Below are positions 1-64,000 of a DNA stretch of 64,000 nucleotides, piece by piece. The notes below the pieces were generated by a model. The model did not search any database. It was not told the DNA's origin and worked only from the letters and a program-made list of their open reading frames with translations. Within the stretch, counting starts at the first letter, position 1, and the number at the start of each line of letters is the position of its first letter. The position numbers and the translations under genes were made by a program. The stretch covers positions 1 through 64,000 of IMG/VR virus record IMGVR_UViG_3300037054_000148; one strand, written 5' to 3'.

Positions 1-58
1 AACCAGATTATGATTTCCGGTGGGGTGACTGGGGGGGGGGTGGGCTCAATCGGAGTGG

Positions 59-307
59 TCATAGGTTGGGGGCCGGTTCCCAGAGGGCAATGCTCATCAC
101 CACAAAACCGGGCTTCTGTTCAAAGTCGGTTAGGTAGGTCACACGAGCATATTGGGTGTGGCCGGTGTAGCTCTCGCCATTCCACTCCCGCAGTAAGAGC
201 ATATCCCCCTTCTGAAAATTACGGTCGTTTTTGCGGATTTCAAACCGTTTCATTTCGGTGATGATCTCATCAAAAAACTGAGGGAGGGTCTTAAGTTCGT
301 GAAGCAT
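59..307 (-). CDS. DUF3850 / ASCH-PUA domain protein
   Basis: HELK..P.FF, KRFEIRKNDRNFQKGD.L.L.EW signature; ATG at 307 overlaps the TAA of the upstream small ORF, so it is preferred over the track start at 334. Confidence 0.75.
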   Translation of the reverse strand: MLHELKTLPQFFDEIITEMKRFEIRKNDRNFQKGDMLLLREWNGESYTGHTQYARVTYLTDFEQKPGFVVMSIALWEPAPNL

Positions 308-462
308 TAGGGCTCCGGCATGATGATGTAGCAACTGAGGGGGTCTGGGTTGGTCTGGTTCAATCGATTAGCCTCTCCTTGAGCCACCTCAGCCTCTTCA
401 AAAATCAGTCCCGTGGGGTGGTGGTAATCCCAATAATCGAGTCTAACTATTCGGAAGGGCAT
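307..462 (-). CDS. small hypothetical protein (51 aa)
   Basis: Read manually: MPFRIVRLDYWDYHHP...IMPEP*, GGAG RBS, stop overlaps next ATG. Confidence 0.4.
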   Translation of the reverse strand: MPFRIVRLDYWDYHHPTGLIFEEAEVAQGEANRLNQTNPDPLSCYIIMPEP

Positions 463-482
463 ATGTTCTCCAGATACAACAA

Positions 483-510
483 GGCCCCACCCTGGAAACA
501 GAGTGGGGCC
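483..510 (-). terminator. hairpin downstream of DUF2828 gene
   Basis: GGCCCCAC/GTGGGGCC inverted repeat followed by a weak U-rich tail. Confidence 0.5.
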
Positions 511-516
511 GGGGCC

Positions 517-1947
517 TTACAGGGTGATCGGCTCGTAGCGAGGTCCGTTGAGGACTTCGAGCATCATCTCCATCGGGGTCGTGGCCTGAGCCTTGATCGC
601 CTTTTCGAAGATGCTGGGGCTGCATCCGGAGACCAGATACGTGCCCTTCTCGTCCATCGTGACCGGGGTCTGGTCGTTGCGGGAACTCACGTTCCAGAAG
701 ATGATGGTCGGGAGCTTGAAGCCGGAGGCCGCGTACTTCGCCTTGATCACTTCCAGGTTGGTGTTGTTGCCCACGCAGGAGTCGAACTCCATGTCGGAGA
801 TGATGAAGATCTTGGTGGGCATCTCGGAGGCCGGGAGCTTCGCCTTGACCGCAGTTGCCAGAACCACGTTGAACACGGCCTGGAGGTCGGTGTTCATGCC
901 CCAGTTGGCCTGGGACAGGTTCTTGATCTTCTCATAGAGGGTCTGCCCCTTGAGAGCCTGGATGCTAGGAGTTCCACTGAAAGTGATGAACTTGTCGTGG
1001 AAGATCCCCTTGTTCCGCTCAGCCAGATAGATGGCGAGGGAGATGCACACGGTGATCGGAGCGACCGTTCCCATGCCACTGAACATGGAGCCCGAAACGT
1101 CCGCGACAACGAGAGCGTTGTCATCGGTGTCTGCGTAGTTCGGCAGGCACTTCCACATCGCCTCAGCGGTCTGGTCCTTCTCGTTCATGGACTTGGCGAC
1201 CAGTTCGTAGGGGTAGAGGGTGCCGGAGTTGATCTTCTCCTCCCCGCGCACAACCGCAGCCAGGAACTCGTCGTAACGAGTGCCATCGTGACGCTTGAAC
1301 GCATCCTTGTAGATCAGACCCGCACGGGATGGAATCTGGCCATAGGAGATGGTGTCCCACTGGTTCTGAGACATGAGGGTCTCGACCAGCTTGATCTTCC
1401 CACGCAGGGTGGACAGGTTCTTGCGGTACTGGACCGGAGTCCACCCCAGGGCCTTGACCCAGCGGTGTGCCAGGGAGACGGTCTCCTTGGAAGAAGTGTT
1501 GATGCTGGGCATCCACTTCGCCAGGAGGCTCACGCCATCCTCGGACCCAAGGTCCAGGTTAAGCTGCTCACGGATGACGGACACGACCTTGGGGTCGGAC
1601 ACGTACTCCACAATGTCATCCCAGCGTCCGTAGACCGGCACGTAGGACAGAATGTGATCGAACACCTCACGGAAGTTCTTGTACAGTTCACGGAGCCCCT
1701 GGCGGAAGGTCTCGCGCTCCCCCTGACCCCCACGGATGTCGCGGATGTAGAAGAGGCAGCGGATGGCCGTCAGACGGTCCTCACCGAATGCCTTCAGGAA
1801 GAGGGCAGTGTTGTCCTGGCCCCGACGAGCGGGGGCGTGGTAATAGAAGTCGAGCACACCGTCCAGCGTGGACTGATGCGTCAGCGCACCGTTCTCGGTA
1901 CGGGTGTAGTTCTGGGACTTCTGGATGGCGTTAAGTAGGTTGGACAC
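517..1947 (-). CDS. DUF2828-family Ro60/TROVE-like protein with C-terminal vWA domain
   Basis: TENGA..H.ST, RDIRGGQGER, YGRWDD and LAKWMP motifs, vWA MIDAS DVSGSM and ISDMEFD; AAGGAG RBS; strong GC3 codon bias. Confidence 0.85.
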   Translation of the reverse strand: MSNLLNAIQKSQNYTRTENGALTHQSTLDGVLDFYYHAPARRGQDNTALFLKAFGEDRLTAIRCLFYIRDIRGGQGERETFRQGLRELYKNFREVFDHILSYVPVYGRWDDIVEYVSDPKVVSVIREQLNLDLGSEDGVSLLAKWMPSINTSSKETVSLAHRWVKALGWTPVQYRKNLSTLRGKIKLVETLMSQNQWDTISYGQIPSRAGLIYKDAFKRHDGTRYDEFLAAVVRGEEKINSGTLYPYELVAKSMNEKDQTAEAMWKCLPNYADTDDNALVVADVSGSMFSGMGTVAPITVCISLAIYLAERNKGIFHDKFITFSGTPSIQALKGQTLYEKIKNLSQANWGMNTDLQAVFNVVLATAVKAKLPASEMPTKIFIISDMEFDSCVGNNTNLEVIKAKYAASGFKLPTIIFWNVSSRNDQTPVTMDEKGTYLVSGCSPSIFEKAIKAQATTPMEMMLEVLNGPRYEPITL

Positions 1948-1979
1948 GTCGATCTCCTTGAAGGAAAAGTTGAAAAATC

Positions 1980-2093
1980 AAGACACCGTTGATGCTTCAT
2001 CGGCGGGGAAGCTCGAAAACCGCTTGACGAGCTAGGGGGTAGTTAGCCACCATCACTCGTCCGCTCATATTTGAGGTTTGCTGCAAGTGTCTT
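1980..2093 (-). ncRNA. RCAGCAA stem RNA copy B (Y-RNA-like candidate)
   Basis: AAGACAC-UU-GCAGCAAAC...GUGUCUU closing stem; ends 33 nt before the DUF2828 start. Confidence 0.7.
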
Positions 2094-2112
2094 ACAGGAA
2101 CAACAAAGTTAC

Positions 2113-2162
2113 TAGACGCAGTTTCGTTCCATGACAGGGGAAGAAGTTGCTGTTAGCGTCTA
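2113..2162 (-). ncRNA. RCAGCAA stem RNA copy A (Y-RNA-like candidate)
   Basis: UAGACGC-UA-ACAGCAAC...GCGUCUA closing stem, starting just after a -10-like box. Confidence 0.7.
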
Positions 2163-2169
2163 CCTAAAG

Positions 2170-2177
2170 ATAATACC
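2170..2177 (-). promoter_or_regulatory. -10-like element (GGTATTAT) for the RNA A-RNA B-DUF2828 unit
   Basis: GG-TATTAT 7 nt upstream of the copy A stem. Confidence 0.5.
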
Positions 2178-2217
2178 GCGAATTTTGTTTTTTGGATTAC
2201 TTTTTTTTCGAAAAAGC

Positions 2218-2691
2218 TCAATCGGGGTTGTAAGAGGCGACGAAGGCAGCGATAAGAGCCATGATTTCAGTATTTGAATAAAGTCGCTGGCTAACTCCAA
2301 AGACTGGCGGAACCGTGTTGTCAATCTTCAAAACCAGTCCGTCTACGATCTTGTTCAGTGGAATGTAGACCGGATAGCCAATATCAAGGTTGCTGTCCGT
2401 CAGAACCATGATCGGGTCTGCCTCTAACAAATCGGCCCAACGTTGGACTGATTCAGGGAGCTTGGTGCTGATGCCGTCAGTGGCTCCAGGATCGGTGAAG
2501 ATATAGAAGGTGCCAGTAGGGCCCAAAACCCAAGTTGGTTGATCCTGAATCGGCTGAGCGGAGAACGTGAGACGATACATTTCACACAAAACGCCTAATG
2601 GGTCGAACCCATTAGGCGTATGTAAATACTGATCAGTCCAGGGATAAGTGGTGGCTTCTAGGGTAGAGACCCACTCGGTTAAGATGGACAT
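2218..2691 (-). CDS. hypothetical protein
   Basis: 157 aa ORF, GGAGGAG RBS. Confidence 0.65.
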   Translation of the reverse strand: MSILTEWVSTLEATTYPWTDQYLHTPNGFDPLGVLCEMYRLTFSAQPIQDQPTWVLGPTGTFYIFTDPGATDGISTKLPESVQRWADLLEADPIMVLTDSNLDIGYPVYIPLNKIVDGLVLKIDNTVPPVFGVSQRLYSNTEIMALIAAFVASYNPD

Positions 2692-2758
2692 ATAAGCTCC
2701 TCCCGTGTCATTAGCCTATTTTGTAGGTTCACACATTAGAAGCGGCTAGTCGCTGAGC

Positions 2759-3484
2759 TTACTTAGGATCTGCTGGGGGAACCGGAGGTGGGTTGAACGT
2801 CTGAACGTTAGGAACCCCAGCCGAAACACTGGTTGCTGCACTCGGATCCAGAATCATGGAATCAGCGCGATCCTGATCGGAGAAATCTGGAGCAGCGATT
2901 CCTCTGGCCGACATACGGTAAGCGGTGCTGCTCTTGGAGAGGGTCTTGAAGGTGTTGCCTACACTGGCTCCGTTGGCCGCATAGCTCATACTCTTACCAG
3001 CGGAAACACCGATTCGGTCTCCGGCCAGGACCGCATCCTGGTTGGCCCCCAAGAACAAGAACTCCCATTTCCAGACTTCGGTCTGTTCGGTGATCATGGC
3101 CTTGATGGTCTGATAGGTGTATTCCTTGCTGCTGTTCTCTTCCCCATCGGTGAGGATGACGACCATGACCTTTTCGGGACGGTCGGCCTCATCCATGGCA
3201 GCCAGCTTGGCCCCCAGGTTCTTGATGGTGACACCGATAGCGTCCAGCATGGCGGTCATGCCACGAGGCTGGAGGGTGAACTCAGGGGCCTCATTGATGG
3301 GGATCACCCCGTATTCGAGTTCGATCCGGTCATCAAATGTAGTGAGGCTGATGGTGGCCTCCCCAGGCAGAGCCTTCTGTTCCTTCAAGAAGGTGTTATA
3401 GCCTCCTTCAGTGTCGGCCTTGATGTTGGCCATCGAGCCTGAACGGTCAATGATGGCTGAAATGTGAGTATATCCGTCTTTCAT
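2759..3484 (-). CDS. vWA domain protein
   Basis: IIDRSGSM MIDAS, TAMLDAIG, ILTDGEENSS, FLFLGANQDA; start moved to MKDGY at 3484 after AAGGAG. Confidence 0.85.
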   Translation of the reverse strand: MKDGYTHISAIIDRSGSMANIKADTEGGYNTFLKEQKALPGEATISLTTFDDRIELEYGVIPINEAPEFTLQPRGMTAMLDAIGVTIKNLGAKLAAMDEADRPEKVMVVILTDGEENSSKEYTYQTIKAMITEQTEVWKWEFLFLGANQDAVLAGDRIGVSAGKSMSYAANGASVGNTFKTLSKSSTAYRMSARGIAAPDFSDQDRADSMILDPSAATSVSAGVPNVQTFNPPPVPPADPK

Positions 3485-3722
3485 GTAGTGCGCTCCTTTA
3501 AAGGATAATACTCGGAGTTGACAAATAAAAACGCCCCCGATTGGAGGCATTTCACTTATTTTTTCAACAGATCAGATCCACTTGAAGTGGGTGCAGACCA
3601 TCTGGAGGATGACCAGATCGGCCATTCCGGCAATATACCAGACCAGGGGGCTGCGGAGACCCCGCTGGGCGCGGAGGATGAGACGAGTGAGACGATTCAT
3701 GTAGGGCTCCTTTGAGGTTGGG

Positions 3723-3929
3723 TTATTCCTGAGCGATGGAGATGGTAACAAGCATATGCTTGTCGTCATAGAACTGGAGGTCTCCGTTGAACGGCCCGAC
3801 CCAGTTAAGGGTCCAGCCCTTAGTGGCCATGGCAGCCACGATTGCTTCGTGGTGCCGACTGGGGAGCCTAGGACACTCATTATCCGATGGATGCCGAGTC
3901 AAGGTTGGGGCTGCGGTGTTCTTTGTCAT
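3723..3929 (-). CDS. hypothetical protein
   Basis: 68 aa ORF right after the promoter at 3950-3979. Confidence 0.5.
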   Translation of the reverse strand: MTKNTAAPTLTRHPSDNECPRLPSRHHEAIVAAMATKGWTLNWVGPFNGDLQFYDDKHMLVTISIAQE

Positions 3930-3949
3930 CAGAGGTGCCCTCCATTTCT

Positions 3950-3979
3950 AGTATACTCACAATTGGGGCAATTCGTATA
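3950..3979 (-). promoter_or_regulatory. sigma70-like early promoter
   Basis: TATACG-N18-TATACT. Confidence 0.6.
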
Positions 3980-3982
3980 CAA

Positions 3983-4390
3983 CTATTTCGTAGACTTCAT
4001 GTTTGCCACAGTGGTGTGCCAGACTTTCCGGTAACCTTTCGCCGGTCTGGTGAAGTTGACGAAGGGGGTCATCCCCAGTTCCTCAGCAATTTCTTCCAGC
4101 CGATGGGAGTAGCAGTTTAGCCACCAGTAAAGTTTTCCATCAGTCTGAATATCAGGGTCATACTCATACTCCACGATCTCTCCCTCATACTTTCCCCATG
4201 CCTTCAAATTCGCAGGCTTCTCCCTACGGACCACGGTGATATGAGCTTTGACTCTGAGGCCGTTGACCGAGAACCATTTAGGAATGAGCCACCGGTAGAA
4301 CATGGGGATTCCGGGGCAGATCTCCAGCACGAGCCGGTATCCGTACTCAGGAGTGTGGTCGTAATGGAGCTTGCCGGTGAGTTTGATCAT
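3983..4390 (-). CDS. putative 2H phosphoesterase
   Basis: Two HxT motifs (AHITV, WHTTV). Confidence 0.6.
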   Translation of the reverse strand: MIKLTGKLHYDHTPEYGYRLVLEICPGIPMFYRWLIPKWFSVNGLRVKAHITVVRREKPANLKAWGKYEGEIVEYEYDPDIQTDGKLYWWLNCYSHRLEEIAEELGMTPFVNFTRPAKGYRKVWHTTVANMKSTK

Positions 4391-4743
4391 AGTCTCGGGT
4401 GGTAGTCAAGGATGGAGCAACGGTCTGCCTCAGCACCGATGTCTCGGAACAATTGAACGAGCCGTTCGGCGGCGGGGGGGTTGGCCGAATGAACGATGTG
4501 GTATTGATGGCTAAAATGGCGTTCGAAATCATTAGGGGGAGCCCAAAACAGACTCTTGAGCCGTTCGATCACATCCTGGCCGTCTCCCAGGTCGTTGTCC
4601 CAACTGATCACATCGAACAAATCGAAATATTCAACGTCACGAGGGAACTTAGTCCAGATGGTCAGATCGGTGGAGGGCAAGGCTGCACGGAAAATGTGCT
4701 CCCTCTCTGCCAGTCCCTGGTCGTCCAAAACAAGAATACGCAT
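4387..4743 (-). CDS. receiver-like domain protein (cyclic-phosphate-processing type)
   Basis: ILVLDD...ISWDNDLG...IVHSANP pattern; overlaps the 2H gene. Confidence 0.65.
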   Translation of the reverse strand: MRILVLDDQGLAEREHIFRAALPSTDLTIWTKFPRDVEYFDLFDVISWDNDLGDGQDVIERLKSLFWAPPNDFERHFSHQYHIVHSANPPAAERLVQLFRDIGAEADRCSILDYHPRL

Positions 4744-4760
4744 ATAAATCCCTTCCTCAT

Positions 4761-4790
4761 ATTATACCCAATATGAGGAAGGGATGTCTA
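4761..4790 (-). promoter_or_regulatory. sigma70-like early promoter
   Basis: TAGACA-N18-TATAAT. Confidence 0.65.
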
Positions 4791-4793
4791 GTC

Positions 4794-5117
4794 TTATTTG
4801 ATAAACTTGCGGATTCGTTCTGCCGCTCCGCTCAACTCTTCCCAGGTTGGTCCACCCAATGTGTTGGACAGCCAATAGGCATCCCAAGTGATGAAAAAAG
4901 CCGTGCATTCCTTGATCAGAGGGGCCGTGTAAAACTTTCTGAATGCCTCATCGGAACCCCATCCACTGAGATCGAAACCATACCGATTAGCCACCTCTCG
5001 AAGCTCTTTGAACAGCCGGTCGCGCTCCTCCTGGCTCCTCTCATCTCCTGTCTGGTCAGAGAAGGAGATGATCAGATCCTCTTTCGGTTTCCAGGAGGAG
5101 GCGTAGTGGTCGGGCAT
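4794..5117 (-). CDS. hypothetical protein
   Basis: 107 aa ORF in the co-directional gene run. Confidence 0.55.
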   Translation of the reverse strand: MPDHYASSWKPKEDLIISFSDQTGDERSQEERDRLFKELREVANRYGFDLSGWGSDEAFRKFYTAPLIKECTAFFITWDAYWLSNTLGGPTWEELSGAAERIRKFIK

Positions 5118-5141
5118 ACTACATATTACTGCAAAGCCTTC

Positions 5142-5534
5142 TTATTTGTTCAAAAGTTTTAGCTCGGCCTCGATCTGAACCGGAAGGCATGTCTGGAACC
5201 CTTGTTGCTTGATCAGGACGTTGGATTCGACCGGTTTGTGCCCATCAGCCAGACTCAGGGTAATGTGGTAACAACCCCCATCAGGACGACGAGAAGAGCC
5301 GTTCACCTCACAGACCAGACACTCCACCCCATCCCCGGTCTGGAATCCCACGACCTGAAGTTCTGCATTGGCCAATTGCTCTTGGAGCAGGGCCGCAGAC
5401 TCCTCCGTCAGATTAAATTGAACGGTGATGTGTTGGCACATGACTTTCTTGAAGTGGGGCTTGAACTGGCCCAATAGGGAGGTACGGGAGGCCGGTGCCA
5501 GTTCGAACGCGAGATACTGTGACTGAATTGACAT
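5142..5534 (-). CDS. 2H cyclic phosphodiesterase (tRNA-ligase CPDase-like)
   Basis: HITV and YHITLS motifs, KPVESN. Confidence 0.7.
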   Translation of the reverse strand: MSIQSQYLAFELAPASRTSLLGQFKPHFKKVMCQHITVQFNLTEESAALLQEQLANAELQVVGFQTGDGVECLVCEVNGSSRRPDGGCYHITLSLADGHKPVESNVLIKQQGFQTCLPVQIEAELKLLNK

Positions 5535-5589
5535 GATGGCTCCAAGAAAATGCCCCTCTCAGAGGGGCAGGAAGTGCGTTCACGGAAAA

Positions 5590-5859
5590 CTACTGGTATT
5601 CGGGGCAATCCTTACGGGCTTCTTCGTTATACTGCCCCTCCAGGTCTTCATAGATGTCGAGGGTCTTGAGTTCCTGGGGAGTGAGTTCCATATCCCCATC
5701 CCTGGAGCCCATCAGGACTCCCTCACCCATCGCACAGCCATAGGTGGCAGAGTGCTTCCAATCCCGATCATGGACCAGAGCCGGGGTATCCGGATCAGCG
5801 GGGTTGAGAAGAAGACTGATGCGGTTCGAGATGCGAATGTCTTTGCGTTCGAGAGCCAT
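5590..5859 (-). CDS. hypothetical protein
   Basis: 89 aa ORF with GAGGAG RBS. Confidence 0.6.
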   Translation of the reverse strand: MALERKDIRISNRISLLLNPADPDTPALVHDRDWKHSATYGCAMGEGVLMGSRDGDMELTPQELKTLDIYEDLEGQYNEEARKDCPEYQ

Positions 5860-6026
5860 GTGATTCTCCTCAAAGGGGCACTGGCCCCTACCGATACCAC
5901 AAAAGCCCCGGCTACCGGGGCTATGCGGGACTGCTGGAGAGGCTGACCTACTACATTCAGCCTATTCTGCCGGATCTACGTATCGGGGGTCTTTGGCCTT
6001 CCTAAGCTCCCCGGCACTCCAGCCGG

Positions 6027-6383
6027 TTAGACTTCGGCCATCTTCTTGCCCTTCTCTTCCCAGCGGCCCAGGCTGCGGCGGCTGATGTTGAGCAGGGCCG
6101 CGAGTTCGGTGCGGCTGTACCCCTTGCGGTTCCGGTACTGGGTGATGGTCTCACCGGAGTAGTCGGTCTTGGGGGCCGGGGGGGTGCGCTTGGGCTCCGG
6201 CAGTTTGACCTCGGGCTTCGGCTCGTCGGGCAGGAGCCGGATGTCGCGGGGCTCGAACAGCTTGCCCTCCAGGAGAGCCAGCAGGGCCTCCCCCAGATTG
6301 TCGGGGATACCGACATAGAGGCCCCCGCCCAGATGGGTGGCAGTGACCTTGATTCCGTTGATGCTGAAGTGCTTGCCTTCCAT
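6027..6383 (-). CDS. XRE-family HTH protein
   Basis: C-terminal YRNRKGYSRTELAALLNISRRSLGRWE; own promoter and RBS. Confidence 0.8.
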   Translation of the reverse strand: MEGKHFSINGIKVTATHLGGGLYVGIPDNLGEALLALLEGKLFEPRDIRLLPDEPKPEVKLPEPKRTPPAPKTDYSGETITQYRNRKGYSRTELAALLNISRRSLGRWEEKGKKMAEV

Positions 6384-6424
6384 GTTACTCTCCTTTGAGT
6401 GGGCTCTTCGTCCCCTACCTAACT

Positions 6425-6453
6425 AGTATACCCTGGTTTGGGGGGTTTGTATA
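6425..6453 (-). promoter_or_regulatory. sigma70-like early promoter
   Basis: TATACA-N17-TATACT. Confidence 0.65.
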
Positions 6454-6454
6454 G

Positions 6455-6490
6455 AAAAAAATCGCCCCCGAAGGTTTATTTTCGGGGGCG
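6455..6490 (-). terminator. intrinsic terminator closing the RNA island
   Basis: CGCCCCCGAA/TTCGGGGGCG stem followed by U7 on the minus strand. Confidence 0.8.
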
Positions 6491-7236
6491 GGTGTTATGG
6501 CGGGTGGAGTTGTTTAGGTTCCACATCGGCAACTTTTCCTCCCCAGTGTTTCGGACTTCTTCCACTCTCCGTATCACGATTCCTGTCTTCGGAGAGCCGG
6601 GGGGCTCAGTCTATCAAAGTCTTTTGCGGTAACCCGCTCGGGAGAATCGACTCCCTTATTGCCGTAACTGATTTCGCTCTGCCTGATAAGAGCGGCCTCG
6701 CTCCTTTGGTCAACCATTCATCTGGTTGCCGCCATATCGGAGCCCCAAGGACATTGAGGGGCTTCAACGATTTTGTAAATCCGGAGGAACTTGGTACCGG
6801 TTCCTCCGGCTAAGGCAGAGCTTCTGACATAGACCACGACTCTTTCACCCAATCAGAGGGGTCTCGCTAACAAGGAATATTTGCTGGGTCGCTCATCCTC
6901 GGTTCAAACGTGTCAGTGCTACTGCGATCTTACTGCTCTCCGCTCGGGCTTTATCCGGTCTTACTCACTTGGCGGGGTTCAGGGGCTCGACCCCTTAGCA
7001 GGAAATTGCTGGAACTAGAGGCATTGTCCAGCCATGTCAGAATTGTCACCTTTCACTCGCGCAGGAGGGGGTATCTGACTCGTTCAAAAGCAGAACCGTG
7101 ATGAGTGGTATTCGGCGTTTTGCTAGCACGGTAGCCAAAAATCTTCATCCAGTGGGGGCACCCCTTGCCGTACGGTACCCCCCATTGTAGAGGCCACAAC
7201 CCCTCTACTCTCTCAGTTCTGCGGTACTACTTCCAA

Positions 7237-7321
7237 GACGCTTGGTGCAACTATTCTGCCGCCTCAAGGACGGACGAGGGACGTTGCCAACCCCATGAAT
7301 AGGTAGTTTGCTGTGAGCGTC
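7237..7321 (-). ncRNA. RCAGCAA stem RNA copy F
   Basis: GACGCU-C-ACAGCAAAC...AGCGUC. Confidence 0.55.
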
Positions 7322-7592
7322 GTATACTCTGCCTGCAAGTTTTTAAGCATTGCGGGGCTACTTGTAGAGAAATCGAGGGGGTCGCTGAGAGCCGAATCGA
7401 ACGGTTCACGCAGTAGGGGGCGAGTGGACCTCGGCACATGGCTCTCGGATCCAACTGGCACTTGGCACGGGTTATCAACACCGCCCCACAAGAACTGATG
7501 CTCTCCATGAGCTAGCTCAGTTCCCCCTCTTGTAGGGAATGAGGGTGTCAAACCTTACTCCCTTGTTTTCAATGAACTTCCTACCTTACCTA

Positions 7593-8024
7593 TTACTGTA
7601 ATTTTGAAGAAGTTTTAATATTTTTTCTTACGGACAATCCAAATCTATATTTCCTTCCATGGTGTAAAACTTCGAAATTGTCAATGTGACATTTTGGGTG
7701 GAGTACCATGCAATTTTCAGGCTCTTTGCTACCCCCTTCATCGATCAAATCAATATGGTGGTAAGTGGCCTTAAACCTGTTTTCTATTGAGGTGTGGCAC
7801 CATTGGCAAATGCCTGATTCCTGTTCAAATCTAAGTTTTTTAGTAGCAGCGGTAAACTCGAATGGTCGGCGTTTAGCAGATCTTTCTGCATTAGAGGCAA
7901 ACTTTCTTGTGTAAACCCTTGAAGGGTCATTTATTTCCAAACGATGACAGGCAGTCTTAATAACTCCCTCTGAGACTCCAAAATGCTGACCACACTGTAT
8001 CCCAGGTCGGACTCGAACCGACAT
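7593..8024 (-). CDS. HNH endonuclease
   Basis: CQWC...HHI....GG....NC..LH..CH; start uncertain because it lies in a tRNA-like gene. Confidence 0.7.
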   Translation of the reverse strand: MSVRVRPGIQCGQHFGVSEGVIKTACHRLEINDPSRVYTRKFASNAERSAKRRPFEFTAATKKLRFEQESGICQWCHTSIENRFKATYHHIDLIDEGGSKEPENCMVLHPKCHIDNFEVLHHGRKYRFGLSVRKNIKTSSKLQ

Positions 8025-8590
8025 AGTTCTCCATGTAGGGGAGACCTGAAAACCTTTCCAGGCACTGGGATGTTGGCGGAAGTGGAGAGAGTCGAACTCT
8101 CATGGCTCTTTTGAAGCCAACCCGTATTCGAAGCGGGGCCGATACCAATTTCGGTTGACACTTCCTTGTAGTGTTCATAGGCGTGGCAGTTGGCGCACAG
8201 GACTTCAAGGTTTTCAGGCTCGTTGGAGCCCCCCAGCTTCTTGGGAACCTTATGGTGGACTTCAAGAACTTCTATATGCTCTGAGTACCCACAGCGGCAG
8301 CACTTTGCCCCATGAGTAGCCAACCCAAGGAGTCGTGTGTAACGCTTGGACTTGTGCCCTCCAGTGAAGTATTTTATCCCTAGTCGGCCCCTATTTGCAC
8401 ACACTTTGCTACAGTACGTTCGACCTTTGGTCTGAAACTCCTTCTCACAAATGGGGCACTTGGTGAATTTCTTACCTTCAACGTGAGAGCAGATTACAGA
8501 GCAAAACACCGGCCCCTTCTCCATCTCATTGGGTCTGCGGTAGATGGGAGTTGAGCACACACTGCATGTGGTGTTGGGTGTTCTTGGCAT
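7931..8590 (-). CDS. HNH homing endonuclease with Cys-rich N-terminus
   Basis: CxxC repeats, EVHHK...GG.N...NL..LCANCH; GGAGG RBS before ATG 8590; the 3' end runs through two tRNA genes. Confidence 0.8.
   Translation of the reverse strand: MPRTPNTTCSVCSTPIYRRPNEMEKGPVFCSVICSHVEGKKFTKCPICEKEFQTKGRTYCSKVCANRGRLGIKYFTGGHKSKRYTRLLGLATHGAKCCRCGYSEHIEVLEVHHKVPKKLGGSNEPENLEVLCANCHAYEHYKEVSTEIGIGPASNTGWLQKSHESSTLSTSANIPVPGKVFRSPLHGELCRFESDLGYSVVSILESQRELLRLPVIVWK
7998..8071 (-). tRNA. atypical tRNA-Val(UAC)
   Basis: AUCCCAG/CUGGGAU acceptor, T-loop UUCGAGU, anticodon loop CCUACAU with C33; no encoded CCA. Confidence 0.55.
8074..8165 (-). tRNA. tRNA-Ser(CGA)
   Basis: Cloverleaf, loop UUCGAAU, long variable arm, G73-CCA. 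Confidence 0.9.
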
Positions 8591-8652
8591 TTCGCCTCCG
8601 TGATGAATTTCATTGGAGGAACAGAAAGCCACTTCCTTCATCCACTTTTACG

Positions 8653-8726
8653 TGGAGCGCACGGGGCTGAGTCGAACAGTCATAGGCTACCTGAGTATCC
8701 TCGCCCACCGGGGCTTGTCCTCGCGC
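8653..8726 (-). ncRNA. SelC-shaped aberrant tRNA-like RNA
   Basis: 8 bp acceptor, D-loop CGGU, T-loop UUCGACU, UCAG loop at the anticodon position, U-CCA end. Confidence 0.5.
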
Positions 8727-8782
8727 TAGCTGCAACGGTTTGACCAGTCTATCCAACAGGATGGATCAAGACCGTTGCAGAT

Positions 8783-9319
8783 TCAGTAGGATTGGCCAGC
8801 CGCATACCTCTGTCGGCGTGTGTAGCGGCCACTCCCTTTGTTCCGGCCCTTGTACGTGGGAAGCTGCATCCCGCAGTTCCCGCACACAAGGCGCAGATTT
8901 GTGAGTTGATTGTTGGAGGAGTTCCCATCGATGTGGTCTACCTCCAGGGGCATCAGATGTCCCTGCCACTCTGTGCCCTTGCAAATTGAGCACTGGTGAG
9001 GTTGCGTGGCAATTACCACCTTCTTCAAGGTCTTGGGGTGAGAAGGAGCAATACCGGTGTCCTCAGCTTGGGCCAGGATGACAAGCCCCCTATGTGCCCC
9101 ATGGCATTGTCGATCACAGTAAAGTTTATTGGGACGAAGGGGGAGAGGTTTCCCGCAATTCTTGCAAAATTTTGGTGGCTGAGGAGAGGAACAACGGTTG
9201 ACGTTTACGTTGGGGTTCTTAGCCCCATTGACTTTTCCGAAGCAACTAAGGCTACAAAATTTGGACTTCGAATTGGATGTTTTGTACTCTTGATGACAGT
9301 ATTCGCAAGACTTCAGCAT
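8783..9319 (-). CDS. HNH homing endonuclease
   Basis: LEVDHIDGNSSNN...NLRLVCGNC...PTYKGRN. Confidence 0.85.
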   Translation of the reverse strand: MLKSCEYCHQEYKTSNSKSKFCSLSCFGKVNGAKNPNVNVNRCSSPQPPKFCKNCGKPLPLRPNKLYCDRQCHGAHRGLVILAQAEDTGIAPSHPKTLKKVVIATQPHQCSICKGTEWQGHLMPLEVDHIDGNSSNNQLTNLRLVCGNCGMQLPTYKGRNKGSGRYTRRQRYAAGQSY

Positions 9320-9367
9320 GAATGACCCCTACCATTGAGGTAGGAAGTCAGATAACTGAGTTCACTT

Positions 9368-9456
9368 TGGAGCCGCAGGAGGGATTCGAACCCCCGAGAT
9401 CCTTTCGGCCTTCACCTTACAAGGGTGCTGCTCTGACCGGCCTGAGCTACTGCGGC
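9368..9456 (-). tRNA. tRNA-Thr(UGU) with long variable arm
   Basis: GCCGCAG/CUGCGGC acceptor, loop CUUGUAA, 16 nt variable region, CCA. Confidence 0.85.
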
Positions 9457-9475
9457 TTGGTACTAAGGTAAAAAA

Positions 9476-9564
9476 TGGCGGAAGATGTCGGATTCGAACC
9501 GACTTGCCCTTGCGGAACTCCAGTTTTCAAAACTGGCGCGACACTCCAGCTTCGCGGATCTTCC
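9476..9564 (-). tRNA. tRNA-Ser(UGA)
   Basis: Loop UUUGAAA, long variable arm, G73-CCA. Confidence 0.85.
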
Positions 9565-9604
9565 GGAGGAAATGGAATATGCAGCCCTTCTTTAGAGGCT
9601 GCCA

Positions 9605-10279
9605 ATGAAACGGATTGAACGAACTTATACTGAGGAAATTTTCAAAGAAGCAGTGTTAGGCTCCACTTGTGTGCGGGAGGTGTTAACCAAACTCAACATT
9701 GTTGCTGAGGGAGGAAACTACCGGCAATTTTATCAAACGCTCAAAAAATGGCCAGTTAGCACTAAGCACTTTGTGGGGAAAAGCTGGAGCAAAGGGGTGA
9801 AACTCCCGCCAAGACGAGACCTGGATGATTATTTAAACAACCGCTTCCCTATTCAATCAGCAAAACTGAAACAAAAGCTCTTTTCAGAGGGGGTATTCAT
9901 AAAACAATGTGGTATATGTGGGTTAGTTAAATGGAACAAGCTCTCGATCCCCCTAGAATTGGACCATATCAATGGTAATCATATGGATAATACCCTAAGT
10001 AATCTTAGAGTAATTTGCCCTAATTGCCATGCACAAACTGATACCTATCGAGGTAAAAATATCTCAAAGTCACCCTCCCCTCCTAAAGAAAAGAAGTCTA
10101 TAAAACCACAACCGACAAAAATAGAGTGGCCTTCGCATGAAGAACTACTTGCGCGTCTTGCTACTTCCAACTTTTCTGTGTTAGCCAGAGAATTAGGAGT
10201 GTCTGATAATGCTATTAGGCATCACCTGTCCCCGAAGAGGGATTCGAACCCTCATACCCTTACGGATGCGAGATTTTAA
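9605..10279 (+). CDS. HNH homing endonuclease (antisense to the RNA island)
   Basis: LELDHINGNHMDN...NLRVICPNCHAQTDTY and a C-terminal HTH; AT-rich; 3' end overlaps tRNA-Leu. Confidence 0.88.
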   Translation: MKRIERTYTEEIFKEAVLGSTCVREVLTKLNIVAEGGNYRQFYQTLKKWPVSTKHFVGKSWSKGVKLPPRRDLDDYLNNRFPIQSAKLKQKLFSEGVFIKQCGICGLVKWNKLSIPLELDHINGNHMDNTLSNLRVICPNCHAQTDTYRGKNISKSPSPPKEKKSIKPQPTKIEWPSHEELLARLATSNFSVLARELGVSDNAIRHHLSPKRDSNPHTLTDARF

Positions 10280-10313
10280 GTCTCGTGCGTCTCGCCACTT
10301 CCGCCATTCGGGG
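10229..10313 (-). tRNA. tRNA-Leu(UAA)
   Basis: CCCCGAA/UUCGGGG acceptor, loop CUUAAAA, variable arm; CCA not encoded. Confidence 0.88.
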
Positions 10314-10318
10314 TGTTT

Positions 10319-10903
10319 TTAGTCCCAGAAGCAACCCCAATAACGAGCCATTAAAGTCTTAGCTCTCAGGCACTTCCTTTTCAACGGAGCAGACCATTGA
10401 TCGTGAAGCTCCTTATTGAAACGAGGAGTCTCAGTTTCCTTCATTCGAAAGCAATCCTCATGGCCCTCGACCGGCTCCCAATAGATAGGCTCCTTGCTAT
10501 AGGTTCCCTCCGGAACCGTAAACTCATCTTTGAGTTCCTGGGAAGCTTCCAGACCTTCAATGATCTCGGTGAGGGTAGCCTGCCATTTTTCGAAACCAGT
10601 ATCAGTTCCTTCCGTGTCAATGATCCGATCACCCATACCGCTTGGGTAGCCTTGCGTATGCTTCTTGAGATCGCGGAACAGACCCAACATCACGTTTTCG
10701 AGGTAGCTATCCATGTCCCAGTGATCGCAATCTGCGTATCCCCTGTAGCCACGCTGACAGAAGTATTTAACGGCTCTCCAATAGGTCCGTGGGTTGATCC
10801 AATGGCCCCAGAACCTCCACACAGGGCGGAAGCCGACGAAGGCCCGATAGCCACTGCTCCGTAGAGGGTAGAGGCCAAGGGAATAATGCATTTGTTTCTT
10901 CAT
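10319..10903 (-). CDS. hypothetical phage protein
   Basis: 194 aa, Trp-rich, overlaps the upstream stop. Confidence 0.7.
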   Translation of the reverse strand: MKKQMHYSLGLYPLRSSGYRAFVGFRPVWRFWGHWINPRTYWRAVKYFCQRGYRGYADCDHWDMDSYLENVMLGLFRDLKKHTQGYPSGMGDRIIDTEGTDTGFEKWQATLTEIIEGLEASQELKDEFTVPEGTYSKEPIYWEPVEGHEDCFRMKETETPRFNKELHDQWSAPLKRKCLRAKTLMARYWGCFWD

Positions 10904-11256
10904 TCGACATCTCCAAGGTTGACGATAGCTTCGATCAGTTGCTTCTCTATTACTGCGTAGGGGCCAACCAAAACCGCGAAAGCCTCTTCTGGTTTATTAT
11001 CAGACCCCAGCATTAGAGCTTTATAAGCAATCTCATGAAAATTACGATGAATCTCCACGAGTTCCTGATACTCTTTTTTGTCGGCTATTTCCGCATTTCG
11101 ATGCCTCCAAAGCCAGGAGCCCAGATCACAGTTATAGTCTCTTCGAACGGAGAACAAGTCCATAGCATTGAAGGGCTCTTTACTTATGAACTTGACCAAT
11201 CTGTCTCGAATATTCTGATGATCATCAATAGCATCACTAAGCATGTTACCCTCCAT
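10900..11256 (-). CDS. stand-alone CZB (chemoreceptor zinc-binding) domain protein
   Basis: DDH, CDLGSW and HRNFH Zn-ligand pattern. Confidence 0.75.
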   Translation of the reverse strand: MEGNMLSDAIDDHQNIRDRLVKFISKEPFNAMDLFSVRRDYNCDLGSWLWRHRNAEIADKKEYQELVEIHRNFHEIAYKALMLGSDNKPEEAFAVLVGPYAVIEKQLIEAIVNLGDVE

Positions 11257-11286
11257 TCAAAAGAGGAAATGGAAGTTTTAAAAAGC

Positions 11287-11379
11287 TAGACACGTTTGAC
11301 GTTTTAAGGACGGCAAAACTTTTTTGCAGGGGCACGAAGCCAGAGTCTGCTAGACAGGGTAGGTTGCTGCACGTGTCTA
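11287..11379 (-). ncRNA. RCAGCAA stem RNA copy C
   Basis: UAGACACGU-GCAGCAAC...ACGUGUCUA. Confidence 0.7.
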
Positions 11380-11443
11380 AAATTTACTAGGAGTCGCATA
11401 GCGTCTCCCGATTTCCTTCTACGCTTGGTAGATGAATGTCAGA

Positions 11444-11520
11444 TGGTCTTCCTGAGCGGAGTCGAACCGCTGGTCTATAGGTTCGGGGCCTATCGGTTTG
11501 TCCAGCTAGCCTACAGGAAG
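11444..11520 (-). tRNA. tRNA-Arg(CCG)
   Basis: CUUCCUG/CAGGAAG acceptor, loop CCCCGAA (C33), ACCA. Confidence 0.82.
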
Positions 11521-11525
11521 ATTAT

Positions 11526-11929
11526 TGGAGGAGGTGGGGGAAATCGAATCCCCGTCCAAGAAATCTATTGAAGTGCCTTATTCACACGCTTAGTCTGTTT
11601 CTTCGTGACCTCTGCACAGGTATCAGACAACTGTGATCGAGGACTTGCCTTAGTTCCCTTCTCCCCCTACAAGGCTCAGTGGGAGCGTGATCTGTTAGCC
11701 CTACTCGGCAGGCCGAAGCCACCCTCATAGAACTTACCCCCTGGGTACCAGACGATTACCGGAGGGTTTGCCCTTAAGCTACTTCCGCGAAGGAAGGAAC
11801 GAAGGAGCGGTCAAAATCTACTACGTTAATCGTGGCAGTTTTGTTTTAACTGATTTTTAACCCGGCCATCAGTTTTCCGGGGCGTGAAACACATTCAATG
11901 AGAATAACCTGTCGAAACCTGTCACCCCC
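11526..11929 (-). ncRNA. ssrA: tmRNA
   Basis: 5' GGGGGUGACAGGUUUCGAC, 3' GACGGGGAUUCGAUUUCCCCCACCUCCUCCA, G3-U70 pair, tag frame ATINVVDFDRSFVPSFAEVA* at 11836-11774. Confidence 0.9.
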
Positions 11930-12678
11930 TGGAGGTGCTTGACCAACATGCCTAGTCAAGCGTGACTGAAAACTTTGCAGCGAAGTTCCTATGTTGTGCC
12001 TACCTCTCCATTTTGGTAGTTGGGTGTCACCCCGTGGGGATCGTCTTCAGGCAACAGCGCATAGTGTAGCGTCAGTCTAGTGAGTTGGTAACCGGAGCCC
12101 ACTACGGGTCAGCAGAGTGTTGCACCTTGCTTAAGGGATGCTCGGTTAGCCCATCATCATCCTACCGAACCGTTCGTGACTTCAATAAGGCGTTTACGGA
12201 TGGCCAGGGGTATATCGTTTCACCGTTGGCTACGTCTGCACCCGACTCAGCGGTAGATGGGAGAAGCTGAGTATTTGGAGCCCCATTCTGGCTATCCCAG
12301 CGATTCCGGTTAATTCCGGTCACGATCAACCTCTCGGCCCGTGGGTGTTATGGATGCTGGGAATAGATTCATCACCCAGCTATACGGTCTTTGACCACCT
12401 AAAAATGATCCATTCGGATCTAGGGCCGCTTTGTGATGTGATAACCCCCACACCCACGGGGGAAAGCGTGACCGGAATCACACCGCCTCCACCACCAACT
12501 TTTAGGAAGTTGGAAACCGGCGAAGAGGACAAGTCCTCTACCCATCGCCACCGATTTGAAATTGCAAATCGGAACAATCGTAATAGGATCCACGAACCCA
12601 CATACAACCGACATGGCCCAATATCGTGGTAAGTGCCAGTCATCACTGCCTTAAGCCCCGTTAGGGGCTAAGACGAAT

Positions 12679-12753
12679 TGGTTAGGGTGGAGGGAATCGA
12701 ACCCCCATAACTCGGGTCAAAGCCGAGCGCGACTACCGTTGTGCTACACCCCA
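12679..12753 (-). tRNA. tRNA-Gln(UUG)
   Basis: U1-A72, loop CUUUGAC, CCA. Confidence 0.88.
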
Positions 12754-12780
12754 ATGGGACCGGGCTTCCCCGGTCTGACG

Positions 12781-12933
12781 TTACTTTCTCTTCTTGTCCC
12801 TCCACTCCACCCCTTTCTGCTCCAGCAAATACTTTGCTGCCGCAGCCAGAAGGGAGCCACTCTTTGCCACCGCTAACAACTGCACGGTGGACATCTGCTG
12901 CACGGACTTACCGTGCGTCTTGCTTTGCGCCAT
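12781..12933 (-). CDS. small basic protein (50 aa)
   Basis: Read manually: GGAGG RBS, MAQSKTHGKSVQQMSTVQLLAVAKSG...EWRDKKRK*. Confidence 0.5.
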   Translation of the reverse strand: MAQSKTHGKSVQQMSTVQLLAVAKSGSLLAAAAKYLLEQKGVEWRDKKRK

Positions 12934-13056
12934 AAGGCACCTCCAAACGTAAGCAGATGCTTACACAGGAGGACTTTCGGATGCCTCTTTTCTCATTGTA
13001 TTGCTCCTTTATTTATTTATTTCAATCCGCTCACAATTTCTCGTGAGATAAAAACC

Positions 13057-13139
13057 AAGACCCCATGGCAGTTTTGCTCTAACTTTTGTTAGTGAGGACT
13101 GCCAACTCATCGCCATAGGTGATTTGCTGCTAGGGTCTT
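13057..13139 (-). ncRNA. RCAGCAA stem RNA copy D
   Basis: AAGACCC-UA-GCAGCAAAU...GGGUCUU. Confidence 0.7.
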
Positions 13140-13693
13140 TAGTTTGATACTCATATAGGGATTGGTCGCTACCCCAACTTCCTCCATTTTCCGATATTTC
13201 CAGTCTAGAGACTCCCTGCTTTCACAAACACTAGACTGGCGATTTAGGGGACTTATCGGGTGACTGTGTGTAAACCCGCTTTACCCTCGACGGTATCTTG
13301 CCACGGTACACTAAGCCGTAGCTCAGGAGGCCACCACCAGATCTGAATCTTAATGGCATGTCTGCTTTCCACGCTGCCCTATATTGAAATTATGTGGGAT
13401 GAGTCGCTACCTCATCTTCCTGGGATTATTGGGGCTGTTTCAACCCGCTCTCTGCTTTCGCATCCAGGCTCTTCGCTCGTCAGGCATGTGGCTACATGCT
13501 TCCACAAGATGTTTGATCTGGAGATGAATTCTGTTCGTCCGATATAACCGGCATGGACGACCTTCGCACGAGCGGCAGGTACCGGTAAAAAAGCTGCCTT
13601 ATCACTCCGGTGGGTTTCTCAGCATCCTCCTAAGAGGCCAAACCCGTTCTCGTATCACTGTGCCATATATCAGGTGCTCCGCACCCTCCAGAT

Positions 13694-13769
13694 TGGTGGA
13701 CCGCATCGGGATCGAACCGACAGTCTTCGCCGTGCAAGGGCAACGATTTCCCATTAAATCTTCCGGCCC
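13694..13769 (-). tRNA. tRNA-Ala(UGC)
   Basis: G3-U70, loop CUUGCAC, ACCA. Confidence 0.85.
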
Positions 13770-13847
13770 AAAGGGGCGGGAGCGTATCGTGCTCCCGAAG
13801 GGCTGGACCATAGCCCACGCCGCCTAGATGGGCGGATTGGTCAGAAC

Positions 13848-13921
13848 TGGAGCGGGTTATGAGGATTGAACTCACGCGAACAACTTGGAAGGATGTCATG
13901 CTACCACTACATCAAACCCGC
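13848..13921 (-). tRNA. tRNA-Gly(UCC)
   Basis: GCGGGUU/AACCCGC acceptor, loop CUUCCAA, U73-CCA. Confidence 0.9.
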
Positions 13922-14152
13922 ATTTTCCAGTGGGGCACGGTTTCCACTGGAGTTTCAGCATCTAACGACTCCTGCTCAACGCAGCAGTAGCTGAAACAAA
14001 TCGTCGGATGATTGAATCTTGGGTCTTGTTTAAACTCACAAACTGTTCCCTGTTCAATCTTTATTCCACATGCGTGGCTGGGTCGGGGGATCCGCTACCC
14101 CATGCCCCCTCAGTGAGTTTCAGTCAGGGGCAACACTTGTTAATACTCAGAT

Positions 14153-14253
14153 TGGTACGCCCACCAGGACTCGAACCTGGAAAATCCGCTAATCTGGCGG
14201 CTCCTTTCGGGGCGGTATATAAAGCCGCTGTCTTACCATTAAACGATAGGCGC
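14153..14253 (-). tRNA. tRNA-Ile(UAU) with ~31 nt variable region
   Basis: Loop UUUAUAU, two small hairpins in the variable region, normal D/T arms, ACCA. Confidence 0.7.
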
Positions 14254-14255
14254 GT

Positions 14256-14331
14256 TGGTGGACCCACTAGGATTCGAACCTAGGACTCCTCGGTTATGAG
14301 CCAAGAACGCTGACCGCTGCGTCATAGGTCC
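14256..14331 (-). tRNA. tRNA(CAU), probably Ile2 (lysidine type) rather than Met
   Basis: Loop CUCAUAA, GGACCUA acceptor, ACCA. Confidence 0.85.
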
Positions 14332-14340
14332 AGGTCAAAC

Positions 14341-14425
14341 TGGTCCCCCGTGCGGGAGTTGAACCCGCTATCGATTACTCGGAGAGCTTAAAAGGCTCCT
14401 GCCTAGACCGTGCGGCAAACAGGGG
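14341..14425 (-). tRNA. tRNA-Lys(UUU) with long variable arm
   Basis: Loop CUUUUAA, variable hairpin CGA-GUAA-UCG, ACCA. Confidence 0.8.
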
Positions 14426-15003
14426 AGAGCAAAGAAAAATCGTGAAGGGCCGGTGGGGTATGACCTTTGCGGGGTTCCCATCCTCCGTTTAACTTATCCT
14501 ACCCTTCACTACCCTCATTCAGACGCAGTAGAAGCTGATCAATTGGTTGCTCCTAGGGGTAACTGCGTGTTCTCCGTGAGGTCTATGCTGCCGACCAAGC
14601 AGTGCACGGGTTGAACTTTGTCGAGAGTCAGCATCAGGGCCGACCCCTTGTCCACTGGGGGAGACTTTCGTCCACAAATCCAATGGCACCGAGATAGGTG
14701 CCGGATCAAAGGCTCCGGCTGGCCCTTACGTCAAATATCCGTTGTCCTATCTGCGTTTCGGGAACGGGTCTGTGGGGCAATCTCGCAGTCCACCAGCACC
14801 ACCAAAGGCCCCATTGCTGGGGCCAGTGAACGTGTTGGATTTGTCGGCTCCAACTACCTAGTTCCCATTTCGAGGAACGACCATTGGCCTCTGTAATTTC
14901 TGTGTTGCTACCAGCCGTTGACGACCCTTGCGGGAAAGGTTACCAGCCTTTAACGACCACACATCTGACCCAATCGTATACTGATTTTACAAACTGCTAC
15001 GAA

Positions 15004-15223
15004 TGGGAGGAGCATGGGCACTCCTAGATTCGCTGGTTTTGTCGGATCCAGCTACCTATCCGCAGTTTCATGCGGCTTCCGGGGGCCTCTGTAGCTTTTT
15101 ATGCGCTGCTACTAATTGGTTAGCATGAGCAACCCCGAAGGGGTTGAACAGAGGGTTACTATCCCTCGCCAATCACACATTCAAACCCAACACCGAAATG
15201 TTGGGAGGAGCATGGGCACTCCT
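15004..15223 (-). repeat. 22 nt direct repeat, two copies (15004-15025 and 15202-15223)
   Basis: Identical AGGAGUGCCCAUGCUCCUCCCA. Confidence 0.85.
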
Positions 15224-15224
15224 T

Positions 15225-15301
15225 TGGTAGCCCAGGTGGGAGTCGAACCCACAGAACCCAGATTTTGAGTCTGGTACCTATACCAGTTCGGTTACTGAGC
15301 C
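15225..15301 (-). tRNA. tRNA-Leu(CAA) with short variable loop
   Basis: Loop CUCAAAA, 5 nt variable loop, ACCA. Confidence 0.85.
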
Positions 15302-15493
15302 ATTGTGTCTGAGTCACGGTCTATCAGACTACCCCCACCAAAGCCGATTTACGGAGTATCTTTGAATGAGTCTCTGGGGACCGGTTATAACGGACGGTCA
15401 GGAGCTTGCTTAATGCCCTTTAACGTTTCCTACAGCAAGCATCCGGCTTGGGTCATGAAGCCGCAGCCCCGGAGAGGACTGTTGACCCAGAGA

Positions 15494-15580
15494 TGGAGAC
15501 GGTGTAGGGAATTGAACCCTGGTTGCCCTGCCGGGACTGGTTTTGCAGACCAGCGTCAGATCCATCCGACCACCACCGTC
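15494..15580 (-). tRNA. tRNA-Cys(GCA) with long variable arm
   Basis: Loop CUGCAAA, U73-CCA, variable hairpin CCC-GGCA-GGG. Confidence 0.82.
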
Positions 15581-15684
15581 TTAAGTAATCATGCTGAAGA
15601 ACGCGACTCTTCTTAGCTAGATGCTGAAATGCGTCAGCGATTTAAAGGCGTAAGACGCCTCAAACATGATTATGAACATTAGGC

Positions 15685-15825
15685 TCAGCGGTGCTTGTAG
15701 GCACGGGTGTGAGCTTTGGCGCGAACTGGGGCTTTGAGAGCACCAGTGCGGGTACGAATCGAAGCATTTTTCAGCTTGGATTTGTTGATTCGGTCGAAGT
15801 GTTCGACTTTAACCCGAGAGGCCAT
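15685..15825 (-). CDS. small very basic protein (46 aa)
   Basis: Read manually: AAGGAG RBS, MASRVKVEHFDRINKSKLKNASIRTRTGALKAPVRAKAHTRAYKHR*. Confidence 0.55.
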   Translation of the reverse strand: MASRVKVEHFDRINKSKLKNASIRTRTGALKAPVRAKAHTRAYKHR

Positions 15826-15913
15826 TTACCGCATCTCCTTTCTAGTAGCAGAGTTAGCTACTACTGATGCGGTCCCTCGCTTTCTTATTCGTCATGCGTC
15901 TCCTTTCGTGAGA

Positions 15914-15988
15914 TGGTACCGCCTAGGAGACTCGAACTCCTACAAAACACTTTAGAAGAGTGTTACCCGTCCATCAGGCGCAAGCGGC
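15914..15988 (-). tRNA. tRNA-Arg(UCU)
   Basis: Loop CUUCUAA, ACCA. Confidence 0.82.
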
Positions 15989-15998
15989 ATTGAATTTT

Positions 15999-16073
15999 TG
16001 GTCGCCCCACGGAGAGTCGAACTCCGGTTGTTGCCGTGAAAGGGCACTCTACTTACCGCTATAGGATAAGGCG
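15999..16073 (-). tRNA. tRNA-Glu(UUC)
   Basis: Loop CUUUCAC, ACCA. Confidence 0.82.
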
Positions 16074-16976
16074 AAGAGACCTGTTAGCTAGCTCCACTTA
16101 CACAGGAACTCAGTGGTTGCCCCCACTAATCATGAGATAGAACGGGGATGATCTCAGCAGAATAGCGTCAAGGTCAAGTTCTGCTAGCACCTGGGGACCA
16201 CTGCGAAAAGCCCCATACGGAGTAGTGTTACGGGCTCTCATCCCCGGTGGGTTAACGTCACCACAACGATTTGACTTGCTTAAGGCCAGATCTTGGAAAA
16301 ACCGGTTAGCTACTCTCATTTACACCGGAACTCATGAGAGAAGATTCTTGTAACCCTTGAATCTTACGAGAGGGAGGTTCCTTCAGTCGCGCAAAAGCGT
16401 ACGGAACCAACGCAGGGGGCTGCAATTAGCGAGGGTAGCCACCCCAGAGACCTGGACTATATCGCGTCACCGATTCGACTTGCTTAAGGTCGGATTTGGA
16501 GCCGGTCCCTCCAGCAAAGAGGGTGCTTACCCGGCATGATTGAAACCAGTCACCAGTTTTGGATGGCAGTTGCAGAATTTGCGATAACTGGGGGGATCTT
16601 GTTTCTTTTACCCTCATCTGCATCTTACTGATTGGGACACCTCAGCGGGGACTCTTCCTACCCGCATCTCGTTTCGAGGTCTGTAATGCAAGCCGTTGCA
16701 ACGGCTCACCAGAACCTAGTGCTGTTAGGGGGTTGAGAGTGTGGGCCACGAGATTGCACCAACTACCACACGAGTTGTCACCCGCCTTACCTCTGAGGTG
16801 AGATTATGGCCGGAGCCTGTCCCGGCTGTCCTAATTCATCATTGCTGGTCACTGGCTTCTCTGGGAATCAGCTTCCTCGTTTCCGAAGGCTCCGTTCCCT
16901 CCACCTATCAGTTTTGACTCCCGCTTCGGACTTCCATCGGAATATCAAGTGTGAGGGGGCTAGTCCTCACGGTCAT

Positions 16977-17143
16977 TGGTAGCGGAGGCAGGACTTGAAC
17001 CGTGCCACCTCATTCACAGAATACTCAAGGAGTTACTCATCCAGTTTCTACTGAGAGGATCGTCGCGCTTCACCTCATTTTCGTCCCTGTCTTTCTTTCC
17101 AATTTTTCCTGCGAGTCGCTCTAACCAGATGAGCTACTCCGCC
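16977..17143 (-). ncRNA. tRNA-like RNA with anticodon arm replaced by a ~105 nt insert
   Basis: Canonical GGCGGAG-UA-GCUC..GAGC 5' part and T-arm/CUCCGCU-ACCA 3' part. Confidence 0.75.
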
Positions 17144-17155
17144 ATGGGTAATGAA

Positions 17156-17228
17156 TGGTGAAAAAGGAAGGAATCGAACCCCCGACCTCCTCCTGAACGG
17201 AGGTGCTCTAACACTGAGCTACTTCTGC
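17156..17228 (-). tRNA. degenerate tRNA-like gene, anticodon undefined
   Basis: D and T arms present, ACCA, anticodon stem CCUCC/GGAGG closes a 5 nt GUUCA loop. Confidence 0.55.
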
Positions 17229-17229
17229 G

Positions 17230-17378
17230 TGGATGGCGTGGACGGAATCGAACCGCTCTGCGCTTTGAGCCTTGCAAAGCCCTCAGCACTTCCCTCACCC
17301 TCATCTCCTTAAGACCAGTGGTACCCTGATCAGAGACAAGCGGCACTCTGTCCGAAGAGTGTAAAGAGGCCCAAGCCA
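17230..17378 (-). ncRNA. tRNA-like RNA (8 bp acceptor, 4 bp T-stem, non-tRNA body)
   Basis: UGGCUUGG/CCACGCCA-UCCA, T-loop UUCGAUU. Confidence 0.55.
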
Positions 17379-17379
17379 T

Positions 17380-17456
<77 letters not shown>

Positions 17457-17620
17457 ATTTGATTCGTAGTGGGGGCTGTCTTTACAACAGCGACATAGGA
17501 TTGCTTGAGGGCTGGATCAGAGCGGCCTCAACCGTGCTCACATTCATTACTAAGCAGCCCCTTACTATGTACACTTTCGGGAGCCTCTTTTCATCTTCTG
17601 AGCTACCCCACCTTATTTTA

Positions 17621-17726
17621 TCAGGACTATCGGACTCGAACCGACCACCCCGCCCTTATCGGGGGCTGAGCTAGAACCAAACCAAGGCAACTAGTATGCC
17701 ACACCAGACTTCACTGGCGGTCCCGA
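17621..17726 (-). ncRNA. tRNA-like RNA (T-arm plus acceptor-like stem)
   Basis: CGGGAC/GUCCUG stem, UCGG-UUCGAGU-CCGA. Confidence 0.45.
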
Positions 17727-17830
17727 TTGGTTTCGCAGACAAAACTGATATTCTCCTTGTTGGTCCCCTCCTCGCGGGTTCGCGCCTCCTTATAGGTCGT
17801 GGCGTGAAGCTGGGGCTGTCTGCTGAAATT

Positions 17831-17930
17831 TGGTCGCGGAGTGAGGAATTGAACCTCACAACCCCTTATAGATACTCAGTCGAGCTACTAGGAGAGTGGG
17901 TTCCGGACCCCCTTCGCCGTTCAATCCACG
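17831..17930 (-). ncRNA. tRNA-like RNA with non-canonical body
   Basis: CGUGGA/UCCGCG-ACCA, GUGAGG-UUCAAUU-CCUCAC. Confidence 0.55.
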
Positions 17931-18673
17931 ACTTTTCTCTAAAAGCGAGTCTTTCATTTAAACGATCCGCGAAGATTTGTGGGTAGGATCACACATTCCC
18001 ACCCCGTGCCAGAAGTTTAGTGACGCTATGGCTGGGGTGCCAACACTTTGGAATCGTGAGGCTGGCCTGAAGCGTCCTGGCTCGTGCGTCTACTCACTTA
18101 ACCCGGCCTTGTCTTCTGCTCCCGGTTTCCCGGTGAAATCAGAACCTAATCATTTCCGGATCATACCCAATTCTGCTTTCCCGAAGCACCTGATATTCTC
18201 GCTTCACAGACTCTAAGGGTATTTGTTTGAGCAGGTTGCAAAGAATCGATATGAGGTTTTGGTGAGACCCCTTACTCGAACCATTCTATGCCTCATGGTT
18301 CCTGTCAGGATTTTGCAGCGTAGATTCAAGAGCTTTCATTGGGCTCCCGTGTAGCACCTGACTGTCTCCCAGCCGTCAAGCTGGTATGGCCGGTTGACGC
18401 CGGTCACGCGATATACCCACGTTTTTCGTTTGGCACTGGAAAACGTGGAAACCTTTGGCCATAACCCCAACAATCTACGGTGCCGGTTTACCAGTCACGA
18501 GCGTAGAAACATCGTTGAGAGAGAAGCTGATTCGCCGGTTCCCGGTCTACTCTTAACGCCGCCGTGCGAGGGCTAATTAGCGAAGAGTGGAATTGTTGAC
18601 TCCAGGTTTATTTAAACTCTGTCTAGGTTCCCAGAGGTCCATTCCTGAAAATCCCCATCAGCAGAATAAAACT

Positions 18674-18759
18674 AGACGCCTCTGCCCTCTTGATTTTTGG
18701 AGAAGAGTGCGGAACTCCTGGCATGGGGTTTCCCCCTAGGTTGGTTGCTGCAAGCGTCT
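18674..18759 (-). ncRNA. RCAGCAA stem RNA copy E
   Basis: AGACGC-UU-GCAGCAAC...GCGUCU. Confidence 0.68.
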
Positions 18760-18962
18760 TAAGATTTGTATGGGCCTTCACTAGTTGCCCACCCACCAGC
18801 ACTTAACTTTATACAGAACAGGAGAACCTGCGGCTGGTTTCCGCCAGATGCCCTAAAGCACCAAGCAAGTCATTTCTAAAAACATATATTCAGTTGTCAA
18901 GTTGGTTCATTTCCCAGTTTCCTGGGGTTTCGAGGGTGACCTTGATCTAACCCTCTGAACTT

Positions 18963-18992
18963 ATTATACCGTGTATTGAGGGGTTCTGTATA
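18963..18992 (-). promoter_or_regulatory. promoter at the head of the RNA island
   Basis: TATACA-N18-TATAAT, not followed by a long ORF. Confidence 0.7.
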
Positions 18993-19012
18993 CCTTTTTC
19001 TTCAGAAAGTTT

Positions 19013-19477
19013 TCAGAGTTCCCAGGTTCCTTGAAAATATGCTGCCATCCCGTCGAAGATCTCTTCGTTAGGGCAGAGGAGCCGGATGTTCATCAAAAAC
19101 TTGTGACCTGGGGGAACTTCTTTGTTGCAGTTGTGCCAATCGTAATCTTCCCAGACTCTTCGCTTGGCTAATTCTCCCCATACAGAGACTAATACTCTGG
19201 TTGGAGCCCAGTCAGGGAGTTGGATCAAAAGAACGTTGTGACCGGTAGGAAAGCAAGCCTTTTCAACAGCTTGCATGAAGAAATGACGGAGTAGAGAGGT
19301 CAGCCAGGGGGTGTCCTCGGTGGCCGGAACTTCAAATGCCCAGCCATCCGCCTCACCCACCTTGCAGGGACGACCCGCACGGGAAAGAATGGTGCTGACC
19401 CTATCAAAGGATACGACATAATCTGCATCCCAATGGGTTAGCAGCGGATTTCTGGTGTATTCGAACTTCATGCCCAT
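19013..19477 (-). CDS. hypothetical protein
   Basis: 154 aa ORF in operon. Confidence 0.6.
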   Translation of the reverse strand: MGMKFEYTRNPLLTHWDADYVVSFDRVSTILSRAGRPCKVGEADGWAFEVPATEDTPWLTSLLRHFFMQAVEKACFPTGHNVLLIQLPDWAPTRVLVSVWGELAKRRVWEDYDWHNCNKEVPPGHKFLMNIRLLCPNEEIFDGMAAYFQGTWEL

Positions 19478-19478
19478 G

Positions 19479-19808
19479 CTATCTATTACTCCGTTTCAGG
19501 TTACAGGCGGAGCAAAGTGTTTTGATCCACCCATCACTACGAGCTTCTCCCGGAAGTCCACAATACTCACAGGTCTCAGCGCACTCTGCTTCAGCTTCCC
19601 TGATGATACGATCTGCTTCAGCGTGAACGCAAGAAGTGTAAATCCGGAGGAGCCCGAACTTTTCCTTCACCTGAACGATCTGGGGAGGATCGGGGAGAGC
19701 AGTGATGCGAACAATAGCCTCCTCCACGATGGGCATCCACCCATCTCCGATATCCATACCCCAGAATCGAGGGACAAACATGTGGGGATACTGCTCCTGA
19801 ATATTCAT
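19479..19808 (-). CDS. conserved hypothetical phage protein
   Basis: GDGW, QVKEKFG.LRIY, CEYCG and TLCSAC motifs. Confidence 0.75.
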   Translation of the reverse strand: MNIQEQYPHMFVPRFWGMDIGDGWMPIVEEAIVRITALPDPPQIVQVKEKFGLLRIYTSCVHAEADRIIREAEAECAETCEYCGLPGEARSDGWIKTLCSACNLKRSNR

Positions 19809-20230
19809 ATGGAATAGTATCCTTCAAACACATCGATCCGCTCAGCCATCTTACGGACGGACTCCAGCGGGACTCCGTGAGTGTTTCGGGCCGCGCAGAC
19901 CTCCGGATCGACCTTGAAGACCTTCAGCCACACCTCGTAGCCAGCCCTCTTCGCCGCATCCACATACTCCTTGCGCTCCCAGTCACGGGTGTTGGTATTG
20001 TCCACGAAGATGGTGAACAGGCCGCAAGCCAGACAATGCTTGAACTTTTCCAGGCAGGCCGCATGAGCCCTACCCAGAAGACCAGGGTTGAAGTTGTAGC
20101 TCCCATCCGGCTGGAGGAAATAGTGGTCCGCAGAACAGACCTCAAACTCCCCCTCCAGTTCGTAGTTCTGGATCCAGGTGGACTTGCCACAGCCGGAAGG
20201 GCCGACCAGGATGATGACACGCTTTTCCAT
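19805..20230 (-). CDS. AAA_33 P-loop kinase (polynucleotide kinase-like)
   Basis: GPSGCGKS, SADHYF, VDNTN, RNTHGVP. Confidence 0.85.
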   Translation of the reverse strand: MEKRVIILVGPSGCGKSTWIQNYELEGEFEVCSADHYFLQPDGSYNFNPGLLGRAHAACLEKFKHCLACGLFTIFVDNTNTRDWERKEYVDAAKRAGYEVWLKVFKVDPEVCAARNTHGVPLESVRKMAERIDVFEGYYSI

Positions 20231-20246
20231 TTCATACCTCTCTGTT

Positions 20247-20275
20247 ATTATACTCGATTGCAGAGCTTATGCCTA
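20247..20275 (-). promoter_or_regulatory. sigma70-like early promoter
   Basis: TAGGCA-N17-TATAAT. Confidence 0.55.
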
Positions 20276-20461
20276 CAGGTAAATCTGCTTCTGGCATTTC
20301 AGGCAAACGATGTAGCGGTAGTCGTCAGACCCACCACCATAATCATAATCCGTTCCGGACAGCACATCAGCAGGAACGTATTCCATCGTTGCCCCACAGT
20401 TCTTGCAAATCACCCGCTTAACCACACTGGGGTCGGGGCCTTCACTGATTAGACGAGCCAT
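20273..20461 (-). CDS. small zinc-ribbon protein
   Basis: CKNCG...CLKC. Confidence 0.65.
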   Translation of the reverse strand: MARLISEGPDPSVVKRVICKNCGATMEYVPADVLSGTDYDYGGGSDDYRYIVCLKCQKQIYL

Positions 20462-20506
20462 TGGAACCCCTTACATGAACTTCAAAAGAATCAAGCGTTG
20501 AAGGAA

Positions 20507-20797
20507 CTACTTCAGCCACATGAAAGTGAGACTGCATAGGCCAAGAGTGACCATGACGCCGACTGTACCGAGAAGCTCCATCAGCCATCTCTTCATGATC
20601 TCCGAGAGATCCTGGGACTGCTTCATTGCTTCGTCCCAGTTGGTATTCCGCATGTTGACGTAGGAGATGAGAAGGGAGATGGCCATGGCCAGTCTGTAAG
20701 AGGGGGGGAAGTGGCCGAACAGAGCAATGAGGTAAATAGCCCCACCTCCAATCGCCACTGACAGGATGAGGGGGAAGATCAACAGGAATTTCTTCAT
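20507..20797 (-). CDS. membrane protein
   Basis: Three hydrophobic segments. Confidence 0.6.
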   Translation of the reverse strand: MKKFLLIFPLILSVAIGGGAIYLIALFGHFPPSYRLAMAISLLISYVNMRNTNWDEAMKQSQDLSEIMKRWLMELLGTVGVMVTLGLCSLTFMWLK

Positions 20798-21033
20798 GAC
20801 TGCTCCTTTATCATGTTATGGATCATGGTCCATGCGATGGGGAAAAACACACTGGCGAAGATGAGCGTTAGGACGAGAGTGGGGAAACTAATGTTGAATT
20901 TCTTGAATCCCGCCTTCCCACCGTAGATGAAAGCGTAAGTGGTCAGGAGTCCCAGGAAGAGAAAAGTCCCAGCCGAAAGTGCGCCCCAGAGGGCCAGTGA
21001 ATAGTTTAACACGGTTCCACCTCGAATGTCCAC
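20794..21033 (-). CDS. membrane protein
   Basis: Two hydrophobic segments; true start may be about 21009. Confidence 0.55.
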   Translation of the reverse strand: MDIRGGTVLNYSLALWGALSAGTFLFLGLLTTYAFIYGGKAGFKKFNISFPTLVLTLIFASVFFPIAWTMIHNMIKEQS

Positions 21034-21641
21034 GGTTTATTAACCGGAAGCTGCCTTTCATTGCAGATCGCTGCATTGATATAGAAGGTGTCAATGACGC
21101 TCTTGGCCCCATAGCCAACATGACAATGACCAAAGCAGTGGAATTTGGGCTTTGCACGGCTGACTTTTTGAAGCAAGTCATAGCTTCCGATATGGCGAAG
21201 CTTGAAGTCCTGGGCCACCTCATCCAGAATCCCACGAGGGGGGCAGTGGGTGATAAGGATATCCAGACCATCAGGAATCCGTTCGTAGATTTCCATCAAA
21301 TCCTCCTCCTCCCTATTGAAGGCCCAATTATGAAAGTAGGGCTGTTGAGGGGTTCCGAAAATTTTGAGTCCTCCCAACTCCAGGTAGTCATCCTCCAGAT
21401 AAGTGATGCCGTTGTCCTTGAGAATCAGACGGGCCACCGTGGGGTTCTGTTCGAAAAGGAAATCATGATTTCCGGCGACAAACAACTTATTGGGATGGGG
21501 AAGTTTTCCGAACCACTCAGCGAACAGAGTGACTTCGCGGATCGTCCCCCTCTCAGTCGCGTCCCCACAATGAATAACGAGATCGCCTTCAGGAACGGCG
21601 ACCTCGTAGTTGTGGGTATCGGAAAGAAACACAGTCTTCAT
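21006..21641 (-). CDS. calcineurin-like metallophosphoesterase
   Basis: SDTH, HCGD, GNHD, THCPP, GHCH. Confidence 0.9.
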   Translation of the reverse strand: MKTVFLSDTHNYEVAVPEGDLVIHCGDATERGTIREVTLFAEWFGKLPHPNKLFVAGNHDFLFEQNPTVARLILKDNGITYLEDDYLELGGLKIFGTPQQPYFHNWAFNREEEDLMEIYERIPDGLDILITHCPPRGILDEVAQDFKLRHIGSYDLLQKVSRAKPKFHCFGHCHVGYGAKSVIDTFYINAAICNERQLPVNKPWTFEVEPC

Positions 21642-21647
21642 GTAGTT

Positions 21648-21677
21648 AGTATACCCAGAAAGTTAGCGATTTGTATA
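21648..21677 (-). promoter_or_regulatory. sigma70-like early promoter
   Basis: TATACA-N18-TATACT. Confidence 0.65.
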
Positions 21678-21685
21678 TAGAAAAC

Positions 21686-22015
21686 TTACCAATCGCTGCT
21701 GGATCCGCCCCCATCAGAACTTCCACCTCCGGAGGAGAAAGAGTCATCTGAAGAGGCTGAAGAACTGGATGAATCATCGGAGCTACTGGATATCGAGAAG
21801 CTGGACGAGTCATCGTCATCGCTGGAAGAACTGAAGCTGCTGCTCGACGTATGAGAGGAGGTGTCAGAAGAGGGCATGAAGCCGTCCTCCTGCCCCTGCT
21901 TGCGGAGAAGCTGTGCGAGGCGAACCCTCTGGGCATTGTCCAGATAGTGGCCGTGTCGCTTCAGATCGAGCAGGCCCCTGAGTTCATGGTCTTCCGAGTA
22001 AGTAAGTGTGCTCAT
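21686..22015 (-). CDS. Ser/Gly-rich tail protein
   Basis: Ends FSSGGGSSDGGGSSSDW; AGGAGG RBS. Confidence 0.7.
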   Translation of the reverse strand: MSTLTYSEDHELRGLLDLKRHGHYLDNAQRVRLAQLLRKQGQEDGFMPSSDTSSHTSSSSFSSSSDDDDSSSFSISSSSDDSSSSSASSDDSFSSGGGSSDGGGSSSDW

Positions 22016-22026
22016 GTCTGCCTCCT

Positions 22027-22956
22027 TTACCAGCTACCGCTGGAGCCGCCGCCGTCGAAGCCACCACCACCTGACGAGAAGCTGTCGAAGCTACTGGAAC
22101 TGCTTGAGTCACTGCTGCTCGAACTGCTATGATAGTCATCATCATAGGAGTGGTGTCTCCGGGGAGCCTTTTCCTAATGATGATGGGTTGTTGCGACCAC
22201 CGCAGATGCGGCAACGATAGGAAGAATGATACCATCTTCGGTGGAGCGGGGTTTTTCCGCATAAATGGTATGTTGTTCCCAAAACCCGTCTTCCTGAAGT
22301 CGTCTAGCACGAAGGGCGGCATCGGCTCTGTCATTCTCCTCTTCCTCGCGCTTACTCCTACGATACAGAGCAATCGCAATCACCCCGCCAATCAGAAGCA
22401 AGGCCAGAACAATAGTGAGAGGAATCCAGATATCTGAACCTGTATCCTTAACCGCTCCCTTGACCGGAGGGGCAAACTTCTCGATAGAGGCGTAATGAAT
22501 CATCTGATCGACACCGGCATTGATGCCACCATAGAAGTTGTTAGCCCTGAAGTTTGGTTTTAGCGAGTCATCCAGGATCTCCTTAGCAGTCGTGTCAGGA
22601 ATCACACCCTCCAAACCACGACCCACTTCGATTCGCATCTTGTGGTCGTTCTTGAACACCAGCAGGATAGCTCCGGAGTTGTCCTTCTTCTGCCCCGGCT
22701 TCCATGCCCTTGCGGCCTGGATACCGAAATCCTCAATTGGCATCCCGTTCAGCGTGGGAGCCATGTAGACCAGGATCTGGGCTCCATTCCGGTCTTCCAG
22801 AGCCTTAAGCTTGGCGCAGAGGCCGTCGATCTGAGGCTGGGTGAGGGTGCCGGTCGTGTCGGTCACACGAACCGTGGGAACCGGAGGGATGGGAACCTGA
22901 GCGGAGGCGAAACTCAGGCTCAGAAGGGCGAAGACTGCGAGAATTAGACGCTTCAT
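22027..22956 (-). pseudogene. TPM-domain membrane protein interrupted by an in-frame TAG at 22174-22176
   Basis: Signal peptide, TPM motifs (RIEVGRGLEG.IPD), TM helix; the frame continues 48 codons past TAG to the typical GGGGFDGGGSSGSW* end. Confidence 0.8.
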
Positions 22957-23602
22957 GGCGTCACTCCTTTCGGCATACGGGTATTGAAGTCCATGTTCTT
23001 GATCAGCGGGTTGGCTTTCTTTTCGTCCTCGGACTTATACATGTCCCTGGCTTTGAACTTGGGGTTGTTCCCGAAGAAGATACCGGCCCAGAAACTGCCG
23101 ATTCGCTGGTTGTGCTGCTCAACCATATCGTTGTAGTCCCTGATGGAAATACCGATGCGGTTGTTCAGACCTTCCAGATTAGTACGGAGATCCTGGAAAG
23201 ACTTGCTGAAATTGGGGTCCGGAATCTTCTCGGAGACCACCATCAGGCGTCCCAGGAAGTTGCCCAGCGAACCCTGCTGCGACTTGTAAGCAGCCAGAGC
23301 CTGTGGATCCTTCATCAACTCAGGGGTCAGTTTGATCTGTCCCCCCTGATTTGCTCTCATCCTGGCGTATTCGACCACGATGTCCTGCTCAGCCCCGACC
23401 TCAGCCTTGATGGCTTCGACAAGGTTGGGGATCATATCAGCACGACGACGATAGGACTCGTCAATGTTGCCGACCGCCTTGTCCACGGCGATGGAACTGT
23501 TATTCAGTTCGTTGTAGGTGCTGACGTAAGTGGCCCCACTCCCCCTACGAAGAGCCCCAGCCCTACCAGGACTAGCAGGGTGATGACTAAGCCTTTGCCC
23601 AT
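22953..23602 (-). pseudogene. lemA: LemA family protein with a 1 nt frameshift near 23534-23545
   Basis: YRRRADMIPNLV, NRI....RDYN; the N-terminal TM anchor MGKGLVITLLVL (ATG 23602, AAGGAGG RBS) is out of frame by one base. Confidence 0.8.
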
Positions 23603-23643
23603 GTATTCCTCCTTATGGAAAGTGGGTATTCGAACTTGAATGG

Positions 23644-23979
23644 TTACTTGATCTCTGTCATGACGGAAGGTGGCAGAGCCTCTCCTTTGATGATAGCATC
23701 ATCCGGATGGTTCTGCAAGAATTTAAACCACTCTTCTTCGGTCATGAACTGAGGTTTGGCATCGACCGCTTCCTTGGTGGACTTGATGGCGTCCTGGATC
23801 GAGGCCATCAATTGTTCCATCCCAGCCGGAGTGGCGGAAAAATGCAGGGTCTCAGAGGGCTGGTTCCCCCGGCCATTCACCACCTCTACTTCCACGTGTA
23901 CCATAGGGAGCAAGGCGTTAATTTTGCTGTTGTAGAGGTATGAAACGTGGGAACTGCAACTTGCGATGATATTATCCAT
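23644..23979 (-). CDS. hypothetical protein
   Basis: 111 aa, AAGGAG RBS. Confidence 0.65.
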   Translation of the reverse strand: MDNIIASCSSHVSYLYNSKINALLPMVHVEVEVVNGRGNQPSETLHFSATPAGMEQLMASIQDAIKSTKEAVDAKPQFMTEEEWFKFLQNHPDDAIIKGEALPPSVMTEIK

Positions 23980-23991
23980 TGAGTGTCTCCT

Positions 23992-24600
23992 TTAGACTGA
24001 TGGGGGTAGGACTAGTTGAGAAAGCTGATGCAGGCTTACTGGTTTGTAATCCCAGACATCCACACCGACATTTATTTGACGACCTTTTTGCTTCCATGCT
24101 CCATGAACATGCCCATGAATCAGAATGGTCTTGCCATCATTGACGGGCTGAAATTCCTTGTAGCGACCTTCGTAGGCATGATCCACGAAGGAGTCATCCC
24201 GGTAAGGGAGGTGGTGCAGCAGAACTAATGCCGGATCATCCCATACGGGTTGGAACCAGAGAGTGGACTCCAGAATGTTGGTGAAGTAATTCTGATATTC
24301 CAACAGCCAGCCCTCTCGTTTCTCTTGAGACTTGTGGTGGTAGAGGCGGGAGGGGCGGTCGTGGTTGCCCAGGATGAGGGTCTTGTGGCCGTTCATCTGG
24401 GCCACGAGGGGGAGGGTTTCTGATAACTTCCCTAACGCCACATCTCCAAGGAACACCACGGAGTCTTCCGGATGAACGATGGCGTTATGATTGGCAATCA
24501 GGGTCTCGTTCATCTCTTCTACAGATTTGAACGGACGATTCGTCATCTCACAAATTTTGAGATGGCCAAGGTGATGGTCGGCACATAAGTAAATTCCCAT
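23992..24600 (-). CDS. calcineurin-like phosphoesterase (phage type)
   Basis: ADHHLGH, LGD, GNHD, HGHVH, NVGVD. Confidence 0.9.
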   Translation of the reverse strand: MGIYLCADHHLGHLKICEMTNRPFKSVEEMNETLIANHNAIVHPEDSVVFLGDVALGKLSETLPLVAQMNGHKTLILGNHDRPSRLYHHKSQEKREGWLLEYQNYFTNILESTLWFQPVWDDPALVLLHHLPYRDDSFVDHAYEGRYKEFQPVNDGKTILIHGHVHGAWKQKGRQINVGVDVWDYKPVSLHQLSQLVLPPSV

Positions 24601-24618
24601 ACCTAATGATACCCAGGT

Positions 24619-25107
24619 TCAGACCTTTTTGAATAGGAAATGTTCGAAAGATTTCAGGTCGAAATTCAGAACCTTCCCATCTGTAGTCTTTACCCCAAAT
24701 TTCTTCTGCTCTGGAATAACATAGACCACCTCACCTTCCCCACCTTTGAAGATTACGTGGTCCCCTTTCTCTAGTCTAAGGAGTGGAGACCGGCGATCCC
24801 CCTTCCAATAGAACGACTGAGCCGCATACTCGCGCTTGAGGTCTTCCTCAAACTGTTTTCTGGACTCAACCACGATGGCCTTAACCGCGCTCATGGGAAG
24901 ATCCGCATCTAGCTTTAAGCTAGTATCACAGACCCACTCTGTATCTCCGTCTTCGGCTACGCAGTCTACGTGCCCTCGTTTGGACTCGACTTCGAACTCA
25001 GTTAAATCGAATGTGTACCTTTTACGAATTTCCATTACCCTTTTCCTTGAAATCTTCCCCACAGTGCTCTCGCCTCTAATAAGGCGTCCGACATTTCTTT
25101 TGGCCAT
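24619..25107 (-). CDS. hypothetical protein
   Basis: 162 aa; SH3/KOW-like C-terminus. Confidence 0.6.
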   Translation of the reverse strand: MAKRNVGRLIRGESTVGKISRKRVMEIRKRYTFDLTEFEVESKRGHVDCVAEDGDTEWVCDTSLKLDADLPMSAVKAIVVESRKQFEEDLKREYAAQSFYWKGDRRSPLLRLEKGDHVIFKGGEGEVVYVIPEQKKFGVKTTDGKVLNFDLKSFEHFLFKKV

Positions 25108-25403
25108 TTACCACCGAGCACATCTCTGAAATAATCTCCAAACCAAGCACTGGAGTGGGCTAACCCAGGCTCCCCTTCTTCGAATCTATGATTCAAAATT
25201 TCTTTTGCATAGTAATAGCTGAACTTAGGATTCAGGGCTATCTCTGGCTCCCCTTCGGGGTATGGGCCTCGAAGCACATATCTTGCGTAAAAATAGGCAG
25301 TTTTCGGACTGCTCAGAGAGTTAGCTTTAATTGAGTCGGTAATTTTAGGGCTCAAAAATTTATGAGCCACCAAATTATATATCACGTGTCTAGTGAGCAT
25401 CAT
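25035..25403 (-). CDS. hypothetical protein with two short helical repeats
   Basis: YA..VL.G..PEGEP / YA..IL...F.EGEP. Confidence 0.6.
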   Translation of the reverse strand: MMLTRHVIYNLVAHKFLSPKITDSIKANSLSSPKTAYFYARYVLRGPYPEGEPEIALNPKFSYYYAKEILNHRFEEGEPGLAHSSAWFGDYFRDVLGGKWPKEMSDALLEARALWGRFQGKG

Positions 25404-25511
25404 ACCCTCTCACTTAGAAACCAAAAGCCCGGAATTTAACCGGGCTTGGCACCGTATAGGTGTTCTCACAGGGCTGGAGAACCAACCGTGTACATATAAT
25501 ACTGAGAATTT

Positions 25512-26741
25512 CTATTTCAGGGATAGCTTCCGTTTTGCGAAAACCAGCATCTCAGCAACTTTGTTCCTTAGAATGGGGTTGCCCTTAGTGAGGACTTCAT
25601 ACAGAGCTTGAAGTTCTGGAATGTAAGTTCTGGCAAACCCAGGATTGGTTTCCACAATATCATACCCATTATTGAGCATATCGGCCAGCTTAATGGTCTG
25701 ACCCTCCGGAGAGGCGTTACTATAGTGTTTTCGGTCAATTTCCTTCCGAATTTTACGATTTCCATCCTCTAATTTGGATATTTCTGACAATTCTACGACC
25801 AATTTAGAGACCTTTGGTCCAAAAAGCTCGGTCAACTCCTCCGGTCTGACCCCCTGGTCCTCTATCACATCATGCAAATAGGCGGCACAAATCATCTCTA
25901 TGGAGCCACCAATGGACCTTATGATGTCCGCAACGGCCTCTGGATGGACAAAATAGTCCCCTCCGGTCCATTTTCGCTTCTGAGTCTTGTGTTTTTCCTT
26001 GGCGAATTGAATCGCCTTATCCACTAAGTCTTCCCCAGAGGCTCTGACCCGAAAAGGGCTATCTGAATCTTGGGGATCTTCGGGTTCTTCAGTGAAGATA
26101 TGCACTTTTCCGTCCCCAGAAGGGTTTTTCTTCCACTCACTTTGATTTATGAGAGCGATCATTAGAGGCTCTGGGGGCCTATCGGTGTGCGGACCCTCCG
26201 CAGCGGTTTTCTGAGACCTATTTAAAAGAGCTTGGTGGGCCGACTCGGCACAAAAACTGTTCCAATCTGTCTTTCCGAACCATTTTTTATAGAAAATCTG
26301 CCAGTCTTTGTCAGTTTTAACCTCTGGCATTCGTTCAATCATGAACTCTACGTCTTGTGGATCGTGTGATTGCTCCGCAGATCGTTTGGAATGAATCTTC
26401 AAACATAAAAGGTACATCTTCGACGGGCACTGGATGCTCAGGTTAGAGAATTGGGGGCCTTGCACAGCTTCTCGGGGGAAGTAATACTCACTTGCCTCAT
26501 CGTTAAACCAGTTTATGGGCAATCCCTTTTCCCAAGTAATCTCTTCAACAGCCTTAGTGAGATTTTCGCTCATCCCACAGGCATCAATATCCTTCACGGG
26601 GCGATAGAAATCATCAAACAGAAACATCAGGGCAGCCGCACCTGTGACCATGACCGTTTCTTTTTGATATTTATGCCTCAACACTTCATTGACCGCTTCA
26701 AGAGCGGCGAAAACATGGTCACGGTCCAGCAACTGAGTCAT
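25512..26741 (-). CDS. nucleotidyltransferase-like (DUF6036-type) domain fused to a RelA/SpoT-Mesh1-like HD domain
   Basis: N-terminal GAAAL...DID...WFND...K...HDPQD; C-terminal H..Q.RK..G..Y..HP, LHDVIED, IKLAD..NN. Confidence 0.8.
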   Translation of the reverse strand: MTQLLDRDHVFAALEAVNEVLRHKYQKETVMVTGAAALMFLFDDFYRPVKDIDACGMSENLTKAVEEITWEKGLPINWFNDEASEYYFPREAVQGPQFSNLSIQCPSKMYLLCLKIHSKRSAEQSHDPQDVEFMIERMPEVKTDKDWQIFYKKWFGKTDWNSFCAESAHQALLNRSQKTAAEGPHTDRPPEPLMIALINQSEWKKNPSGDGKVHIFTEEPEDPQDSDSPFRVRASGEDLVDKAIQFAKEKHKTQKRKWTGGDYFVHPEAVADIIRSIGGSIEMICAAYLHDVIEDQGVRPEELTELFGPKVSKLVVELSEISKLEDGNRKIRKEIDRKHYSNASPEGQTIKLADMLNNGYDIVETNPGFARTYIPELQALYEVLTKGNPILRNKVAEMLVFAKRKLSLK

Positions 26742-26748
26742 GGGCTAC

Positions 26749-27237
26749 CTATGAAACGAAAGTTAAATCACAATTTTGGAACACAGCGAACAAAGCTGCG
26801 GGAGTAAGGCCCCGCTCAGGGATACCTGTGACCCCATCATGAATGAGGATGTCTCCAGCATACTCTGAGCATATCATCCCCCCACCCACAGTCTTTAACC
26901 CCAGCCCCGCACGAATCGCGTTGAGGTAACTGTAATCAAGATTAAATTTTGAGAAGGCGTAGTTCAATCCGGCTTCGGATAAAGAGGCATGTCTATTCAC
27001 GATCATCTGAGGTGTTCGCTCAATCAGAAGCACTAAGTGGGGGCCTTTAGAGGGTAGCGATTCGGCTAACCACTTTCTTCCACCAAATTCTATAATCATC
27101 CCCACATGATTCCATCTGGAGTGGGTGTCCCACTGAATAATGAGGTCAGTCGGAGTATTCCCATGAAAAAAAGCCAAGTCACCGGTTTGAGCCAGTGCCC
27201 CAGCTTCTACAAATCCTAATGTTTGGGAAACACCCAT
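26749..27237 (-). CDS. permuted papain-like NlpC/P60 (YiiX/YebB-like) hydrolase
   Basis: GDLAFF, HVGM, CSEY, TP. Confidence 0.75.
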   Translation of the reverse strand: MGVSQTLGFVEAGALAQTGDLAFFHGNTPTDLIIQWDTHSRWNHVGMIIEFGGRKWLAESLPSKGPHLVLLIERTPQMIVNRHASLSEAGLNYAFSKFNLDYSYLNAIRAGLGLKTVGGGMICSEYAGDILIHDGVTGIPERGLTPAALFAVFQNCDLTFVS

Positions 27238-27268
27238 CGTATACCTCTATGAAGAGGGATGGAAAGTC

Positions 27269-27826
27269 CTACAAGGACATGACTATAAAGGGGGGGCAGA
27301 CAGCGGCAGAAAAAGCTGCGGCAGCCTCTAGGCCCATTATGACCCGCTTACGAGGTGCCATACGTTTTGAAATTTTCATGGATGTTTCCAAGCTTCCGAA
27401 CGCAAAATCTGCCCCACATCCAATCGCGCAATATGGAAGAGCCATCTCTCCCACCTGAAGGTCTGCTTCAATCGTGTAGAGTCTGCCATTGTAGCCAATG
27501 ACCGCTGTGGCATCTCCCCAAGTTTCCTCTGAATCTTCAACTTTTGCAAATCCAGAGGCGATCATGGTTTTTCTTAGTGCATCCATGAAATCTGTGACCA
27601 TGTAAGCATAGTCATCCTTATCCTCTGGTTGGTCGGGAGGAGTGAACTTATACTGGAGAACCTGACCGAAACGAAAAGATCCGGCGTAACCCATAATGAA
27701 TCGGTTGTCGAGTTTGAATACCTTCGTATCCTTACGGATAACTCGTAAGAAGTTAGAATCCGTACCGGCAGAGTCGCCGCCGATCCAAATCTTCCCCTTT
27801 GCATTTAATCCGACCACACAAGTCAT
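27269..27826 (-). CDS. HslV/proteasome-beta-like Ntn hydrolase
   Basis: MTCVVG, GGDS, KVF, GYAG, IGCG...A. Confidence 0.82.
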   Translation of the reverse strand: MTCVVGLNAKGKIWIGGDSAGTDSNFLRVIRKDTKVFKLDNRFIMGYAGSFRFGQVLQYKFTPPDQPEDKDDYAYMVTDFMDALRKTMIASGFAKVEDSEETWGDATAVIGYNGRLYTIEADLQVGEMALPYCAIGCGADFAFGSLETSMKISKRMAPRKRVIMGLEAAAAFSAAVCPPFIVMSL

Positions 27827-27841
27827 TCACCCCTCCGCCGC

Positions 27842-28975
27842 CTACCTGTAATAATACTTGCCACCAACGCAAGTCATAAAGTCGGTGAAAAGGATGTGCT
27901 CTGGGACAACTTGCCTCTTCAAAGTGTCAACGTGGACAATGAGGAAACTGTTATGCCATTTTTCCATTGTGGTCGTGTACTCAGCGTTGGTGCGACACAT
28001 GCAACCAGTGGTGGTCCAAATCAGGGGGCCATTGACATTGGCTGACGTTTTCACATCAGGGCGATGAATGTGACCGGAGGTTCCGGAAAGCCCAAAACCT
28101 TCATTGCCAGTATGATTGCAAACAAAGCAGTTGTAGTAAACGATGTAGTTTTTCTTGGCCTGATCCCTGATTTCTCCAGGTTTCCAGGCTGCCAGATCCC
28201 ACTTAGTCACAAGGTTGATCTGATACTCATCCAGACCAAAGAGAGAGGAAAGGGAGGTGCCGCACAGATCCATGAGGACTTTCATGAACGGAGTTTTGTC
28301 AGCTAAGTGTTTCAACAGCCTCTGCTCATGGTTCCCAAGTGTGAAATCAATCTGAGAATTGGGGCAGGCTTCGCGCAAAGGCTGGAAAATACTTTCACGA
28401 ACAAAGTCAAATCGGCCCTTCAGATCTGCGAGTCGAGGATCCTTATCGAACCGACTAAACTCATACATATCAAAGATGTCCCCATTGAGAACGATGATAT
28501 CTGGTTGAACCCGCTTTGCCGTATCAATAAAGACTGAAAGGACAAATGGGTCTACTTCCTTGTCATGAAAGTCACTGGCGATCAGAAGGGTTTTGGTTCT
28601 CCCCTGATCACTCGGCTTTTCGTATTTACCCACCCATGGGGTGATCTCAGTTTCCTGAAAGTCTCGATAGGTATCAAGGCTGGCGTGTTTCGCAATATGC
28701 TTCTCAAGCTGATGCTGGTTGCGAGATAGCTCTAGCCCTGCCTGCCGACGAAATTCCAAGAAAGTTCCGAAGATACAATCCCAAGTTTTCTCAGAGAAAA
28801 CCCCATGAATCCGATAAAAATTTCGGGAAATAAATTTCTCTGGATTCTCTTCCTGAACTCGACGTAGGTCAGCGACTAGCTGGTCCGAAGTTGCAGTTGG
28901 GTCGTATTTCTTTGCGGATTCGGAGAGAATCGCTTGGGCTCTCTGAGTCTTACGAGGTTCTTTTGTGACTGCCAT
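27842..28975 (-). CDS. metallophosphoesterase with N-terminal extension
   Basis: SDFH, NGDIFD, GNHE, SGHIH. Confidence 0.85.
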   Translation of the reverse strand: MAVTKEPRKTQRAQAILSESAKKYDPTATSDQLVADLRRVQEENPEKFISRNFYRIHGVFSEKTWDCIFGTFLEFRRQAGLELSRNQHQLEKHIAKHASLDTYRDFQETEITPWVGKYEKPSDQGRTKTLLIASDFHDKEVDPFVLSVFIDTAKRVQPDIIVLNGDIFDMYEFSRFDKDPRLADLKGRFDFVRESIFQPLREACPNSQIDFTLGNHEQRLLKHLADKTPFMKVLMDLCGTSLSSLFGLDEYQINLVTKWDLAAWKPGEIRDQAKKNYIVYYNCFVCNHTGNEGFGLSGTSGHIHRPDVKTSANVNGPLIWTTTGCMCRTNAEYTTTMEKWHNSFLIVHVDTLKRQVVPEHILFTDFMTCVGGKYYYR

Positions 28976-29077
28976 TGATTCTCCTAGGAGGATTCAGTAT
29001 AGAGTGGGATAGTTGTTAGAACGCGCCACTATATACTGATACTCAATTTTTCATAACGCCGTGCAATCTTCTTGTAA

Positions 29078-29353
29078 CTACGGCTCTACCAAACCCGCAT
29101 CACCATTGGAGGCGCGGGGTTCAATGAGTATTTGAGCCTGCCCCATTGCTCCCGCAGGGTGGCGCGGATCTACCAAGGAGAGTGGGAATTGCACAATAAG
29201 AAGCATGGGCACCACTGGGTCAAACTTCTTTGCAGCTTCTGCTAAAGTGTTAGTTTTGATCCCAGTGATAACCCATTCTTGCTCTTCTTCAGACAGATCC
29301 TTCCACTGCAATGGTGTTTCTAACACTATCGGGTGGGGGGTGGGGTAGTTCAA
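29078..29353 (-). CDS. hypothetical protein
   Basis: 91 aa, overlaps upstream stop. Confidence 0.55.
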   Translation of the reverse strand: MNYPTPHPIVLETPLQWKDLSEEEQEWVITGIKTNTLAEAAKKFDPVVPMLLIVQFPLSLVDPRHPAGAMGQAQILIEPRASNGDAGLVEP

Positions 29354-30576
29354 GAGAGGGCGTCCCTAACAGCACTACTGGTGCGATTAGTCAGGGTCTT
29401 CTCTCGAATTTCCAAAACCGTATAGGAATCCACCATCATATCGGTATCTTCCAGAATCGGTTTGATCAATTCCTGAGTCTTAAGATCATTCATCGTCTCT
29501 GCCTCAACGAACATGAGGAAGAGTTCTAGACGATAAGGGTTCCCCTGAATGGCCAGAACCTGCTGCTCCTCTGGAGATAGCTCTCGTTCGATCTCTTCAT
29601 CTGTTGTGTTGATTGGCTTCAACTCTCCAGCCTTGAGCTTAGCTACAATCTCCTTGCTGGATTTTGAGTTAGCCTTACATTGATTCAACATGCGTTTGGT
29701 CGTATCCGTAGTGGTTTGACGCACTTGATTCGCGTAATTGATGACCTTCATCGGGACTTCATACAGCTTGTCATAGGGGGTCTGGTAGACTAGCTTAAGG
29801 GTTTCATCAATCTCCTGATCGGTGAATTCGTATTTATCCTTCAGGAAGTCCAAGAGGCCGTGACGCTGAAGCAGTTTAGCGGCTGAGACACGAAGAGAGG
29901 CTCTAAGTGTGAGCGCACGTTCTAGGTAGTCTACCTCTGCCCAAACAACTGGTTCCTCAGAGACATGAAGAAAGTCAACCTGCTCAGCCTGCTCTCCAGA
30001 AGAGAGCTTGATCCAGTCCTGAAGGAAGGGAACCTCACTATAGTCCTCAATCAACCCTAGAAGATCTCCTCGGAACAACAACCAAAGTCTATTGGCTCGT
30101 GTGTTAGGGGCTCCACCCTTATTGTCGAAGTAATTGGGGCACTCCTGCTTGATGTATTTCCACAAAATATCGTCTGACATTCCGTAGAACTCTCTGGGGT
30201 CTAGACCATCTTTCTTGATAGTTTCATGGAAATGCCGACCCTCACCCAGAATCTCCGCATAGGACTCTAACTCTACCATTGAGTGGCTTAGAAGACCGTC
30301 CCCATCCACATATTGTTTACCCAGACGAGCATCTCCCCCAAAGACCGCAGGACGATTCACAACAAATTTACTCTCCAAATTCTCAAATCTGGCGTCATGA
30401 ACCATATTCCAAGTGGGTCCGAGAGACTCGACTAGACCCTTTTCCCCCCACAAAACGCTGGACAGGACTTGGCAATACTCATACTCGGACTCTGTTACCT
30501 CATCTGTATTGATAACGTACACCCGCTTCTCGGTATCTCTGAGACCCAACAAATTCCTGATTTCAATCGAACTCAT
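29350..30576 (-). CDS. hypothetical protein
   Basis: 408 aa ORF with ATGA overlaps. Confidence 0.75.
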   Translation of the reverse strand: MSSIEIRNLLGLRDTEKRVYVINTDEVTESEYEYCQVLSSVLWGEKGLVESLGPTWNMVHDARFENLESKFVVNRPAVFGGDARLGKQYVDGDGLLSHSMVELESYAEILGEGRHFHETIKKDGLDPREFYGMSDDILWKYIKQECPNYFDNKGGAPNTRANRLWLLFRGDLLGLIEDYSEVPFLQDWIKLSSGEQAEQVDFLHVSEEPVVWAEVDYLERALTLRASLRVSAAKLLQRHGLLDFLKDKYEFTDQEIDETLKLVYQTPYDKLYEVPMKVINYANQVRQTTTDTTKRMLNQCKANSKSSKEIVAKLKAGELKPINTTDEEIERELSPEEQQVLAIQGNPYRLELFLMFVEAETMNDLKTQELIKPILEDTDMMVDSYTVLEIREKTLTNRTSSAVRDALS

Positions 30577-30851
30577 GCCTTCACCTCATCAGGAACCCAA
30601 GATAGCTCAAGGGGAATCAAAACAGCGTTTAATTCTTCAACGGAATCGTAGGAAAACGCTAAGCTGTTCGCCCTATCTTTATTGGAGAAACTCACGAGTA
30701 AGTTATAGCGAAGTCCAATTATGGATGCAGTCCCATCCGGATTGAAATACTGTTCGGTAGTGACAGAAAATCCAGAAATATCTCGAACATCAATCACTAC
30801 GTTGGGTTGGGGGTGCCACCAAGCAATATTTTTGTTTTCAGATTTTAGCAT
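30573..30851 (-). CDS. hypothetical protein
   Basis: 92 aa in operon. Confidence 0.6.
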   Translation of the reverse strand: MLKSENKNIAWWHPQPNVVIDVRDISGFSVTTEQYFNPDGTASIIGLRYNLLVSFSNKDRANSLAFSYDSVEELNAVLIPLELSWVPDEVKA

Positions 30852-31026
30852 TCTTAATTCATCCTTTTGCAGGTAAGTTGCTCCATCAGGAGGGCCTCCT
30901 GAGCTAACTGAGCATCGAGTTCTTTATCATCCTGGGCAAGGATTTCACGGCGTCGAGTGATTTCTTCGTTGTCTGGCCCCTGGATTTCTTGGAGGGCTCT
31001 TCGGGTTGGGGAAGTGTCTGGATATG

Positions 31027-31728
31027 TCATTTGTTACTCCATTCGGTTGACACCAAAAAGGCAGCTTGTTGATCACTTAAAGATTGGTACCGCCATTGGG
31101 CCAATATACTAAGCGTATCAGCTATTCTTTTATTACTCAGATTCAACCCACTCAGATACTTTATCTTCCCCGATGAGAGTCCTAAAGTTTTGATTTCTGA
31201 TTTGTTATCTAGTTTTACATAAACATATGAGCGCAAATCATGGTATAAACGAGAGAGGCGGGGTGCCACATCTGTAGTCCCAAACCACCCAAAGGGGGCC
31301 TCCCATGGCTGTTTATCCCATACACCGAGAGTTTTGTTAGTGGTGGCGGATTTAACTCTCCAATACAGGACATTGAAATCTCTGACTGATTCCACATCAT
31401 ACATAAAACTTTTTATGATAGGTTTTTGCTCTGATTCTTTGAGGTCAGGAGTCAGGGAGCCCACAATGTATGTAAGCAGAGCCTCATTCCTAGTCATCGG
31501 AGGGTTCCGCCAGAACGTGCAACTGGCTTGCTCGGCCAACGGCACCTGAGATTCCTGGTCTACCACAGAAAAAACCTGGGGATCCTCAAGATCAAAGGGT
31601 CTGATTTTGATCTTGTAGGATCGCTCCAGGGCTTTAATGACCGCTCTATCGGAGCCCAGCAGCACATTCCTGGTTTTAGGCTTGCGCTTCCCCAGCAAAA
31701 TAGCTACAGCCCACGGAGCTTCACTCAT
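31027..31728 (-). CDS. hypothetical protein
   Basis: 233 aa in operon. Confidence 0.7.
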   Translation of the reverse strand: MSEAPWAVAILLGKRKPKTRNVLLGSDRAVIKALERSYKIKIRPFDLEDPQVFSVVDQESQVPLAEQASCTFWRNPPMTRNEALLTYIVGSLTPDLKESEQKPIIKSFMYDVESVRDFNVLYWRVKSATTNKTLGVWDKQPWEAPFGWFGTTDVAPRLSRLYHDLRSYVYVKLDNKSEIKTLGLSSGKIKYLSGLNLSNKRIADTLSILAQWRYQSLSDQQAAFLVSTEWSNK

Positions 31729-31967
31729 TCAGCCGGAACTTCTTCTTCTGCCATGACTGGCATGATGGGCATTTCAGTGGTGAGGGTGTTGACGAGTGCA
31801 GAGGCTTCCCCAACTGCCACCTTAGTCTGCTGTAGCTGCCGCTGGAGCTTGTCCTGGAGTTCCGCCAGGGCTGCCATCTTCCGGCTCATTTCGAGGGCTT
31901 CACGGGCCATCCGAGTTCGTTCCTTATGCGTTCCATTGCCAGTGTGGTTATGCTTTGATTTGGCCAT
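31725..31967 (-). CDS. small coiled-coil protein
   Basis: AAGGAG RBS, heptad pattern. Confidence 0.65.
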   Translation of the reverse strand: MAKSKHNHTGNGTHKERTRMAREALEMSRKMAALAELQDKLQRQLQQTKVAVGEASALVNTLTTEMPIMPVMAEEEVPAE

Positions 31968-31987
31968 TGCTATCTCCTTAGATGGTA

Positions 31988-32914
31988 TTACTCGGAAAAG
32001 TCTAGCTGAGCGGTCCAGGGATGAATCGGCACCGGCCTATTTCCCTTAAGTTCGTCCAGCGTCTGTCTGAATTCGTAGTTCTCTGAAACTTTGTAAAGAA
32101 ACTCCTTGGTCTTGTTTACCAAAACAGCTTCAGCCGTGCTACCTGGAGAGTAATCGGCTACGGCGATGGTGCTGAGTCGTCCACCCTGTCGGATTTGCTC
32201 AATTTGTTCAAATTGTTTTGGCTCAGAGGGGTTAAATACCCCAAGCGTAAATCCTCCAGAGTCCTTGATTAGGTTGAAGCACGGAACGTCTGATTGCCCG
32301 TCACCAACGTAGCACATTCGCTCCAACGGCACTCTTCGTCCGTTCTCTTTCGGGAGACTGACAGTGAAATCAAACCCGTAGAAATCACAACCCTTGCTGA
32401 TTTCATAGATGGCCCTGAGTTTATCGGATGGGCTGACAACAGAGGCGACCGCATGAATCAATCCGTTTCGTTCACGGAAATCTCCTCCATATATTTTCTC
32501 GATCTTAAAATCGGGGTTCTTGGTGCAGAGGCGAATCCTGTCCTGAAGTCCCCCTAGCAGGGCTCGAATACCAGAAGAGACGATATAGACCTCCGCTCCC
32601 ATGCAGAACAATGTGTTCAGAAGGGTCTCTACTCCAGGGTAGAGATGGATATAATCTCCCAAATCTTTCATTCTTCTGTTGTTCAGACCGGGCATCCGGC
32701 CATCCTCAACATATTGAAGAAACATGTTCATGTAGCTCAACTCTGGGTGGTTGGAGCCAATATCTCGAAGATTTTCTTCGGACCATTGCTGGCAATCTGC
32801 CCAGAACCTATTCTCATCGATATCGTATCGCTCAAACACTACCCTCTGCATATAGTCGGGGGACAGGGTTTTGTCAAAATCGAAGATAACGGCCACCTTC
32901 TTGGTCCGGAACAC
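31988..32914 (-). CDS. HAD-family hydrolase
   Basis: DFDKT, VSSG, YVGDGQSD. Confidence 0.88.
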   Translation of the reverse strand: MFRTKKVAVIFDFDKTLSPDYMQRVVFERYDIDENRFWADCQQWSEENLRDIGSNHPELSYMNMFLQYVEDGRMPGLNNRRMKDLGDYIHLYPGVETLLNTLFCMGAEVYIVSSGIRALLGGLQDRIRLCTKNPDFKIEKIYGGDFRERNGLIHAVASVVSPSDKLRAIYEISKGCDFYGFDFTVSLPKENGRRVPLERMCYVGDGQSDVPCFNLIKDSGGFTLGVFNPSEPKQFEQIEQIRQGGRLSTIAVADYSPGSTAEAVLVNKTKEFLYKVSENYEFRQTLDELKGNRPVPIHPWTAQLDFSE

Positions 32915-32933
32915 AGAACCTCCATATTATGTA

Positions 32934-33689
32934 TTACTGAGGGATTCCAGGTTCAGACTCAAGTTTGTTTTTTGATAGGCGCGGGTAAAGTTCGGCTACC
33001 TCAGAAATGTAGATCTCCACATCCCGTAGGTGCTGGTAGACTCGGTTCCCCATGGGGGTAAGTCGTGCGGCTATTTGCTGCCCTGGCTCTAATTTAGTGG
33101 AATCCGGAAGCTCCAAGACCCCATAGGTGAGGAACGATTGAGCCATAAGCTGGAGAAGACTGGCAACCCGATCATACATCATTTTGTCTCGCTGCTTCCC
33201 AAGGATTTCAATTCCGTTCTGATCCCTGATGGTAAACTTCATGGCTGGGAGGATCCGATCTATCATTGGCATTTCGTTTGGAGGCTCGTCACTGAAGGCT
33301 TCCTTACTCTGCTCCTCCAGAACTCGCATCATAACGGATCGCATTATTTTGGAGAACTCAGGGAAAATTTCAGACCAACTCTTCATGAAAACCGTTCCCA
33401 CAACCGCACTGACCCCGAAGCTCCCGCCATAGACAAATCCCCCATCCCAAGATGGGTGCTGATAGAATTCAGACAGGGTGGGGTGTTCGGCGTATTTGGA
33501 TAAGAGGGCTGTGATCTTATGAGAAAGGTCTAGATTACTCATTTCTGACAAGGTGTTATCTGGTTTGTAGATGAACGCCACACTCCCCACTTCATGGTTT
33601 AGCTCACGCATAGCCTTGGTGCTAACGGCTTTTTGCTTCGCCATTAGCTTCATCATATCATCTAGGGTTTGAACTTGAAGGAGTGCCAT
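32934..33689 (-). CDS. hypothetical protein
   Basis: 251 aa ORF. Confidence 0.7.
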   Translation of the reverse strand: MALLQVQTLDDMMKLMAKQKAVSTKAMRELNHEVGSVAFIYKPDNTLSEMSNLDLSHKITALLSKYAEHPTLSEFYQHPSWDGGFVYGGSFGVSAVVGTVFMKSWSEIFPEFSKIMRSVMMRVLEEQSKEAFSDEPPNEMPMIDRILPAMKFTIRDQNGIEILGKQRDKMMYDRVASLLQLMAQSFLTYGVLELPDSTKLEPGQQIAARLTPMGNRVYQHLRDVEIYISEVAELYPRLSKNKLESEPGIPQ

Positions 33690-33691
33690 CG

Positions 33692-33964
33692 TTACCTCAA
33701 CAGGTGTGCCTGCATATGGAGCAGTAGTGGTCGGACATCACCAAACACGCAGGGGGCGGCGGGGGGCATCATGAGGTAAAACCAGTGCTTTCCATATATA
33801 TCTAATACCCAATCTTTCCCTTCAGTGACTGCTGTGCATCGAACACATTGACGAAACTGGTCGTTGGTTCTCAGGGATAACTTGGGGGGTGCGTCAAATA
33901 TCAGGCCCTCTTCCAAGAGTTGCATTACATATAGAATATCCTGTTCTCGGACCTTTCTTTGCAT
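33692..33964 (-). CDS. hypothetical protein
   Basis: 90 aa, GAGG RBS. Confidence 0.55.
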   Translation of the reverse strand: MQRKVREQDILYVMQLLEEGLIFDAPPKLSLRTNDQFRQCVRCTAVTEGKDWVLDIYGKHWFYLMMPPAAPCVFGDVRPLLLHMQAHLLR

Positions 33965-33973
33965 ATTATCCTC

Positions 33974-35476
33974 TTAGTCGAGCGGAACTGCGTTCTCCTC
34001 TGTGCGGAGTTGCTGTTCTTTTATTGTGGCCAATTCATCGTGGGTGGCTGAGCTACCTCCGGAGTTGGTTAAATTACCAACTCGGCCCACCAGCACATTA
34101 ATGCCCACATTTGTAAGGGGAAGAGGGGAAGAACGACGAGTTTTAACGGAGGAAATTGCCATCAGGCTCCCCGGAGGGCCATTAAATGTCTCATCAAAGA
34201 AGGTAGTGAAAATGGTGTCGAATGATTTATCGAACTCAGAATACTGGTTGATGCCAGTAATATCCCAAACCCCTCCGGTGGCCTTTGCCTCCTCGTATCC
34301 CTTACGATTCCCCTGAATGGGGGTGAGGAACACAATACTTCGGCCATTATCAAACTGAAGGGCAGTCTGTTTCGCATCTTTGATCGTAGCCTCCATCTCC
34401 GCTTTAGAGTCATGGCTCGAAACAGTAGCCGTAATGGTCAAATAATCCACAAAAAGCATGTCCAGAGGTGTGGTTTGATTGGTCATCTCGGCCATCATCT
34501 TGATGTTGCTCCAAGAGCTTCCATCAGTGGGCTGACGAATGATGAGGCGTCCTGGGAGATTTTGCTCCAGATCTGGAAGGACGACTTCTCGTAGGAATTT
34601 TTCCTCTTCTGCGCTCAGGGTGCCGTCATCAAACTTCTTTTTAGTGGGGTAAATGTCGTATTGGAGGAACTTTCTATCGGCGGAATGGATCAGCGCATAG
34701 ATAATACGCTCTTCGTCGTACGTCTGTTCCAATGTCACATGAAGGACATTGAATCCTTGTTGAGCCGCATTGTAAGCAAAGGCGCGGCATAGGGTGGATT
34801 TACGCTGACCCGCGTACCCAAGGACTCCCACGCAGTCCCCCCGCTTAACGGGAATATGAACATCAATAGCCGAGATGCCAGTCATGATTCTGATGCGTCC
34901 TGCCATTCGTTCCGCCTTATTCTTTTCATAGATTGTCATAATCTCCCCGGCCATATCATTTAGCGCACCACTGAGGGATCTACTGTTGGTAGTAATAACC
35001 CCAGTTTCAATCTGCTCTAAAAGATACTTTACTGCATCGGAGGCCCCAGAATGCACTTTCTTTGAGGTCGGGTCTGTCCAAGAGCTATTATTGATGGCCC
35101 TGACTATCTTAAGTACCCCAGCCAGTCTTTCTCGCTTCCACTCTTCCTGAAAGTCGGTTAAAAGCTGGCCCAGATCACTAAGCTCATAGATCTGGAGATC
35201 CTCTTCGGCCTCATATTCAGCAATTACATCCACAACCCCTAGAACGGTGGAGTTACGCTCCAGGGTTTCACGAAGAATCTTGTAGGAGGGGGCTGTTTTT
35301 TGTTCATACCAAAACTCAGCAATCACAGAAATGATTTCAATTTGTTGTGCCGAACAAACCTTCCTCAACCTTAAGCCGTTGTCTGCCAACCATTCGCAGG
35401 CACATGTCGCCCTCTTAATCTCGTCCGGACTATCATCATGCCGAATGAGATTGTTAAAAATACGCCAAAAACTCAT
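33974..35476 (-). CDS. DnaB-like replicative helicase
   Basis: TGISAID, variant Walker A GYAGQRKS, TLE, FVDYL, Q.NR, KTR. Confidence 0.8.
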   Translation of the reverse strand: MSFWRIFNNLIRHDDSPDEIKRATCACEWLADNGLRLRKVCSAQQIEIISVIAEFWYEQKTAPSYKILRETLERNSTVLGVVDVIAEYEAEEDLQIYELSDLGQLLTDFQEEWKRERLAGVLKIVRAINNSSWTDPTSKKVHSGASDAVKYLLEQIETGVITTNSRSLSGALNDMAGEIMTIYEKNKAERMAGRIRIMTGISAIDVHIPVKRGDCVGVLGYAGQRKSTLCRAFAYNAAQQGFNVLHVTLEQTYDEERIIYALIHSADRKFLQYDIYPTKKKFDDGTLSAEEEKFLREVVLPDLEQNLPGRLIIRQPTDGSSWSNIKMMAEMTNQTTPLDMLFVDYLTITATVSSHDSKAEMEATIKDAKQTALQFDNGRSIVFLTPIQGNRKGYEEAKATGGVWDITGINQYSEFDKSFDTIFTTFFDETFNGPPGSLMAISSVKTRRSSPLPLTNVGINVLVGRVGNLTNSGGSSATHDELATIKEQQLRTEENAVPLD

Positions 35477-35508
35477 AAATTACCTCTCGCTCCCCTCTCT
35501 CTATTACT

Positions 35509-38148
35509 CTACTTGATCTCGATTGAGTCAAGCCACCAGTCGGGAAGTATTGACTGTGCTTGTGACATAAAACGAGCGAAATCTCCATCAATTATATAAG
35601 AGATGGCGTGATCATCACTTGAGCGAACTGAACGTCCAAGAGCCTGAACTAAGGTCAAGGCCGTCTGGAGTTGGTACCAATCTGGGTCCAACTCCATTCT
35701 AGTTTTGACATATGGATCCGCCAGACTCGCATATGGAACCTTGGCCACAATCTGGAACCGACTCAGATCGTCACGAAGGTCTAGACCCTCTGTCATAGAA
35801 GGGCTGAGCAACACTGTTGGCTCGTCACGAGTCATATGCGCTTCAATCGCCCCATTCTTAGAGCGTGAGTTTGAATCGTGACTGAGTAGACGCCATGCGT
35901 GTGGGGAGCTTCTGAAATAATCCATGATATGCTTCATCGTCTTAAATGATTGGCAATGAATGATCCCCTTTTCTCCTTCATGCTTTGTCAAAATGCGATC
36001 AATTTTTTTCAACAACTTAGGAAGAGTAGTGTCATAATTTTTATAAGACATGGACCCCGCAGGAGTAAAAATAATGCGGCGGTTTTCCTTTGGGAACTCG
36101 GATGGGAGGCCCAGGTAGCCACACTCTTTGGGCTGAATACCTAGGTTTCGGACGAAGGTGCGAGGGTCCAAAATGGTCGCGGATAGGAAAACAATATGAT
36201 CCGCCTTGCTGAACAAGAGTTCTTCTGAAAAAAGATCCCCTTGAAGAGGTTTGATCTCCAGTTTTTCCGCTTGACCGATGAACCACATGTTTGAAGAGGA
36301 GGCGGCGAACATCTCTAACTTTCGCTCAAATTGGTCCAGTGAGGCTTCTTGTTTAAGAAGATCCATCACTTCTCGTTCATTATTAATCTGTGCCCTGGCT
36401 TTAGATAGAGCTAGGTTAATACCAGTTCTGGCCACTGAACAGGCGGGGAAGACCGTATCAGTCAGCCACTTCTTCGCTCTGCCAAGCTCCTTTGGACCCA
36501 GAGGGGGTTTGGGGAAGTCAATCCCAAGTTCCTTCAGACGACCGAAGGTCACTTCAATATTAGAGTGATTGATCAGAGCGGCCTCAGTGTTATGCGCCTC
36601 ATCAACAATAAGCAGCTTTCTATGGGGAAATAGCCCTTTCTGGTAGGTCATGACAGTGAGGAAGTAGGAAAAATTCGTGAGGCCGAAAGGGGTGTTGAGG
36701 AAAATTTCCTTTGCCTCCTTATATGGGCAGATACATTTGCAAGGCCCTTCTCCCAGAGCCTTAGCGATCTTTGCCCCCTCATCGCAGCTAACCGGATAGT
36801 TTCCACAGCGATAGTTACTCCCGCCTTTGATTTCTACCAAGTCAGAAAACTCATCTAAATACTGCTTTTGCAGCATCTTTTGGATAGTGAGGAGATAAGC
36901 TCCACCCCCCTGTGCCCAACGACCCAGATCGACCGCCACTCCGGAATTGTGGGTTACTGTAAAATCACCTAAAAGGAATAAACCATCCCCATCAAGCGTG
37001 AACCCATAGTAGTTCCCTAAGCCAATAGGCTCCACCGAGATACCGGTACGCAACACGTCCTTTTTCTGTTTACGGGAGGATTGCTTTTTACGCAGCAATT
37101 TTACTGGTATCTCTTCTGTGTCTCCAGATATCACCCCGCGATAATAGGTTCCTACAACTCCCGTTTGGCAACCCTTACGGCACTCTTTAACATAACAGGC
37201 ATAACCTAAAGATCTAGCTAGAAAAGCCACATCGTGGGCAAGAGTTGGGGAAATAGAAATAAAATCGTAACCTCCTTTAAATTTACTCCCATCTGCATCC
37301 AGATACCCAGCCAGCAAACTTAAACGAGTTTCCCTAGAATTAGCTTTATATATGTGAGGGATATGTTTACCCTTGTCTAACCCAATAGAGCGCATGGAAT
37401 TCAAAAGAGGATTAGGTGTATGTGGACCTTTACTCTGAGTAGATATATTGTAAGAAGTGGCCTTGGAGCCATTGCAATACTCAGTTACTTTTAAATTTAA
37501 ACTAGATGCTAGGTCGTGTAAGTAGCTTGATATCTCAGGATCCATTGTTGTCACCGCTGTCAATGTGGATGTAGTTCCATCACCTAACCAAAGACCTACG
37601 TAGTAAGGATCCACAGGAACCTGGATATGGCGGAAATCAATGGGAACTCTGTAACCTTTAGCACAGTGGCGAAAGTATTTTGAGGTATTAAGGTAGTTTT
37701 CAACTGAAATATTGACCACCTCTCCATCATACTCGGAGTTTAATCTACTTCCCCCTAAATTCCTTTTTATGCGACTTCTAGTCATTACCAATGAAAGCGT
37801 ATGATTGCTATTAGTGATGTAGGGATCTCCTTTAACGGGAGTTACCCTAAATAACTGATCAGTGCCTGAAGTAGTGGTTATTACCTTTCTTGGATTAGAA
37901 TCAGGACCCATAAGCATATCCCCTGCTTGCACAAACTCAACCTGCTTTATGTGACCATCACACATCATTACAGGTGTACCTGCCCCCAGGCACTTTCCAA
38001 TCCCAGTTGGAAGCTCAAGGATCGTATACTTTCTCCCCTTATTCGTCGTATCAACAAATTTTTGCAGGGCCTGTCTCTGACTAGGGCGCATTTCAGCGAA
38101 GGGGAAGAACCCCTCTAACTCTTCGAATTCCATGTATCTCCTATTCAC
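35509..38148 (-). CDS. DinG/Rad3-like SF2 helicase with intein
   Basis: PTGIGK|S, Fe-S cysteines, DEAH, SAT, EGLDL, QALGRSVRS. Confidence 0.9.
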   Translation of the reverse strand: MNRRYMEFEELEGFFPFAEMRPSQRQALQKFVDTTNKGRKYTILELPTGIGKCLGAGTPVMMCDGHIKQVEFVQAGDMLMGPDSNPRKVITTTSGTDQLFRVTPVKGDPYITNSNHTLSLVMTRSRIKRNLGGSRLNSEYDGEVVNISVENYLNTSKYFRHCAKGYRVPIDFRHIQVPVDPYYVGLWLGDGTTSTLTAVTTMDPEISSYLHDLASSLNLKVTEYCNGSKATSYNISTQSKGPHTPNPLLNSMRSIGLDKGKHIPHIYKANSRETRLSLLAGYLDADGSKFKGGYDFISISPTLAHDVAFLARSLGYACYVKECRKGCQTGVVGTYYRGVISGDTEEIPVKLLRKKQSSRKQKKDVLRTGISVEPIGLGNYYGFTLDGDGLFLLGDFTVTHNSGVAVDLGRWAQGGGAYLLTIQKMLQKQYLDEFSDLVEIKGGSNYRCGNYPVSCDEGAKIAKALGEGPCKCICPYKEAKEIFLNTPFGLTNFSYFLTVMTYQKGLFPHRKLLIVDEAHNTEAALINHSNIEVTFGRLKELGIDFPKPPLGPKELGRAKKWLTDTVFPACSVARTGINLALSKARAQINNEREVMDLLKQEASLDQFERKLEMFAASSSNMWFIGQAEKLEIKPLQGDLFSEELLFSKADHIVFLSATILDPRTFVRNLGIQPKECGYLGLPSEFPKENRRIIFTPAGSMSYKNYDTTLPKLLKKIDRILTKHEGEKGIIHCQSFKTMKHIMDYFRSSPHAWRLLSHDSNSRSKNGAIEAHMTRDEPTVLLSPSMTEGLDLRDDLSRFQIVAKVPYASLADPYVKTRMELDPDWYQLQTALTLVQALGRSVRSSDDHAISYIIDGDFARFMSQAQSILPDWWLDSIEIK
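36946..37992 (-). mobile_element. intein with LAGLIDADG endonuclease (349 aa) in helicase Walker A
   Basis: CLGAGTPV...GLWLGDG...LAGYLDADG...VTHN|S. Confidence 0.92.
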
Positions 38149-38779
38149 TCAATGGGTAAAAACAACCAGCAGTGCAAACATAATCCAAAAGCTCTAGCCG
38201 ATCTATAATGTCCACTTCTAAGCCAGTTATGTACCCATACAACATGTTACTGGCTTTCGTGCAGGCATCTCCAATCCAATCCTCTGAAGGCTTTGAAAGG
38301 AGGGCTGATTGAAACTCTAGTCTCAAGCTGAACGCAATCTGTTGAGGGATAGACCCCTCTACATCGTGCAAAAGGCTTACCACTTCGGTTAAACGACCGG
38401 TCGCATCATGAGGGTGATTCTCCAGACAGGACAGCTTGAAATATAGTTTTGCTACTGGTGAGAGGTCACTCCAAGAGGGCGACTTGTTCTCAATCATGAG
38501 TCTGTCCTCTTGCAAATCCCCGGCCAGCATATCATCGAGTTTGACTGTTTCAAACCTAGCTTTTGGCATACTCAATAGGAGGGCTCGTCGCTCTCGTTTT
38601 TCGTTTACCACATCAGACAATGAGCAACGGCAGGCCCCTGCGTTTCCTGATGCGGCTAAAATGAGTTGATCATACTGAAGCTCTTGTAGAACCGAAGGGG
38701 TAAATTTCTCCCCCCTTCGTTTCAGTTCTGCAAGCACATCATAGAAATCTTTGTTTTGACTAACGATAGATCGGACCAT
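38141..38779 (-). CDS. hypothetical protein
   Basis: 212 aa, overlaps the helicase start. Confidence 0.7.
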   Translation of the reverse strand: MVRSIVSQNKDFYDVLAELKRRGEKFTPSVLQELQYDQLILAASGNAGACRCSLSDVVNEKRERRALLLSMPKARFETVKLDDMLAGDLQEDRLMIENKSPSWSDLSPVAKLYFKLSCLENHPHDATGRLTEVVSLLHDVEGSIPQQIAFSLRLEFQSALLSKPSEDWIGDACTKASNMLYGYITGLEVDIIDRLELLDYVCTAGCFYPLSE

Positions 38780-38806
38780 ACGGTCTCCCCTATCTATTAC
38801 TCCGGC

Positions 38807-40966
<2,160 letters not shown>

Positions 40967-40991
40967 TCACATAAGGGATTCAGAAGATGTA

Positions 40992-41504
40992 TTACCCGTT
41001 GACCAGTTTAAATTTTGATTTGAGGGCGTCAATGTCTCCGGTGATACAGAATACCCCCGTGTCTTTAAGACATTCCTGCCACGAACCCCCCTCATGAACC
41101 TCAGAATGGGTGGAATCTGGCTCCAATTCATAGTCATTTAAGTCACCAAACTTAATCATGACTATGATTGGACTATTCTCTCCCTCAGAAGCGGTCTTTG
41201 CATCAGATTTGGCCTCATCTAGGCTGGTTGTAACCCGTAATTTGGTGGTCCCAGGCTCATTCCAATCGTTCAGGGTAGTCCCATGGTACAGCGAAACGTC
41301 AGGAGCGAGGGTCTGTTTCTCCGGCCCAACTGTGTATTGTTGTGGATTCGGGCTCCCACCATTGAACCCGCCATCTGGATTGCTTCGATAGCGGAGATCT
41401 TTGGCGTTTTGGGGCTCGAAATCATGAACCTTCCCGTCAATATCCAGCCCGTAGGCTCGATGTAACAGGGAGGCGGTAAAGCTAGGGAGTCTTGACATCT
41501 TCAT
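40992..41504 (-). CDS. hypothetical protein, weak ART-like motif
   Basis: LYHGT...VTTSLDEA. Confidence 0.55.
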   Translation of the reverse strand: MKMSRLPSFTASLLHRAYGLDIDGKVHDFEPQNAKDLRYRSNPDGGFNGGSPNPQQYTVGPEKQTLAPDVSLYHGTTLNDWNEPGTTKLRVTTSLDEAKSDAKTASEGENSPIIVMIKFGDLNDYELEPDSTHSEVHEGGSWQECLKDTGVFCITGDIDALKSKFKLVNG

Positions 41505-42039
41505 CCATCTTCTTTCTGCGATCTGACCAACTAACAGTCAATTCGTGGAATTGCTCCATCAGCTTCCATCGGGTGGCGTGAATTGGGTGGATGAGGGGCA
41601 TTCCTGCCTCCGCAGGGGTCCGGTCAGCCTTCTTTTGATTGCAAGCGAGGCAAGCCGCCACGAGGTTATTGGGTGCGGCACTGCCACCCCTGGACTTAGG
41701 GATCACATGGTCAACGGTGTCGGCCTTCTTCCCACAGTATTGGCAGATGTGCTCGTCCCGCTCCAAAATACCACGGTAGCCCTTACCCAGTTTGAGCTTG
41801 GTATCCTTGATGGCCTGCACACCTGGGTAGAGGATGCAGGCAAACTCATGGATGTCCTCGATCTCGTAGAGGGCCTTGCGGGTCCAGGTTTCCAGATCGA
41901 GAGCTTCTGCCCTCTCAGTGGCCAAAGCCTTGAGAGCATGACGGCGGCTAACTGCCATCATTGGCATGAAATGCATATCGACGGCGATCACCTGATCCCC
42001 CAGAGCCTTCTTATGGAGCCTTTTACTACCACTCATCAT
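41482..42039 (-). CDS. HNH endonuclease (McrA-like)
   Basis: RD...CQYCG...TVDHVIPKSRGG...NLVAAC..CN..K. Confidence 0.9.
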   Translation of the reverse strand: MMSGSKRLHKKALGDQVIAVDMHFMPMMAVSRRHALKALATERAEALDLETWTRKALYEIEDIHEFACILYPGVQAIKDTKLKLGKGYRGILERDEHICQYCGKKADTVDHVIPKSRGGSAAPNNLVAACLACNQKKADRTPAEAGMPLIHPIHATRWKLMEQFHELTVSWSDRRKKMDEDVKTP

Positions 42040-42086
42040 GGTTGCACCTTTGTAGAAGTGTTTGGTATTCGATTTGGTGAGACGAT

Positions 42087-43139
42087 CTACTTCTCTTTCA
42101 GGAGATATTTGTTATTAATCGCCTTGAAGCTGACCGTTTCACCGTTAACAAGCGAGGTGGATTTGAAAACTAGCCCTTCCCTGATCTGAGCGTTGAGACT
42201 TGGACCTGCTCCGGCAAAAGCGAGGATTTCTTCCATGGTTGGGTAGGTCTGGAATACTCTCAGATCCTCATGGATGACTGGAACAGAGTGGAGGTGCTCT
42301 CCCTTGGGGAGAAGAACTTCGAGGGCCTGGAGGACATCCTGACGCTCCTGGCGGGTCATATAGCGATGAGCATCAATGTCCCAGATATCGAAGACAAAGA
42401 GTTCCTGACCCTTGAGTTTTTCGTTATTTCCTTGGATTCCCTCTCCGATCAGTTCCCCCTGGATGGCGATGTTGAGCCCCAGGTATTTCAGAAGTTCAAC
42501 GAGGTTCAGGCGGTTGATGATCCTCCAGAAGGAGTTGTTCTGATCCTCTTTGAGGTCCAGATTCCGGCTGCAAACTCCGGTATCTCCATTCCGATGGTAG
42601 ACGGTCATGCTCGAACCGTCAAGTTTGACCGTAGTTTCGAAGCCCAGATCCCTGTGCTCCTCGAAGAACTCAGAGAGGTTCTGGATCCGCTCTTGATCGG
42701 TTTTGCGAATGAAGCCAGGAAACATGCCCTTGACCTGACCAGCAAGGCAAGCGGGGATTGGGGGCTCGTATTTAAGGACACCCAATTGCTCGGTGACATC
42801 TGCCCCTTCGTCCATGCTGTGAATCTTATTGTTGGCCAGCACGTAGAGGGGAAGAATGAGCCCCTGACTAACCTGTCCACGCAATTTGACTGTGCGGAGC
42901 CGTTCACCACGAACCCCTTCATACTCACGGGGCTCCTGTCCTTCTTTGGTGAGGAAGGGAGCGAGTGCAGTTGGCACCCATGAATCGATTTCCAAATATA
43001 CGATGGGGTCGCCAACACTGAACTCTCCCTTGCCGACTACAACTTTCCACCCACCTACGGTGGCAACTTCGATTTTGTCGGCCCCTTCGATAGGGTCAAT
43101 GCTGAGGATGTGTCTGACACTGGCTAGTTTGCGTTCCAT
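42087..43139 (-). CDS. ATP-dependent RNA ligase, DRB0094 family
   Basis: RKLASV..I..I.PI.GAD.IE N-terminal domain, KTDQER, KLDGSS, EGLVFK, SFKAINN.YL. Confidence 0.92.
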   Translation of the reverse strand: MERKLASVRHILSIDPIEGADKIEVATVGGWKVVVGKGEFSVGDPIVYLEIDSWVPTALAPFLTKEGQEPREYEGVRGERLRTVKLRGQVSQGLILPLYVLANNKIHSMDEGADVTEQLGVLKYEPPIPACLAGQVKGMFPGFIRKTDQERIQNLSEFFEEHRDLGFETTVKLDGSSMTVYHRNGDTGVCSRNLDLKEDQNNSFWRIINRLNLVELLKYLGLNIAIQGELIGEGIQGNNEKLKGQELFVFDIWDIDAHRYMTRQERQDVLQALEVLLPKGEHLHSVPVIHEDLRVFQTYPTMEEILAFAGAGPSLNAQIREGLVFKSTSLVNGETVSFKAINNKYLLKEK

Positions 43140-43320
43140 TTGATTTCTCCTTGAAAATTTCCTGATGAATTGCGGAATAAATGGCGAGAGCCTTTTCGGA
43201 TACCTCTTCCCTTATGGGTTCTGGAGTCTCCTGAAGGATCTTGAGCAGCAGCGCCCTGAGTTTTAGGAGACGTTCTGAAGTTTCACGGTCTAAGCTGTGG
43301 TGGGGAAGTGGTATGAGCAA
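43096..43320 (-). CDS. hypothetical protein
   Basis: 74 aa directly after promoter. Confidence 0.45.
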   Translation of the reverse strand: MLIPLPHHSLDRETSERLLKLRALLLKILQETPEPIREEVSEKALAIYSAIHQEIFKEKSNGTQTSQCQTHPQH

Positions 43321-43336
43321 AATTAGCCTCTGTCAT

Positions 43337-43366
43337 ATTATACCCAGATTTGGGTAGGAATGTCTA
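43337..43366 (-). promoter_or_regulatory. sigma70-like early promoter
   Basis: TAGACA-N18-TATAAT. Confidence 0.7.
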
Positions 43367-43367
43367 C

Positions 43368-43404
43368 AAAAAAAATGAGGACCGAACATTCGCCCGGTCC
43401 TCAT
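43368..43404 (-). terminator. intrinsic terminator after rIIB
   Basis: ATGAGGACCG/CGGTCCTCAT stem followed by a U run. Confidence 0.7.
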
Positions 43405-43435
43405 CACATCTCTATCTTAGGAGGAGGAGAGATGC

Positions 43436-44551
43436 TTACTTTTCACCGGCCAGGGTTTCGATGACCTGGAGAACCTTACCCATGGTGGAGGGCTTGAAGA
43501 ACCGGCCCTCAGCTTCAACCCGATCCGCATAAATCCGGAGAGGCATATCCAGAGCGGTAGCCACCTGAGTCTGGGTCAGGCCCCTGAGCAGACGAGCCTT
43601 GGTGATGGGGTTGTGGATATGAGAGAGGTCCGCTTCTTCAGGGACGGCGAACAGGTTGGGCTCTTCGTCCGACACATGGGCCAGGAAGTGCTCTCCGTCA
43701 TCGGTTTCCGCACAGACACAATCGCTGACCGGATCCCCACATTCGGAGCAGATACTATCACCGGGTTCATCCTGGAACTCCTCCTCCTCGAATTCACCCG
43801 GAGCCACAGAGGTGGAGAATGCTTCATACCGCTGGACATCGGTCCCACCGTACTCGTCAATCACCTCATAGGCGCAACAACGTCCCTTGGCGAAGTGGTA
43901 GTCGTTGGGGATGGAGGTCACATCCTTGGGGTTGATCTTCACGACCATCACCCGCTCCCCACCGAAACAGGTCAGATAGGAGAGGCCGCAGAAGTGGTAG
44001 CCGGTGGAGCAGTGGTTGGTGCGAATCGGGTCACAAAGATTGCGATACATGGAGGGCTTCTCGCCCACCTTGTTGCTGATGCTCTGGCTGTAGCAGTCCA
44101 GGTAGTCCTCCCGCACCTTCTTGTAGGCCAGGAAGCAACCATCCTCAGTGATGGGCAGCCCATTTTTCTCCAGGAACTCGTACAGTTCGTTGATCGCATG
44201 GGGAGCCGGATTGAGGAACAGGTTCTTCAGGAAGTTGAGCATGGGGGTCGTATCGAAACCCTCAGCGAACATCCGGGGAAGCCGGTCAGCGAGACTGTGA
44301 TGCAGGGGCTCCTGGCCATAATAGACCATGGACTCCTCGGCGTTCCACCAGATCTCACCCTTGAGGTTGACGGCTCGTTCGAGGTAGGTAGCAGCCTCTT
44401 CCCAGTTGCCGGTAACCACGCAGTCCTTGACTTGCTGGTAAAGACAACTGGTCTTGCTGATCGTATAGTTGACTCCGCCGATCACGACGACCAGGGAATC
44501 ACCGGCAATGATGAAGGCACCGGTCTTGGGACTTGCGAGTGCTGCGGTCAT
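43436..44551 (-). CDS. rIIB: rIIB-like protein with C-terminal HTH
   Basis: L..NP....ELY.FL, ITEDGCFLAYK, CSTG.H, V.INP.DV.SIP.DY...KGRCC.Y.V. Confidence 0.88.
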   Translation of the reverse strand: MTAALASPKTGAFIIAGDSLVVVIGGVNYTISKTSCLYQQVKDCVVTGNWEEAATYLERAVNLKGEIWWNAEESMVYYGQEPLHHSLADRLPRMFAEGFDTTPMLNFLKNLFLNPAPHAINELYEFLEKNGLPITEDGCFLAYKKVREDYLDCYSQSISNKVGEKPSMYRNLCDPIRTNHCSTGYHFCGLSYLTCFGGERVMVVKINPKDVTSIPNDYHFAKGRCCAYEVIDEYGGTDVQRYEAFSTSVAPGEFEEEEFQDEPGDSICSECGDPVSDCVCAETDDGEHFLAHVSDEEPNLFAVPEEADLSHIHNPITKARLLRGLTQTQVATALDMPLRIYADRVEAEGRFFKPSTMGKVLQVIETLAGEK

Positions 44552-44571
44552 GAGAGTTCTCTCCTCAGAAT

Positions 44572-44601
44572 ATTATACCCGTTATTGGGTGGGGTTGCAT
44601 A
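44572..44601 (-). promoter_or_regulatory. sigma70-like early promoter
   Basis: TATGCA-N18-TATAAT. Confidence 0.6.
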
Positions 44602-44609
44602 GAAAAACT

Positions 44610-46763
44610 TCAGATTTTTTCGGTGAGGAACAGGGCCTCAATCAGGCTGACAGCCTCTTTCAACTGGCTCCATTCGGTATAGTGAGTGAACGCACTGGCC
44701 ACCAGCTTGAACTTATCCATGACTTTGGAGAGGTTGGGCATTTCGACAGCGTGGCTACTCTGATTGATCGGACTCCGACCCATCACCCTGGCCAGTTCAA
44801 GGCGAACCTTATAGGCGGCAAGGATTTTTTCGGAAGAGAAGTGAGTCCGGTAGGCTTTTTCGATGTCAGCGATAGCCGGAATAGTTCGATTGTCATCGTT
44901 GATGCCGACCGACTGAAGAGTGTCTTCCAGGTTCCGACGAGGGGTCTTCAGACCGGTGTCATAGAAGGAGACGGAAGTAGCCTGCTTCAGTTCCTCCAGT
45001 TCAGCAGGGGCAAATACCACCGCTTTCAGCGCCACCTGGGTCAAGTCTACCCACTTTTCCCGTTCCTCTGGATCCATCTTGTTCAGTTCGGTCATGAAAC
45101 GGGGGCTACCGCTGAAGATCTGGTCATCGGCAGCCATGTGACCCAACTGAACCATCAGCTTGCAGAGACCATACAGGCTGCGGGGCTCTGAAATGTGGTC
45201 TTCAGGGCAGGACATGCCATCCTTGAGACCGGGCTGGTTCTTGAAAGTGCGGATGTAGAAGTATTGATCACCACTGAAGTCTTCATCTTCGTCCACTTCA
45301 GCCCATGCGCCCTTCCAGGCCGTAGCAGTCATCTGGAACACCTGAAAAGAGTTCTTGAGCTTGCCAGAGGCGGTCCGAACAATCTTAGGCAGTTCGGCCT
45401 TCATCGTGCTCAGGAGTTTGATTTCAGTCGGTCCACCCAACACACTGGAAATGAACTCATTGATGTCTTCCTGCACGGCTTCAAATTTCTGACCGAAGCC
45501 AGGGCCAATCAGGTACCACACCGTGCCGCTGCCGCCCTGGCCAAACTGCTTGATCCAGCGGGTCAGCACCCCCTTAGAGCCCCTAGTGAGGTCGTTGCGG
45601 ACCAGAATGTGAGTCTGAGGTTTGACGAAATTGTTGCTCGTCTCCTTCACACCATGCCGGTAGCCCCGCTTCTCACAGGCATACAGGGACAGGGTGGGGT
45701 GGTCCTGGGGCTTAATCTCGATGTAGTCCGGAACCTTCTGACCGTTCCACATGATGTCCACGTTCTTCAAGGCGTAACGGATGGAGTTGTTCTTCATCAG
45801 TTCATTAAAGAGCGTGACTGCTTCCCACAGAGTCGGGGCATTGGCGATAGTCTTGCTTACTTCCGCACCAATTTCTGTGGCGACCATCTTGATGCGGTCG
45901 TCCAGATTCTTGGAAGTGGCCTTGTTCATCGAAAGAGATTCGCGGGACGCCGAAACTTCGAGTTCACCGATCTCGAAGAACATGTCCACACCCAGCCAGA
46001 GCAGTTCGTCGGCCTGGGCATCATTCGTATGAGGAACCGGGTAGGCGACCACACCCTGGATGGCCCTGCCCCCACCATCTCCGTAAGCATCCTTACGAAT
46101 GGCCCAACCGGTACCCTTGGTGGAGTAGACGGGCTTTTCGATTCGGATCTTGGCTCCAGTGAAGTTGGGAGTGACAGGAAAATAGGTGAAGGTGTGGACC
46201 GCATCCGTCTGGAAAGTGTAGAAGTCATTGGACTTGACAGCCATCTGGACATCCAGACCGGTGGGACCATCATAGGCTTCTTCCGACATCTTGACGATGC
46301 TGGGCATTCCCTCATCCGTGAAGAAGGCGGTGTAAATCTTCTTCATCCCGTCGAAACGACTGGTGACGGTGAAGGTCTGCGTATAGCAGAAGGGGCTCTT
46401 GGAGCCCAGACCCAGCGCACCAATGTAGTCATTGGAGTCGGTCTTGGTGCTGCTGAAGTAGGTCGTGTAGAGTCCGTAGATGTCCTCTTCGGAGAGACCA
46501 GGGCCGAAGTCAGAGACCCGGAAAAAGGGCTCGAACTGGTTCGGAAGGTGAATGTCGAACGGCTTTTTCGCAGCCCCTACGGCCACGTGGGCATCATAAG
46601 CGTTGCAGGACAATTCGCGGATCACCGCCTTGATCTTATGGGTGTAGAGTCCACTGCTCAAGATCTGGAACGCCTTAGCGTTCGCATTGATCTTGAAGGT
46701 GCCGATCTGATTGGTGAGCCCACCAGTGACCAGAGCCGCCGCACCACTTTCTTGAAGCTTCAT
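44610..46763 (-). CDS. rIIA: rIIA-like protein (GHKL ATPase N-terminus)
   Basis: RELSCNAYDAH, DFGPGL, STK, GLGSKSPF, SRESLS; adjacent to rIIB; start at MKLQ, downstream of the promoter. Confidence 0.9.
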   Translation of the reverse strand: MKLQESGAAALVTGGLTNQIGTFKINANAKAFQILSSGLYTHKIKAVIRELSCNAYDAHVAVGAAKKPFDIHLPNQFEPFFRVSDFGPGLSEEDIYGLYTTYFSSTKTDSNDYIGALGLGSKSPFCYTQTFTVTSRFDGMKKIYTAFFTDEGMPSIVKMSEEAYDGPTGLDVQMAVKSNDFYTFQTDAVHTFTYFPVTPNFTGAKIRIEKPVYSTKGTGWAIRKDAYGDGGGRAIQGVVAYPVPHTNDAQADELLWLGVDMFFEIGELEVSASRESLSMNKATSKNLDDRIKMVATEIGAEVSKTIANAPTLWEAVTLFNELMKNNSIRYALKNVDIMWNGQKVPDYIEIKPQDHPTLSLYACEKRGYRHGVKETSNNFVKPQTHILVRNDLTRGSKGVLTRWIKQFGQGGSGTVWYLIGPGFGQKFEAVQEDINEFISSVLGGPTEIKLLSTMKAELPKIVRTASGKLKNSFQVFQMTATAWKGAWAEVDEDEDFSGDQYFYIRTFKNQPGLKDGMSCPEDHISEPRSLYGLCKLMVQLGHMAADDQIFSGSPRFMTELNKMDPEEREKWVDLTQVALKAVVFAPAELEELKQATSVSFYDTGLKTPRRNLEDTLQSVGINDDNRTIPAIADIEKAYRTHFSSEKILAAYKVRLELARVMGRSPINQSSHAVEMPNLSKVMDKFKLVASAFTHYTEWSQLKEAVSLIEALFLTEKI

Positions 46764-46781
46764 GTTTTCCCCTCCACAATC

Positions 46782-46811
46782 AGTATACCGCACTGACTGA
46801 GGATATGTATA
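46782..46811 (-). promoter_or_regulatory. sigma70-like early promoter
   Basis: TATACA-N18-TATACT. Confidence 0.65.
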
Positions 46812-46820
46812 GGAGAAACT

Positions 46821-47141
46821 TTAATTTTCTCTGCCCCTCAGTTGCTCCAGGGCCTCCTCATCCCATTTGGGGATCCCACCCTCTACCTCCATGGCATACT
46901 TTTCGGCTTCCGGATCTTCCGGATCGAAGCTGACCACGACCTCACGGTATGTTCCGAAGTCATGGTCCTGTGCCTTGATGGTCAAGAAGGCTTTGGTTGG
47001 GAGAACCCCAAACACTCGGAGAAGCTGCTCCATGTAGACCCTGCACTCAAGCAAATTCTGCTGAGTGAAGTTGGGGTCCACCGTCTGGGCACAGTCCTCC
47101 TCGTAGGGGGCCGAACCGATGAAAAACGTTTCTTGATTCAT
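46821..47141 (-). CDS. conserved hypothetical protein
   Basis: IGSAP.EE.CAQ, HDFG.Y.EV; AGGAGG RBS. Confidence 0.75.
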   Translation of the reverse strand: MNQETFFIGSAPYEEDCAQTVDPNFTQQNLLECRVYMEQLLRVFGVLPTKAFLTIKAQDHDFGTYREVVVSFDPEDPEAEKYAMEVEGGIPKWDEEALEQLRGREN

Positions 47142-47163
47142 TTTACCCCTCCTTTAGGGATGT

Positions 47164-47547
47164 TCAATTCATATTCAAGAATGGCAGTATGTCCACATCA
47201 AAGAAAACTTTGATCAGTGCGGCTGCCAAAAACCCAAAAAATACTAGTCCGACGATAGTGTAGACGGCATAGGCGAAGAAGTTGAACACTTTAATGATAT
47301 CTGCCGGGTTATCCTGCACCATAATCTCACGAGATTCTCCGGTGTCCAAATAGATGGTTCGTGGCACCTTCGGACGATCTGAAAATTGCTCACAGAAATA
47401 CCAGACTGCATAGACGGTGAACACAGCCAGAAAGTAAATGACCGCAAAGCATACGGCAAAGACGCAGAAAGCTAGAATTGCCCAAATAATCCCGATGAGA
47501 GTGATCCCGCCCCAGAATCCTTCTTCTTGAACATGCTCGTTGCTCAT
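47164..47547 (-). CDS. membrane protein
   Basis: Long hydrophobic segments. Confidence 0.65.
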   Translation of the reverse strand: MSNEHVQEEGFWGGITLIGIIWAILAFCVFAVCFAVIYFLAVFTVYAVWYFCEQFSDRPKVPRTIYLDTGESREIMVQDNPADIIKVFNFFAYAVYTIVGLVFFGFLAAALIKVFFDVDILPFLNMN

Positions 47548-47563
47548 CGGAGCCCCCTACCAT

Positions 47564-47593
47564 ATTATACTGGATGGGGGTGAGATATGTATA
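47564..47593 (-). promoter_or_regulatory. sigma70-like early promoter
   Basis: TATACA-N18-TATAAT. Confidence 0.7.
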
Positions 47594-47603
47594 CAAAAGA
47601 TTT

Positions 47604-48038
47604 TCAGCGACCCGTCGATCCAAACCCCGCATCCTTGCGTTGGCTCTTCTCCTGCCCCTCTAAAAATTCTTCTTCGGATATCTCAGTCAAGGGCATAAGC
47701 GTAAGCTGCTCAAGACTAAACTGGCAAATAGCATCACCGGCCTGAAGATGAAGTGGGGGGTAAGCGGAGGCAATGACCTTGAGTTCTCCCGTATACTCAT
47801 TATCAATTACCCCTCCGTGAATCTTCAATCCCTTCAGGGCTTTACCACTTTTTTCAAGAAACTTGACCCAATATCCAGGAGGAATGAGGAGCTTGATACC
47901 TGTTGGGTAGGCATGGGGGGCCTCGGTTACAAGACATTCCTGGTTCACAAACAAATCGTAACCTGTATCTGTAAAATTTGCCTTGGAGGGCAACTTAGCC
48001 GTAGGGGCGGATCGAAAAACACGCAATGCTTCATTCAT
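47604..48038 (-). CDS. dut: dUTPase
   Basis: GYDL, GVIDNEYTGE, RKDAGFGSTG. Confidence 0.92.
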   Translation of the reverse strand: MNEALRVFRSAPTAKLPSKANFTDTGYDLFVNQECLVTEAPHAYPTGIKLLIPPGYWVKFLEKSGKALKGLKIHGGVIDNEYTGELKVIASAYPPLHLQAGDAICQFSLEQLTLMPLTEISEEEFLEGQEKSQRKDAGFGSTGR

Positions 48039-48760
48039 AACTTCTCCTTCGTGGTAATTGATATAAAGAATTTCTGAACAAAAGGATTTAGTTTATGGTT
48101 GTGCCCATCATGTGCAGATATTTTGTGACAGTAATGGCACAAAGTTATCAAATTAGACATAAGAATGGCCTTTGTGTTATCTTTACTTAAGGGGATAATG
48201 TGATGGACTCTTAAATTATAATGGTCCCCACAAATTTGACATTTAAACCCATCTCGTAGTAAGACTTTACGTTTAACTCCAGAAGATTTTATCACCCCCC
48301 TTAGCTGCTCATCAATTGAAGTGAGAAGGGTATTCTCATCTCTGCCAGAAGATTTTCTGTAGTGTCTAAAATAATCTCTTACACAATCCCTCTGTAAGCA
48401 ACCACACGAAGCAGTGCTAGCTTTTAAATGAGAGGTTGAGACAACGACCTCGTTACCACAGGAGCACATACATTTCCAAAAGGTGTCCCTCCCTCCTACT
48501 TTAGATGCTCGTTCCAAGACTGTGAGCCTTCCGAATGTTTTTCCTTCTAAGGGGGCTACTCGTGAGCACCCACAAGAAGATGTCTTTCTCCCAGAGTAAG
48601 TAAGCCGCTGGCTCTGAATCTCTACTTGATTACCACAGGAACATTGACATACCCAGTAGCAGCTACCATTTTTACTCCTTCGTGAAGATGGGGATACCAC
48701 CGTCAGTTTTCCCACTATTAACCCTGTTAGGTCTCTAATCCCACTTTTCATCCTACCCAC
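48035..48760 (-). CDS. HNH homing endonuclease
   Basis: Two L.G..FG.LTV...W.C.CSCG...SCGC repeats plus an HNH domain; sits between nrdJ and dut. Confidence 0.85.
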   Translation of the reverse strand: MGRMKSGIRDLTGLIVGKLTVVSPSSRRSKNGSCYWVCQCSCGNQVEIQSQRLTYSGRKTSSCGCSRVAPLEGKTFGRLTVLERASKVGGRDTFWKCMCSCGNEVVVSTSHLKASTASCGCLQRDCVRDYFRHYRKSSGRDENTLLTSIDEQLRGVIKSSGVKRKVLLRDGFKCQICGDHYNLRVHHIIPLSKDNTKAILMSNLITLCHYCHKISAHDGHNHKLNPFVQKFFISITTKEKL

Positions 48761-51700
48761 ACTTAGAATCCATAAAATTGCAAGAACTACAGAGTTTAAC
48801 TAAACACCCACTCTCTCGTTTAAACACTAGCTCCGCCCCACAAAGCGGACACACTTCTCCTTTAGCTAGTTCTTTAGCTATAGCCTCTTCATCAGGAACG
48901 TAGTTTTTTAGTACTCGATTTAACACACTGGGGTAATCAAAAAGGGAGTTTGAAGATTTTTGAAGCTGTTCACAAATATCTGAAACCATCACGCCATTCC
49001 TAAGAGATAATGAGATAAACCGAGTAAGTGCTAAACCCTCCGGGGAAGGGAAACGAGCGCCAATATTACTAATTTTTACAATATCACTTTCTTCATCCTC
49101 GCTAAGCCATACAGTGAGAGAGTAATGGCCTCGTGACTTTTTAACAAGTTCTGCCTTATAGTATTTGTTGGGAAGGGGAGTGTCCTCTTCTACTCCAGCA
49201 AATACTTCAATGGGGGTGCCATTAACCAGCCCCACCAGCACGGACCAGGGTTTATCCTTGTATTTGACCTTGTGGATCTTGATATCCGTGGTCTTGGGCC
49301 GCTCTCTTCGAACAATCGGGTCTACAACTTCCTTCTTGATGCTATTCAGCACTCCAGTTCGACACTTATCCCGATAGACGGTGATGCCCTTCAGGCCATT
49401 ATCAAATGCCTCCATGTACAATTGACTCACATCTTCTACCGTAGCATCTTCAGGGAGATTTACTGTGCTGCTAATGCTATGATCAATATGTCGTTGAATT
49501 GCGGCTTGCATCTTGATTCGCTTGTGGTAATCAATGGAGTTAGCTTCTACATAGATGGATATGTCAAAATCGGGGTTAATGTTCAACGCATCCTGAATTC
49601 CCTGGTGATACACCGTGTATTGAACGGTGTCTCCGGATCCTGGAACTTTCACACTACGAGTCATGGCGGCGAGGAATAGAGGCTCAATTCCAGAGGTGCA
49701 ATTTCGCATCTCGATACTCAGGGAACCCGCAGGGGACTGAGTGAGTAGCCCAATATTTCGCAGACCCTTGGCTTTAATCATACCCTGAGTTTTTTTACTA
49801 AGACGCTGAATAAAGGGGGACTTCTTGTGACGTTCCCAGTCAAAAATCTGAAAACTGCCCTTCTCTTCGGCCAACAGAGCAGAAGTTTGATAAGCGATAT
49901 TGGCCAAAAAGTCGTAGATGGATTCAGCCATCTGTATTGCCTCATCCGTATCATAACGAAGCCCCATCATGGCCAACGCATCGGCTAATCCAGTGTTGCC
50001 CACTGAGATACGACGACCTAGAACTCCGGCAATGCGATTCCCCTCAAGAGGCAGGATCGGAAGATCCCAAGACTTGATGTTATCCTGTGCCCTGACTCCA
50101 ATGCCAATTACCTCTGCATAGGCATCAAAATCAAAACTAGCTTCTGAGGTATAGGGATGGCGAACAAAAGCGGGTAAAAAGAAGAGACCCAGATTACATG
50201 AGTCAAATGCACTCAAGGTTTCTTCGGCACAGTTATGGGATATTAAACCATTAGCATCAAAGGCATGTGGTCCCTCAACGGTGCAATCAAACACTTCTTC
50301 CTCACCAGCAGGTTCAATGGACACCACTTTAGTAGTAGTGCAATCTCTATAGGCTGCACGTTTATGGGGTGAGAGAATTAGGGCAAGTTTAGCTGCTTTG
50401 CTATCTTGAAGGAAACCCACCCTCTTCTCAAATGTAGCAATACTGCTTCTGGATATCACCAGTTCGTGATTCGCCTTACACCAAAAAAGGCCGTTTTCAC
50501 CGGTTCCATTATTAAGGGGCATTTCACGAAACTCTGCATTTCGTCGATTTTCGTATATGGAAGAGTTAATTCCAAAACGAGCAAGGAGTCGCTGGACTAG
50601 GTGGAGTATTTGAGTGTCAGACTGATTCAATCTAACTGAGCTTCCTTTATTGGGGTTTACCAAAACTGTGCCATCTGCATCAAAAAGACCTGATAGAAAT
50701 CCACTAATAAAACTTGAGCTTGCACGCTCAATACTATCTAGAGGTCGTTTAGTGGGAAATTCAAGGTATTGGGAACAAAGATTAAAGAGTTGCATGGATC
50801 TTACATATATTCTGTCTCCTTCAGGTTCCAAATTAATCTTTGATCCAAAAGGAAAGGGGCTCTTCATGGATAAGGGATCCAGGGTTTTAATAAACTCAAC
50901 GGCTTTTTGTGCGGTCGCCTTTCCTTCCTCCCAGAAGCCTAAAATTGCTGACTTGGTGGAAGTGTGGTAATGACCATCTCCCAGCAACGAGCCCACTAAA
51001 TAGCCCTCTTCAAAAGTTTCAGGCCCTCCCCAGCAAACCTGGGGATTTTGGCTGAGAAGAAGTTCAGCTTTAAGTTGAAGATTCTGTAATTCTACCCATT
51101 CTGGCACCCCATCAGCCCCTCTGACCAGAAACTTATGATTGGCTGTAGCCTTAATGGAGTGCCCTCGGCTGGTAGATACTTTATAAACTGGTTTGACACC
51201 AGTAGACCAAAAACCAGTGGTGGGAAAATGTTCTCCGTTGAGCGTGGTCATGTGAGGAATACCCACTAAATCTTTAACTTGCTTAGCTCCCCCATCAGTT
51301 AGAATCCAAGTGTCACCCGTAAGACATGGATTCAGCCCAACGGTCTCAAACGAATAGTTGACCCATTTGGTCTCTCCGGTTGCTGGATCAGTAAACTCAA
51401 TCTCAGGAAGGACCGTATACTGATCCGCAGGGGATTCACGAATAATATGATCCCAATTTAGAATCCCAGGTTCTGCTGAACTCCACGCATGGTACATCAG
51501 CTTGTCCCACAAAACTCTAGCCTTAATCATTCTAGAAATTCGTGGGTAGGCGTTATCCTTGAACTCAAACCAGAGTTCATATTCCCCGTCTTCCTTGACT
51601 GCTTTCATAAATTGGTCGTTGATTCGAACTGATACATTGGAGTGAGAGGTGGACTTTAAGCGATCTGCCACCGCTGCCCACTTGTAGTCGTTGATGTTGA

Positions 51701-52463
51701 TGCCGACTCCAGCTAACTCATCAAAGAAGGGCTGTTTCTTCAAGTCAGACTTTTCTTCAATGAAAAGTTCAATGTCCGGATGACTGATTCGCATGGTCTG
51801 AAGATTTGCTCCTCTGCGCCCAGCCTGACCAATCATTCCAGTCGTATAAGAGAAAAAGTCCATGAAGCTGGCCGCACCAGTGGAGGAACGTGCTGCGTTG
51901 TTCGTAGCGGCCCCACGAGGGCGAAGACCACTGATATCGTGCCCCTCCCCTCCTCTGAATGCAAAGATACGAGCCATGTTTTTGGCTGTATCAAAAATGG
52001 ATTCCAGGTTGTCTTCTGGTGGGGGTAGGGTGAAACAATTAGAACTGCTGGCCTTCACATAGGGATTCCCCAAAGCAAACAGCCCCGAGCCCTGTGGAGA
52101 ATATTTCCACCCATCCAACACTCCGTAGAACTTATCCTTCCAATAGGAAAATTCCTTGGTATTCGAAGGGCTTTTCATTTCTTCATTTGCCAAAACTATG
52201 GAAATCCGATTCCACATTTCCGCAGGAGTTTGCTCACAGCAGTCTCCTGCTTGAGTATGAAGAGCGTATTTATCCACCCAAATGCGAGATGCTAAAGTTG
52301 CATTTTCTGGTAAAACCTTCATTTCCTCAATATACCACTCGTAACATTTGGCGTAAGCGTTAGCTTCACTCTTAAGTGGAGCGGAAGCACTACTTACACT
52401 TGAGCCTTTACTTGTGAGATATTCATCATAGAGTTCCTGATAGGTCAAAATTTTGTCGATCAC
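48753..52463 (-). CDS. nrdJ: class II (B12-dependent) ribonucleotide reductase with intein
   Basis: SNCF, RRGA, EPG, NP|CAE, PAGSLS, SGIEP, KGITVYRD, C-terminal Zn ribbon; no small-subunit gene adjacent. Confidence 0.9.
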   Translation of the reverse strand: MIDKILTYQELYDEYLTSKGSSVSSASAPLKSEANAYAKCYEWYIEEMKVLPENATLASRIWVDKYALHTQAGDCCEQTPAEMWNRISIVLANEEMKSPSNTKEFSYWKDKFYGVLDGWKYSPQGSGLFALGNPYVKASSSNCFTLPPPEDNLESIFDTAKNMARIFAFRGGEGHDISGLRPRGAATNNAARSSTGAASFMDFFSYTTGMIGQAGRRGANLQTMRISHPDIELFIEEKSDLKKQPFFDELAGVGININDYKWAAVADRLKSTSHSNVSVRINDQFMKAVKEDGEYELWFEFKDNAYPRISRMIKARVLWDKLMYHAWSSAEPGILNWDHIIRESPADQYTVLPEIEFTDPATGETKWVNYSFETVGLNPCLTGDTWILTDGGAKQVKDLVGIPHMTTLNGEHFPTTGFWSTGVKPVYKVSTSRGHSIKATANHKFLVRGADGVPEWVELQNLQLKAELLLSQNPQVCWGGPETFEEGYLVGSLLGDGHYHTSTKSAILGFWEEGKATAQKAVEFIKTLDPLSMKSPFPFGSKINLEPEGDRIYVRSMQLFNLCSQYLEFPTKRPLDSIERASSSFISGFLSGLFDADGTVLVNPNKGSSVRLNQSDTQILHLVQRLLARFGINSSIYENRRNAEFREMPLNNGTGENGLFWCKANHELVISRSSIATFEKRVGFLQDSKAAKLALILSPHKRAAYRDCTTTKVVSIEPAGEEEVFDCTVEGPHAFDANGLISHNCAEETLSAFDSCNLGLFFLPAFVRHPYTSEASFDFDAYAEVIGIGVRAQDNIKSWDLPILPLEGNRIAGVLGRRISVGNTGLADALAMMGLRYDTDEAIQMAESIYDFLANIAYQTSALLAEEKGSFQIFDWERHKKSPFIQRLSKKTQGMIKAKGLRNIGLLTQSPAGSLSIEMRNCTSGIEPLFLAAMTRSVKVPGSGDTVQYTVYHQGIQDALNINPDFDISIYVEANSIDYHKRIKMQAAIQRHIDHSISSTVNLPEDATVEDVSQLYMEAFDNGLKGITVYRDKCRTGVLNSIKKEVVDPIVRRERPKTTDIKIHKVKYKDKPWSVLVGLVNGTPIEVFAGVEEDTPLPNKYYKAELVKKSRGHYSLTVWLSEDEESDIVKISNIGARFPSPEGLALTRFISLSLRNGVMVSDICEQLQKSSNSLFDYPSVLNRVLKNYVPDEEAIAKELAKGEVCPLCGAELVFKRESGCLVKLCSSCNFMDSKCG
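50232..51326 (-). mobile_element. intein with LAGLIDADG endonuclease (365 aa) at the RNR catalytic Cys
   Basis: CLTGDT...GSLLGDG...LSGLFDADG...ISHN|C. Confidence 0.92.
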
Positions 52464-52533
52464 GCACCACTCCTAAATTACAAATACTGGGTTAACCCCC
52501 AGTGATGTAGAAATGCAAAAAACATTCTCTGCA

Positions 52534-53337
52534 TCAAAGTTCTTCGGTTGTAGTATTCTCAGGATTCCAACTAGGCTCGTTAAGCTCCTCACTCGGTGCC
52601 ATCTGGGCTCGTTTAGTGGTTATAATTTTTTCCACCAACAAGGACTCCTCGTCAATGACTTTTTTCGTCATGAGCGTAGGGTCGGGAGGCAGGAATCCAA
52701 GGGCGTAGAGCCCCACTACTTTTTTATCGGTCAGGGGGGTTTCTTGTGCTAAGGCCATATCTACAATTCCAGCGAAAGCCTCAGCAGCCTTAACATTGGG
52801 AGCGTAGAATTGAGGGCCAATATACCCCCCTTTCTCACTCATTAATTGGCAAAATAGCCAAGCAGAAGAGATCTTTGGGGTTTTTCTGCTGAGGGTAAGA
52901 TTGGTTGCCTTGAATAGCTGCTCTCCATCTTCAGGGAGGGCCTCTCTGGTTTGCAGCCTAGCTAGCTCGGCAAGGAGAGCATACTCCTCGTGTCCTCGGT
53001 GGGTCTGGTTTCGAGGGAGAAAGTCTGCCTCTTCTGCAAGAAGCATATTAAGTTGCTCTTTGGGATCAAACAGAATATGGTAGTCACGCTCCAGTGACAA
53101 CTCTTTTTTGTTCAGGGTCTGGCCAAATCGGTTACCTTCAAAAAAGAACTTTTGGAGTTTTTGAAGTGTCTCTTTACGCGAGAGCCAAGCGGTAGAAAAG
53201 AGCCGACTTCGGAAGATCAAGTCATTCATCTTTGGGAATGCGGCAAGCTCCTGAAAATGAAAAAAGCTATAGTCATCCAGCATCTCCTTATCAATGCGGA
53301 TGTCTTCGTTACAAATCAGAGTCAAGTCTTGTGGCAT
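52534..53337 (-). CDS. hypothetical protein
   Basis: 267 aa ORF. Confidence 0.7.
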   Translation of the reverse strand: MPQDLTLICNEDIRIDKEMLDDYSFFHFQELAAFPKMNDLIFRSRLFSTAWLSRKETLQKLQKFFFEGNRFGQTLNKKELSLERDYHILFDPKEQLNMLLAEEADFLPRNQTHRGHEEYALLAELARLQTREALPEDGEQLFKATNLTLSRKTPKISSAWLFCQLMSEKGGYIGPQFYAPNVKAAEAFAGIVDMALAQETPLTDKKVVGLYALGFLPPDPTLMTKKVIDEESLLVEKIITTKRAQMAPSEELNEPSWNPENTTTEEL

Positions 53338-53526
53338 ACCTAGATAATACTCACTCTACCCCCTGTTGGGAGCCAATTTTTGGTATTTCTTCTAGTGTTA
53401 CGGTAGTTACTGCGGGTCTTGCGTGGTGTTGAGCGGCCTTTTCATAGCTAGACTGGCCAAGTCCAAGTTGGGATGCGGTGTTACCCCCGGAGGGGGATGC
53501 GGTAACACTCGGATTGAGGAACGGGG

Positions 53527-54906
53527 CTACTTATCCTCATGATAATTTTCTTCTTTTGATTGGAGTTTACATTGTTGACGATAGAACGCTGATCGCACTC
53601 TTTGCCAGCTTTTACTACGAAGAAAGGTGGCTCCATGCCACAAGTCCATCTTAGCCAAAGCAGTTTGGATGGCGTGGTTCGCTCGGGTAAGCGGGTTTAT
53701 AACCTGTCGGCTGTCTCCTCCGATCAGAGTTCCATTTACCTCCCGAACCATCAGGGGCCTTCCAGTTAGTCCCAAGATTAACGAGTAGTCAAACCAGTCC
53801 TTGATCAGATTCCTCTGCCACACATGTAAGTGCAGCGGATGATGCTGAGGACGGTCCTTATATCTCGCACCCAAGGAGACCAGCTTAGGTGATCGGAACT
53901 CTATGGCACCTTCCGCCTGTAGAGTTCTGAGCTTACGTGTTAGGTAAGTCTTAATGTTGCACAAATTGCTAGGGCAAACTGGATCCAGTGCTACGACCCT
54001 GACTTTCCCTATCATTTGGGCTACAAGTTTATTGATATATTGCTTTGTGAGCTTTTCTTTGGGGATGAGACTCCCCCGTCGATCTTCGGTAGGATTCTGA
54101 ATCTGAACAGCCATTCCATTGGGACTGAAGCAGATGCCCATATCACACAACCTGGGATCACGGCAAGAGTTTATGCTATGACGATCCAGGTTTACTTCAT
54201 GAATCCGGACCTCTTTATGCGTGTAGGCCAGCCACACTGTCTTTCCTCGTCTGAGGAGGCGCATGGAAATGACATATCGCCAATCCAAATCGAGTGATTT
54301 TTTAAGTTCGGCCCGAATTTCTGAGGTGATGGGAATGGAGTTTACCCTAGCCCAGGACTTAAACCTCAGCGGATTAACAGCCTGACAACGGCGATTCACA
54401 TAATCCCGACGAACCTTTCGCTCATGAGGGTCTCCAGTATTAGCCTTTATGAGGGTTCCTGAGCGATCAAGATGAACAAGCCGGTTCCACACTCCCTGAT
54501 AAGACTCAAAATATGGAAGCAGGATGCAAGAGGTCTCTGGCGACAGCTTCACCAATTTTCGGAGTCGCAAAGTCTGTTCAGAGTAGTCCGACTCATCAAA
54601 GGGAGCTTGAAACACCACAGTCCCCCCCTCATCTCGATAGTCTGTCTCCTGGCGGAGCCCTGGAAGGATGCCACCAGATTGACAGCTTTGAAATCCGCTC
54701 CGCCGATCATGCAGCCAATCACCCTCGCACTTGATTCCGCTTGCGGGAGACTGATACCAGAAGAACTTCTCTCCCTTGCGAAAGTAACCAGCAGGATCCG
54801 GCAGTGCCGGAAGGGTGTCGGGGGCAATCAAAAGGGTAGTCCTGGAAAGCTGCTTCATCTCATGATGATACTCGAAGTCAGTTCCCTCTGAAGGTTTCTT
54901 GAGCAA
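53527..54906 (-). CDS. hypothetical basic protein
   Basis: 459 aa ORF; start uncertain. Confidence 0.7.
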   Translation of the reverse strand: MLKKPSEGTDFEYHHEMKQLSRTTLLIAPDTLPALPDPAGYFRKGEKFFWYQSPASGIKCEGDWLHDRRSGFQSCQSGGILPGLRQETDYRDEGGTVVFQAPFDESDYSEQTLRLRKLVKLSPETSCILLPYFESYQGVWNRLVHLDRSGTLIKANTGDPHERKVRRDYVNRRCQAVNPLRFKSWARVNSIPITSEIRAELKKSLDLDWRYVISMRLLRRGKTVWLAYTHKEVRIHEVNLDRHSINSCRDPRLCDMGICFSPNGMAVQIQNPTEDRRGSLIPKEKLTKQYINKLVAQMIGKVRVVALDPVCPSNLCNIKTYLTRKLRTLQAEGAIEFRSPKLVSLGARYKDRPQHHPLHLHVWQRNLIKDWFDYSLILGLTGRPLMVREVNGTLIGGDSRQVINPLTRANHAIQTALAKMDLWHGATFLRSKSWQRVRSAFYRQQCKLQSKEENYHEDK

Positions 54907-55121
54907 AACTTCTTCCCCATCCTTGAGAGAACCTTACAAGAAAAGAATAAATAATATGTGTATATATTCTCTTCTTCTTTTTATTGGAGTTATATAGGGA
55001 ATTTCAGGGTCAGTGAGATGAAGAATCTAGTATCCATGCGGGTTTAGTCATTTTCAGAGTCCCTGAAACACATAAAATTGGAACTTTTCCCGTTTGACTT
55101 CTGTACACCCCTTTAGAGGCT

Positions 55122-55667
55122 TTGATGACCCCCCTTCCTGAAGTTAAGAATGCCCTTGAAATGAAAGTATTGAACCATGTGTTTCATTTCCGTAGACTTA
55201 GGTGGGGGGACATGCCTGCGGTAAGTGAATGGGTTGAAAAATACAAGATGGTGGATCGTTTGGCAATCACCGCCCACGCACTTCATAACATATCTGGGAA
55301 AGATGTGACTCCGGAGGAGGCCCTGAAAGTTTTGACCTCCATACCTCGGGGTGCCTTGGAGACTGTATATAAATTTTACAAAGGAAGTTTGGACCCCCAC
55401 CGAATGTTCGAGGTTCTTCCATGGTGGAAGGCCCCTGACGCCGCCACCTATGTCAGAGATTTGGAAGATGAGGAAGGTCAGACTGACGGACAGATGGATG
55501 AGGTGGAGGAACTTCTGACTCAGAAGTTTGGGAAGCAGGCCGTGGATGAGGAGAAAGCCTTGGCACATAAAATAGTTGCCAATACAGGTTATGCGGGAGC
55601 CATGAGAATTGAAGAAAACTTTATGGACAGGGCCAAGCAAGGCCGTACAGATCAGGAGGAATGGTGA
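55122..55667 (+). CDS. putative tail assembly chaperone-like protein
   Basis: First gene of the plus-strand module, upstream of the tape measure gene. Confidence 0.55.
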   Translation: MMTPLPEVKNALEMKVLNHVFHFRRLRWGDMPAVSEWVEKYKMVDRLAITAHALHNISGKDVTPEEALKVLTSIPRGALETVYKFYKGSLDPHRMFEVLPWWKAPDAATYVRDLEDEEGQTDGQMDEVEELLTQKFGKQAVDEEKALAHKIVANTGYAGAMRIEENFMDRAKQGRTDQEEW

Positions 55668-56764
55668 GCGAGATCCCCTCTGGCGTTGATCTGATGAATC
55701 AAATCAGTCTTGGCGAACTAAAATATAAACAATCTAATATCGCGCTTGAGGTGAAGGAGAAGGTCTCTACTGCGATGGAAGAGATCATTACCATGGGGGC
55801 GAGAGTCCGACCCCTCAAGCTAAACGGTAAGAGGGTGGGGTGGCTCCGTCCGTTGGCCTACTCCGAACGTAAGGTATTGGACCGAATGATAGAGAAGGAC
55901 GATGAACGGGTTCTTTTGACCCTGACTCACTGCACCACTCTGTCTGAAGAGGACATTAATGACCTGGATATGTATGAGATGAACTCTATCCTCCATCGTC
56001 TTTACTCTGCTAATGTGGCTGACATGTCTCTGTTCCCCTACATCTCAGCGTTTTGCACTACTCAAATTAGCCAGAACTTATGGTACTCAAAACATGATGC
56101 CCTTTATTCACGCCGGGAACTGATTATGCCTGACGGAAAGATTCTGAAACTTTTGGCTCTTCCGGATCACATAGCTCTTTGGTCCACACTGACCACCATT
56201 CGGAACCGCTCTATCACTAAATTAGAGGACAGCTTGAACTTTGGTTCATTGATTAAAGCTCAGATTGGTAAAGATGCAAATAAGTATATAAAAGAGCTAG
56301 TCAAGGGTTTGAATGAGTTCCAGATTGATATAATTGAGCCTTGGACAGAAGTTGTGGATTACGTTAAGCTGCAATCCGCCACCCCCCATTTTAGTGATGG
56401 TTTTGGCCACTCCCATGAGGATAATACGGTTCAGGGCCTGCTGAGGGAGATGGAGGGGATGATGCATGGAGACAAACATGAACAACTCATGCAGCAGTTC
56501 TACGACAAACAGCTTAGAGAGGCTCAGGAACAGGAGCATTTGGTGCAGCTTCGAGTTCAAAAACGGAGACAGGAGCTTGCGCTTCTTGAGGATGATGGGG
56601 CTCTGGTGGTGGTAACGGATGCGGAAGTTAAGCGTCGAGAGAGAGAAATTCACGCTAGATCTCAGGGATTGATCCAACAGCAAATCAATGAGTTGTCAAA
56701 CCAATCCGAAGAGCCCCCTCCAAGTTCGGAGAGAATCACAAAGTATTTTGAAAGAGAGGGGTAG
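55661..56764 (+). CDS. putative tail assembly protein
   Basis: 367 aa; function inferred from position only. Confidence 0.55.
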   Translation: MVSEIPSGVDLMNQISLGELKYKQSNIALEVKEKVSTAMEEIITMGARVRPLKLNGKRVGWLRPLAYSERKVLDRMIEKDDERVLLTLTHCTTLSEEDINDLDMYEMNSILHRLYSANVADMSLFPYISAFCTTQISQNLWYSKHDALYSRRELIMPDGKILKLLALPDHIALWSTLTTIRNRSITKLEDSLNFGSLIKAQIGKDANKYIKELVKGLNEFQIDIIEPWTEVVDYVKLQSATPHFSDGFGHSHEDNTVQGLLREMEGMMHGDKHEQLMQQFYDKQLREAQEQEHLVQLRVQKRRQELALLEDDGALVVVTDAEVKRREREIHARSQGLIQQQINELSNQSEEPPPSSERITKYFEREG

Positions 56765-56794
56765 CTGTCCCTCTGATGTAGCTTAGGAGCTTTA

Positions 56795-57406
56795 ATGACT
56801 CGGAAATACGCAAAACGCATCCCTGATGTAACCAAACCCACCAAGGCGGAGGCCCCAGCCCCACTACTATCTCTTGAAGAGATTATTTCTGACCTTAAAG
56901 GCTTTGGTATTGAAGAAACCTCAGAATTGATTAGCTTTGGGGCCAGTGGCAAGCAGATTCAGCTTCGATTGGCCAACATCCCCACCGAAGAGGAAATTGA
57001 AACCCTTCTGGCAGTTGAGGAGTATAAGGGTCATGCCTGGGTCTCTAGGGTTAAAGCAGAGATCTTATCCCGTGCCATTAGTTGGGTGAATGGAATTGAT
57101 CTTAAAGGTCGTAAGGATGAATTTGTTGTGGATCCTACGACCAATCAGGAAATGACCTTGCGGGTAGTGATTCGCAATCTCATTATGGGGTGGGGCCAAG
57201 AGGTGGTGAATGTCCTATGGAAGATTCTCATGGTCCACTGTCAGAAGATTGAAGATCGATTGTTCGAATCGTTGCCCGATAGCCAAATCATGACTGAAGT
57301 GGAAAAGCGGTTCATCGGTCAGGCCCTCCAGGAAATTCAGGACGCACAGCAGGAAGTGTATAAGGAAGCAATTAAGGAAATTGCCAACACCGATAGGGAT
57401 TCTTAA
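56795..57406 (+). CDS. putative tail assembly chaperone
   Basis: Immediately precedes the tape measure gene. Confidence 0.55.
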   Translation: MTRKYAKRIPDVTKPTKAEAPAPLLSLEEIISDLKGFGIEETSELISFGASGKQIQLRLANIPTEEEIETLLAVEEYKGHAWVSRVKAEILSRAISWVNGIDLKGRKDEFVVDPTTNQEMTLRVVIRNLIMGWGQEVVNVLWKILMVHCQKIEDRLFESLPDSQIMTEVEKRFIGQALQEIQDAQQEVYKEAIKEIANTDRDS

Positions 57407-60400
57407 TGGCAGCAAGGGCTAGCGCGATCAGTAGGGAGACTCTTGAGACACTCAAGGGTATGAAGACTATTTTGGGTGATAATCTGTCCGTCGCGGCTGA
57501 CCTCAAGATTGTTCTCGACCAGATGTATAATCCTATTGAGAAGAGTGAAAAAGTTTTAAAAGATTGGGGAGACTCTCTTCATCATGTAGCTGACTTTGTT
57601 TCTGACGGAATAGATAAATTCAAACAACTAAATGCCTTGACGATGAGAATCCACCGCTTAGATGCAGAGGATGTCAAAAATAAAGAAAAAAGCATTAAAC
57701 TTTTGCGCGACCTGAAGGCTGAATACACAGATTTGAAAACTCTTCATACTGGAGATCTGAAGAAACTTCAAGATATTGATAAAGTTTTGAACTCTATCGG
57801 GGAGGCTGAAGGGGCAGTAGCCACTGGGGCTGCGGATATCAGCGACAAACTTAAGGCAGCGGCAGAAAATGCACGTGGGGTCAATGAGGCTTTTGATGAT
57901 ATGGATTATTCCAAGCCCATAGCCAGTGCTCATAAGCTCGGAAAATCTCTTGATGACGGAATCAGTGGAGCCCTGAGAGGATTGAAGCTCCTTGATAACT
58001 TTGGGTTCAAGGGTTTGTTTGGAAATCTGGCTAATATGCAGATGAAAATCAAGCAGATCAAAGAGGAGACCATAAAAAGTGGTCAAGCTAGAGCGGGACA
58101 GTATAATAGGGCCGCTGGAAGTGCCTATAAGGAGTTCACTTCTGGGGATGTGATGAGGCGAGAGGAGGGGTTTTCTCAGCTAGGGGGACTATACAAAAAT
58201 GCAGAAACCCCAGAGGCCAGGGCTGGGCTGGTTCGACAACTATCTGGAAAGACCGGGGTCACGGGGATGCTGGACAGGGCTCTGGGTAAAAGAGCCTTAG
58301 CGGCTGCCGGTGGGGGCAACCTCGGGTTCGCAGGTAAGATGGGGATGGGCCTGATGGAATCAGGTGGCGGCTCTGTCTTGGGTGGTGCGGCGATGCAAAT
58401 GGCCGGTCCTATGGCGGCTATTTATGGATTGGTTCAATTATTCTCAAAGGGGTTTGAACGTAATAAAGAAATCTACTCTAAACTAGGGGGAGGTGGGATA
58501 GTTCAACGGGGTAATATGGGGGCAAACTACAATAAATGGAGTAATGCATTATCCGCTGGAGGGCTGGGCCAAGGTCCAGGGTCTGCTAGATATTTTGACC
58601 TCAATTTTGAAAAAATGACAGATCTGATGAAAGAAGTTATTGAGTCCGGTCAAGCAGTCCAGAATAAGTATGGCATGATCAATGGGGGGATGTCCCCCGA
58701 TCAGGCCCTCACTGGTGGGAGGGCCACAAACGTCTATAGTGGAATTGTTCGAAATGCCGCCATGTTTGGAAAAAACATTGGGCTAGATAGCGGAGAGTCC
58801 GCGAAACTAACTATGAAATTGATGCATGATTTCAGTTTATCCATGGGTGAAGTTGAGGACATGTTTATTGGAATTGACAAAGCCGTCCAAGTAACGGGTA
58901 TCAGCACCATAGCTTACCTCAAACTCATTGACGATGTAACTAGTCAGTTTGATAAACTTAACAAATCTCTGAACTACACTTGCGGACTTATGCTTTTGTT
59001 AGGTAACAACGCAAAATACACTGATGATGACATCAAGGGTATGGTTAAGGGTCTCACCGGTAACAAGAAGCCCTATGAGCAAGCTATCTACGGGTATCAG
59101 ATGGCTGGGCCACAGGGAAGAGAAGAGCTAGCCAAAGCTAGACAAACTCAATATCGTAGAACGGGGGCCGGTCTAGAGAAAGAGTTGGGCTTAGGGGAGG
59201 GTGCGTTAGAGGGCATGACTCGGGAGCAGATTCAGAACATGGTTGCTTCAGGCCACCCAGAACAGCAGGCACTGGCCACCCGCTATCTAAATGATCGGAA
59301 CAGAGGAAGATCAGCTATGGCTAAGCATGGTGCCTTTGATCTAGCCACTCAGGATGAGCTTTATGGTCATGACATTCGAAGTGACACAACGACTCAACTC
59401 TCTCTTTTGAATTCCATCTTGCCAAAAGGGACTCATATCTCAGATTTTATCGGTGGGACAAAAGGAGCGGAAAACCGAGTGCAAAATCTGATGTCTAATA
59501 AGGAATTTATGGGTAAGGCCAACTACCTTAATATCTCTCCTGAAGGCATCAGTGCAAAACTTGGGGCGGCTGGTCAGCAGATTATAGGTGGAATCAGTGC
59601 CGCAGCCACCACAGGGGGTAAAGAGGGGGAAGCTGCTAGAGGTAAGTTTACCAATATTAGTGCAGGGGGGTGGAAAGAAATCAGAGATGCCCTTGCAGAA
59701 GGTAAGGGCATCTCTGGTACCAAAGCTGTCCAGGGAGCCCTGAGTGGGTTGGGAGCGGATCAGCTAGGGGATGTCATAGTAGACGCAGAGGAAAAGGCGG
59801 CGGCAGAAAAGGCTAAACAGAATCAAAGTTTTATTACTACACCCCTGGATCGGATCAACAAGTCCTTGGACTCTATCGTTGAAAATCTTATAACTTTGCT
59901 TCAAAAAGCGGTTAATTTCTTCAATTGGAATATCCTTGGTAAGGATGCGTATCAGGCGGCTAAACAAAATAAGGAGGAAGCTGAAAACTATAGGCAGAAT
60001 CAAATGCCCATGGATAAAACGGCTTTAGGTGGGGTGTTGAAGACCGTCAGAGGGGGGATGGAGAAGCCATATACCGCAGAAAAGGGGAAACACCTCCACG
60101 ATGCCCTTGGGGAGATTTATTTGAACTCTAAAGAGCTTCTGGGTCATCTTGGACATGATACGGTCTCGTCTGATGCTCGAAAAGAGGCTAATAACGCACT
60201 AGCGTTCCTATTCAGTCCAAAGAGAAACTTCAAGGATATTGGAGATGTGAACGATGCCAAGTCTAGGATCACTAATGCCTTAAAGTCTGTTACGGATAGT
60301 GAAGCGGCGGGTGAAAAAGCCAATGCCAATATGTTGTCTACTTCTAAGGAAAAGACTACTGAAACCGGGGCAACTGGGGCTGACGGCACTGGGATGGAAC

Positions 60401-61095
60401 TTCTAGCCGCCCAAAGACAACAGGAGTCAGGGGGAACAGGAGATACCCGCCTACTCTCTGGTGGTTATATGAAAAATGTTAAAGACTCATGGAATGACCC
60501 TAAGTCCAACTCCTATAAAGGGCTTCATGCACAGTACAAGACAGTGGAAGAGGCTCTGGCGGATACCCCTATTGGACTCGCTCAAACTAAACCCTCCACG
60601 GCGAAGCATATTATGGGAAGAGCCGGTCTTAAATTTGACAAGGATATGTTCATGGGAACAGGTAAGTATGCCAAAGGCCAGGGTCGAGACGAAGAAGTAA
60701 AAAATTCCCAGCTTCAGGTTCAGCAACTTGGGATGACTCAGTTAGAGTCAGACTTTAAACAAGAGTATGGCGAGGCCATCAAAGGGGTCAACATCCACGC
60801 ATTATCACTAGCCGCTTGGGATGGTGGCAAGGGAATGGTAGAAAAGGCCCTAGGTAAGGCAATTAAATCTGGTGATGTCACCCAGTGGAATTCCCCAGCC
60901 AATCTCCCAAGTCAAGAAGCGCGAAAATATGTAGGAGAAACTTTAGCTAGAGCCAATCAGAGTATTACCAATAATTACAATGTAGATGCCTCTGCGCTTA
61001 CGAATGTGGCCTCTGTTTCCGCTGGTAACTCAAGAGAGACCGCCCCAAGTCGTGGTGGCCTCTTAGCTTCTAACCAGAAGCTATCGGGGTTCTAA
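57406..61095 (+). CDS. tape measure protein with C-terminal lytic transglycosylase (SLT-like) domain
   Basis: 1229 aa, helical Gly/Ala-rich; QESGG, GLAQ..PSTA, LAAWDGG.G, EARKYV. Confidence 0.8.
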   Translation: MAARASAISRETLETLKGMKTILGDNLSVAADLKIVLDQMYNPIEKSEKVLKDWGDSLHHVADFVSDGIDKFKQLNALTMRIHRLDAEDVKNKEKSIKLLRDLKAEYTDLKTLHTGDLKKLQDIDKVLNSIGEAEGAVATGAADISDKLKAAAENARGVNEAFDDMDYSKPIASAHKLGKSLDDGISGALRGLKLLDNFGFKGLFGNLANMQMKIKQIKEETIKSGQARAGQYNRAAGSAYKEFTSGDVMRREEGFSQLGGLYKNAETPEARAGLVRQLSGKTGVTGMLDRALGKRALAAAGGGNLGFAGKMGMGLMESGGGSVLGGAAMQMAGPMAAIYGLVQLFSKGFERNKEIYSKLGGGGIVQRGNMGANYNKWSNALSAGGLGQGPGSARYFDLNFEKMTDLMKEVIESGQAVQNKYGMINGGMSPDQALTGGRATNVYSGIVRNAAMFGKNIGLDSGESAKLTMKLMHDFSLSMGEVEDMFIGIDKAVQVTGISTIAYLKLIDDVTSQFDKLNKSLNYTCGLMLLLGNNAKYTDDDIKGMVKGLTGNKKPYEQAIYGYQMAGPQGREELAKARQTQYRRTGAGLEKELGLGEGALEGMTREQIQNMVASGHPEQQALATRYLNDRNRGRSAMAKHGAFDLATQDELYGHDIRSDTTTQLSLLNSILPKGTHISDFIGGTKGAENRVQNLMSNKEFMGKANYLNISPEGISAKLGAAGQQIIGGISAAATTGGKEGEAARGKFTNISAGGWKEIRDALAEGKGISGTKAVQGALSGLGADQLGDVIVDAEEKAAAEKAKQNQSFITTPLDRINKSLDSIVENLITLLQKAVNFFNWNILGKDAYQAAKQNKEEAENYRQNQMPMDKTALGGVLKTVRGGMEKPYTAEKGKHLHDALGEIYLNSKELLGHLGHDTVSSDARKEANNALAFLFSPKRNFKDIGDVNDAKSRITNALKSVTDSEAAGEKANANMLSTSKEKTTETGATGADGTGMELLAAQRQQESGGTGDTRLLSGGYMKNVKDSWNDPKSNSYKGLHAQYKTVEEALADTPIGLAQTKPSTAKHIMGRAGLKFDKDMFMGTGKYAKGQGRDEEVKNSQLQVQQLGMTQLESDFKQEYGEAIKGVNIHALSLAAWDGGKGMVEKALGKAIKSGDVTQWNSPANLPSQEARKYVGETLARANQSITNNYNVDASALTNVASVSAGNSRETAPSRGGLLASNQKLSGF

Positions 61096-62169
61096 ATGGC
61101 CACTCCCACTACTCCTCTTGGTGATCTCGGGTTCACAGCGACAACTGCTCAACCCGTTCAGTCCTCCCTCACCTCGTCTCAGGCTACCGGTCAGATGAGC
61201 CAAGCCCTTGACACCTTAGTCAGATACACAGATCTCGCTAACGCCCCATGGTGGCAAATTGGTTTCACCGGTAACCCTACCTTAAAGCGTTTGAAGTCCC
61301 CTGTAACTTTTCAGGTGGGACTGGATGCAACCAGACCTTCAGTCATGCTTCCTAAATCTCAATCTAATCAGACTCCACTGACTCTGAAGTTAAATTGCAG
61401 TCTGACTCAAGTGTCCCACCAGATGAAGCATATTATTAACAAAGCCAACACCAGATCTGGTGTACACCTCACCTTCTGGGGTATGGAGCCAGACCTGATT
61501 ACTGGTTCGGGCAGCACCGGCCTTTTCATGAATCGGTATGGTATTACAGAGATTATGTCATTGGAGGACGATACCGATTTTTTGGAGCAGTCCATTGATC
61601 AGTCTGCTTACGGCAGTTCCTCACCCAATGCTTATGGTCAGCCTTACACTGGCCCAGACGCCTCTCCAGTGGCCCTGGCTAAACTACGGGGAATGTTCCC
61701 GCAGCATAGATTCAGGGTTGCCGCACAGGATGCCTTCATGGAGCTTTTGAGCCTTTTCAAAAATAATGGAATAACCAGATTCGTCTCGGCTGATTCTGAC
61801 TCTCCTTTTAACAATAGGACTCAGCTATCTCCCACCATTTGGTCTGCCCAATATGGGTCTAATACTTCGCAAAGAAACGCGAGAAATAATGATGTAATGG
61901 TTAAGGGGCAGGTTACCATGAACTTTAAGGGGAACACCTACCAGGGTTACTTCAAGTCTTTAACTTGGACAATGGATGCAAACTCCCCTTATCAATGGAA
62001 ATTTGATTTTATTTTTCAAGTAGAACGAGCCATTAACTATGTATTTTACACACAGAGTTCTGCTGCGGCCCAGGCTGCCTCTAATGCTGCTTTTAATGCC
62101 AGGGTAACTGGAGCGGCTAACTCCCTTTCCGCTTCGGGCGTGGCTGGGAGCCAAGAGCTTGTTGGATAA
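61096..62169 (+). CDS. putative baseplate/tail tube initiator-like protein
   Basis: Follows the tape measure gene; shares T..G...WG and Y.G.F motifs with the next gene. Confidence 0.6.
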   Translation: MATPTTPLGDLGFTATTAQPVQSSLTSSQATGQMSQALDTLVRYTDLANAPWWQIGFTGNPTLKRLKSPVTFQVGLDATRPSVMLPKSQSNQTPLTLKLNCSLTQVSHQMKHIINKANTRSGVHLTFWGMEPDLITGSGSTGLFMNRYGITEIMSLEDDTDFLEQSIDQSAYGSSSPNAYGQPYTGPDASPVALAKLRGMFPQHRFRVAAQDAFMELLSLFKNNGITRFVSADSDSPFNNRTQLSPTIWSAQYGSNTSQRNARNNDVMVKGQVTMNFKGNTYQGYFKSLTWTMDANSPYQWKFDFIFQVERAINYVFYTQSSAAAQAASNAAFNARVTGAANSLSASGVAGSQELVG

Positions 62170-62187
62170 CCATGGACGATAACTAAA

Positions 62188-63117
62188 ATGTCAGACTCTT
62201 ACCTCAACCCTATTTGGAACTCCCCCTACTTTGACCTCACCTCAGTGACCAAGGTAGGGACACTCCCAGTTCGCGGGGAGACTCGTCTGGTGCCAGTGGG
62301 TATGTTATCCTCATCAGTGGCCCCTCCTCCACAGCTTCAAACTTCTGGATCAGATGAGTCCTCTCAGGTTCCCTCAGCCTATGAGGCCATCTCATTTGCA
62401 AAATCAACCTTCACTGACTACATGAACATCACTATCCCATCTCGTAGATCAGCCTCCACTGACTACTTTGAAGCGGATTACACCTATCGGTTTCTCATTA
62501 ATCCTCACACTCTGAGTGTTTCCCATCAGACTGCGGATAGCCAAAGCATGACACGTGGGGGTTGGCAATTTGGAGTGTGGGGTGAGGATGTGGTGGAACT
62601 TCATATGACTGGTATTACAGCCGGAGATTACTTCCAAAATGGGTTATCGGATCAGTGGGAAGAATATAGTCTGAGCTATCGTAATCTTGCAGAACTCACA
62701 AATGTAGTGCTAAATAACGGTTACTGGTTTGAGGGCGAAGAGGTAAACACAGCCTGGAATGCCCCCGATTACACCAGAAAGCGTATTAAGAGCCATGGGG
62801 ATGTAGTGGTTAGAGTGGGGAATTTCATGTGGAGCGGAATGTTTACAAATATGACTCATACTAAATCCGCAGAAAACCCGTTTTATAACACGTTTGATAT
62901 TGGATTTATTGCCTGGAAGGAGCGGTTTGCCTCCGGATCTCCCTGGCTCTCCGCCATCAGAAATAACACTTATCGTGGACATTCAAAGGAACTTCTTCTA
63001 GCTACCCCCTCCGCTACCCCTCAGTCTCAAGTGCCAGTAGACCAGTCAGTCTCTAATTCTGTAATCACAACGGCCCCCATAGCCCCAAGTTTTCTACATA
63101 TTGTAGAGTCAGCCTAA
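62188..63117 (+). CDS. putative baseplate/tail tube initiator-like protein
   Basis: INP..L...TRGG...WGED...G.T pattern. Confidence 0.6.
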   Translation: MSDSYLNPIWNSPYFDLTSVTKVGTLPVRGETRLVPVGMLSSSVAPPPQLQTSGSDESSQVPSAYEAISFAKSTFTDYMNITIPSRRSASTDYFEADYTYRFLINPHTLSVSHQTADSQSMTRGGWQFGVWGEDVVELHMTGITAGDYFQNGLSDQWEEYSLSYRNLAELTNVVLNNGYWFEGEEVNTAWNAPDYTRKRIKSHGDVVVRVGNFMWSGMFTNMTHTKSAENPFYNTFDIGFIAWKERFASGSPWLSAIRNNTYRGHSKELLLATPSATPQSQVPVDQSVSNSVITTAPIAPSFLHIVESA

Positions 63118-64000
63118 ATGATCACCCCCTCTTCCCCTAATCCTGTTTCAGCGAATCCACTCACGGCTTCGCCAACCCCAGCATCTAAAATTCGTAATAT
63201 TGTGCAGTCTGCACAAGAGCGGGAAATTGTCAAAACAGCCCCAGATATGGTGGTTTATATTGATTCTCTACCCTTTATAAACAACCCCTATCTGAGTCAG
63301 GGCTCAACAAATATGGTGGCAGTTAATTTTAACGATTACGTCACCTCCATCATTACTTCCTATAGTATAGATTCCTTTATGCCCTCCGGAGCTATCAATC
63401 TGTCCGTCCCAAACGGATCTAAGCAGTTATTCATGGCTCCAGGTGGCAACACGATTATTGATATTATGAGTGCGGTTAGAATTTATGCCAAAAGCTATTT
63501 TTTTGCTGCTGATGGTAACACCATTTTTCGCCGCATATTCAATGGCTTGATCAAGTCAGTAGGTCTAAACGAAACCCCGACTAGTTTGGAAATCACAATA
63601 GGGATTGTAGGGATTTGCCGCCTTCTTGAAATGACCCAAATCGAACTAAGTAAGGCCCTCATTTCAGATTCAAGTTCCCTAGTTACGGTGTTTAGGACCA
63701 ATCAGGCGTACCTGAACGTCTACGGGGCTCTGTACGACACCTTTCATAGAGATGTGGATTTCAGTGAATTCCTGCAAGAGGCATTCCAGCAAACTTTCAT
63801 GGAAGATGACAGGGATAAACTGGTCATTCAAAATGAATATGCTTCCAAATGGGCCGCAAGACTCCAAGATCTGTGTAGGGATGTCCGACTATTTGGTTGG
63901 TCTTCCAATAATAAATCCATTTCATCTCCCGTCACTACAGGTGCGACCGCTGCTCAACAAAATTCCGTGATCGCCAGCCAGTCTGGAGCCGCCCCTACTC
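63118..64000 (+). CDS. putative baseplate hub protein (runs off the window)
   Basis: ATG right after the previous stop; MITPSSPNP...EIVKTAPDMVVYID; apparently open to the window end. Confidence 0.6.
   Translation, partial: MITPSSPNPVSANPLTASPTPASKIRNIVQSAQEREIVKTAPDMVVYIDSLPFINNPYLSQGSTNMVAVNFNDYVTSIITSYSIDSFMPSGAINLSVPNGSKQLFMAPGGNTIIDIMSAVRIYAKSYFFAADGNTIFRRIFNGLIKSVGLNETPTSLEITIGIVGICRLLEMTQIELSKALISDSSSLVTVFRTNQAYLNVYGALYDTFHRDVDFSEFLQEAFQQTFMEDDRDKLVIQNEYASKWAARLQDLCRDVRLFGWSSNNKSISSPVTTGATAAQQNSVIASQSGAAPT

What the first reader, a model, noticed from the sequence alone, without database searches (positions are those of the whole stretch)
1947..2177. Tandem motif RNAs form the 5' leader of the Ro60-like gene
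Seen: -10 box (2170-2175), copy A about 7 nt later, copy B, then RBS and GTG at 1947. Inference: either the RNAs are processed from the same transcript as the protein, or the protein binds its own leader for autoregulation and the island copies titrate it.
Basis: partly seen in the sequence, partly recalled or inferred. Interest (0 to 1): 0.6.

Follow-up and report, generated by a model that had tools for sequence, protein, structure and literature searches.

The report
Phage Y-like RNAs beside Ro-like gene
The two repeats upstream of this jumbo-phage gene are real small structured RNAs from a large family I did not find in Rfam 15 or the searchable papers; the family sits beside a Ro60-shaped protein gene in most of the 160 phage and bacterial loci I searched, so it is probably the RNA partner of a second, phage-borne kind of Ro/Y-RNA particle.

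Summary
Copy A (2111-2164) and copy B (1978-2095) lie on the minus strand in the 270-nt gap upstream of gene 517-1947. A TATTAT box sits 7 nt before copy A, and an AAGGAG ribosome-binding site and a GTG start follow copy B.

Both copies belong to a 12-member family in this 313.6-kb phage. Each member has a closing stem whose variable base covaries, then an unpaired CAGCAA, then a variable inner domain.

A covariance model built mostly from other phages finds only these copies in the genome. It gives 216 hits in 80 viral loci and 105 hits in 80 independent genome loci. All hits are on the strand of the homologous gene, and most are within 300 nt of it. Five phages without the gene give none.

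The protein is Pfam DUF2828+DUF7788, not TROVE, but its predicted fold matches Ro60 structures best. Some family members carry a YrlA-like tRNA mimic, yet the stem lacks the Rsr-binding motif, and no Rfam family matches.

Best reading: these are Y-RNA analogues that partner the Ro-like protein and are co-transcribed with it. Metatranscriptome contigs bridge copy B and the gene. Binding is inferred, not shown. Autoregulation is possible but is not the conserved logic, because copies also lie downstream of the gene or far away among tRNAs.

The parts
517..1947 (-). Gene for a 476-aa Ro60-fold protein (helical ring plus vWA domain with a DxSxS metal site); GTG start
   Evidence: Pfam DUF2828 (1.2e-32) and DUF7788 (5.5e-50), no TROVE. 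PHROG 850 'RNA-binding protein' matches full length. The AF2 model (pLDDT 81.7) has Ro60 structures as its 13 best PDB matches, full length, E 1e-7 to 6e-4. D283, S285 and S287 are invariant in 27 homologues.
1954..1959 (-). AAGGAG ribosome-binding site, 6 nt before the GTG
   Evidence: Read from the sequence. AAGGAG is conserved in the relatives aligned.
1978..2095 (-). Copy B, long form (118 nt). Closing stem AAGACAC 2093-2087 pairs with GUGUCUU 1986-1980; unpaired CAGCAA 2083-2078; inner domain of three to four hairpins; tail GAUUUUUC 1979-1972
   Evidence: Model R1 scores 22.1 bits, E 0.0098, with filters off. The stem partner was found independently of the search pattern. The closing stem forms in the MFE and centroid folds. 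RNA-library contigs cover it fully in 3 runs. It is absent from the 92%-identical relative L110.
2111..2164 (-). Copy A, minimal form (54 nt). Closing stem UAGACGC 2162-2156 pairs with GCGUCUA 2119-2113; unpaired CAGCAA 2152-2147; short hairpin UUCC/GGAA; A-rich 3' loop
   Evidence: R1 scores 35.3 bits, E 7e-6, but this copy was one of the 80 model sequences. Orthologues occur in L110, L112 and L113 with the inner hairpin changed on both sides: UUCC/GGAA, CUAA/UUAG, CUUCC/GGAAG. Fold.
2170..2175 (-). -10-like TATTAT, 7 nt before the first base of copy A's stem; candidate promoter element without a -35
   Evidence: Sequence. TATTAT, TATCAT or TAACAT sits at the same distance in relatives. There is no RNA-library coverage of 2153-2224 while both flanks are covered. 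The sigma-70 scan does not call it.
7233..7325 (-). Family copy C (weakest; stem GACGCU/AGCGUC, CACAGCAA)
   Evidence: R1 scores 14.2 bits, E 0.71. One mismatch to the 15-nt pattern, with a stem partner.
11285..11381 (-). Family copy D, about 60 nt downstream of tRNA-Arg (the tmRNA gene lies just upstream of that tRNA); stem UAGACACG/CGUGUCUA, then GCUUUUU
   Evidence: R1 scores 23.2 bits.
13055..13141 (-). Family copy E in the tRNA island; stem AAGACCC/GGGUCUU, then GGUUUUU
   Evidence: R1 scores 24.1 bits. Fold z-score -3.6.
18671..18762 (-). Family copy F; stem AGACGC/GCGUCU
   Evidence: R1 scores 22.3 bits.

Best explanation
Copies A and B are two genes of a conserved family of small structured RNAs, 45-135 nt long.

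Each RNA has a 6-9 bp closing stem made by its two ends, typically 5'-[A/U]RGRNN...N'N'YCY[U/A]G-3'. Next to the stem is an internal loop whose 5' side carries the invariant CAGCAA, followed by a G-poor stretch, and whose 3' side is A-rich. Inside that is a variable module: a plain hairpin (copy A), several hairpins (copy B), or a tRNA-like unit of T arm, closed acceptor hairpin and D arm.

This is the layout of Y RNAs. I infer that the stem-plus-CAGCAA module is the docking site for the Ro60-fold DUF2828/DUF7788 protein encoded next door, and that the variable module recruits or mimics something else, such as tRNA-handling enzymes, exonucleases or repair ligases. The particle would then act on RNA during infection.

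In this locus the RNAs and the gene are most likely transcribed together, from a start at or just before copy A's first base. The RNAs are then probably cut out. The copies in the tRNA islands are wedged between tRNAs, so tRNA end-processing enzymes would release them.

Shown: the RNA family, its structure, and its strand- and distance-linked association with the gene family. Also shown: the Ro60 fold, absence of a canonical TROVE gene, and RNA-library contigs bridging RNA and gene.

Inferred: physical binding, excision and biological role.
For: 1. Family and structure. There are 10 exact pattern matches against 0 for the reversed control. All 12 copies have a covarying stem partner that was not part of the search. 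In 80 short forms from other phages all 7 stem pairs change on both sides, with 165 doubly changed cells against 48.7 in shuffles, and pairing collapses when the partner is slid. Those 80 were selected for a stem, so the independent evidence is points 2 and 3.

2. Enrichment. Stem plus CAGCAA gives 205 hits on the gene strand and 12 on the opposite strand. Nine control hexamers give 3-12 hits. Density peaks 0-400 nt before the gene start and 0-400 nt after its end.

3. Model R1.
- It finds exactly 6 hits in the window, all on the minus strand.
- It finds 5 more in the rest of the genome, all on the plus strand and between tRNAs.
- It finds 216 hits in the 80 viral loci, none on the opposite strand.
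- In 80 genome loci never used for the model it finds 105 hits, none on the opposite strand, most within 300 nt upstream of the gene.
- It finds 0 hits in 860 kb of Bxz1, T4, T5, phiKZ and SPO1, which gave no DUF2828 match (the family's positive control did not fire).
- In whole-record searches of five phages with the gene, the best hit lies next to the gene in four of them; in the fifth (G002) it lies about 10 kb away, and another strong hit lies next to the gene.

4. Protein. The top 13 PDB fold matches are all Ro60, full length, and the metal-site motif is invariant. No TROVE gene occurs in this genome or in three named phages that carry the RNAs, while Bxz1 has TROVE and no such RNA.

5. 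Y-RNA likeness. Copies at 203511-203630 and 204072-204190 match the tRNA-like part (positions 23-86) of Rfam YrlA at 32 bits. The copy in mycobacteriophage Clautastrophe scores 39 bits. Of 50 long forms, 25 carry a T-loop-like motif.

6. Co-transcription. See the contigs, the conserved -10-like hexamer and the short gaps to the start codon.

7. Published context.
- The Listeria phage CKA15 homologue lies downstream of abundant noncoding transcripts that the authors guessed might be Y RNAs (PMC12282133).
- Bas63 gp130, which has a Ro60-like fold and lies upstream of the tRNA genes, counters the Ppl defence system (PMC11482910).
- LeBron gp53 is toxic when overexpressed alone (PMC13148394).
Against: - No binding data exist. 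Gene adjacency, however strong, is not proof of contact.
- The protein has no detectable sequence similarity to Ro60, even by profile. The TM-scores are moderate (0.37-0.55), and the ring geometry of the model is uncertain.
- Copies A and B have no tRNA-like module and no Rfam match at all.
- The RNA evidence comes from assembled contigs of metatranscriptomes. These cannot show ends, strand or abundance, and they may contain DNA.
- No evidence shows that A or B accumulate as separate small RNAs.
- The -10 box lacks a -35.
Confidence: 0.7

Rival explanations
1. Cis-acting leader. The elements act mainly in the 5' UTR of the Ro-like mRNA. The protein binds stem+CAGCAA in its own leader and represses translation, and the dispersed copies compete for the protein.
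For: The nearest upstream copy ends within 40 nt of the start codon in 19 of 59 viral loci and 28 of 68 genome loci. In some phages the stem's 3' strand abuts the GGAG. In the window, the stem of copy B ends 20 nt before the ribosome-binding site, inside the usual ribosome footprint. RNA-library contigs show the RNA and the coding sequence as one continuous stretch.
Against: Nine of 80 viral loci have copies only downstream of the gene, and 15 have copies on both sides. Named examples are Alf5 and Clautastrophe. Six of the 12 copies in this genome lie 200-260 kb away inside tRNA arrays. Other copies precede unrelated ORFs. The 92% relative lacks copy B and keeps copy A about 70 nt from the start. 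No predicted pairing hides the ribosome-binding site. tRNA-like inner modules make no sense for a simple operator.
Confidence: 0.15
2. The RNAs function without the protein. They could be decoys for host tRNA-cleaving or tRNA-sensing defences, or processing and punctuation elements of tRNA operons. On this view they merely share an 'RNA metabolism' neighbourhood with the DUF2828 gene.
For: Island copies begin at the 3' end of one tRNA, and some end 4-5 nt before the next. Many carry tRNA-like modules. Several are followed by a U-run. The genome also encodes Rnl1- and Rnl2-type RNA ligases.
Against: The link is to the gene itself, not to tRNAs. In the 80 genome loci most hits lie within 300 nt upstream of the gene, and all hits are on its strand. 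Five tRNA-carrying or large phages without the gene have no hits. The conserved part is the non-tRNA-like stem+CAGCAA module, which is what a dedicated binding protein would explain.
Confidence: 0.1
3. The elements are DNA-level signals, such as phage promoters, replication hairpins or recombination hairpins, rather than RNAs.
For: A conserved 15-nt word on the transcribed strand before genes could be a phage promoter. A -10-like box lies next to copy A.
Against: The 3' partner, 40-130 nt away, covaries with the 5' strand, which a promoter does not need. Inner modules are tRNA-like and partly match YrlA. Copies fill the spaces between tRNAs in tRNA arrays. RNA-library contigs cover copy B.
Confidence: 0.02

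Closest known systems
Bacterial and phage Ro60 (Rsr, TROVE) with YrlA-type Y RNAs (Chen et al. 2014, PMC4201824; Rfam RF02553); Thermus phage phiLo phiRo60 with Yrl1/Yrl2 (PMC12135203; PDB 9KOP, 9L5Y)
   Same: A ring-plus-vWA protein is encoded within a few hundred bases of one to several small RNAs, on the same strand. The RNAs are modular: an end-to-end stem next to a conserved single-stranded word, plus a variable module that in many members is a T arm, closed acceptor hairpin and D arm in the YrlA order. The best structural matches of the protein are exactly these Ro60 structures. In phiLo the two Yrl RNAs also lie just upstream of the gene.
   Different: The protein is Pfam DUF2828+DUF7788, not TROVE, and shows no sequence-level match to Ro60 even by profile. 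The conserved RNA word is CAGCAA with an [A/U]RGR...YCY[U/A]G stem, not GNCGAA or GGUCCGA; only 1 of 80 short forms contains GNCGAA. No copy reaches the YrlA gathering score, and only the tRNA-like part aligns. Most members, including A and B, have no tRNA-like part. Copy number is high: 12 here, many inside tRNA arrays. The two systems did not co-occur in the genomes checked.
Ro60-like proteins of Felixounavirus Bas63 (gp130, counters the Ppl defence; PMC11482910) and Listeria phage CKA15 (CKA15_055, found in virions; PMC12282133); PHROG 850 / 'Ro-like RNA binding protein' of cluster L mycobacteriophages (PMC13148394)
   Same: By annotation and position, these are relatives of the same family as the window's gene. 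My tblastn finds homologues in 706 phage records, including FelixO1-like, P100-like and cluster L phages. Those authors also suspected Y RNAs nearby.
   Different: [quoted passage not shown] Here the RNA family is defined and located in close relatives of those phages: Alf5 has 4 copies, LMTA-57 has 3 and Clautastrophe has 3. I did not check that Bas63 gp130 or CKA15_055 themselves are DUF2828 proteins. That rests on their described position and on relatives.
Other phage noncoding RNAs of tRNA regions (ROOL, drum, GOLLD; T4 stable RNAs C and D, the last from my own knowledge)
   Same: They are structured RNAs embedded among phage tRNA genes. ROOL-like and drum hits lie in the same Listeria phage tRNA region.
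   Different: Their sequences and structures are different, and they have no conserved neighbouring protein gene. None of these Rfam models matches the copies here.

Membership tests
Ro60 / TROVE protein family | Match to the TROVE domain (Pfam PF05731) or sequence similarity to known Ro60 | tested here: not met
   Pfam gives only DUF2828 and DUF7788. There is no TROVE match anywhere in the genome, although the control genomes did match. phmmer and a 27-sequence profile against all PDB sequences give no Ro60 hit.
Ro60 / TROVE protein family | Fold: alpha-helical repeat ring followed by a vWA domain with a MIDAS DxSxS motif | tested here: met
   The 13 best Foldseek matches of the AF2 model are Ro60 structures over about 500 columns, with E 1e-7 to 6e-4 and TM 0.37-0.55. 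D283, S285 and S287 are invariant.
Ro60 / TROVE protein family | Binds Y RNA on its outer surface and RNA ends in its central hole | not testable with these tools
   No protein-RNA docking or binding data are available.
YrlA-type Y RNA (Rfam RF02553) | Score at or above the family's gathering threshold (69 bits) | tested here: not met
   Copies A and B show no YrlA hit even at E<=10. The best in this genome is 32 bits, covering model positions 23-86 only. The best elsewhere are 39.3 bits and 34.1 bits.
YrlA-type Y RNA (Rfam RF02553) | GNCGAA(N)G word near the 5' end (presumed Rsr contact) | tested here: not met
   Found in 1 of 80 short forms, while CAGCAA is in 80 of 80. The motif definition comes from PMC4201824.
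YrlA-type Y RNA (Rfam RF02553) | tRNA-like module (T arm, closed acceptor hairpin, D arm) | tested here: inconclusive
   Present in copies 203511-203630 and 204072-204190 and in many long forms elsewhere. Absent from copies A and B and from all short forms.
YrlA-type Y RNA (Rfam RF02553) | Encoded within 4 kb of the Ro gene on the same strand | tested here: met
   Copies A and B end 31 and 164 nt upstream of the gene, on the same strand. Across all loci there are 216 and 105 hits on the gene strand and none opposite.
Cis-regulatory 5' leader (riboswitch or autoregulatory operator) | Always in the 5' UTR of the regulated gene, normally as a single element | tested here: not met
   Copies lie only downstream in 9 of 80 viral loci and on both sides in 15. 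This genome has 12 copies, most of them far from the gene.
Sigma-70 promoter upstream of copy A | -35 and -10 hexamers with 16-18 nt spacing | tested here: not met
   The scan of 1800-2800 finds none. Only a -10-like hexamer exists, though it is conserved in position in relatives.
Intrinsic terminator after copy B | Compact G+C-rich hairpin directly followed by a T-run | tested here: not met
   The scan does not call it. The stem before the U-run closes a 100-nt domain. RNA-library contigs read through it into the gene.

The most novel reading that the evidence does not exclude
DUF2828/DUF7788 proteins and the stem+CAGCAA RNAs form a second, evolutionarily separate Ro/Y-type ribonucleoprotein that is mainly a phage invention. 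It would be an anti-defence or RNA-repair device, possibly carried in the virion, whose exchangeable RNA modules (tRNA mimics or hairpins) aim one protein at different host targets. The protein and the RNA docking site would have co-diverged from TROVE/GNCGAA. That would make this a natural swapped-specificity pair for studying how Ro-type rings read RNA.
Probability: 0.35. Interest if true: 0.85.

Novelty: new variant of a known kind. Interest (0 to 1): 0.78.

Why it matters
Ro60 and Y RNA particles are known from animals, about 5% of bacteria and a few phages, and how they work in bacteria is still unclear. Here a different protein family with the same fold is tied to a different, sharply defined RNA module. 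Homologues of the protein occur in 706 of 50,697 catalogued phage genomes, including FelixO1-like, P100-like, KVP40-like Vibrio, Campylobacter CP81-like and cluster L mycobacteriophages. They also occur in many Clostridia assemblies.

Published work has shown that a relative counters a bacterial defence system, is found in virions, and is toxic when overexpressed alone. In each case the authors could only guess at RNA partners.

Naming the RNAs makes those questions testable in easy laboratory phages: which RNA binds, what the tRNA-like modules recruit, and whether the RNAs are needed for counter-defence. It also explains unannotated gaps and the 'tRNA-OTHER' or pseudo-tRNA calls in many phage tRNA regions, and it supplies a candidate new RNA family for Rfam.

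Tried and rejected
- Rfam at gathering threshold over the whole window, and at E<=10 over 1800-2400, shows nothing at copies A or B. Rfam over seven loci holding the strongest family members shows nothing at their coordinates.
- The sigma-70 promoter and terminator scan finds no promoter and no terminator in the leader.
- Sequence-only searches of the PDB, with a single sequence and with a profile, give no Ro60 hit. Only the fold search shows the relation.
- The CAGCAA hexamer alone is only mildly enriched in the window, 50 against 34 expected, so it cannot serve as a marker by itself.
- RtcB, the usual neighbour of bacterial rsr-yrlA, is absent from this genome. RNA ligases of the Rnl1 and Rnl2 types are present instead.
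- I rejected a sigma-54-like reading of AGACAC..TTGCAG because the spacing does not fit. I rejected odd or intron-bearing tRNAs because there is no anticodon arm and ARAGORN makes no call.
- Blastn of the locus against the phage collection gave only weak coding-region hits.
- Literature: 'DUF2828' returns only plant and tardigrade papers. The supplements of Chen et al. 2014 and the 2020 Annual Review are not held, so I could not check their phage lists. Their search was restricted to TROVE-annotated genomes.
- DNA for the 76%-identical relative P0012 could not be fetched.
- The U-run after several copies was considered as a La- or Hfq-type tail or a terminator, but it is not general across the family.
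Full report
**1. What is at the coordinates**

The window is the first 64 kb of a 313,597-bp virus record. It is a jumbo phage from peat and freshwater metagenomes. The window holds 15 tRNA genes and a tmRNA gene, and more tRNA islands lie at 201-214 kb and 262 kb.

On the minus strand, ORF 2218-2691 ends at 2218. Then comes a 270-nt gap, and then a 476-aa ORF from GTG 1947 to 517.
- TATTAT at 2175-2170, followed by 7 nt.
- Copy A at 2164-2111.
- Copy B at 2095-1978.
- AAGGAG at 1959-1954, then the GTG start.

No ORF of 70 aa or more overlaps either copy.

**2. The copies belong to a family of structured RNAs**

The shared word AGACNCNNNCAGCAA occurs 10 times in the genome and not once when read backwards. 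Five copies lie on the minus strand in the window and five on the plus strand at 201-208 kb, always in the local direction of the tRNA genes. Allowing one mismatch adds 7322(-) and 262078(+).

The pattern says nothing about what lies downstream. Even so, each of the 12 copies has, 40-115 nt further on, the exact complement of its 5' strand. The free N position changes in step: C with G, A with U, G with C, and U with A. Most are followed by G and a U-rich run. The closing stem forms in 11 of the 12 minimum-energy folds. In the twelfth (201529-201589) the folded piece ends before the true 3' strand, GUGUCUA, that one search identified, so a different pairing forms.

So these are RNA (or at least single-strand) structures, not promoters.

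**3. The same RNA sits beside the same gene in other genomes**

The protein is Pfam DUF2828 plus DUF7788 and PHROG 850 'RNA-binding protein'. More than 6,000 relatives turned up in the protein search, and homologues occur in 706 catalogued phage records.

I fetched 80 viral loci with homologues of 38-98% identity. A simple scan looked for a stem of at least 7 bp, then 1-4 nt, then CAGCAA, then the complement within 170 nt.
- It gave 205 hits on the gene strand and 12 on the other strand.
- Nine control hexamers gave 3-12 hits.
- 73 of 80 loci were hit.
- Density peaked in the 400 nt before the gene (81 hits) and the 400 nt after it (39 hits).

I aligned eighty non-redundant short forms (A2). 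All seven stem pairs show changes on both sides, and pairing falls from 98% to about 35% when the partner is slid by one column. Those sequences were selected for having a stem, so this count describes the family rather than proving it.

The proof is the covariance model R1 built from A2:
- With filters off it finds six hits in the window, all on the minus strand. They are exactly the six copies.
- It finds five more in the other 250 kb, all on the plus strand. Each begins at the 3' end of a tRNA, and three of the five end 4-5 nt before the next tRNA.
- It finds 216 hits in the 80 viral loci, none on the opposite strand.
- In 80 loci from bacterial and archaeal assemblies, none of which was used to build the model, it finds 105 hits at E<=0.01. 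None is on the opposite strand, and most lie within 300 nt upstream of the gene.

Whole-record searches agree. In Listeria phage LMTA-57, E. coli phage Alf5 and mycobacteriophage Clautastrophe the hits lie next to the gene, as they do in one of two further metagenomic phage records (G001). In the other (G002) one strong hit lies immediately upstream of the gene and the remaining three 5-11 kb away.

Bxz1, T4, T5, phiKZ and SPO1 (860 kb) gave no DUF2828 match and no RNA hit. In one search the family's positive control did not fire, so absence of the gene there is only probable.

**4. Anatomy**

The family consensus has four parts:
- A closing stem of 6-9 bp whose outer pairs are fairly fixed ([A/U]RGR...YCY[U/A]) and whose inner pairs are free. 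A G follows the stem in 170 of 201 copies.
- A 5' loop strand of NNA-CAGCAA followed by about eight G-poor bases.
- A variable inner module.
- An A-rich 3' loop strand.

Copy A is a minimal form with one small hairpin. Its orthologues in relatives keep the stem and CAGCAA while the hairpin changes on both sides. Copy B is a long form with three to four hairpins.

Half of the long forms elsewhere (25 of 50) carry a T-loop-like motif. Many have a T arm, a closed acceptor hairpin and a D arm in the order described for YrlA.

**5. The protein**

There is no TROVE match in the protein or anywhere in the genome. There is no sequence match to any solved structure, even with a profile.

The AlphaFold model (mean pLDDT 81.7) has Ro60 structures as its 13 best PDB matches, aligned over the full length. 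They include Thermus phage phiRo60, Deinococcus Rsr and Xenopus and human Ro60. After them come isolated vWA domains. The MIDAS DxSxS motif is invariant in 27 homologues.

'Ro60-like' is therefore right for the fold and wrong for family membership.

**6. Relation to known Y RNAs**

YrlA RNAs lie within 4 kb of TROVE-type Ro genes on the same strand. They have a GNCGAA word near the 5' end and a tRNA-like module (PMC4201824). That survey was limited to TROVE-annotated genomes.

In the present family the tRNA-like modules of some members align to the middle of the Rfam YrlA model at 32-39 bits, against a threshold of 69. The stem region does not align. GNCGAA is absent. Copies A and B match nothing in Rfam 15.

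The two systems look like alternatives. Bxz1 has TROVE and no CAGCAA RNA. The window's phage, LMTA-57, Alf5 and Clautastrophe have the CAGCAA RNAs and no TROVE.

**7. Transcription of this locus**

Four peat and permafrost metatranscriptome runs hold parts of the stretch as assembled contigs.
- In three runs one contig spans the start codon and all of copy B, and stops inside copy A: 1701-2128, 1804-2150 and 1289-2152.
- No run covers 2153-2224, which contains the TATTAT box and the A-rich spacer.
- The upstream ORF is covered again from 2225 in one run.

This is what a transcript starting at about 2152-2165 and running through both RNAs into the gene would give.

Contigs cannot show ends, strand or abundance, and DNA carry-over is possible, so this is supportive and not conclusive.

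Relatives add weight. A -10-like hexamer (TATTAT, TATCAT, TAACAT) keeps its 6-8 nt distance from copy A at 92%, 69% and 68% protein identity. Across loci, the nearest upstream copy ends a median 54-68 nt before the start codon, which often leaves no room for a separate promoter.

The scan finds no sigma-70 promoter or terminator here.

**8. Which reading fits**

The option 'autoregulatory leader titrated by island copies' is not the conserved logic, for three reasons:
- Copies lie only downstream of the gene in 9 of 80 viral loci, and on both sides in 15.
- This genome has copies inside distant tRNA arrays.
- The 92% relative has lost copy B.

A steric effect of bound protein on the nearby ribosome-binding site cannot be excluded.

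**9. Function**

The role is inferred by analogy with Ro/Y particles: RNA quality control, tethering of exonucleases, and RNA repair.

Context fits that analogy. The genome encodes Rnl2- and Rnl1-type RNA ligases but no RtcB. The Listeria phage has RtcB 1.3 kb downstream of the gene. An ASCH-like putative RNA-binding gene lies just downstream here.

Published experiments on relatives point the same way:
- Bas63 gp130, which has a Ro60-like fold and lies upstream of the tRNA genes, counters the Ppl defence (PMC11482910).
- CKA15_055 is found in virions and lies downstream of abundant noncoding transcripts (PMC12282133).
- LeBron gp53 is toxic when overexpressed (PMC13148394).

None of these papers defines the RNA.

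**10. Novelty**

Ro-type protein plus modular small RNA is a known kind of system. Here both partners differ at the family level, and the RNA family is absent from Rfam 15 and from the literature I could search. I cannot exclude a description in journals that are not held.

Noticed in passing
window 59-334 (-): A 91-aa DUF3850/ASCH protein (PHROG 986, 'RNA-binding protein') is encoded 180 nt downstream of the Ro-like gene on the same strand. It may belong to the same RNA-handling module.
   Followed up: partly
window 1-2000 versus 2001-20000: The Ro-like gene region has G+C of 0.57, against about 0.48-0.53 in the surrounding 20 kb. This hints at separate ancestry or selection on this gene.
   Followed up: no
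window 2591-2619 (-): A perfect 13-bp hairpin has a T-loop-like GGGTTCGACCC centre and is followed by a T-run. It lies inside the predicted ORF 2218-2691. It looks like a terminator or a tRNA fragment, and the ORF call may be wrong.
   Followed up: no
window 42117-42635 (-); genome 195078-195689 (+): The genome encodes Rnl2-type and Rnl1-type RNA ligase genes but no RtcB, so it has RNA-repair enzymes.
   Followed up: partly
genome 201529-207958 (+) and 262076-262196 (+) (loci L098, L099, L102): Six more family copies sit among tRNA genes. Four begin at the 3' end of a tRNA and the other two 10-20 nt after one; at least three end 4-6 nt before the next. Two carry a YrlA-like T arm, closed acceptor hairpin and D arm. 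The copy at 262 kb has CAGCAC instead of CAGCAA.
   Followed up: yes
window about 12480-12580 (-): There is a sub-threshold match to the wcaG RNA motif (30.9 bits; threshold 42) next to tRNA-Gln.
   Followed up: no
L089 (Listeria phage LMTA-57) 2483-2581 and 4970-5521: A drum RNA (50.2 bits, above threshold) and a ROOL-like RNA (88.5 bits, just below threshold) lie in the tRNA region upstream of the DUF2828 gene. Together with the three CAGCAA RNAs, they may account for the three abundant noncoding transcripts reported for the related phage CKA15.
   Followed up: partly
L110 1430-1500 (92%-identical relative): Copy B is replaced by a short hairpin (CTCATGGC-CGT-GCCATGAG) and an ACAA repeat. 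This shows recent gain or loss of an RNA copy between close relatives.
   Followed up: partly
L090 (E. coli phage Alf5) 5716-6550, and about 248 Felixounavirus records: The gene and its downstream RNA copies are conserved at 81-100% identity across FelixO1-like phages. Some records annotate 'tRNA-OTHER' or pseudo-tRNA in this stretch, probably the tRNA-like long form.
   Followed up: partly
window 2128 and 2150: Two metatranscriptome contigs run into sequencing adapter exactly at 2128 and 2150, inside copy A, which means recurrent fragment ends there. These could be RNA 5' ends or reverse-transcriptase stops in the structured RNA. Adapter-joined ends also occur elsewhere in the gene (821, 1675).
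   Followed up: no

Follow-up and report, generated by a model that had tools for sequence, protein, structure and literature searches.

The stretch of DNA analysed here (the window) comprises the first 64,000 nucleotides of the IMG/VR record IMGVR_UViG_3300037054_000148, a 313,597-bp jumbo phage genome from peat that is rated complete, referred to as G000 where it has to be told apart from related records. The genome carries about 50 tRNA genes in three clusters, which ARAGORN assigns to every amino acid except asparagine, together with a tmRNA at 11526-11929 and an amber-suppressor-type tRNA with anticodon CUA at genome 223627-223700. The RNA element under study, element A, is a 167-nt tRNA-like sequence on the minus strand at window 16977-17143, 12 nt downstream of a tRNA-Glu. 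It sits within an island of about 8 kb (window about 10900-19000) which has no reading frame of 120 codons or more, is packed with tRNAs, the tmRNA and unknown RNAs, and has all its RNA genes on the minus strand.

Architecture of the element and its distinction from chance

Read from 5′ to 3′ on the minus strand, the element and its downstream flank consist of the following parts.

16977-17143 (minus): whole element A, a 167-nt tRNA-like scaffold RNA gene with payload
17137-17143 (minus): acceptor stem, 5′ strand GGCGGAG, followed by U8 and A9
17118-17134 (minus): D arm, stem GCUC/GAGC with loop AUCUGGUUA containing G18 G19, followed by G26
17107-17116 (minus): 5′ strand of the 10-bp extended "anticodon" stem, ACUCGCAGGA
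17022-17106 (minus): payload of 85 nt, 67% purine overall and 80% in its first 45 nt, containing the Shine-Dalgarno-like AAUGAGGUG, three GGA motifs and small hairpins
17012-17021 (minus): 3′ strand of the extended stem, UUCUGUGAAU, containing the heptamer CUGUGAA and followed by GAGGUG
17007-17015 (minus): second copy of AAUGAGGUG, spanning the base of the arm and the variable region
16988-17005 (minus): T arm, stem GCA(C)GG/CCUGC with a bulged C, loop UUCAAGU
16977-16987 (minus): acceptor 3′ strand CUCCGCU (16981-16987), discriminator A73 and an encoded CCA
16951-16970 (minus): 6-bp hairpin located 6 nt after the CCA end, a weak terminator-like or processing hairpin

The acceptor stem consists of seven pairs, six of them Watson-Crick and the first a G1.U72 pair, and the extended stem forms 9 of 10 pairs with a single C.A mismatch. 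The conserved nucleotides of the tertiary core (U8, G18 G19 and the UUCAAGU loop between GG and CC) are all intact. The earlier note, which had described a tRNA body of near-perfect acceptor, D and T arms with an extended anticodon stem closing a large A/G-rich region without an anticodon loop or intron core, was right about what lies at this position, with two corrections. First, the T arm is not near-perfect, since only two pairs form in register and five pairs require the bulged C, although apart from this extra C it is 90% identical to the T arm and acceptor of the phage's own tRNA-Met at 205447-205475. Second, the heptamer CUGUGAA in the 3′ strand of the long stem can be read as an anticodon loop.

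The latter reading bears on the possibility that A is an intron-containing tRNA, in which 92 nt between C32 and U33 would be removed by an unknown endonuclease and the ends sealed by the phage's RNA ligase to give a 75-nt tRNA with anticodon GUG that takes part in translation. Neither the Rfam tRNA model (no hit even at E up to 10) nor ARAGORN at its default setting, or at a 95% threshold with introns allowed, reports the element, but ARAGORN with introns allowed and the threshold lowered to 90% calls a tRNA-His(GUG) with a 7-nt loop, U33 and a 92-nt intron. None of 2000 dinucleotide shuffles of the whole sequence is called at that threshold, so that the tRNA likeness is real; when the scaffold is kept and only the middle 106 nt are shuffled, however, 1806 of 2000 sequences are still called as intron-bearing tRNAs, and 114 of them (5.7%) pass even the default threshold, which the real sequence fails. 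The scaffold therefore carries all the signal, and the supposed His anticodon with its intron is no better than chance. The spliced product would also be a poor tRNA-His, with an A27.G43 mismatch, a bulged T stem and A73 without G-1, and the phage already has a canonical tRNA-His with C73.

The phage encodes a T4 Rnl1-family RNA ligase (195078-195689) and a CCA-adding or poly(A)-polymerase-type nucleotidyltransferase domain inside a 2208-codon open frame (299947-300300), whereas profile searches of the 313.6-kb genome returned no RtcB or splicing endonuclease (no PF01974 or PF01139 match), no reverse transcriptase and no Ro60/TROVE gene. The putative splice sites lie opposite each other in the long helix, a point in favor of the intron reading, but the helix is continuous and shows no bulge-helix-bulge geometry; enzymes of the host were not examined. 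The insert of 85-105 nt is too short for a group I intron, which has about 200 nt or more with a conserved P3-P9 catalytic core, and no Intron_gpI match was obtained at E up to 10. Taken as one contiguous sequence, A has a 10-bp stem closing 85 nt instead of a 5-bp anticodon stem closing a 7-nt loop, and this, together with the bulged T stem and G1.U72, argues against an ordinary decoding tRNA.

The payload itself gave few clues as to its role. The fold energies of A, of its payload, of the paralogue B described below and of a neighboring 170-nt unit are all equal to those of shuffled sequences (z about 0), so that a folded aptamer, as had been suggested in the earlier note, is not supported. 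A complementarity search of the insert against phage sequence, which the note had named as a check, found no match longer than 12 nt in the 314-kb genome, which is at chance level, and an antisense role against phage RNAs is therefore not supported either. The payload has no convincing reading frame and no match to any Rfam family, and the complement of ACUCG occurs four times, so that alternative pairings are possible. A role as a CsrA sponge was considered, but four GGA motifs lie in the stem and payload, three of them within the 85-nt payload against about 2.5 expected there, which is not significant. CUGAUGA-like and GAAAC strings were inspected by eye for a hammerhead or other small ribozyme, but none is complete and Rfam finds none.

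Relatives, mobility and further tRNA-like genes of the phage

A second phage lineage (IMGVR_UViG_3300037149_000105, represented by loci L003 and L008 and by the JGI contig L005) carries A with 167/167 identity, although the flanking genes are only 78-85% identical and the neighboring tRNA-Pro and tRNA-Glu 83-84%. The insert is thus not a one-off disruption; the earlier note had set out in advance that such a disruption, absent in relatives, would count against its reading. In L003, A lies behind a different upstream neighbor, a 245-nt unknown stretch rather than tRNA-Glu, and the tRNA at the place of tRNA-Glu (L003:3579-3654) is called with an irregular anticodon loop (a four-base "aaaa" in L003, a two-base "tt" in L005). 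By contrast, a third strain (L007), which is 98% identical to this phage in flanking genes, lacks window 16906-17727 altogether, that is tRNA-Pro, two tRNA-like genes, tRNA-Glu, A and the following 71 nt including the 16951-16970 hairpin, which is part of the cassette shared with L003, while it keeps the downstream RNA from about 16898 onwards. A is therefore an accessory cassette that has recently moved or been exchanged. It should be noted that several blocks of the RNA island are 97-99.6% identical between this phage and the L003 lineage, so that the identity of A is not specific to it and could reflect recent exchange of the cassette rather than selection. In the minus-strand sequence at window 16100-16500, imperfect tandem repeats of about 204-230 nt share motifs such as CCUUAAGCAAGUC.AAUCG and GAGUUCC.GUGUAA.UG.AG.UAGCUAAC.GG, which are conserved in the diverged L003 lineage.

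More distant homologues were sought in several collections. A blastn search of GenBank phages gave none, exact and degenerate patterns in IMG/VR gave only identical copies, JGI metagenome contigs gave one contig, of the L003 type, and 185,579 prokaryote genomes gave none for the T-arm signature or the 5′ half. A locus search with a flanking protein found only strains of the same phage, Tunturiibacter phage Tunturi_5 shares only tRNAs, and a search of the open frame across A against 5.8 billion predicted proteins, intended to retrieve further contigs, found no candidates. An intron-less copy was not found in these collections either, the spliced-junction pattern being absent from IMG/VR. Every copy found is identical, and there is consequently no covariation evidence.

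Within the same genome, however, A is one of a family of tRNA-like genes with altered anticodon arms, several of which relaxed ARAGORN calls as intron tRNAs.

207552-207635 (genome, plus): nearly the same acceptor, D and T arms as A, with an 11-bp anticodon stem capped by a tetraloop at the same place, so that no anticodon is possible
14153-14253 (window, minus): 101 nt, scoring 44.8 bits with the Rfam tRNA model
209450-209565 (genome, plus): 116 nt
17831-17971 (window, minus): 141 nt
226794-226970 (genome, plus; B): 177 nt with a 106-nt insert and a 5-nt UACCA tail, followed by an intrinsic terminator
17229-17379 (window, minus): acceptor stem and T arm but no D arm
203548-203615 and 204110-204176 (genome; 3049-3116 and 3611-3677 of locus L011): two YrlA-like tRNA-like domains (T arm, closed acceptor hairpin, D arm) between tRNA genes of the second tRNA island

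The inserts of 14153-14253, 17831-17971, 209450-209565 and 226794-226970 measure about 15-106 nt. The two YrlA-like domains score 32 bits with E about 1e-4, below the Rfam cut-off of 69, and their D arm is almost that of A. A further sub-threshold match, to the wcaG RNA motif, was obtained on the minus strand at window 12480-12580 (30.9 bits against a cut-off of 42, E 0.011).

These data also bear on a second alternative, that A is a decaying gene, i.e. the remnant of a tandem tRNA pair or of a tRNA hit by an insertion, passively transcribed within the tRNA operon and without a function of its own, its identity between strains reflecting recent recombination of the island. The insert resembles, weakly and in the right order, a tRNA 3′ half followed by a 5′ half (local alignment, p about 0.005), which hints that A arose from the decayed junction of a tRNA dimer, and the bulged T stem, the lack of a structure signal in the insert, the absence of the cassette from L007 and the high identity of whole blocks of the island would all fit this view. 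On the other hand, the intact tertiary core, the several paralogues of the same design, the occurrence of A in several contexts (after tRNA-Glu in G000, after the 245-nt unknown stretch in L003 and behind a GAAA hairpin in the cycle form) and the RNA evidence described below speak against it, and it is regarded as unlikely, if somewhat less so than the other two alternatives considered here.

Representation of the element in metatranscriptomes

About twenty metatranscriptomes from three habitat types, peat, permafrost and a bioreactor, hold 91-100% of the sampled 31-mers of the 167-nt sequence, showing that the RNA is present with its insert; failure of the RNA to accumulate had been named beforehand as grounds for rejecting the note's reading, and this was not what was found. 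Four of these runs (X15, X16, X25 and X32) were aligned to window 14100-17700, where A is covered without a single difference and no joint that skips the 92 nt was seen. These are assembled contigs, and mature 75-nt tRNAs are almost invisible in these libraries, the ordinary tRNAs beside A having no depth of their own, so that a spliced product could have been missed. Given the chance-level anticodon, and a paralogue at 207552-207635 in which no anticodon is possible, the intron-bearing tRNA is nevertheless considered improbable. Run X32 also holds an ordinary tRNA(CAU)-like contig whose first 29 nt match A at 90% or more (joint 17188>17115), which fits the "Met-like" character attributed to the acceptor in the earlier note.

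In runs X15 and X16, A lies on linear contigs of the L003 type, which run from 47 nt upstream of A through A into 316-570 nt of downstream sequence, so that discrete 167-nt ends are not shown. This would be consistent with a third alternative, in which A is the tRNA-like 5′ domain of a transcript of about 0.8-1.1 kb (window about 17150 to 16074-16410) acting as one large structured RNA, comparable to GOLLD RNAs that carry covalently linked tRNAs. A and the following 570 nt (to window about 16410) indeed form one block nearly identical between G000 and L003, and GOLLD and ROOL RNAs lie near phage tRNA islands, with GOLLD linkers sometimes containing tRNAs (bioRxiv 10.1101/2024.12.08.627333). 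However, L007 keeps the downstream RNA while lacking A, no Rfam GOLLD or ROOL hit was obtained, and in run X25 A (about 99x) and the unit at 16633-16802 (about 912x) have very different depths while the stretch between them has none, and this reading is accordingly the least likely of the alternatives.

In runs X25 and X32 the contig carrying A is instead a cycle, in which position 17143 (G1) is joined back to 16977 (the last A of CCA) through 20 or 21 extra letters (22 linker nt in X32, counting the U at −1). In RNA sense the junction reads CCA-GGGCUUGGAAACGAGCCCUG(GU)-GGCGG, a perfect 7-bp hairpin with a GAAA tetraloop. The records are 217 and 219 nt long, that is units of 187 and 189 nt plus the 30-nt overlap expected of a closed path at k = 31. 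In X25 the spacers beside A have about zero depth and the depth of the bins next to A is fully accounted for by this contig; the phage-type spacers are therefore absent while the linker is retained. The linker was found neither in the three related genome records (G000, G001 and G002) nor in IMG/VR, and it must be encoded in an unsampled genome. Whether the molecule is covalently closed is left undecided by these observations, since DNA reads of the same samples were not compared with the junction, and both tandem A-hairpin-A copies and a circular RNA remain possible.

A neighboring 170-nt unit (window 16633-16802, minus strand) forms an exact head-to-tail cycle at about 912x in X25, and a 152-nt variant (16644-16795) in X32. 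Its ends form an 8-bp stem with a ...CCA 3′ tail, and the junction makes a 7-nt loop. The unit is single-copy in three DNA strains, including L003 and L007, whose alleles the cycle carries, and its junctions are absent from IMG/VR. The simplest reading for this unit is a circular RNA, of which it is a candidate. Two further abundant RNAs of the island, both on the minus strand, are in contrast linear and end in sequencing adapters. The first (14833-15161) is a discrete RNA of about 322-329 nt with a depth of up to 3123 in X25, present in all four runs and with adapters directly at its 3′ end (14833) in two of them (X25 and X32), which contains two copies of a module (UACAGAGGCC ... UAGGUAG.UGGA.CCGACAAA.CCA) and has no Rfam match. 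The second (14448-14590) is a discrete RNA of about 143 nt with a depth of about 705 in X25 and an adapter at 14448, again without an Rfam match.

A proposed non-decoding tRNA mimic and its closest counterparts

The reading best supported by these results, held with about even confidence, is that element A is a non-decoding tRNA mimic, most likely a stable one rather than a broken or spliced tRNA, i.e. a natural tRNA-scaffold RNA. In this model A is transcribed with the tRNAs of the island, and its tRNA-shaped core (acceptor stem, D arm, T loop and encoded CCA) most likely lets the cell's tRNA-processing enzymes cut it out and shields its ends from exonucleases, while the 10-bp helix in place of the anticodon stem holds out an 85-nt, mostly single-stranded, purine-rich segment with which the RNA is kept. 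Of these elements, the presence of the unspliced RNA is shown by the analysis, whereas the absence of a spliced form is not, processing and protection are inferred, and the role of the payload is speculative. The payload is thought most likely to act as a single-stranded binding platform, which may bind a pyrimidine-rich partner such as the 3′ end of 16S rRNA, given its Shine-Dalgarno-like AAUGAGGUG, or may instead bind an RNA-binding protein, although no partner has been identified. The gene would be an accessory cassette moving between tRNA-island contexts, which may have arisen from the decayed junction of a tRNA dimer. The interpretation given in the earlier note is thus supported in part: a natural RNA with a tRNA body and a foreign segment in the anticodon arm is borne out, the miniature tmRNA, the antisense role and the aptamer are not supported, and a decoy role was not tested.

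Among known systems, A works most like the tRNA-like module of the YrlA-type bacterial and phage Y RNAs (Rfam RF02553) and like the engineered tRNA scaffold. In YrlA, a tRNA-like domain with D arm, T arm and acceptor stem is joined to a non-tRNA module through the position of the anticodon stem, and Chen et al. (2014, PMC4201824) proposed that the tRNA fold protects Y RNAs from nucleases; M. smegmatis YrlA is cut by RNase P and receives CCA. In YrlA, however, the RNA ends lie in the module that replaces the anticodon arm, a Ro60-binding stem, and the acceptor stem is closed by a loop, whereas in the genomic copy of A the ends are at the acceptor stem and the arm is closed. The payload also lacks the GNCGAAN(0-1)G motif, the nearest string, GACGAAAAUG, not fitting it, and no neighboring Ro60 gene was found in the phage genome, a host Ro60 not having been looked for. 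The Rfam YrlA score over A, the only match obtained there at E up to 10, is 21.8 bits against the cut-off of 69, and it spans the adjacent tRNA-Glu, the known dimeric-tRNA false positive. In the engineered scaffold reported by Ponchon and Dardel (2007), the anticodon loop of a Met or Lys tRNA is replaced by a stem carrying the RNA of interest, the tRNA body then giving processing and stability in bacteria. That design is identical to that of A, but the scaffold is man-made, while A is natural, has a bulged T stem and carries a payload of no known function.

A tmRNA likewise joins a tRNA-like acceptor and T-arm domain with CCA to a long non-tRNA segment, and the gene lies in the same RNA island, but tmRNA lacks a D stem and has G3.U70 for alanylation, pseudoknots and a tag reading frame with a resume codon. 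A has a full D arm and C3-G70, with no credible reading frame or pseudoknots, and neither ARAGORN nor Rfam calls a tmRNA here, although both find the real one at 11526-11929. GOLLD and ROOL are abundant phage non-coding RNAs located in tRNA islands, and GOLLD can be covalently linked to tRNAs, yet the topology is reversed, in that in GOLLD a tRNA sits inside a large RNA while here a small payload sits inside a tRNA body, and there is no sequence match. Intron-bearing tRNAs, such as those with bacterial group I introns in the anticodon loop or the archaeal pre-tRNA-Trp, whose intron of about 105 nt encodes a C/D box guide RNA, have a segment of similar size interrupting the anticodon arm, and in the archaeal case the insert has a function of its own, but the features expected of either type of intron were not found in A. 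A is therefore a member of neither the YrlA RNAs nor the engineered scaffolds, nor of tmRNA or the intron-bearing tRNAs. Finally, the cycle seen in the RNA libraries, which joins the CCA end to G1 through a short linker, has the arrangement of the circular pre-tRNA intermediates reported for permuted tRNA genes in red algae (Soma et al. 2007). Those intermediates arise in eukaryotes by the bulge-helix-bulge splicing machinery and mature into normal tRNAs, whereas here the organism is a phage of bacteria and the DNA copy is not permuted.

The possible circular form is the most novel point raised by these data, although it is put forward only tentatively and is thought less likely than not. In this view the RNA island of the phage makes covalently closed circular RNAs, and A exists in nature also as a circular tRNA mimic of about 187-189 nt in which both "ends" are closed, the acceptor stem by the GAAA-tetraloop hairpin and the anticodon arm by the payload, which would make it topologically intermediate between a tRNA and a YrlA Y RNA. 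The neighboring 170-nt unit would be circularized by sealing a broken 7-nt loop on an 8-bp stem, the kind of substrate that the phage's Rnl1-like ligase is known to seal in T4.

For annotation, the element warns that relaxed intron-aware tRNA finders will call such scaffolds as intron-bearing tRNAs by chance. tRNA mimics such as tmRNA, Y RNAs and viral tRNA-like structures are few, and each has revealed new biology; this element would be a natural counterpart of the engineered tRNA scaffold, only one of a family of tRNA-like genes with altered anticodon arms, in a jumbo phage whose RNA island also produces several very abundant unknown RNAs. If the head-to-tail forms are true circles, this would be a rare case of DNA-encoded circular RNAs in a bacterial virus, and it would also suggest a new job for phage RNA ligases.
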